Assembly (NCBI GenBank): GCA_002269645.1
Contig: NIVC01000163.1
Coordinates: forward strand, 248,001 to 312,000
Source: Macrostomum lignano
Taxonomy: Eukaryota
Reading direction: 5' to 3'
Length of the DNA stretch: 64,000 nucleotides
The notes beneath the pieces were generated by a model. The model saw only the letters and a program-made list of their open reading frames with translations, had not been told where the DNA came from and searched no databases. This document shows positions 1 to 64,000 of this stretch, piece by piece. The position numbers and the translations under genes are program-made. How positions within the stretch are numbered: position 1 is the first letter of the stretch; each line of letters starts with the position of its first letter.

Positions 1-54
1 ATGTACTACTGATGCCAGGCTGAAAGTAGTAGTAGTAGCTGTGTATGATGCTGA

Positions 55-870
55 GGGATCTGGGAAGCTGGCCCAGCAATTTAGGATCTGGAAGGCTGGC
101 CCAGCAACTGAGGATCTGGAAAGCTGGCCCAGCAACTGAGGATCTGGAAAGCTGGCCCAGCAACTGAGGATCTGGAAAGCTGGCCCAGCAACTGAGGATC
201 TGGGAGGCTGGCCCAGCAACTGAGGATCTGGGAGGCTGGCCCAGCAACTGAGGATCTGGAAAGCTGGCCCAGCAACTGAGGATCTGGGAGGCTGGCCCAG
301 CAACTGAGGATCTGGGAAGCTGGCCCAGCAACTGAGGATCTGGGAGGCTGGCCCAGCAACTGAGGATCTGGGAGGCTGGCCCAGCAACTGAGTATCTGGG
401 AGGCTGGCCCAGCAACTGAGGATCTGGGAGGCTGGCTCAGCAATTGAGGATCTGGAAAGCTGGCCCAGCAACTGAGGATCTGGGAGGCTGGCTCAGCAAC
501 TGAGGATCTGGAAAGCTGGCCCAGCAACTGAGGATCTGGGAGGCTGGCTCAGCAACTTAGGATCTGGGAGGCTGGCCCAGCAACTGAGGATCTGGGAGGC
601 TGGCCCAGCAACTGAGGATCTGGGAGGCTGGCCCAGCAACTGAGGATCTGGGAGGCTGGCCCAGCAACTGAGGATCTGGGAGGCTGGCTCAGCAATTGAG
701 GATCTGGAAAGCTGGCCCAGCAACTGAGGATCTGGGAGGCTGGCCCAGCAACTGAGGATCTGGGAGGCTGGCCCAGCAGCTGAGGATCTGGGAGGCTGGC
801 TCAGCAACTTAGGATCTGGGAAGCTGGCCTAGCAACTGACACTATGGGAGGCTGGCCCAGCAACTGAGGA
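55..870. repeat. 28-bp minisatellite (AACTGAGGATCTGGGAGGCTGGCCCAGC)n
   Basis: Period 28 read directly (TGGCCCAGCA at 181 and 209). The same unit recurs at ~39580-39740. The minus-strand ORFs here are repeat artefacts. Confidence 0.95.
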
Positions 871-1461
871 TCAGGTAGTGTGCAAAGCAAGCAACAATGA
901 AAGCGAACTGAAGGTCAGACAATTGAAACACAAAAAGCTGCTCAGTTAACGCACCAGACCCCAGTGGAATCTCAGATCCATTCGATTTATTGTACTAAAC
1001 TGTTTAGAAAGCTTTTTCAGAATACAGAAAAGTCGAATATTGGACAACTGTAGTCTGTAAATATTGCCTCGAAATAGGAATCGAGTTTGAGGCATCAACA
1101 ATTCTGTCAGTAACTGTAGTTCGGTACTTATAGTAGTATTACTTCATATGTGTAAATGTTAAAACTGAAGTCAAGCTACAGTAATAATAAGCATAATACG
1201 CAAATATAATTAAACAATGTACATTAATAATTGACACGGCAGGTAGCTGCTAAGTAATAGTAATAGTTTTATGTCGCTCTAGTTTCTTTCTTCAAAATAA
1301 AATAACCACTTAGAAGCGCAGGTGAGAATTCATACACAATTCAACCCTAACCCCGTCGATGTTGCCTACAATTTAAATTTGGAAGTTGGAGAAAATAAAC
1401 CAAGACGGCCGAACATAAGACTCGAATATTTTCCCGAGTTTTCATCCCGTGTCCATATTGT

Positions 1462-2893
1462 TCACTTTTTCTTGCCTTTGCCAGTGGCTGCTGCCGGCCC
1501 AGGAGCGGCAGTCGGCTGCGACAGAGACTGGCCCTTCTCTTTGCCGCGCAATTTTATGCCAATCTGGCGTTCGATTTTGCCAAGCACCTGATTGTTGGGA
1601 ATGGCTTGGCCGTTCTCGTATTCGGCTATCACCTGGGGAGCGGGCGGAGCGATGGCGGCGCACTGATTAGCTAGGTGAGATTAGATACATAGTGGATAGA
1701 CTGGGATTAGAATCATAGTGGGGAGAGTGAGATTAGAAACATAGTAGATAGACTGGGATTAGAATCATAGTGGGGAGAGTGAGATTAGAAATATAGTGGA
1801 GAGAGTGAGATTAGATACATAGTGGATAGAGTGAGATTAGATACATAGTGGAGAGAGTGAGATTAGAAACATAGTGGATAGAGTGAGATTAGATACATAG
1901 TGGAGAGAGTGAGATTAGATACATTGTGGACAGAGTGAAATTAGATACATAGTGGACAGAGTGAGATTAGATACATAGTGCAGAGTGAGACTAGACTCGG
2001 GGAAACCGTGATATTAGAGACTCGGGAAACAGTGAGATTGGAGACTCGGGTAAACCGCGATATTAGAGACTCGGGAAACAGTGAGATTGGAGACTCGGGG
2101 AGATTAGATACATAGTGGAGAGAGTGAGATTAGATACATGGTTGAGAGACTGAGATTAGATGCATCATGGACAGAGTGAAATTACGATACCTAGTGCACA
2201 GAGTGAGACTAGAGACTCGGGTAAACCGCGATATTAGAGACTCGGGTAAACCGCGATATTAGAGACTCGGGAAACAGTGAGATTAGAGACTAGGGGAAAC
2301 CGTGAGATTAGAGACTCGGGAAAACAGTGAGATTAGAGACTCGGGAAAACAGTGAGATTAGAGACTCGGGGGAAATAGCGAGACTAGAGACTCGAGGAAC
2401 AGTAAGATTAGACTCGAGGAAACAGTGATAACAGACTTAGGAAACAGTGAGATTAGACTATGGAGTCAGTAACACTGGAAAAGAAGTGATATTAGAGACA
2501 TCACGTGAAACTAATAGTAAGATTAGATAAAGAAGATTAGACTAGAATAGATTATAGACACATCAAAGCAACAATTAAAGTCAGAGTTATATATGGGGTA
2601 TAGGCACAAACCTGCGGCTTCTCATTAATCCTTGTGGCTAAATCCTTCTGACTAAGCCCCTTTGCTTGGCGGCCCTGCTGAATAAGCTTGCCAACGTCCA
2701 TGCCAACCCTGTTGTGATGCAGATTCTCAGTCTCCTGGTCCAGCTTTCTAGCATCTTTGTCAATCTTGTGCTGTTTATTAGAGCCGGAATCAAACTTTCT
2801 GTTAGCCTCAATCTGGAGACCCTGGCGTTGGGCCGAGGACAACTGCTGGGTGGTCTTGAGGTGGACCACTCGTTGATCATCAGCCTCTGCCAT
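1462..2893 (-). CDS. EDF1: Multiprotein bridging factor 1 / EDF1, 150 aa, 2 exons (2893-2612, 1632-1462)
   Basis: Exon 1 reads MAEADD...[45 protein letters not shown], then a GT donor at 2611. The CAG acceptor at 1633 is followed by [31 protein letters not shown]...KKK*. Phase-0 join; matches the MBF1 HTH consensus. Confidence 0.95.
1675..2500. repeat. Compound ~24-26 bp minisatellite (GTGAGATTAGATACATAGTGGAGAGA grading into GTGAGATTAGAGACTCGGGAAACA) filling the MBF1 intron
   Basis: Direct reading of the repeats; both unit types share GTGAGATTAGA. Confidence 0.9.
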
Positions 2894-4023
2894 TTCTTGT
2901 TTAATTAGTGAGTGTCGACAGAAAACATGCAATCAAATGGCAAAACTGGATGGCTCACATTTTATTTAAGGTTAATTAACTGTCAATGCTAACTATGGTT
3001 ACTTCGGTTTATCTGGCCTTTTTCCCTGTTCAATCTGCGTTCTCTCCATCTTCTATTCTTAACAAGAGTTCCACCATAACCAAAATTTTCCCATATCCAT
3101 CTGCATCTGTAAGCTCTAATTAATTTCCTGTAACTACCCAACCCATAACTTTTAATTATGATGTTAAATCCAATGGCAACAGTTCTTCTATTATTCACTA
3201 TAGTACAAGCATATATAGCGATGAAATAGAATGATAACAATAGTTTCGACTGCTACTTATTAATATAACAGGTCTTATTTAACCATTGTATAAGAATGGC
3301 TAGAACTGCATTTATCTTAATTTTAGGCCTCACAACCCCAACAAACAATACAATGTGCATATGGTGTAGAAAATCTCTATTGCTTAAATCCCCAAACTTA
3401 GTGACTTAAGAGCTCCCCTTGCATTTATAGTGAAAACATTCATCTTAACTTTAGCCCCTATGATCTCATCTACACAATGTGCACATGGAGGCAAAGATTT
3501 TCTTGCTATTTGAGTCTCCAACCCTAGGGACTTAAGAGTTACTCTTACAATAGCTTTGAAGCTGGAGTCTTTCATTCATTTCTATTGTTCTACCCCCTCC
3601 CACCCATTACATTAAATTAAGGGCTCCAATGATCTTTTATAAGTATTCTAAGTCTCAGTTATTGTCATAATTACATGCACCATCCACTGTGCCCACAGCC
3701 CCACATGGAGATAGATACCCTTTTCCCCCTTGCCTATACCACTAGCATATTAAATTATTATTTTTTTCATTTGCACTAATTTTTGCTGCAACACAATACA
3801 ATAGTCAGGCATCCACCTGCACCAACAACAATAATTCCAACTGGTGATCTTTGACAACCAGCCAAACTTCATGATCTGGACTTTTTACACTAATAGCTTG
3901 TAAGAATTGTGCCAAACAAACATGCTTTACCATGCTAGCCAAGTACTGGCTGATACATTTGGATAACTGCAATACTTATACCACTCCAATGAGCCTATAG
4001 CACCATAGATAGAGTACTTTCTT

Positions 4024-4252
4024 GCTAGGTTTTTTTCGTCTATAACTTGGGTGTGATTTTGCACCCTGTGCTAGATTTCAGGGTGCGATTTTCAAGACCA
4101 GGATGCGCTGCACTGCTGCAGACAAAATTGTAAAATCCACATCACATCCTCGCAAAAAATTCTGATGCACTTTTTGCACCCTGAGTCAAATCTTAGGGTG
4201 TGATTTTTAAGACCAGGATGCTATTTGCACCCATTTGCACAAAAAACCTAGC
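4024..4252. mobile_element. Possible small MITE
   Basis: 12-bp inverted ends GCTAGGTTTTTT / AAAAAACCTAGC and an internal direct repeat (TTGCACCCTG...AGGGTG.GATTTT.AAGACCAGGATGC). No clear TSD. Confidence 0.4.
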
Positions 4253-5281
4253 TTTGTTGGAGCTGCAAGACCTGTTAGCATAATGGTATATTCGCTTTTT
4301 GCTAGTAGTCATCTTCAATTGACCCAATTGATTGACATTGCCAGTTAGTCCAAGAGTAGAAAGATAGCTGCTACCTAGCTTAAGTGCCAGATTAGAAGCA
4401 ATAAGACTGATTAGCTAGTATAATTTACTCTGTGATGTCACAATCACAACCTAATACATAATTGATCATCCAATCAAAATTAGTTGACAAAGGTACAAGG
4501 TAGAAATTGATGAGTCAATTTTTTTCTACACAAATCAGTTAAGTGAAAAAAACCAAGAGTTCTTTCAATATAGTATATAAGATATTGCAAGATAAATGAG
4601 ATAACTCATGTTCCTAGGGGGAACAATAGGCTTTTTAAGTGTCAAAACCCTTTTATTTATGCAAGAAGATTACTGTGAAGCTATCTTTTAAGTGCAGCAA
4701 AGTGTGTCCGATGTGAAAATCAGTGCACAATTCTGTGAATTCAGTGAAGATCAACAAAATGATGATGTTTATAAATATACTAATCATCAGTGTAAAGACA
4801 CAACTTTGGTAAAAAAATCTATCAACAAATCTAATTTTTTTGCAAATGCAAAAATATACTTTGTTTATATATGCCAAGAGTGTATAATTGATTTCATCAA
4901 GGATGACTAAAACATGCCCCCCAAATCCAAGAATGACCAAAAACATATTGAATCAAGGAACTTTCAATGGTTCAATAAAATGGAAGCCTATAATAAATAC
5001 ATTAGAACAAAACATGGCTAGGCATATACTAAATTAAAAAAGCAATAGAACCTGGTGTCAAATCCAATAAAAATGTGTTCAACTCTAGTAAGTCAAAGAT
5101 TGTGGAAAAGCCTATATTGATGAACAGAAAAAATCTAACTACATTGAGAGTTTTATTAAGTCAAAGTGCACTAGAATTTGATCTTTTTTAAAGTTTGCCA
5201 AGGAAAAGACAAATTTAAAAAGACCTATATAAACTTTGGTCTAGACAAAAGGCACCAAAAAGCCTATCTTATATCTATTTT

Positions 5282-6560
5282 CAGTGTTGGGCAAGTTACT
5301 CAAAAAAAGTAACTTGCGTTACTGTAACTTAAGTTACCACTTTTTAAAAAGTAACTTACGTTAGCCTAGTAACTTTGAACAAAAACCCGGTAACTTTTAA
5401 GTTACTTCCGTTACTTACTTCCGTTACCTATGTTATTAACAAAATTTTCTGCTTTTTTAACATTGCAAATGTGATGGAACAGCACAAATGATCGCGAAAG
5501 CCAGGAGGAAGAGTACAACAACATTAATTTCAGTAACTGTATTAAATTTTAATCACTTTAGGCCCTTTCCGTAAAAAGAAGAGAAGCTGAAGGTCAGAAA
5601 CGTTAAAGGCAAAACGCAATTTAATTTTTAATAACATTATAAGTTATAATACACAAGGACAACTTAACGTAACTTCAGTTGTCCTTGATAATACATCACT
5701 CGTAATAAGTACCTGGCTTTATACTCCACTCTACAGTCTGCTTTACTAGTCTTTTTATTTATTTTCAATTATTATCATTAATATTAAATTATTGTGCAGT
5801 GCAGTGCAGTGCCAGTGGACTTTAGTGGTGTAGCCAGGGAGGCCGCCTTAACAATCGTTGGGGCGGCAACTTCACCCCACCTGCAAGACACCCCACCTGG
5901 GGGGTGGGGTTGGGCGTGGCGGGTACCAAAAACCATGAGGCGATTGAGTGCCTGCGGCGCTTAAATGAGTGCCTGCGGCGCTTAAATGAGTGCCTGCGGC
6001 GCTTAAATGAGTGCTTGCGGCGCTAAAATGAGTGCCTGCGGCGCTAAAAGTGGCAATGGCATGAGGCATGGCCAGCCAGGCCAACCCGCCCCCCCCAATT
6101 AAAATTCCTGCATGGCTACGTCGATCACTGAGTGGATTTGTGGAGACTACAGATGAATTTCTTTCTTTGGTTGTTTGTTTCTAAGAACTAAACAAAATAT
6201 TTTTATTAACTTAAAAACGAAAAGCAAAAATATTTTACCGAAAATAACAAAGTAAAAACATGTTTCAAGTATTTCTTTATTAATTACAGCGTAATACCGT
6301 ATGATATTATTCACTTAGTTTTGAATTTAGGAATGAAAAATGCTAAAAATGTGACAACTGGCGTAATAGCTAAGCATATCAGTTTTAAATTTAAATATTG
6401 CGATTGTTGCAAAGTAACTGTAACGGACTTCCGAAATTTGAGTAACTTACCGTTACTCCGTTACCAAAATAGGAAAGTAACTTGCGTAAGGAACGCTTTA
6501 CGAAAAAGTAACTTGCGTTACCATTTACAAGTTACTCGGTAACGGAAGTGCCCAACACTG
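5282..6560. mobile_element. Non-autonomous hAT-type DNA transposon
   Basis: TIR CAGTGTTGGGCA / TGCCCAACACTG; perfect 8-bp TSD TCTATTTT at 5274-5281 and 6561-6568; many subterminal GTAAC/GTTAC motifs. Confidence 0.9.
5822..6130. mobile_element. Small hAT-like MITE nested inside the 5282-6560 element, with an internal 21-bp repeat (GAGTGCCTGCGGCGCTTAAAT)x5
   Basis: Imperfect ends TAGTGGTGTAGCCAGG ... CCTGCATGGCTACG..CACTG; 7/8 TSD AGTGGACT / AGTGGATT. Confidence 0.55.
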
Positions 6561-7692
6561 TCTATTTTCATAATGCCAAAATTTTATTGATTCAATAGAA
6601 AACAAATAAAATTTAGTATAGGCCCTAGGCCTATCAAATTCAAAATAGAACTTAAGATTTCAAAATAATATGCAAAAATGCACCTAGAGCTAATGCAACA
6701 TCTAAGAAAAGCAAATAAAATTTTACTATGGAACATTTTGCATTAGACACTTTGCTTGCAGTTCACTTCTTAGCAAATGGGGTTAGATCAGTGTTATTAT
6801 TTTAGCCATTAGGCCTAATTTAATGAGTTTTTATGAGATTGACATTATATAGCTGAGTTGCTAGAAAGGTACAATAGGTTAATATTAGAGTTCATATACA
6901 TGCATTTCTATAGTTTATCAATGTTATCAATGTTATCAATGTTATCAATGCTAAAATATTTTTTGCATAGGGCCTATTAAATGTTATATATAATTTATAT
7001 TTTTATATTATATAAATCTTTATTACATTTTTATTGTTGCTTTGGATAATACAATATATAAATATACCAACCTTTTCCTAAGGCCTACAATCAATATATT
7101 ATCTTAGCAATTAGTAGGCCTATATTATTAAGGACAAGCAAGCAATCAAGCAAGCATACAAACCTTAGAGATTTTATATATTTGGATTGTAGCAATTAAT
7201 GCTTCCTCTTGATAGCTAATTATTGACCTCTATTTATAGCTAATGCTTCTTCTTAACTAACTATTGACCCCTACTTATAAAAATTATAATGGCTAGGCCC
7301 CTATAATTAATTTAGGCATATAAATATAATCCAAACAATTGAATTAGGCCTATAATGCTTCATTTTAACAGCTAACATAGGGGTCTACTAACTATTGATC
7401 TTAAATAACAGGTAGGCCTAGCCTATGAGGTAATAATAATATAATATCCCAATAATGAATGCTTTAAAGTTTGTTTATCTTGACAAATAGGCCTATTGAT
7501 CTATACCTATAATTAGGCCTAAATGCCTAATGGCATGCATCATCCTGATAGATATTTTGTTGGCATAGTTCTATTTTACTTTGCGATATTATTTTTATAG
7601 GCCCCCCCCCTATTTTTTGCATTTACATAGCATATTCTGCATCTGTACCTGAAGTTCCCAAACCACAACCCTTTCATTTTAATCTGAACAAT

Positions 7693-10600
7693 GGGGGGGG
7701 TTTCACAAACTCGAAATTTCACAACGTCGAAAGCACCCTCCTTCATAAGGTCGAAATTTCACAAGGTCGAAATTTCACAACATCGAAAACTCGAAAAGCA
7801 GCCACTTTCATAAGGTCAAAATTTCACAAGCTCGAAATTTCACAACATCGAAAACTTTAGCAAGAGACTTCATAAGGTCGAAATTTCACAAGGTCGAAAT
7901 TTCATAACATCGAAACTCAAATAGCAGCCACTTTCATAAGGTCGAAATTTCACAACATCGAAAACTTTAGCAAGAGACTTCATAAGGTCGAAATTTCACA
8001 ACATCGAAAACTTTAGCAAGAGACTTCATAAGGTCGAAATTTCACAACATCGAAAACTTTAGCAAGAGACTTCATAAGGTCGAAATTTCACAACATCGAA
8101 ACTCAAATAGCAGCCGCTTTCATAAGATCGAAATTTTACAATATAAAAACTGAGAATTTAGCAGCCTTAAGTATGACAAGGTCAAAATTTTACAATGTTG
8201 AAAACTAAGGTTTTTATTGTGTCAATGAATATATTATTATTTTTTGTTTTAATAGCTTTGGTTCAACTACGTTTTTAATCACCACTTCTTTAAGTAGTTC
8301 AACGTCAAGGGGCCTTTTCATATTGCTTGTTCTGGTTCCAGAACCAGAACCAATTTGTAAAGTATAACTTTTTGTCTCCATAACTAGAGGGAGATACGTG
8401 CTATAAAGTTTTTATTATTGAATGACAATCGCCAAGAAGAAAGTGAAAAATTGTGCTAAGTGAGTTTGTTAAGGCAGTCAAACATTCAACGGAATTAAAT
8501 AAGTTATACTGCTGTTTTTCTTGGAAGATCCGAACCGATTCTGATTCTGGAATTGGTAATATCAAAAGCCTCCTAAGGAGTGACTGAGCTCTGCAATTGT
8601 CTTATGACTACTGGGACGATGGGTTAGTTTACATAAGTAAGTTTAGCTATATAGTTGGGAAGCATTTTGGAATTAGAAGCAGTAAAAAGCACCTTAAATT
8701 TGGTATCAATTATATTAAATTAGGTACAATTAGACAGTTATACAGTATATATTAATCGATAGACAGGCTGTAATAATCATTTTGGCTAAAAAACTTACTT
8801 ATTTGTCTATATACCTAACAGTGTCTTACTGAGGTCTTTGCTTTAATGGTTGCCTTCAGTTGATTGAAAATATAACACATGCCAAAATATAATTTTCTCT
8901 TGTTTTTGAAGTTTCTGGATATTGTGCTGATTTTCGTCTTAAGTCTTCATTGATTGAACCCTAAACTTTTAATTATATTATATAAAAATACATGCAAGAA
9001 AACGCATGCTATATACATGTACACTCAGCAACAGTCAAAACCGCCACCCTACCGAGAGAGGCGACTTCTCTCTCACCTCAACTGCAAGTGACGTAACTTG
9101 CGCCACGGCGTGGCTAAAGCTGGGTGAGAGTGAATTCCAGGGTGAGAGTACAAAAGGGGCTGGGGTTGGGGGTGCAATAGTACACGTGACAATGGTCAGG
9201 CATATGACAGACTCTGAACGATGGCGCGCTGTTGGCAGGATAGTCCCAAGATACTGGTAGTGTTCAGCACGCAGCCATAGGCAGCCAGCGCCATGATCTC
9301 CGCGGCTCAACAGCCAGGGCAAATCGACGTCTGCTACGGATTGTCAGGCGAACTCCGACCGCGCCAGCCACCCTGCTCCGTCTAATGTGGGGTGAAAGAA
9401 GCAGATGGGGCATCTCCTGATTGCCCTCTCCTGCATTCACTCTCACCCAGCTTTAGCCACGCCGTGGCGCAAGTTACGTCACTTGCAGTTGAGGTGAGAG
9501 GTAGGGTGGCGGTTTTGACTGTTGCTGAGTGTACATGTTTTTACTACAGCTAGGATATTGTACGAGCGTAATACGGCGAGTTGTTTGTAGTTTTTTACAT
9601 AACAGGGGGGGGGGGTTTCAAACCTCCGGCCGGGCGTGGGTTTACAAACTCCAACTTTCACTACACTGCCAAACTTGATAGCAAACGCACTTAAGCGACT
9701 TGCGACTTTGTGAGGTACGCTGTACGCACCCCACACGCACGGGTGTATAGCTAAAAGCTGCACAGCTGAGCAGCTCCTACATAGTACATGGAACAAACCA
9801 CCTTACTTTCTCTTACTTATTAAGCGAATACAGATACAAAACGTATATTGTGTCAACAGTAAGTCAAGCGATTAAATTCCCTGCCGGTCAAATCCAAATT
9901 AAAGTCGGAAACCCAAATTTAAAGTTATCGATATTTGTATTTTATATATAGACTTGAAAGAATTTCTGATTTACATTTCCAGTATTGGAGAGGAGGCTAA
10001 CATGCTTCAAAGTATCAATAGCTTGGAGTTGTATTTCAATTTCGTAACGTATTTGAAATACTTGCTATAGTAGAGACACTGTTTATGAGAAAACAGCACT
10101 ACTTTTGTCATAGGGAGTTTCGATGTGAAATTTCGACCTTATGAAAGTGGCTGCTATTTGAGTTTCGATGTTGTGAAATTTCGACCTTATGAAAGTGGCT
10201 GCTATTTGAGTTTCGATGTTGTGAAATTTCGACCTTATGAAAGTGGCTGCTATTTGAGTTTCGATGTTGTGAAATTTCGACCTTGTGAAAGTGGCTGCTA
10301 TTTGAGTTTCGATGTTGTGAAATTTCGACCTTATGAAAGTGGCTGCTATTTGAGTTTCGATGTTGTGAAATTTCGATCTTATGAAGTTTTCTGCTAGAGT
10401 TTTCGATGTTGTGAAATTTCGACCTTGTGAAATTTCGACCTTATGAAAGTGGCTGCTATTTGAGTTTCGATGTTATGAAATTTCGACCTTATGAAAGTGG
10501 CTGCTATTTGAGTTTCGATGTTGTGAAATTTCGACCTTATGAAAGTGGCTGCTATTTGAGTTTCGATGTTGTGAAATTTCGACCTTGTGAAATTTCGATC

Positions 10601-10909
10601 TTATGAAGTTTTCTGCTAGAGTTTTCGATGTTGTGAAATTTCGACCTTGTGAAATTTCGACCTTATGAAAGTGGCTGCTTTTCGAGTTTCGATGTTATGA
10701 AATTTCGACCTTGTGAAATTTCGACCTTATGAAAGTGGCTGCTTTTCGAGTTTTCGATGTTGTGAAATTTCGACCTTGTGAAATTTCGACCTTATGAAGT
10801 CTTCTACTAGAGTTTTCGATGTTGTGAAATTTCGACCTTGTGAAATTTCGACCTTGTGCAATAATTTGCTTTTCGACGTTGTGAAATTTCGACCTTGTGA
10901 AAGCACCCC
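7693..10909. mobile_element. Foldback-type (Mutator-like) element with long inverted subterminal arrays (7693-~8190 and ~10124-10909)
   Basis: Left end GGGG..TTTCACAA..TCGAAATTTCACAACGTCGAAAG is the inverse of right end CTTTTCGACGTTGTGAAATTTCGACCTTGTGAAAGCACCCC; arrays of TCGAAATTTCACAAC/ACTTTCATAAGG. No matching TSD found. Confidence 0.7.
9022..9531. mobile_element. Tc1/mariner-type MITE nested in the foldback element
   Basis: TA on both flanks; ~110-bp TIRs beginning CACTCAGCAACAGTCAAAACCGCCACCCTACC; non-coding interior. Confidence 0.9.
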
Positions 10910-11053
10910 GCCAAGAGGCGCCTGCGTGCAATGCACGGTACAAGCGATGCACTCTTCAAGGGTCATCTCGAAGAGTATATCTGGCGCCGCCTGTACCCGA
11001 ACAATGCATTTGGCGCCGTGCTTTACTGGGCTTCTGTGTATTACCCTGTTTAA
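10910..11053 (+). pseudogene. C-terminal fragment of a Merlin/IS1595 (ISXO2-like) transposase
   Basis: Translation AKRRLRAMHGTSDALFKGHLEEYIWRRLYPNNAFGAVLYWASVYYPV* matches the Merlin C-terminus (KR.L...HG.S......L.EF.WRR...YP). Not shown in the ORF track. Confidence 0.75.
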
Positions 11054-11346
11054 GTGGTCACCGATCACTTCGGCGACAGGTCACTTCGGCGACAGTCACT
11101 TCGGCGACAAGTCATTTCGGCGACAGTCATTTCGGCGACACATTTGGATCACTTCGGCGACAGACATGTATATTGAATAAGCAGTGATAGGGCCCTACCC
11201 TGGTAGCGCTTAAAATAAAAAAGCAATTGCAGTTAAAAACGAATGCAAGAATAACAAATTTATAGCACCAAGTTTTTTTACGCATTATAATAGAAAGCAT
11301 TGCAAATATCCCCTTCTCCCCTCTATATATATATCTCTCTCACTCG

Positions 11347-11378
<32 letters not shown>

Positions 11379-12027
11379 TTTTCTCTCTTTCTCTCCCCCG
11401 CTCCCCTCTCTCTCATAGCACAGTGCTAATCCTAGTAATAATATATCGCTTACGTGTATATATAATATCGCTGTACTGTACTCGTATATTCAATAATGCG
11501 CCTCCATGTGTGCATAGTCGTTTTTAATAGCACATCTCTCATCGGATTCATACATTCATTTTAAAATGCAATGCATAGCTCAGCCTACCCACACGTTATC
11601 ACCTCGCTCTATCTCTTTCACACCTCGAGCACGCTGTGCTCACACACACATACTGGTATGTACTGGCCTGTGTTTATTAGGGCCTAGTGGTCATATTCGC
11701 GCGATCTCCCACTGCTTGGGATTACACCCAGAATTTATAAATACGACAATACATTAGTTATATATTGTAATGCAGGTTAACTTGCAAATCTGGGTATTAG
11801 TAGAATGGGAAAAGGCCATCCTCGGAATACATAAATACTAGTACGAGCTGCCTACATGGTACATGTAACTTTAACTGCGCTGCGATTTGACAACTTTTTA
11901 TTAGTAACAGCTGCAGTAAATCAGAATAATAGACTCTAACAGCTAGTAGTTGCTTAAGTGTATAAAAAACACATACCATCTAAAGAGGATCAATACTTAT
12001 AATTTGTACTCGTATCTTAATTCGACA

Positions 12028-12163
12028 ATGCAAAGCGACACCCATAACTGCCCCGTTTGTTTTGAGCTTGTCTCCGTTCGACATCATGCTCTGCAATGCG
12101 ACGCGTGCGACCATTGGTATCATCGGAAGTGTAACACAGGTGAGCGAAGTACATCTCTCTCTC

Positions 12164-12225
<62 letters not shown>

Positions 12226-12625
12226 TCTCCCTCTCTCTCCCCCTCACATACGCGCTTATGGAAACATTTTCTAATTTTTTCAGAGCACGTGGATACAGAG
12301 CACAATGTATTCGCCACGAGAGATCTCTGTCTACAAAAAAGCCACTCGAACTAACAACGACGTTGAGGGCTTTCACAACCGCTTGAACAGTCGGGCTCAA
12401 CGCGGTCAGCTCCAGTTCTACCTCCTGGTCAAGCTGCTGCACGACGAGGGCCGCGTGGTCTCTATCGACTCACGGTTGGTGTCTCAAGGTGCTCTGAGGC
12501 GGTTGCAGCGACGGAAGTACCGCCAGCGACAATCCAAATACTTTAAACTTTGGTCGGAATTTCAAGCTGGAGACCGATCGATTCAGTCACTTCTGGAGGC
12601 TTGCAGCAAGCTGAATGGACCGTAA
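12028..12625 (+). pseudogene. PHD-finger exon (12028-12139) plus C-terminal MULE transposase remnant (12284-12625)
   Basis: CPVC...LQCDACDHWYHRKC is PHD-like; TWIQ..YS...RTNNDVEGFHNRLN matches the MULE RTNN.xEG.H motif. The two parts are out of phase across a (CT)n tract, so the catalytic middle is deleted. Confidence 0.75.
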
Positions 12626-13299
12626 GCTGTCTATGGTGCATCTGAATATAATGCTTAACTTCTGTAACGCTAAGACTTCTTTGCGTGCTACATGTAATAT
12701 CTTTGCTTTTAATGCATGTTTATTTCTCTTCCTCTTTCTTTATATCTGCAATGGAGTGACACAGTGTATGTGCCTGTACATTTACTTGCTTGTGTATGCC
12801 AAATAAAAATTTATTACAATACTTCCAGTACTATATAAAGCAAATCAATTCATTTGGTATTTTATCTTAATGGGCGAATATCAATCAAGAAAAACGTGAT
12901 ATCAATGGGCCTTTTCATTCATATTGCTTGTTCTGGTTCCAGAACCAGAACCAATTTGTGAAGTATAACTTTTTGTCTCCATAACTATAGAGGGAGATAC
13001 GTGCTATAAATTAAGTTTTTATTATTGAATGACAATCGCCAAAAAGAAAGTGAAAAATTGTGCTACATGTAAGTGAGGTTGTTAAGACAGTCAAACATTC
13101 AACAGAGTTAAATAGTTATACTACCGTTTTTCTTGGAAGATCCGAACCGATTTGTGATTCTGGAATTGGTAATATGAAAAGCCTTAATCTAATTCAATTA
13201 TCATAACGAAATGCTGAAGACTTGTGTTGCTTTTTTAATAAATCCGGATAAATCACACTTTAATCGTGAAGTTTCATTGGCAAAAAATACATGTATTAT

Positions 13300-14160
13300 A
13301 AATCTAATCTTCTAATCTTCTAATCTTCTAATCTTCTAATCTTCTAATCTTCTATCTTCTAATCTTCTAATCTTCTAATATATCTAAAGTAGCAACCCCC
13401 CCTCCACCGGCCCTGTCTGTCTGTGGGTATGTCTCCCAAAAGGCTCAACCGATTTTCTCCGTTTCTTCGCCAAAAGATGTCAAATGTGCCCGGGACGGTA
13501 CATGTAATTTTATTAAGCTCTAGCTCAATGCTAAGGAGATTAAATATTCGAAAAACTGTTTTAAATGGCCTTTTTAGTGTAATTTTTTATCAGCCTGCGC
13601 GCAGCGAGAAACTTCACAGCCAATTTTAATGATTGCGCCAGAGCCAACTGATAAGAAAATTCACTTTGCCCCACTGCCCAGATAATTACTCTATTTAACT
13701 TGCGTAACCAATTAAGGGGGGGGGTATAATAAAAATTCTGGATGCTTCCAATATACTAAAATCCAATATACTAAATCAAAACTATGTACCTATAGGAACC
13801 TTCGCTTAACTTCACTCTACATGGTCGGAATTTCGTGGGGTTTTCTGCATTCGATGCGTATTGATGGTGCGCTGGTACACAAAATTTTGCTAAGAAATTG
13901 CTTTATTTTTTCGGGCTTAAATATTCGAAAAACTCGATTTTTACCCCGTTTTTTAAAGTTCAAACAGTTCTTTCCGATTGAGAAGCAGTCTGACTGCCGA
14001 TGGAATTGTATTGCATCATAACTCAGTGCCAACTATAGCATTGGTTCTCTACACTCGCGTGGAGAGCTACAAGCGTTGAAAGGTTGCGCAACACATTTTA
14101 GATACTGAAATTGAGGGGCGGGTGTCGCTATTCAATTAGTCCTGGGCATTGGCTTGGTTG
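13300..14160 (+). mobile_element. Probable non-autonomous Helitron-like element inside the MULE
   Basis: 5-prime (TCTAATCT)n then TCTAATATATCTAAAG...CTGTCTGTCTG...GGCTCAACCGATTTT, an arrangement typical of animal non-autonomous Helitrons. The 3-prime end is only approximately placed. Confidence 0.45.
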
Positions 14161-14921
14161 TTAATTTTAATGGATCAACTTGCAGGCCTCTCACTGTAAC
14201 TGGCGCTGAATGTACACCTTTATGAATTTGAATGCTTTAAAGCAGGAATGTTCAATTGTTATTTTTGCTTCGAGTTTTTCACTTTCAGAAGAGAGCCTTG
14301 TATTGCTGGAAAGAGCTAGAAACGCTGAGTTCGGGAATATAATTTGTTTGCTGAGATTCGAAAAATGAAAAGCACAGCATTAAAAAGAAGATTTCTATGC
14401 ATTTTACTATATATACTCATTGTACACTCTCCCATAACGCAAACCCCTACTTTATCGCAACTCCACAATTCAAACCAGCGCCATTGGATTTCAATTTAGA
14501 TTGCGTAACCATATTGTTGACTTTAATTGTTGACTTTAATAATTGAAACTGATATTGACTGCCTGAGAAATTGATTATGTCATAACTTGCTTCGAGCGAT
14601 TTCTACTCTATGCTTGGAGTTTTCAGTGTTGAAATATATAAGTGCTAAAATTCATAGTGCTAAATTCAGAGAGCTAGCCTAGAAGTGAACAGACTGAACT
14701 GCTAATGCAGCGACGTGGGTTCGAATTTTTAGAGTGTAAAAGTTTTTTCTTAAAAATTTTAATTTCAAGACAGTTGAAGGAAACTTTAAAAAACGTCAAA
14801 TAAATCAGATAAAAGAGAAGAAGCTACGAGCGTTCATGTAGTGTATTCGAAAATTCTTATTAAACTTTAACTTTTGAAAAGGATTATTGCACTAGATAAG
14901 AAATTAATTATTGTACGAGTA

Positions 14922-17900
14922 CTAGCTGAGGAAATTTTCTTACTATCTTGCTTGGGGTACTTTATATCAGGGGATGCTTGCTATCGGAAGGACGCTTGCT
15001 CTTAGGGATGCTTGCTCAGGGGAGATTGCTGAGATGCCAAGACTTACTGGGGAATTATTCAAATATGCAGGCTTACTGGGGGAATTACTGAGATGTCAAA
15101 GGCTTAAAACGGACTTGCTGAGATGCCAAGGCTTAAGAGGAAATTGCTGAGATTTCAAGGCGTGGGGGAATCTCTGAGATGTCAAGGCTTTGGACGCCTT
15201 GATAGCTAAGATTTCAAGACTTACCGGGGGGAATAACTGAGATATAAAGGCTTACGCAGGGAATTACTGAGATGTGAAGGCTTGGGGAGGTATCGCTGAG
15301 ATAGCAAGGCTTTGGATGGGGAGAAATTGCTAAGATGTCAAAACTTACTGGAGGAATCACCGAGATATAAATGCTTACTTGGAGGACTGCTGAGATGTCA
15401 AGGCTTGGGGAAAATTTATGAGACGTCAAGTCTTGGGGGGTTCCTGAAATTTCAAGTCTTGAGAGCGAATTGCTGAGATAACAAAGCTTAAGAGAGAATT
15501 ACTGAGGTGTCAAGCTTGGGGGAAATTGTTGAGATGTCAATTCTTGGGGGGGGATTCTATGGATTGGAGATTCTTTCCACAAGGGCTGCTTCTAATGGAT
15601 ATCTTTAGATAGGTGATTCATTGGGAAATTCCTTCGATGGGGGATTCTTTCGATGGAGGGTTCTTTGAATGGGGGGTTCTTTAGATGAATGATTCATTCG
15701 ATAAAGGGATCCTTTTGGATATGGCATTGTTTGGACGGGGATTCTTTAGATGAGTCTTCGGATAGGGGTTTCTATAAATGGGAGGTTTTTTGGATGGGGT
15801 ATTCTTTGCATGTGAGATTCTTTGTATCGTGGATTCTTTGGATGGGAGATTCAGTTGGGTTAAATTTTATTGTGTAAGAAAACTGTGGTTGGAGTTTGGA
15901 CGAAAAGCCCAAACGGGGGTTGGAATTGGCTAGCTGAGGAAATTGTTTCACTAATCTTGCTGGGGGTACTTTCTATCAAGGGATGATTGCTATCAGAAGG
16001 ACGTTTTCTCTTGGGGGATGCTTGCTCGGAATAAAATTCTAAGATGTCAAGATTTACAGGGGAATTATTGAGATACATGTATAAAATCTTACCTTAAGAG
16101 AGACTTGCTGAGATGCCAAGGCTTGTGAGGGGAATTGCTGAGATTTCAAGTCTTAGGGGTAAACTGCTGAGATGTCAAGTCTAAGGGGTAAACTGCTGAG
16201 ATGTCAAGTCTAAGGGGTAAACTGCTGAGATGTCAAGTCTAAGGGGTAAACTGCTGAGATGTCAAGTCTTAGGGGTAAACTGCTGAGATGTCAAGTCTTA
16301 GGGGTAAACTGCTGAGATGTCAAGTCTTAGGGGTAAACTGCTGAGATGTCAAGTCTTAGGGGTAAACTGCTGAGATGTCAAGTCTAAGGGGTAAATTGCT
16401 GAGATGTCAAGTCTAAGGGGTAAACTGCTGAGATGTCAAGTCTAAGGGGTAAACTGCTGAGATGTCAAGTCTAAGGGGTAAACTGCTGAGATGTCAAGTC
16501 TTAGGGGTAAACTGCTGAGATGTCAAGTCTTAGGGGTAAACTGCTGAGATGTCAAGTCTTAGGGGTAAACTGCTGAGATGTCAAGTCTTAGGGGTAAACT
16601 GCTGAGATGTCAAGTCTTAGGGGTAAACTGCTGAGATGTCAAGTCTTAGGGGTAAACTGCTGAGATGTCAAGTCTTAGGGGTAAACTGCTGAGATGTCAA
16701 GTCTAAGGGGTAAACTGCTGAGATGTCAAGTCTAAGGGGTAAACTGCTGAGATGTCAAGTCTTAGGGGTAAACTGCTGAGATGTCAAGTCTTAGGGGTAA
16801 ACTGCTGAGATGTCAAGTCTTAGGGGTAAACTGCTGAGATGTCAAGTCTTAGGGGTAAACTGCTGAGATGTCAAGTCTTAGGGGTAAACTGCTGAGATGT
16901 CAAGTCTTAGGGGTAAATTGCTGAGATGTCTAATCTTGTCGCCGTCGGGGAATTGCTGAGATGCCAAGGCTTAAGAGGGACTTGCTCAGATGTCAAAGCT
17001 TGTGGGGAATCAAGGCTCAGAGGGAGTTCCTGAGATGTCAAGTCTTGGGAAGGAGAATTACTCAGATGTCAAGGCTTGGGGAATTTCTGAGATGTCAAGG
17101 CTTGGGGGGATTGCTGAGATGTGAAGGCTTAAGAAGGAATTGCTGAGGTGTCAAGACTTTGGGAGGAAAATCGCTGAGATGCCAATGCTTTGGACGGGGA
17201 GAAATTGCTAAGATGTCAAGACTTACTGGAGGAATTACTGAGATATGAAGGCTTACTGGGGGAATTACTGATATGTCAAGGCTTGGGGAGGGGAATTACT
17301 GAGAAGTCAAGGCTTTGGACGGGGAGAAATTGGTAAGATGTCAAGGCTTGCGCCGGAATTGCTGAGATGTCAATGCTTATGGGAAATTTCTGAGGTGTCG
17401 AGGCTTGGGGGAACGGCTGAGATGTTAAGCCTTGGGGGAAATTCTATGGATTGATGATTCTTTGGATGAGGGATGCTTTTAATGTATATCTTTGATTCAT
17501 TGAGGAATTCCTTCGATGGGGCATTGTTTCGATGGAGGATTTTTTGAATCGGGGGATTCTTTAGATAAAGGATTCTTTTGATGGGGGATATTTGGACGGG
17601 GGTTTTTTAGATGAGGGGATTCTTTGGCCAAGAATTCTATTGATAGGGGAATTATTTGGATGGGAGATTCTTTGGATTCTTTGTATGGGGATTATTTGGA
17701 CGGGGTTCTTTAGATGAGGAAATTCTTTGGCCAAGAATTCTATTGATAGGAGGATTATTTGGATGGGAGATTCTTTGGATTCTTTGGATGGGGATTTTGT
17801 GGATGGGGATTATGATATGAATTATTTGGGTGGATTCTTTGGATATGGATGGATGGAGGATTCTTTGGATGGGAATTCTGTGGATGAGGATTTATTGAGT

Positions 17901-18492
17901 AGGGGATTCATTGGATGGGGAATTCTTCAGATGGGAGGATTCCTTGAAAGGGGAATTCTTCGGATCGGTGATTCAATCGATGGGGGTTCTTTGGATAAAG
18001 GATTCTTTGCATGTGAGATTTTTTGCATCGGAGATTTTGTGGATAGGGAAAACTGTGATTGGAGTTTGGACGGAAAGCCCCAACGGACTTATTTCTGTAA
18101 TAAGGGATTCATTGGACGGGGAATTCTTCAGATGGGAGGATTCATTCTTCGGATCGGGGATTCTATCAATGGGATGGATGGGATGGGACGGGAAGGATTG
18201 GTATTCTTTGCATGTCAGATTCTATGGATGGGCGACTCATTAAATAGGGAATTCTACAGATAGAGGATTCCTTGAATGGGGAATTCTTCGGATCGGGGAT
18301 TCTGTCGATGGGGGGTTCTTTGTATGGGATTCTTTGGATGAGGGTTTTTTGCATGTGAGATTATTTGCATCAGGGACTTTATGGATTAGAGATTCTTTGG
18401 ATGGGGGGTTGAGTTGGGTGAATTTCTTTTGCGTGGGAAAACTTTGGTAGGAGTTCTGACGGAAAGCCCCAACGGGGGTTGGAATTGGCTAG
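14922..18492. repeat. Head-to-tail dimer of a minisatellite-filled unit; includes a pure 29-bp array (GCTGAGATGTCAAGTCTTAGGGGTAAACT)n at ~16160-16930
   Basis: The unit start CTAGCTGAGGAAATT...TACTTT.TATCA.GGGATG recurs at 14922 and 15929; the unit end AAAGCCC.AACGGGGGTTGGAATTGGCTAG recurs at 15932 and 18492. Confidence 0.8.
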
Positions 18493-20524
18493 TACGTTCT
18501 AAACAGAAAACTTACAGTATTTAGCTGTAATTAATTGTCGCCGAAGTGATCCAAATGTGTCGCCGAAATGACTGTCGCCGAAGTGACTTGTCGCCGAAGT
18601 GACTGTCGCCGAAGTGACTTGTCGCCGAAGTGATTGTAATTCGTTTAAGTGACTCGGCAACTTCAATATTAGGGCCTACCCTGTTTAAGTGACTCAGCAA
18701 CTTCAACTGACTGTTTTTCTGACTTGTGACACTTAAGCCAAACCTGGAAAGTGACAAAAACAGGGTGAAATAATTTAGTGAAAGGCAAAATTATATCGCA
18801 AAGTAAACTAGAACTATGCCATTTTGTTAGCCTACTACTTGAAAGTATATTTTAATAGCTATTTAGATATAGGCCTAGGCCTATACCTATATAAACTAAA
18901 ACAATGTCTTTAGCTTTGGTTTCATTCATAGGCCTAGTTTTGTTTAAAATACAAAAAATGGTAACACTCAGAATATTATTGATTGCAATATTGAATTTGA
19001 ATGGAAAATCGATTGGTTAATGTGACACTTGTTCAAAACAGTTATTTTTTAATAATTCAAAGTTTGCCAGTTCCTGGCCTAGCTTAGGCCTAAAAATAGA
19101 AAAAAGTAGAATATTACAAAATAGAATAGGCCTAATACTGTACTGAATGACCTGATTTTATAAACCTACTTGGGTTTTGATAGGCTGGCTTAATCCTATA
19201 AACAGCGATAGTGATCCACCATGCTGCATGGCAATGATGGCATGCATCATATTCATGCATGCTTATTGCTAGCCAGCGTATTTCATCATTTGAAGAAACG
19301 TATCAGCCTAATTAATAAAACTTCACGTAAAATTGCTTCTTGCAATTTCCGGATTTATTCGGGATCAAAACTTGATTTACACTGATAGCAGATAGCAAGA
19401 GGCACGTAACACTCAAAGTATTTCAATTCGACGAACATACAGATAGGCCCCTTATGCCCAGCTGTATGTTGTCCAAAAGCCCCGAACTTGAACACGTGGA
19501 GACACTTCATTTTATAATGAAAAGTTGTTTCTCCCTAAGTTTATTTCAGCTAATACATTTCAACAATCAATATAACTTACAGTATAAATATAATTTAAGC
19601 ATGTTGCTGACAGTCGCTAGATTCTCCCCTTTACCCACTGTTTCCCATCCTTTTCCAACCCCTTTCCCATCCTTTTCTTATCCTTCCAGCTTTTTCTTCT
19701 CTTTTTTATTTTTATCATCAAATTTTCTCGAATTCTCCGCGGTGCAGCCGCGGTGCAGTGGTAGCTGGCAGCTCCAAGGGCTACCGCTTAAGCCAGCCGC
19801 TGCCTCCCTAGGCCTGACTTTCGGTCAAAAAGCTATCATTCTTTCCTTTCTTTTTTTCTTTCCCTTTTTCCTTCTCCAGAACGCATGTGACCGAAAGTAA
19901 TTACTTTCGCCGGCGCCGGCCATAAGGCGCCGGCCATATGTTGGTAATATGCTACGGGGACGCGGGTACTACCGTCTGAGCCCGTACTGTGATCCAACGT
20001 CAATGACAAATATGTGCCTTTATTTATTATATGTGCCTGATTGTCGGATATATTCGTCGGCTAAAGGTAGGTGTTATGTAAAAGTGCACATGTCGTCGAC
20101 TTCATCGGTGTCGACTAGACGTCGGGAACGTCGGCCAATGTCGCCGACTTCAGATCGCTATACGGGGAGACTGGCTCATTGTCTCCCGCAGTTTCTGACA
20201 AGTGGCACACAACCCCTATCATGCTACAATAGTTTGTAGCGCGGGTTTGCAGGGCACCCTAAGGGGATTCATCGTTTGTTGTGATTTCTCTTGCCAGCGC
20301 TGCCCAGAGAGGCGATTAAAAACATTAATTTTACAATAACAGGTTCTTGCATTCGAGCAGACGACTCATTTTTATTTTTTGAACAAATTTTTTTAAGAAT
20401 TCTTGTGAATTTTTATTCAAAATCCCGTGTATTTTGCGGCTGAGGTAAAATTAACTATAAGGTAATGCAGTGATTTTTTGTACATTTGCATGCATACAGC
20501 TACGTGGATATAGAGTCAAGACTG

Positions 20525-21400
20525 TCTCATACTGTAAAATATGTGCATTGTGACGTTGTCAGTTTCAGTAGCCCCGCCAAGGGCCGTTTTGACATACGGT
20601 ACCAATCTTTAATATTACCGGTTTCGTATTCTTACGTCTGCTTAAAGTAGTGCCCTAATAATTTTAATCAACTGCGTACAATTGTAACCCTGAGTACAGC
20701 GCGCGATCGATAATTTCTATTCCTGTTTTTCTCAACCGGCCAATAGAAAAGCCACGCATTAGTTATACTAATAATTTCTCCTCGCGCGCCACCCCCAGCC
20801 CGCTCCTTATCAGTTCTGTCTGGCCGTGCGCTCGGGGTTTAACCCTGGCTCCACCTCGGATCCACTCCGCTCCACTTCGCTCCGCCGCCACCCCGTTTGG
20901 GGCCAGCTTTGCCTGTTTAGACTTCGTTCAAGCCCTCGCACCCTTGCGAGCGCGTGTAGACCGTAGACTCTGGACGCCTTTACTTGTTTACTTGCCTTCT
21001 CTCTCTCCGTCACGGCGCTAGCCACGCCTCCGCCACTCTCAGCCACGCCACTTCTACTACCTAAGCTATCTACCTTATTGTTGTGTAGCCGCCAGTGCAT
21101 TGTTACGTCTTGTACTTTGGTTAACAATAAATTAAGTCTGTAGCCATCGATCGTATTAAAACTAATTAAAATTACTGCCAAGTGCTACCGCTACAAATCT
21201 GCCTCTGTCGCATTCATTTGCCTTCGCTCATTCTCGAGGCCGCCACACTTAAATCGTCACAGCATCTAAAATCGACACGCCGACAGTCTACTTCAGTCTT
21301 ACTAAGTCTTACAGTCTTACATAGCGTAGTCTGGCGGCCATTATTTCAGCGTGCCGGAAGCGGTCATTATTTCACACTTTTATATCACGCTTCAATTCGC
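20525..21400. mobile_element. Diverged repeat/MITE related to the element at 56428-57243
   Basis: Shared motifs TGTGACGTTG...AAGGGCCGTT.GAC, ATAATTTC...CCAAT and GCCAAGTGCTACCGCTACAAA in both copies. The right boundary is uncertain. Confidence 0.5.
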
Positions 21401-22192
21401 TGTTTTGAGAGTTATTTTACCTGTAGACGACTGATATGTTTGTCTTAGTTTGACCATAGACAAAACTGTGATGAGTGCATGATTTCGCTTGCGTCTTGCA
21501 AGAAATCAGGAAAGCGGGTAGTATACGAGTGAAAGCTATACTTGTCTTGTCAAACAACTATGGCTGGAACATCTCGTCAAACAGTCCCGCTTATTAATTG
21601 GAAAAAACTTCTTGTCGAAGACTAAACGAACCGTGAGACCTATGCTTCAGTGGAGATGAGACAGGAGATACGGGTGAAGCATGGTAAGCATAATATGTCA
21701 ACATTGTAAGTAAGTTAGTGGCTATACTAATGGCTATAAAGAAACTGAATTTTTTACAATGTCCATTAATCTGCAGGTCGGATGGATTCGGAACGCGCAA
21801 TTCGCTTCTTCGAGAACTGCCACTTTAAGGATTGCACGTTTCAGTTTTGATGAGCAACTTCTGATGAACAGTCTATGACTACTGTGTTGTTTTTGTGCTT
21901 AATGTGCGCGTTTTCCATTGTTTGGTGGCTAAAATGTCTTGACTATCCTTTTTTTCAGCGTATTCCAGAATGCCATGTAGACTGTTTGCGATTATTAACC
22001 CCTTATGTCAGTTAATAAATGCATAGTTACCTAATCGTCTATTGGTTCAAACGCCTGCTAAAGCTGAAATAATGGCCAGCTGAGTTTGTCATTACGCTAG
22101 GCTGTGTCTTATGGACAATGGGAAAGTCAGAGGTTCTATACTTGATATCGATTCGTCAAGTGTGCTTTAGTTCAGACAGAGTGCAAAAAATA

Positions 22193-22845
22193 CACTCAGC
22201 AACATTTAAAAGTGTCCACCCTTGCGCCAAAGGTCCATGGGCAGCACGATCGATGGTTTCGCCAATTGGTTTTGGGCCTTAGACAAATGAGCAAAAAGGG
22301 GCAGGAAAGTAAAGACCGATGTCACAGGGAAAAGCGTTACAGTAATTAACGAGTGTACAGGAGTTTACTGAAGGCATCTGGATGCAGGCGACAACGATAG
22401 TCCGCCAAATGACTGTTTGGCCCACTTTGCGTTGGTCGTCCAGATCACCGGATATGAACCCGATTGAGCACGTGTGGGATTTCCTGAAGCGCACGATTCG
22501 GTGCAACAATCTCTATCCCCCCAGAACATGGTCCAGCTGCGCAATGCGCTTTCAGTCGCGTGGCAACAGCTTCCACAAGACTTTCTGCGGCGCCTTGTTC
22601 GGGAATGCCTCGACGAGTGAGCGGTCTGTTGGACGCTCGTGGTTGCTATCTATACCTGTTACTGACTGTGCTTTAGACACGTACACAGCGTGGAAATGGG
22701 CATGGACTTGTTTCGCTGTTCATTCTTTGTTGCCTTATTTTGATTGTCTATGGCCCAAACATAGTTGAAAAACTTTTCAATCCCTAATCGTTCAGCTAGT
22801 GTAGCCTTTTGTGCAGACGTGGACACTTTTCAATGTTGCTGAGTG
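22193..22845 (+). mobile_element. Internally deleted Tc1 transposon with a DD34E transposase C-terminal remnant
   Basis: 27-bp TIR CACTCAGCAACATT(T/G)AAAAGTGTCCAC (26/27 match), TA flanks. WSSRSPDMNPIEHVWDFLKR followed by frameshifted LRNALSVAWQQLPQDFLRRLV / GMPRRV..LLDARG. Confidence 0.9.
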
Positions 22846-24136
22846 TAACAAGAAATTGTCCAGCGGTTGTCTAACAGTAAGATGCGCACTTAGATAAAGG
22901 ATCGCGACATAAAAGAAACAATCACTAAATCACGAATACGATGAGTTTTTTATCGATTCACAGGTAAGAGTTACATGCAATGTATTGATCATGTTACAAG
23001 AAAGTATTTGAATATTCTTGATTTCAAGGATTCCCGAAAGTTATAATCATCTTCCTATACAGGAGCTCACGAAAGCTTTTTCACAACTATACGTCACTTG
23101 CGCTCTAGTGAACACAATCTCATTGTGCGTGTCAGGGGCGTCATAAAACTGGGTGCAAATCTATGGGGGGACATGACAACGTTTTGTCCTCCCACGTCCC
23201 CACCTTGTGACCCGTTGTGGAAATCAATACTTTTGCTTCAGGGCGCCAAAATATAGCGCCTTTGACGCCAAAAATGACTGCTAACAACACCGTGGTTCTC
23301 AAAAAAAGCTAACCGAGAGAATTTAGTCATGTACACGATTGTGTTGCATTACGCAATCATCGGCCCACTCATCTATATTTTTCCTTCTTGGAGTCTGCAA
23401 GCTGACGAGTCGGGATGCATTGCACATCCTCCCCCAGCCACTTGAAGCCCTCAGCTTGTTGATTTTTGTTGACCCCCAGCATGGCGACCCTAGGCATTGA
23501 GATCTGGGTCTTTATTCGCCAGAGGGTCCCAACCAGATTTCAGCATGAGAAATTGAATACATTTCAACTGATCCGCCTACTAAATTCTCGAACACCAGAT
23601 CAACTATCGCCAGAGTACAATAGGCACAACCCGCGCTTTATTTGCCGCCAAATTGTTAGCATTGATCTGCTAGCCAAGTTTGATCAACAGGACAAGCGCC
23701 ATCAGCAACAAGGATCACTGAGCTTCCAATAGGTGAGCCTCCTTCATTCAGCCTCCATCAGGGAGCTCGTATAGCTACCCTGAATTAAAAGGTTTGTTCC
23801 ACACTCGAACGTATTTTTCTGAATTCGCCATTAGCTTTTATTTGAATGAGTACATATTGGAAATAACAGTGAGCAATACAGAAACTAAATAAAGTTCATT
23901 CATTGCCTTTCGTACAGATTGAAAACACAGGAGGCGTATAGTAAAGTTATTCGTGCTTCACAACATGTCGACAATAAGTACAACACATCACACAGATATC
24001 TATGAGAGCTGGGTAGAGGTTGACAATATCAGATGGGCTAGATATGGGACATTTCTCGTGGGTTACTTCAGTTGCTCTGAGTTGTGATGTACGTGTTGAA
24101 TTGTGTATTTGAGAGTGAGTAAAAAACACTTTGCGG

Positions 24137-24570
24137 TTGGGAAGTGAAGTTTCGTGTTTTTGAAGTTTCGCGTTGATCAAGTTTCGCATTTTTGAAAGTG
24201 AAAGCAAAAATTAGCGGTTGTAAAGTTTCGCGTTTGTGAAGTTTCGCGTTTGTGAAGTTTCGTGTTTATGAAAGTGAATTAAAAAATTAGCGGTTGTGAA
24301 GTTTCGCGGTTGTGAAGTTTCGCGTTTGTGAAGTTTCGTGTTTATGAAAGTGAATGCAAAAATTAGCGGTTGTGAAGTTTCGCGGTTGTGAAGCTTCGCG
24401 TTTGTGAAGTTTCGTGTTTATGAAAGTGAAAGCAAAAATTAGCGGTTGTAAAGTTTCGCGTTTGTGAAGTTTCGCGTTTGTGAAGTTTCGTGTTTATGAA
24501 AGTGAATGCAAAAATTAGCGGTTGTGAAGTTTCGCGGTTGTGAAGCTTCGCGTTTATGAAACCCACCCCT
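24137..24570. repeat. Orphan right-end subterminal array of a foldback element related to 7693-10909
   Basis: Units TTGTGAAGTTTCGCG and TTTATGAAAGTG, ending GAAACCCACCCC (compare GAAAGCACCCC at 10909). Confidence 0.65.
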
Positions 24571-25262
24571 TCTTGGACCCATCATAACCAACCGGATCCG
24601 GTTTTCCCTAATACGAAAGGAGGCATTTTGTACGGTAGGCGTGTAGTGATACTATATGATAACTAGAGGGATAAAGAATGATAAATTCTGCGAATAAAGT
24701 GATCCGAGGACACAATTGCGGTCCGTAGAGAACTTATAAAATTGGCCTCCCATCAAAATCTGCATGAATCGCTCGTTTTCCGTCCCCGAGTATTTAGTAT
24801 AGTAGTCCCTGCATGTGCCTTAAACCATGATTAACTAGATTTGGATAAGGTGAGAACTGCTTAATTTTTTAATTCTCTCCATGCATGCGGCCTTGCACAG
24901 TCCATAAGTACTCCATTCTTCCATATGTATGTCTAAAAGCGACACTGTATAAGCTTGCTCATCTCTTCACTTGCTCATCTCTTCTCGTTCGGCATCTTTC
25001 TAGTCAGTACATTTCACTGCCTCCCCTTTTGTCTCGGTACCTCTACTCAGAATGGCTCGATTAGTTTAACAAAAAAACAGAGTACAAGCAGATTCCCATA
25101 GCCGTATGCAATTGCTGTACGTAAAAAACAAGTTGAAAGTGCGCATCCCAAGTTGAGGCCTTCTCAAATCTTTCCACCACGGCAGCTAACCGTAAGAAGA
25201 GAAGCAAATAAAAGGCTATTGTAAGAGTTATTCATTTTGAGTACACGATTTCAGGCTGAAAC

Positions 25263-26429
25263 ATGCCAGACAGTACTTCAAGCTATTCAATTGAGTCCGC
25301 AAATACTCGTACGCGTGGCAGTCCATCATCAGGTGGTTGTCTAGCAGTGAAGCGGGCGCTAAGAAAGGAGCGAGACATCAAAAAGAACCTGAGTCTAAAA
25401 TACAAATACTATGAATTCTTCGTCAACTCACAGGTAAGGCCTTCTGTTGCTAAAGAATATCACTATGCTAGTTTTTCCAGTCACAGGACCTTAAAATTAA
25501 ACGACCACGTGTTGTCTTTTAAGTATACCAGCTAACAATAACCAACACTCGCGGCTAACCCACAGTGGATCCCGAACTGGCTACTTCTGCTTCTGCGCTG
25601 TCTCATGGGAGGCACCTGCATCTCGGTTTTCATTTATGTGTCTGTCCAATCTGGCAACAAAGCTTCGTCAAGCACCAGCACAGAAACAGCTACAAGTTCT
25701 CATTCTCCTACTGCAAGCTCAAGCTCAAGCACTTCCTATTTCTACCTGACCTACCTGACGATCTGGAGCTACCTTATGATGACTCTGTACTTTACTTGTG
25801 CTCTGGTGAACACAATCTTATTGTGCGTGTGCTCGTCAGGGTGTTGCAGCATCGCTGCTGGAGAATCTTTCAGTTTAACTGACTGTGGCTATAAAACTGC
25901 CGACCAATTGAAAGCTGTCCGCAAACGGTCCGAATTGAAGAGAGCTCTAGATTCGGTGGCTAGACAGTCGGGCTTCCGGCTTCAGTGGCTGCTGCACACG
26001 ATCGCCACGGATGCTGCTCTGCTCGTCACTGTAGCTTACTTCTCTCTGCTGTACGAAAACTCGTCTCCAATTGCCACCTTAGATCTGTTGGAGCACGGCA
26101 TCAACTCTGTGTTTATGTTCATTGAAGCCTTCTTTGGCGGCGTTCCGGTTCGCTTCGTGAATATTATCTACGCCGTTTGTTACGCAGTGATTTACGTTTT
26201 GTTCAGCGTATTCTACTGGCTATCGGATCGTAACAATGTAATCTATCTATATTTGGACTGGAACAACCCGGGACTGACAACTGGTGTTGTGTTCGGCTTA
26301 ATTCTCATCGGGATGCCTCTGGTGCACGCAGTCTGGTGGGGCATACATCTGCTGCGCTGTTACATTGGTGGCGTATTGCTCCATCGGGAAAACAAGTGCA
26401 GTCCAACGCTTGAGACTGAGAACGCTTGA
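25263..26429 (+). CDS. rost: Rolling stone-like multi-pass membrane protein, 344 aa, 2 exons (25263-25433, 25566-26429)
   Basis: Phase-0 splice (SQ|W). Motifs YLTIWS, ALLVTVAYF, EHGINSV, YAVIYVLFSVFY and IYLYLDW are characteristic of the rolling stone (FAR-17a/AIG1-like) family. Confidence 0.85.
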
Positions 26430-26659
26430 GACAGAGAAGGCTTGAGAACGAGTATGGTTGCTTTTCTTTGCTTGCCAATCGTTTTAAAATAATTGATTGA
26501 CCGCACTGAAGACGGCCCATTAAGTTGTTTTTTTTTAAAAGCTTAGTTTTATTTACTGTAATACGTTTGAACGTGAAGTTTGTTTTGATACCCAAGCTTT
26601 TACATCCTGTCTGAGTATGCAAATTGGGTATGATGAGACTCGTAGTACATATAACAATA

Positions 26660-26855
26660 ATATTATAATTATACTTGATTGCGCGGCACATCTGAAGGCT
26701 GGGGGGGGGTCTCCACACACACCCTCATTCACCCCAGCTATAAATGCTGGTACCCAGGTGATCTGAAGCAATTCAGAGCTAAGTGCCTTGCCCAAGGACA
26801 CGAATTGTTCCGAGTGGGTCGAGAATCGAACCCCCGACCCTTCGGCCTTGCGCGA
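26660..26855 (-). mobile_element. tRNA-headed SINE
   Basis: Minus-strand B-box GGTTCGATTC (26832-26823), conserved core GTGTCCTTGGGCAAGGCACTT, AT-rich tail. Confidence 0.7.
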
Positions 26856-27095
26856 CTGATATAAATATTTCCGCATTAGCAGTAAGAAGATCCTGCAAAC
26901 AGTAGATGAGTTGCTAGTGTTAATTCTATTGCACAATGCTAAATGTAATTGTGGTACAATAAAAAGCACAATTAAAAAGGAAATTAGGGCCTGTATTATT
27001 GCTAGTAAATTGTGCGTACTATCTCTCAACAAATAAGAATCATGTCGGAAGCCGTACACTCTAGGCTAATAAGAGTGCATATTCTTTGTTATCTA

Positions 27096-28467
27096 GCTTC
27101 GGCTGTCCGGAAAGTCGTGAGAATGTGTCAATTAAGCAAGAAAGCAGCAAGCTGTTGACGTGGCACACAGAAATTTTCAATAATAGACTTATATATGTCT
27201 ATGGTGAAAATTCTTGTTATTCTAGTAGCAAAATTGGGGGCAGGGGCGAGCTCAGTATAAAGTGCTCAATAGCAAATGCAACGCGGTGATCAAGTTTGAA
27301 AATTTTGACAGCAAGTTCTTCAAAATGGAAGACTTCCAGCTGTCCAGGGTTATGCCTATGCTAGATACCGTCTTGGAATCTCCGCTCTCAGCTGCCATGA
27401 CGAGCTGCTCAAAGTTTATGGAGATGCTGCACCAAATCGGTCAACGGTTTACAGATGATATTCGAAGTTCCGAAGCATTTCCCCCGGTCTCAGCTCCTCG
27501 GACTGGCCGGCCACGGTCAACAAGGACAGCGGAACTGATCGAAACCTGCCGAGCTCTTATTGAAGAGGATCCAAAAGTTAGTGTCCGAGACCTCGCTGAC
27601 TTTTTGGAAGTTGGAAAAACAACAGTGCACGAAATTTTGACCGAGGATTTGCACCTTCGAAACGTTTCTGCTGTCTGGGTTCCGCATGCTCTATCCGAGG
27701 AGAACAAGACTGCTCGCATCAATTGTGCCAAGCAAATTCGCAGGCTTTTTTACAACGAGGGCAAGGAAAACTTTTGCGACAAGTACGTGGTGGAGGATGA
27801 GACGTGGGTGTACCTGAACAACATTGGCACAAAGCAAAACAACAGGTGCTGGCTTGGCCAAGGGAATCATCGGCCCCAGGTTGTCAGGCACTCAGTCGGC
27901 AATGCAAAGACAATGCTTCTGGTTGCTTTTACTCCAAACAAGCGCTTCTCCATTGAATCCACAGCCCCAAAGCAAACTGTTGATGCAAATGGCATAGTTG
28001 AGTTCATTCGGCACACCGGAGACCTATGGCGTACTCTCGAGTCAAGGCCAATTCATCTGTCGGATGTTCTTTGGCAGTGGGACAATGCGCGACCTCACGT
28101 GGCTCGTTCTGTGCAGCAGTACATGGAGTCCCGTGGAGTTCAGCTGGTGTTTCAGAGTCCTTACAGCCCAGACTTCAATTTGTGCGACCGTTTTTTGTTC
28201 AGTTGGATGAAGACTGATCCGTACACTTCCGTTTTTCTCCAGGCGAGTGTTCAGCGACCACAATGAAGTTCGAGAAGCTGCGTTGCAATGGGCAAGAGGC
28301 CTTGACGAAGATTGCTTGAAAAGAGAGGTTCAGCGACTCGTTGACCATTGCCAAGCTGTAATCAACGCAAGGGGAGATTACATTACCAACTAGTGCTGTT
28401 ATCGTGTTTTCTGATAGTTCTGACTGATTTTTTAAATACATTCTCGCGACTTTCCGGACAGCCGGAG
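27096..28467 (+). mobile_element. Full-length mariner (DD34D) element with a defective transposase (original ATG ~27325, stop ~28393)
   Basis: ~30-bp TIRs (CGGCTGTCCGGAAAGTCG.GAGAATGT), TA flanks; WVPHAL, DETW, DNARPH-x34-YSPDFNLCD. The HTH (GYAYARYRLG...VYGDAAPNRSTVYR*) lies in another frame with a TGA at 27456, and the C-terminus FSDHNEV...RGDY is frameshifted at ~28220-28245. Confidence 0.92.
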
Positions 28468-28507
28468 TAGTATGTAGTAAGCACATTCGCAGTTTTTTGT
28501 TTACAAT

Positions 28508-30434
28508 TCATCTGTAAAATTGTACCTGTTCCAAATGAGCGCTAAGAGCGGTGACTGGCGACTTAATGACGACTTGCAGCGGTTTCTGCCGGCAGTGTCT
28601 TCTTGAGCATGAAGGGTACAGCTTGGAGAATTTTATCAGAACCGAGTTGAGCAACGCTCCTCTCAGACTGCCAAAGCAATACACTGTTTGAATCTGGTTA
28701 AATGCGTCTAATTCCGCGGCAAAACGATCCGCATTGGCCAGTGCATCTGTGCACATGGCGACCACGAAATTGATGAAGAAAATTGGCACCGTGAGCACCA
28801 GAGCCAAATGCGTAATGAGAGTAGGCAGGTTGTCAAAACTGGGTCGCAGTCTGCCTGGATCGGTGGCGACATTCAGCGTCAACAGAAAGGTCCAGTAGAA
28901 CTTGGCAACAGAAGTTAGCAAGCTGGAGTTGTCGCCAGGTGCTCGCATTTCGCTGAATAGTTGTTGGCTCTCCTACTAGAGAAATCAGTGCAGATGTACT
29001 CTTAAGGGTCAGTTTATATGGATGGGTAAAGTCACGAAATCTGTCAAAAAGCATATTTGATAGATAAATATAATAATTATAAGAATAATAAATAACTACA
29101 TCTGCCCTGATGTGAAGATGTGCAACCGACAGCTCAGCCGCAGCTATTGCGCGGCGCATCTGAAGGCTGCGTACGGCTGTTCGGTCCAAGGACTGGAGGG
29201 CCACCACACACCCTCAATTACCCCAGCTAATGTTGGCACCCATTTTACAGCTGGGTGAGCTGAAGCAATGCAGAGTTAAGTGTCTTGCTCAAGGACACAT
29301 TTTTTCTGAGTGAATCTTGATTGGTAGACTAAAGAAAGTGAATAATAAGGGTGTATAATGATGTTGATTCTTCGCAATTCTTTAAAAACCACACATGTAC
29401 GCTCGTAACGTTTAAAAGCCATCGAACTTAAAACTTGGAAGTCTTTGTTGCTATACTGATTACTAGTGACGAGCGGTGTAATACCAACATGTCCACACCA
29501 CATGTTCACAGGGCTAATCTTAAAATCAATGGGATAGGAAAAGTTTCTTGACACTTGAGAATCCTCCTCTGTACTAACGTTGCTTCCAATGACTTTTATA
29601 GAAGAATATTTATTTCATGAGAACTCTGAAAACCAATGCCCGGATTGCACAGAAAATCACTAACCTGCACTCCTTGCGAAACCACTGACTAAGTAAAGAG
29701 TCTGCATGGGTCTCGGAAGACACCCTGCTGTTGGAGCGTCTCCAGCGATCGTTTGCCTCTGCCGAACCTGTCAACCAGCAACAGTAGCGGCGATACGGCG
29801 CTTCTCTCGCCGAAATCGTACAGACTGAGATCGATTCGACGCACGCTCTGAGCTGAATCGATCCAGCGTTCGAGAGCCGGCGCGATGCCGCACCGAGTGA
29901 CTGCGTTGAACACGTCGGGCCTGCCCAGATAGACGAGTAGTTCGCAGGGTAGCAATCCAATGCCGCACGGTTGACGCATCATCCGACGCAGTTCGACAGC
30001 AGTGAAAACCTCTTTTTCGCAGGTGGACAAACAATTTGATTGCGTCTGGCACAGTTTGCGATGCTACGCCGAGGCAGTACGCGTGCAGGCAGTTCAGGCC
30101 GTCTTTCTCGACATCGCTAAGGTCGTACCCAGCCGATCGAAGATTCCGCGTCATCAGAGAGCTGCAACGACAGGCGCGGAGGTAGAATGACATCAGCAAC
30201 GGGTTAGTTGGCTGCGGCAATGGCGAAACTGTATCGTCATTCTCCACTGCGTCACAGTCACCCAGCTTATGTGCCGCCGCTGGCTGTCGACTGCTCCCGG
30301 CCGAGGCGTCGACTCAACGCAAGCAACTGATCAACTCTGTCCACGGCCAGGTCGAGCAGGAATTTGACGCGGCTAGCTTCGTCAGGGAAAAATGGCCCTC
30401 CAATTGAGACTTCGTTGCTCCTGCCGAAGGACAT
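28508..30434 (-). pseudogene. Degraded TRP-like (TRPV/TRPA-type) ankyrin + channel gene
   Basis: The 5-prime exon (30434-29665) has ankyrin-like GLNCLH and GLLPCELLVYLG in shifting frames. The 3-prime exon (~28975-28508) has a pore helix, S6-like VPIFFINFVVAMCTD and a TRP-box-like segment. About three frameshifts; S1-S5 not found. Confidence 0.5.
29070..29302 (-). mobile_element. 5-prime truncated SINE copy
   Basis: Near-identical to 48490-48700 and shares GCATCTGAAGGCTG, CCCCAGCTA and TTGC(T/C)CAAGGACAC with 26660-26855. Confidence 0.75.
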
Positions 30435-31738
30435 TGTCGTACGTAGCTGCTGCTGCTCTGGCTTGTTGGCCTAGGCAGACGCAGTCACTAGTTGATTGCG
30501 ATGTAGAATATGCAATATAGTCGCGAGGTGCAACGATCTACCGCTTCCAGAGACTTCCAATTCTGAGCTTTTCGGCTGCGAACGAGGGGCGGTCAAAAAG
30601 TTATGCAAGTGGCTTCATTAAAATTTCCAGGCAGAATTAGTGTACAAATTTAGTGACCGCATTCCTTCAAATATTTACCAGTGTTCAGAAAATATCCATT
30701 TTCTACTTTTCCATCAATATAGTGGGGGACATTTGCTGAGTTTCTTGAGTCCTTAAATTATATGTATAGTACGCAACATGCTTTTATATCTTCCAGTCGT
30801 CCATGCAGCTTTGACTGCATCTTATTCGATCGAATCTACTCGATCGACTTATCGACTGTTTCCCCTCAGCGCGTTTTTGGTATTTGGATAAAGATTTCCA
30901 GAGGCTATCTTGTTTGGTTACCGGTAGAACACCTAGCGTTTTACTCGTATGGTCATGGACACAGCAGACACAGTAAAGACCAAAGACCTATGTGCGTATT
31001 CAGCTGGTGACAGAGTCGGACACGAAAATCAGCTTGCATAGACACTTGATTGGGTCCACCTGCTGTATTTACTCAAGCAAATAGATCGAGAGAGTGGGTA
31101 AAACAGAAGCTGTAAATTGCATATGGCTTTATTGACTTTTGATCAGAGACAACTAGAAATTGCGCCCTTAATTTATACAATTTTATTATACAGGCGTGAT
31201 GCAAGGACCACTGTATATAGCTATATACAATGGTCCTTGGCGTGATGTTTGATTTGTAGCTGTGAATGTTTGGTAAATATAAACGTATGCATTAGTATCG
31301 TTTTTAGTTTACCTTGAATTCATATTGAATTCAAGTACGGTATATCCAATGAAAGCGTATTCATAGTACGGATTTGGATTTAAAAATGGATATCATTTAT
31401 GGCAGCATTTTAATAAGTAATTTCACTTTTGTGAGCGACATTTGCAATGTCCATTTTTTACTGAAATAATCCGGAGTTAAACTTTTACTGTTTAACAAAT
31501 GCAAAACTGCAAATTATTTTTATCCGTAGGAAAGCTAACGAGAAACAAGAATGCACAAGTAATTTTTTCTGTCAATGTTTTTATTTTATAATTGCAGTAA
31601 ATGCAGTAGTACTAGTCCGTTTATTTTTACTAGTTACATCTTTTTTAAATAAATAATATATATTTAATTTTTAACGATCAATTCTAAACTATTAGCACGT
31701 GTCGTCGGGAAAATAAGCTACACGAATGTACTTGAAGC

Positions 31739-52104
<20,366 letters not shown>

Positions 52105-53579
52105 GATTGATAAGTAATAACTTTTCGCTGACAATGTTGTATTTTAAACTTCTGAACGTTTTATGGCCAAGCGGTACATATAAGAGGCTTTTTATTTAAA
52201 TCGGTAAGTCTGTGAGGGAGGGTATGGTGATAATTAATAAGTCGGTGTCTTTATAGTCTACTTGCTGTTATTGGCCTTTGAAGCATGGAATATTGTTTGA
52301 AGTTTAAAAAACCGATTAACCTGCACTGCTTGGAAAAGTTGATTAATTAAAAATTCATTTTTGAAATCTTACTATTCAGCTTGAATATCATAGCTAACTA
52401 TTTATTAGAAGCTACTGTATCTACTCTTATTTTTGTTGTTATTTGAATTAATTCATAAGTAAATACTTGAAGTAAATAAAACAAAGTTGGCACCACTTTA
52501 TAATTTTGCTTTTTATTTTTTACGGTACATATTGCGACCGTATGTTGCTATATATTTGATTGTATTAGTGGTACACTTAAAAATTTTAAGCGTATGTTTT
52601 GTGTCTTTTATTTATATAGCGGTTATATTGCGACGATGCAATGTATTTATACGAGCGTATATGTCTTTAATAATTTTTATAATACTTTTAATAATTTTCT
52701 TAAAGTTGATGGTGGCATCCGCTTTTTTTATTTAAAACGCAAAAAGCTTGCTTTCGTACGTTGATGTTTCCACATTTAATCCGGAGTGTTTTTTTTAATT
52801 TGCGTGCTCTAGAAATTTATTAAAACACATTTATTACAGCAACAGTAGCCTTTGTTGGCTTACAATTAACTCTCTTTTCTTTTTTCAATTTAATGATTTC
52901 CTTACTTATAGTAAAATTCCCTGTTTTAATCCTTGCCAATATCCCAAAATCTCAGAGTTCCAGTATGTTTATTGTTTATTTGCCTACTTATTGTACTAAA
53001 TATTAATACCACCACAAAGGTCTGTTTGTAAACTTCTGACAAAATCAATGCACTCAAAACTTTAAACGTCGTGAAATTTTATTTTGTTACTTTTTTAAAC
53101 CGCGATTGGACTACTTGTGTGGTGGGCTAGAAAGGGAAGAAAGAGAGAAGAGGAAATAGGAGCTGGGAGATGAGAGATGAGGGATGAGATAAGAGGAGAG
53201 ATATAATTGAGAAGAGAGAAGAGAACTGAGAAGATGCGAACATTGAGCGGGTCGGATTGCTATTGTAAAGTTTCAAAGAACTCGAGGGCTTCAAAGTTTC
53301 AAAGAATTATTATTAATAATTTCAGTTATATTCACGAATCCAGGTAGAATTAATCGAATATAATATTAATCTAATAAAAGTAATAATTGACTACAAATTG
53401 TAAATCGTCCCATTTTCCGACGCTCGACGCAGTTACTCGATAGTTTATCGAGGAAGTTTAAACGCGAAAAAAACACAATCCTAAGATAAATATATGTCAA
53501 ATAAGTATACTTCTCTTTGTTTAGTTTACTTCAATTTTCGTTGATGCTTTAAGAATGAAGAGTGACTCATGCAGGGAGA

Positions 53580-56500
53580 TCACAGAGCGAACAGTCGCTG
53601 GAACCATGACTGATTGTACCTGATCACATCAAAGTTCGGGTCGTCCGTGCTTTTGAATCCACCGCCAGAATTCGCTATCGCGACAGGCTGGTTGTCCGGT
53701 ATCTGCTGCTTAGAAGGCAGATCCGATTCTACAATTGGATTCGAGTAGATATCTCTGGGCGGCTCATAGTGACTGCAGCAGCTGTTTTCAGAGCTGATGG
53801 TCGCGTCTGAAGCTTTGCGACTGTTAAGCACGCTGGATACGGTTGAGCAAGGATGAATCCTGTTGTTATTGTTGCTACCTTTGGCATTTCTAGTTCGCCG
53901 AATGTTCCATTTTACCAGACTGTAATAGGTGACTTGGACCATTAGCTCGATAACCTCGATTAGGGTAATGATGGATACACCGATCCACAGTCCTGTAAAG
54001 GCAAGCGTGCCGCACTTTAAGTCATAGACATGCTTGTACGCTCGTATCTGATGAATTTTGTCCCTCAAAGGTTATGGGTCGGTTTGAGCGATTCTAGGTT
54101 TGCTGGTAACTCTCACTTCATGCTCTAGAGGTTTAGGTGACAGATCTAGACAGAAATCAGCTTGGAAGTCTTGACAACTACAGTTGTTTCTAAGTTATGC
54201 TCTGTGTACGCAGTAGTGTTCAAGTAGTCTATGTGCTACAGAGAACATTCTCAAAAGCTCTCTCGATGTCGACAAACTTCCTGCAAGCAAATTGCTCGCT
54301 TAGGATGGCGCTTTTTGGAACTCTCGATTTTGGAACTAACGGCAAGGAGAACGGACCTCAGGGAGATGTGCATAGTCCTACCGGCCATGGATTCTTCCAT
54401 AGATATATCTCGTTGCGAACCGGTTACCCCATCATCTTCTATGGCATTGGAGAGGAGACTGCGGAGAATACTTCGATAAGGTGCGGCACAAACACCTCGG
54501 CCACCCCCAAAGGATGGACGAGTGACCACCCAAGACAACATCCGCGATCTTCGCGCCTTCGTCCGAGATACAGCTAGGCCGGATGAAGGTCGTCATGCCT
54601 CCTTTGAAATCCTGCCGACTACTGGCTGGGACTGCGGGGACTAAGGGGACTAAGGGGTTCAAACTTGGTTTCTTTCACCTTGGGGTTGCGAGATGAGTCT
54701 AATCGTGGCGCCTGCGCCCCCGCCGCCTGTAGTAGTAACTAAGTAAGCTGTCTATATGACATGGTTATGATCTACCTACTCACCAAAAATGCCGCCTAAA
54801 TCTGAGAAAAGGTTCCTGAGCGGGTAGGCCCAGTCTTCACGGGATACGGTGGCCCGAATCGATCTTGGATAGAGGTCGACCACCGTGAACTGGTGCTGGC
54901 TGAGCCTCTGCGCCAGCTCGTCGTATACGCGCTGCAATCTTGACACAGTTAAATTATCCTCTCTAACCAGTTGTATCAGTCTGTTTAGGTAGGCCTTCAG
55001 CACCTGTTCGTTAGTATCCCAGTTTGAGTTGACGGAGGGCCAGGCGGCCAGCGTAGTGACCACATTGTGCTCAGTAGTGAGACAGCGATGTTTACAGTCG
55101 GTTGACAGACCCGAAGTCCTCTGTCTCTCGTGGACTCGTTTGTAGCAAGTGAAGCGACGAGCAATTTCTTCATAGATAGGTCTCTGCTCAACCAGGTAGT
55201 CGGACAGTGGGAAGTACACCCAGCTCGAATTGGTAATAGTGTAGAAAATTGTCGACAAGTTGTCGGACTCGAAATATACGTCACGATAGAAAAACTGCAG
55301 TGAAATGATACAGTGTTGGTATGAACGTCGGAATGATTTCTTGCAGCATCGTTATTTTCGATAACTATCCACTGCTTTGATCTGCCGATGCCTTAACATG
55401 TACCTCCTCAGGCAGCTGATGCCTCTCTCTAGCCCTGACAACTCACCTTCTCAGGCTGCTGATGTCCCTCTCTATCCCTGACAACCCACCTCCTCATGCA
55501 CCTGATGTCTCTCTCTATCCGCGGCAACCCACCTCCTCAGGCAGCTGATGGCAGGGAGGCCAAACCGTCAGCATGTCAGCTGGCAAGGCCAGATGGGTGC
55601 CCAAACATCCGCAGGTTTCAGCAAACTCCTTCTGCTTAGCTCGAATGATGCAATCCTGCAGAGTGCCAAAAAACGTGACGTTCTCAAAGTCGCCAGGTCT
55701 GGAATAGTCCCAGGTGTAGGTGGCGTTGGGCAGCTTCTCACAGCACGGCGAAGGCACTCGGTCAATGTTGTAATCGATGCTGGATTGCAGTTGAGCCGAA
55801 GTTTTGTAGCCCAGTGGCGCGTTAAACGAATAGCTGAAGTCAGGCTTTTCACCTACATTTATTTATTGGAAAGATGTTGCTAATACGCTCGTGGCAGGAA
55901 GTAGTAGCTAGTGATTCTTAGTCAATAAATTAAAGTTTGCCTCTTTAACCGAGTGCAGTAATATCAGTTCACCTGGCTCATGCAGCACCACTTTGAAGCC
56001 ATTCATCGAATCCAGCAGTTGTTCGTTGGTTAAAAATGCGGTTGCATTGCTGTGCAATAGCAGGTAAAGTCCGTTGCCTTCGCCCGGTTGAACTACAGTG
56101 CGATTGACCGGACTGAAGGTCAGGCAGATAAACCTGTAGTAAGGTCGTTTTTGCTACCAAACTAATTCGAAATTTTGGTTTTTGCTCGTACGTACGCTCG
56201 TATACTCAGCAACACTGAAAAGTCGCCACTCTATGCGCCAGTGAGCAATTTCTCTAGGACTATTCTGAAAAAAAAGACACGAGAAAACTGATCGGGGTAA
56301 GTTTTAAGTAGCAAAGATTGAGAGACTATACCTGCACTCTCAAAGTGACAACCACAGACGGAATCTTCTGTGATAGCGACTTCGATGTTGCCGAGTATAT
56401 ATTGTCTTATTTAAATGATGCCACAAATACAGTGCTGTGACGTTGCTAGTTTAAAGTGGTCCCGCAAAAGGGCCGTTGGACTGTAATTTTCCTTACAATT

Positions 56501-59500
56501 TTTCATTTAAAATTTCCAGTTGTGTATTCTCACGTTTACTTGTAGTAGCGCGCAACTAATCTGTATCAATTGCTAAATCACTGCGTACTTTGTAAGCTTT
56601 GCGTACGCCTGTAGAGTCTCGCGCCATCAATAATTTCCGTTTCTTGTTTTTCCCTCGCCAGCCAATGATAACTCTCCGCATATATTATGTTAACCCTCCT
56701 GCGCTCCTTTATTAACCCCGCCTGGCGGCGGGCTGGGGTTTTTTTTCACTTTCTTTGGCTTCCTCGCTCTCCTTATCTCTCGCCACGGCTCCACTCTGTC
56801 TGGGCCAGACTGTCTACGCACTCTTGCTCCACTGTGTACTGCTACGGGCCGACGCCCAATCTCGCCACTTTGTCTGTTGCCTACTTGCTGCTCACTGCCA
56901 TCACTGTGCTCACAGCCATCACTTGCTACTCGGCTTCATCCCAATTATCATCATCTACTCAACTTTCATCTATACGACTAAATTACATCAACCCATTGTT
57001 GCAGCCGCCAGTGCCCCATAACGTCATAAGCTTCTGTAATAATATTAACATTGATAATTATAAACCAGTTGGCGTCTTTTTTTACCTACCGCCATTGCCA
57101 AGTGCTACCGCTACAAAATCTACTCTGCCATTGTTGAGTTCACCATCCTTTTGGGACTAAGTAATAACGTCAGTACTCTCGTCAAACGGCCCTTTTGAGG
57201 GCTATCGCCACTGCTACGCCAATAACGTGACAGTGCAGCTATAAAAATAGAGAAATAATTTAATAGACAGTAATAATACGAGAATTGCAGAGTCAATAGA
57301 CTGCAAGTTAAGCTGAGTTGACTGTGACTAGCATGCAGTTGCAACGCTTGTGTCACACAGATTGGTGATGCAAATTGTATCACCCACCAGTTCCGACGAG
57401 AACCGTGTGCGTGTTTTTAATTGCGTCACTTGGGGCTGATATCTGAGAAAAATTGACCAAAAATGACTACTGGTAACTGGTTTCAGTGAGGAAACTAACA
57501 TTTTGCTTAGTGTATGTCAGGAAATTAAAAGAAAACCCAATTCACAACAACACCAGTTAGCAGTGATAAAGTAGGGTTGGGATTGGGATGGGGTAAGATA
57601 CAACTGGAGCGGAGGAGGGGCAAACCGTCAAATAAAAAATCGATAACCCTAAGAAAGCCGCTCTCTTTATCAGTCGATAATGGGAGCCAGTATTGCAGTG
57701 ATAAAGTAGGGTTCGGATAGGGTAAGACAACTGTGGGGGAGGAGGGGCAGACTATCAAATAAAAAATCGATAGCCCAAGAAACCCGCTCGCTCAGTCAGT
57801 GGGACGTCCTGAGCCAGAAAGCAGTGATAAAGTACGGTTAGGATAGGGTAAGACAACTGTGGGGGAGGAGGGGCAGACTATCAAATAAAAAATCGATAGC
57901 CCAAGAAACCCGCTCGCTCAGTCAGTGGGACTGTCCTGAGCCAATAAGCAGTGATAAAGTACGGTTAGGATAGGGTAAGACAACTGTGGGGGAGGAGGGG
58001 CAGACTATCAAATAAAAAATCGATAGCCCAAGAAACCCGCTTACTCAGTCAGTGGGACTGTCCTGAGCCAGTAAGCAGTGATAAAATGTTATTAAAGGCA
58101 TGGGTAGGAAATAAATAAGTGGGGTTGAGAGACGGACTAAAAAAATCGATAAACCCAAAACAAACCACCACGATCAGCCAGTCGTTACTAATAGACAGGC
58201 CGATGAAAAAGAAGTGTCCCTCACATCTCTAAATAGTGGCAGGAATTTTGATGCATGTACAAGAGGTTAAAAAGCAGATCAGCAAGTAAGTATGCAAGAG
58301 TATAGTCACTGTCAAATGAGAGATGCATGTACATTGTTGGAACTTGGAATACCCACTAAGCTATACTTGAATTTTGAAATAATAAAAAATAAAACGGCAC
58401 AGTTTAAAGTTCAATTTTATAATCAAATTGGGGTAATTTGGGCTTAAATTTACTTTTCATTCCGAAATTAAGATGGTCATTATTACGTGCAGGTACAATA
58501 TGGTGCTTGAAATCGCAGCTGACAGATTCTGCAATGCTCGTATTAAAGATCAATTAATGTAAGATCGGCAAGATAAACAGTTTAAGTTCCATTGCAGGCA
58601 GTTGGCGCGGGTTCAATTTAAGACTTTCCTAGAAACGCCGGCTCTCCTCCGGAAGCGCCGGCAGCAGTTTCCCGGAAAGGTGGCCCTCAGCGGCGGCCCG
58701 CAGCAGCCGCAGCGCCTGCCGAACGTCGTGGTGACTCACCTGAGCAGGCAGCCGTCGGATTCGAATGACTTCGTCGTCGCCTTCCTGACTGACCAGCAGC
58801 TGCAGTCTGTCGGCGAACCGGGCCTCCAGTCGGACAGTCGCCGAGGTCAAGTCGAAGCTGCTCTGTCGCCGAACGAGGCCTAACTGGGTGAAGCGGATGG
58901 CGGCGGGGTCGTCCTCGCTGTTGAACAGCGCGCTGATCTGCTTCAGTGCGCCGTCAGCTGTCGCTGTCACGGCCGCTTCGATCACGGCGACTCTGAGAGG
59001 CCCGGCGAGAGACTTCGGCAGCCCGAGCGAGCGGGTGAACACGGAGGCGAAGGCGGTTGCCATGGAGACTGGGATGCGGCGCAGAGTCTGGCTGGTAGCG
59101 GAAATGGCCAGGCGGTCGAATCCGGTTCTGACCAGCTCCACCAGCGTGGCGTTGCCGCCGTCCTCCGAGGTTGCAGCCGTTGGGCCTGCGGTCGTCGAAA
59201 CCTCCAGCTGCAGTTCTTCCACCACCTCCGGTGCCTCGGGAGCATCGCTGGCGACCTCCTCGGCGGATCGGCGGCTGCGCAGCATGCCGGAGCTGGCGGC
59301 CACCCGACTTGCCGCGGCAGCGATGGCGAAGTGCCTCAGCCCAGCCTCCACCTGCCGCAGCTCCTCGGCCGTGAGGCCCCGCGGCACCTGCTGCGTCCAG
59401 GAGCGGCACCTCCTGATGAACCACCGGCGCTTGCAGCTTCGCATCGGCACAGGCGTTGTCTTGGCAACCAGCTGGGCGGTGGCGACGCTGTGCACGATGC

Positions 59501-64000: not shown

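What the first reader, a model, noticed from the sequence alone, without database searches (positions are those of the whole stretch)
56203..60602. Tc1-family cargo transposon carrying an intact secreted-protein gene inside a DEG/ENaC intron
Seen: TA-flanked ends identical for 64 bp and ~97 bp overall, a second inverted ~85-bp block, no transposase, and an intact 441-aa intronless ORF with its own TATA box. The TIR tip TACTCAGCAACACTGAAAAG closely resembles CACTCAGCAACATTTAAAAG of the Tc1 DD34E relic at 22193. Known: Pack-type gene capture is well described for MULEs, CACTA and Helitrons and much less so for animal Tc1/mariner. Inference: a young non-autonomous Tc1 derivative mobilises a functional effector gene and could be spreading it through the genome.
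Basis: partly seen in the sequence, partly recalled or inferred. Interest (0 to 1): 0.88.

Follow-up and report, generated by a model that had tools for sequence, protein, structure and literature searches.

The report
Gene sandwiched between two MITE copies
In an intron of a flatworm (Macrostomum lignano) sodium-channel gene, two complete inverted copies of a small Tc1-type mobile element bracket an intact, expressed gene for a secreted protein; it may once have moved as a unit, but it is old, sits at one locus only, and shows no sign of spreading.

Summary
The reading as one young cargo transposon is only partly right.

- **Structure.** The two "ends" are complete copies of one ~281-bp Tc1-type MITE (56203-56398, with an internal deletion; 60322-60602). 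Each has its own terminal inverted repeats and TA flanks, and they lie head to head around the gene.
- **Organism and host.** This is Macrostomum lignano. The block fills intron 2 (56134-60929) of a DEG/ENaC gene.
- **Cargo.** The 441-codon gene is real. It has transcript-based annotation (Mlig014438), dN/dS of 0.16-0.28, and remote homologues that all start with a signal-peptide-like segment.
- **Copies elsewhere.** The same sandwich occurs only at this locus, in the neopolyploid's subgenome copies (L003, L005). The only other locus with the gene, beside alanyl-tRNA synthetase (L001, L002, L004), shares just 58541-60286 and has no MITEs.
- **Age.** The block predates subgenome divergence. Copy-specific changes since include an ~800-bp insertion, a MITE deletion and, in L003, a recombinase element splitting one MITE. 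A 1.27-kb nested element is in all copies.

One unit insertion through the outer ends (Pack-type or "sandwich" composite) is plausible, about 0.5. Ongoing spread is not supported, and no autonomous partner was found.

The parts
56134..60929 (-). Intron 2 of the host DEG/ENaC gene (4796 bp). Only 69 bp on the acceptor side and 327 bp on the donor side lie outside the block.
   Evidence: Exon ORFs match Pfam ASC. tblastn of the concatenated exons locates them. GT is at 60929-60928 and AG at 56135-56134, and the splice restores ...IYKDEQ-R-FICLTFSP, matching homologue P0004.
56203..56398 (+). Left MITE copy (196 bp), complete at both ends but with a 77-85-bp internal deletion. TA lies on both sides.
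   Evidence: It is co-linear with the reverse complement of the right copy. It has its own inverted termini, 56201-56219 against 56381-56399. The orthologous copy in L003 (12673-12949) is full length, so the deletion is secondary.
56434..57234 (.). Nested ~800-bp insertion (TE2) with about 50-nt imperfect terminal inverted repeats. The target duplication is not resolved.
   Evidence: It is present in the window and L005 and absent from L003, where the flanks are contiguous. The TIR alignment is, and pair I5.
57276..58543 (.). Nested ~1.27-kb TIR-bounded element (TE3) with TA flanks and an internal 127-bp tandem array (57553-58160).
   Evidence: Inverted termini 57274-57309 against 58510-58545. 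Tandem array. Its right end coincides with the point (58541) where homology to the second gene locus stops.
58541..60286 (-). Gene segment shared with the paralogous locus beside alanyl-tRNA synthetase: about 330 bp upstream of the ATG (promoter and 5' leader), the CDS, and about 90 bp of 3' flank.
   Evidence: blastn against L001, L002 and L004 gives about 94% over about 1.75 kb and nothing beyond. Substitutions between loci are 1.4-2.4% in the CDS, 8-9% in the 5' flank and 25-29% in the 3' flank.
58629..59954 (-). Intronless CDS of 441 codons plus stop, encoding a probable secreted protein of an uncharacterised conserved family (Mlig014438).
   Evidence: ORF. It is 98-99% identical to annotated M. 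lignano proteins. It is intact in the window, L003 and L005, with dN/dS 0.16-0.28. There are 45 remote homologues, and the aligned ones have hydrophobic N-termini and a conserved C..C..VPRG.T..E motif. No Pfam match.
60033..60040 (-). TATA box (TATAAATA) of the nested gene.
   Evidence: Read directly from the sequence. It is conserved in all five other copies, 50-59 nt upstream of the 5' end of the transcript-derived annotation.
60322..60602 (-). Right MITE copy (281 bp, full length), inverted relative to the left copy. TA lies at both ends if the element is taken to begin at CTC.
   Evidence: Alignment. It has its own inverted termini, 60330-60349 against 60579-60598. In L003 the orthologous copy is split by a 1.48-kb insertion encoding a tyrosine-recombinase fragment.
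22193..22847 (.). Internally deleted Tc1-type relic whose 43-nt TIRs share their first ~37 nt with the MITE ends. It is the only link to a transposase.
   Evidence: TIRs 22191-22233 against 22805-22847. MITE positions 2-38 match 22194-22229 at 84%. It carries a frameshifted ...SPDMNPIEHVWDFLKR... fragment whose relatives carry DDE_3.

Best explanation
The 4.4-kb block is a sandwich rather than a single transposon.

**What it is.** Two complete copies of a ~281-bp Tc1-type MITE lie head to head, with their better-conserved ends facing outward. They bracket a compact, expressed, selectively constrained gene for a secreted protein, inside intron 2 of an ENaC gene of Macrostomum lignano. Two other TIR-bounded elements later landed inside it. 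The arrangement is old and fixed: it predates the divergence of the subgenome copies and is found at this one locus only.

**How it most likely arose (inferred).** The pair of neighbouring MITEs and the DNA between them were once recognised by a Tc1 transposase through the two outer TIRs. They were cut and pasted as one unit into a TA in a short intron. This is the Pack-type or composite route, and it has the same geometry as the engineered Sleeping Beauty "sandwich" vector. Since then the block has behaved as a resident nested gene with its own TATA promoter.

**What is shown and what is inferred.** The anatomy, age, single-locus status and the reality of the gene are shown. The single unit transposition is inferred. 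My confidence is about 0.9 for the anatomy and about 0.5 for the unit move.
For: **Anatomy**
- The two arms are co-linear copies of one element.
- Each has its own inverted termini.
- The TIR motif occurs at the left outer, right inner and right outer ends and at both relic ends. The left inner end is a degenerate copy.

**Single locus and age**
- L005 is collinear with the window. L003 has the same sandwich at the same ENaC/NWD1-like locus, with private changes.
- M. lignano carries three subgenomes about 2% apart in SNPs (PMC10733133).
- The left and right MITEs differ by 7-8%, whereas orthologous copies differ by 0.7-6%.

**The gene is real**
- GenBank annotation of this assembly is transcriptome-derived (PMC5730564).
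- The ORF is intact in all three intron copies, with dN/dS 0.16-0.28.
- It has remote homologues, and an alignment-based model reaches pLDDT 74.

**Unit insertion**
- The intron outside the block is 69 + 327 bp. The equivalent intron of the adjacent ENaC paralogue is about 280-480 bp.
- Two random insertions would bracket at least 91% of a pre-existing intron with P of about 0.008.
- With the two nested elements removed, the MITEs enclose about 1.86 kb, of which 1.75 kb is exactly the segment shared with the paralogous locus.
- The outer ends are identical over about 64 bp, while the inner ends carry a 3-nt insertion or a 2-nt deletion.
- The mechanism has precedent: Pack-TYPE capture by neighbouring insertions, including Pack-Mariner in rice (PMC8903248), and the Sleeping Beauty sandwich vector (PMC4229213).
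Against: - No second copy of the composite and no empty site were found. The only other locus with the gene has no MITE, and its homology stops 35 nt short of the right MITE and 78 nt short of the left one after removal of the nested TEs. Those residues show no significant similarity to that locus, so no donor is identified.
- TA flanks are uninformative for Tc1-type elements.
- No solo copy of the MITE was seen in about 170 kb of M. lignano DNA, so "MITE family" rests on structure and on the relic's TIR.
- No autonomous partner was found.
- The bracketing argument is post hoc. Detectable homology may mark only what selection or gene conversion has preserved.
- If the element's terminus is read as TACTCAG, in register with the relic, the inner end of the right MITE is flanked by AG rather than TA.
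Confidence: 0.55

Rival explanations
1. This is a resident nested gene with two independent MITE insertions. The gene copy reached the intron by some other DNA-level duplication. Two copies of the same MITE family then inserted separately on either side of it, as MITEs often do near genes. Nothing ever moved as a unit.
For: - Each MITE is complete, with its own TIRs and TA on both sides.
- The two copies differ by 7-8%.
- The arrangement is confined to one syntenic locus.
- The paralogous locus has no MITEs.
- Other transposons have repeatedly landed in this same interval, so it is a receptive target.
Against: - It needs an unexplained 1.75-1.86-kb insertion into a ~400-bp intron, followed by two same-family insertions within 35 and ~78 nt of its edges, in inverted orientation.
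- The geometric chance that two random insertions span at least 91% of the intron is about 0.008, or about 0.02 if the gene is excluded as a target (the second figure is my own arithmetic from the same lengths).
- The adjacent paralogue's equivalent intron is short.
Confidence: 0.3
2. The origin was by repair or recombination. A single MITE in the intron was duplicated in inverted orientation together with a little flank, and the gene segment was copied in as filler during double-strand-break repair (template switching). No composite was transposed.
For: - The inner flanks of the two MITEs resemble each other for 13-20 nt beyond the inner termini (TTGTCTTAT against TTGTATTAT). The global score reached P of about 0.014 for the window pair.
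- The gene segment has no transposon hallmarks of its own.
Against: - The flank similarity is AT-rich and marginal, and it is not significant with the L003 flank. It could reflect target preference.
- The left and right MITEs differ by 7-8%, more than any orthologous MITE pair (0.7-6%). That fits two older family members better than a duplication in place.
Confidence: 0.1
3. One reading: one young non-autonomous Tc1 derivative with ~100-280-bp TIRs whose interior was replaced by a host gene, currently mobile and spreading the gene.
For: - The outer ends are near-identical, with TA flanks.
- The TIR resembles that of a Tc1 relic in the same window.
- The gene is present at more than one locus.
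Against: - The inner motif in each arm is inverted relative to the outer one, not direct as in IR/DR-type long TIRs. Each arm is therefore a whole element.
- The block is shared by subgenome copies and carries nested insertions and deletions.
- The second locus lacks any TIR.
- The chimeric UniRef models map to that same second locus, so no third locus is known.
Confidence: 0.03

Closest known systems
Pack-TYPE DNA transposons formed by mobilisation of neighbouring insertions (Catoni model; includes Pack-Mariner of rice; PMC8903248)
   Same: Two compatible non-autonomous elements lie close together with host DNA between them, and the outer TIRs are available as the ends of a larger unit. The superfamily is Tc1/mariner with TA flanks. 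The inner ends are more degenerate than the outer ones.
   Different: - Pack elements are recognised as multi-copy families and usually carry gene fragments. Here there is a single locus and a whole gene, with promoter, that remains under purifying selection.
- The host is an animal (a flatworm), not a plant.
- Mobilisation as a unit is inferred, not shown.
Sleeping Beauty "sandwich" (SA) vector (Zayed et al. 2004, as described in PMC4229213)
   Same: Two complete Tc1-family elements lie head to head and flank a cargo cassette, so that the outermost ends act as the transposon ends.
   Different: - The vector is engineered, and cleavage at its inner ends is deliberately abolished by mutating the terminal CA.
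- Here the inner ends are merely more degenerate, and no activity has been tested.
- SB arms have IR/DR structure, whereas these MITEs have simple ~20-27-nt TIRs.
Bacterial composite transposons (two IS copies flanking cargo, e.g. IS630-family composites; PMC9977792 for the definition)
   Same: The logic is the same: two copies of a small element of the IS630/Tc1/mariner superfamily move the DNA between them.
   Different: The flanking copies here are non-autonomous, so transposase must come in trans. The setting is a eukaryotic chromosomal intron.
Ordinary nested (intronic) genes flanked by MITEs
   Same: An independent transcription unit sits inside a host intron in a TE-rich genome, with MITEs nearby.
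   Different: The two MITEs belong to one family, are inverted, and bracket almost exactly the segment that is duplicated at the other locus. Together with it they account for nearly the whole intron.

Membership tests
Tc1/mariner-type MITE (each arm) | Short, non-coding element bounded by terminal inverted repeats | tested here: met
   The copies are 281 bp and 196 bp. Their own TIRs are 60330-60349 against 60579-60598 and 56201-56219 against 56381-56399. No coding capacity.
Tc1/mariner-type MITE (each arm) | TA target-site duplication at both ends | tested here: inconclusive
   TA flanks all four termini if the element starts at CTCAG. If it starts at TACTCAG, in register with the relic's CACTCAG, three termini have TA and the right copy's inner end has AG. 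More copies are needed to fix the terminus.
Tc1/mariner-type MITE (each arm) | TIR shared with a transposase-encoding element of the superfamily | tested here: met
   The first ~37 nt match the TIR of the 22193-22847 relic at 84%. The relic carries a Tc1-type DDE_3 C-terminal fragment. No intact partner was found.
Tc1/mariner-type MITE (each arm) | Repeated as solo copies at many genomic sites | not testable with these tools
   Only about 170 kb of M. lignano DNA could be read (the window plus 5 loci), and it held no solo copy. No whole-genome search of this species was available.
Pack-type / composite DNA transposon | Two compatible element ends enclosing captured host DNA | tested here: met
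   After removal of the nested TEs, the MITEs enclose about 1.86 kb, of which 1.75 kb is the paralogous gene segment.
Pack-type / composite DNA transposon | Evidence of movement as one unit: copies at independent sites with their own TSDs, or an empty site | tested here: not met
   The composite is found only at the syntenic ENaC locus (window, L003, L005). The other gene locus lacks MITEs. There is only indirect support, from intron size and bracketing.
Single long-TIR (IR/DR-type) Tc1 element | Inner transposase-binding repeat in direct orientation to the outer one within each arm | tested here: not met
   The inner motif is inverted relative to the outer motif in both arms.
DEG/ENaC channel gene (host) | Match to the Pfam ASC (PF00858) profile across exons, with an intact reading frame | tested here: met
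   E-values of 1.6e-16 and 4.2e-07 on two exons. It is 43% identical to an M. lignano acid-sensing ion channel model. The exons are open and 97-100% conserved in L003 and L005.

The most novel reading that the evidence does not exclude
This is a natural "sandwich" composite. A pair of Tc1-type MITEs picked up a complete gene with its promoter and transposed it as a unit into an intron. There it has stayed functional under purifying selection through a whole-genome duplication. That would be whole-gene transduplication by MITE pairs acting as a working route of gene duplication in an animal.
Probability: 0.45. Interest if true: 0.6.

Novelty: new member of a known kind. Interest (0 to 1): 0.4.

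Why it matters
Gene capture by cut-and-paste transposons is documented mainly in plants and mostly yields gene fragments. A Tc1-type MITE pair that delivered a whole, still-functional gene into a new locus of an animal genome would show that the "neighbouring insertions" route can produce working gene duplicates in Metazoa. It would also give M. lignano, which is transgenesis-ready, a natural template for testing high-cargo sandwich transposition.

If the two MITEs instead arrived separately, this is an ordinary nested gene in a very TE-rich neopolyploid genome. A genome-wide BLAST would separate the two cases cheaply.

Tried and rejected
- **Empty-site search through ENaC homologues.** The host ENaC is not in the annotated protein set; the only hit was a 43% paralogue from UniRef with no DNA. 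The syntenic loci were reached instead through the cargo protein's cluster members. All of them carry the block, so no empty site was found. The adjacent ENaC paralogue's intron serves only as a rough proxy.
- **Autonomous partner.** The transposase ORF at 27262-28266 is a different, mariner-like element with unrelated TIRs. A protein search with the relic fragment gave no M. lignano hit; the best was 67%, from an unnamed read-archive assembly (Logan) contig.
- **Extending homology to the second locus.** I looked in the 35 nt and 78 nt next to the MITEs. Neither was significant.
- **A third gene locus from the chimeric UniRef models P0003 and P0008.** Both map to the alanyl-tRNA-synthetase locus.
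- **Literature search for Mlig014438 and Mlig031296.** No paper mentions them.
- **Function of the cargo.**
  - No Pfam family matched.
  - The single-sequence structure model failed, with pLDDT 36.
  - The alignment-based model was good, but Foldseek against the PDB gave nothing at E <= 0.001. There were only faint START/Bet v1-like hints, which I do not rely on.
- **Retrocopy origin of the intronless gene.** Rejected, because the shared segment includes about 330 bp upstream of the ATG, including the TATA box, and has no poly(A) tract.
Full report
**1. What is in the sequence**

The region 56203-60602 is bounded by inverted repeats.
- Arms 56201-75 and 60530-604 are 75 nt long and 97% complementary.
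- A second pair, 56320-82 and 60343-405, is 94% complementary (BLAST).

Aligning the left end (+) with the reverse complement of the right end shows that these are not two separate repeats. They are one co-linear unit of about 281 bp. The left copy has lost 77-85 bp from its middle.

Each unit carries its own terminal inverted repeats: 60330-49 against 60579-98, and 56201-19 against 56381-99. The motif CAGCAACAYYKAAAAGT occurs five times in the window against 0.09 expected by chance. The five sites are the left outer end, the right inner and outer ends, and both ends of the relic at 22193-22847. The left inner end is a degenerate copy with a 2-nt deletion.

So the "transposon ends" are two complete MITE-like elements, head to head, with TA beside their termini. 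The relic has 43-nt TIRs that share about 37 nt with the MITE (84%). It also holds a frameshifted Tc1-type C-terminal transposase fragment. That places the MITE in the Tc1 family.

**2. Organism and host gene**

The ORF 58629-60011(-) is 98-99% identical to hypothetical proteins of Macrostomum lignano.

The block lies in intron 2 (56134-60929) of a DEG/ENaC gene on the minus strand.
- Pfam ASC matches two exons.
- The splice sites were read directly.

Outside the block the intron has only 69 + 327 bp. A second ENaC paralogue lies head to head, starting at 62951. Its equivalent intron is about 280-480 bp in L005 and L003.

**3. The cargo gene is real**

- It has 441 codons from Met 59954, and TATAAATA lies at 60033-40.
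- GenBank annotation of this assembly derives from a genome-guided transcriptome with repeat-overlapping transcripts removed (PMC5730564). The gene is annotated as two transcript clusters, Mlig014438 and Mlig031296.
- The annotated 5' ends lie 50-59 nt downstream of the TATA box in all copies.
- All three intron-locus copies have intact ORFs. dN/dS is 0.16-0.28 in every informative pair.
- An exhaustive profile search found 45 remote relatives at E <= 0.001. None of the ten scanned has a Pfam domain. In the alignment they all begin with a hydrophobic, signal-peptide-like segment and share a C..C..VPRG.T..E motif.
- With that alignment AlphaFold gives pLDDT 74 and two alpha/beta domains. No PDB fold matches at E <= 0.001.

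"Secreted" is therefore an inference from the N-terminus. The function is unknown.

**4. Where else the gene and the block occur**

Cluster members led to five loci in assembly GCA_002269645.1.
- **L001, L002 and L004** lie beside alanyl-tRNA synthetase. They share only window 58541-60286 (about 94%) with the window. They have no MITE or TIR motif within 10 kb either side.
- **L003 and L005** are syntenic with the window, with the same ENaC exons and the same downstream NWD1-like NACHT-WD40 gene. Both contain both MITEs.
- **The two chimeric UniRef models** that include the ORF also map to the synthetase locus.

So two loci are known. M. lignano carries three subgenomes (S, L1, L2) about 2% apart in SNPs and rich in indels (PMC10733133). 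That accounts for the two to three copies per locus. The composite has therefore been multiplied by polyploidy, not by transposition.

**5. Age and later history**

L003 differs from the window and L005 in four informative ways.
- Its left MITE is full length, so the internal deletion is secondary.
- It lacks window ~56434-57234, an ~800-bp piece with about 50-nt imperfect TIRs. This piece (TE2) is a later nested insertion.
- Its right MITE is split by a 1.48-kb insertion encoding a tyrosine-recombinase fragment (Phage_integrase/DUF3504).
- All three copies share a further TIR-bounded 1.27-kb element, TE3 (57276-58543). It has TA flanks and an internal 127-bp tandem array.

The left and right MITEs differ by 7-8%, while orthologous MITEs differ by 0.7-6%. 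The structure is therefore older than the subgenome split and is not "young".

**6. How it got there**

With TE2 and TE3 removed, the MITEs enclose about 1.86 kb. Of this, 1.75 kb is exactly the segment shared with the synthetase locus, and TE3's end coincides with the end of that homology. The rest of the intron is about 396 bp, similar to the paralogue's intron. Two random insertions would span at least 91% of a pre-existing intron with P of about 0.008.

The outer ends are identical for about 64 bp. The inner ends carry a 3-nt insertion or a 2-nt deletion.

These points favour one insertion of MITE-gene-MITE through the outer ends. That is the mechanism proposed for Pack-TYPE elements, which include Pack-Mariner in rice (PMC8903248). 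It is also the mechanism exploited in the Sleeping Beauty sandwich vector (PMC4229213).

Several points count against it.
- No donor, second composite or empty site was found.
- The 35 nt and 78 nt next to the MITEs show no significant similarity to the synthetase locus.
- TA flanks are uninformative.
- The argument is post hoc.

Divergence between the loci is graded: 1.4-2.4% in the CDS (dS 0.03-0.055), 8-9% in the 5' flank and 25-29% in the 3' flank. This suggests an old duplication with the CDS kept similar by selection, and probably by gene conversion. The detectable homology may therefore understate the original duplicated tract.

**7. Comparison and verdict**

The block works like a Pack-type or composite transposon in structure. 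It fails the defining test of membership, which is demonstrated mobility as a unit. It is not an IR/DR long-TIR element, because the inner motifs are inverted. No autonomous partner was found: the mariner-like ORF at 27262-28266 has different TIRs, and no M. lignano relative of the relic's transposase turned up.

The finding is a tidy candidate for whole-gene capture by a MITE pair in an animal. On present evidence it is a single, old, fixed locus.

Noticed in passing
window 27097-28467: A mariner-like element with 30-nt TIRs (27097-27126 and 28438-28467). It has an uninterrupted 334-codon ORF (27262-28266) with HTH_Tnp_Tc3_2 and DDE_3 matches below the Pfam thresholds. Its TIRs are unrelated to those of the MITE.
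   Followed up: partly
window 22193-22847: An internally deleted Tc1-type element (655 bp) with 43-nt TIRs, TA flanks and a frameshifted transposase C-terminus. It is the nearest relative of the MITE ends.
   Followed up: yes
L003 8099-9574: A 1.48-kb insertion splits the right MITE in this subgenome copy only. It encodes a 321-aa ORF matching Phage_integrase and DUF3504, which makes it a Crypton-like tyrosine-recombinase element or derivative. A possible 7-nt target duplication is AAGATTG/AAGAATG.
   Followed up: partly
window 62951-63352 (+) and onward; L003 ~750-5300, L005 ~680-6700: A second DEG/ENaC paralogue lies head to head with the host gene. It is about 45-60% identical in most exons, but 82% identical (L003) in the exon-4 region, where a ~350-bp DNA stretch is 91-93% identical (window 55402-55753 against L003 1563-1903 and L005 3004-3343). 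This may reflect local gene conversion between the paralogues.
   Followed up: no
window 58541-60286 against L001, L002, L004: Divergence between the two gene loci is steeply graded: CDS 1.4-2.4%, 5' flank 8-9%, 3' flank 25-29%. Inter-locus dS (0.03-0.055) is no larger than dS between subgenome copies of one locus (up to 0.046). This looks like gene conversion limited to the CDS.
   Followed up: partly
window 56399-56420 and 60300-60321: The inner flanks of the two MITEs resemble each other just beyond the inner termini (TTGTCTTAT against TTGTATTAT). This is marginal: P of about 0.014 for the window pair and not significant with the L003 flank. It could reflect target preference or a shared duplicated flank.
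   Followed up: partly
window 47901-51451 (+): The 3' exons of an NWD1-like NACHT-WD40 gene, annotated as an 1805-aa product in L003 and L005. It served as the synteny anchor.
   Followed up: partly
window 25605-26429 (+): A 274-aa ORF matching Pfam Rost (protein rolling stone), E = 6e-13.
   Followed up: no
window 51-872, 16106-16937, 36159-37231, 43866-45369, 46934-47875, 62410-62903, 63447-63821 and others: The window has a very high density of tandem-repeat arrays (68 TRF rows). One is a 28-bp satellite that is also present near the gene in L001 and L002. Another is a 27-bp coding-looking APPPDTYSL repeat between the two ENaC genes.
   Followed up: no
L002 ~10750 and L001/L002/L004 ~11330: The synthetase-locus copies carry an 11-nt deletion near the stop that changes the C-terminus (...LPAETALLGKK). 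L002 also has a 1-nt deletion that frameshifts the ORF at codon ~240. It is unclear whether that is a real pseudogenisation or a long-read assembly error.
   Followed up: no
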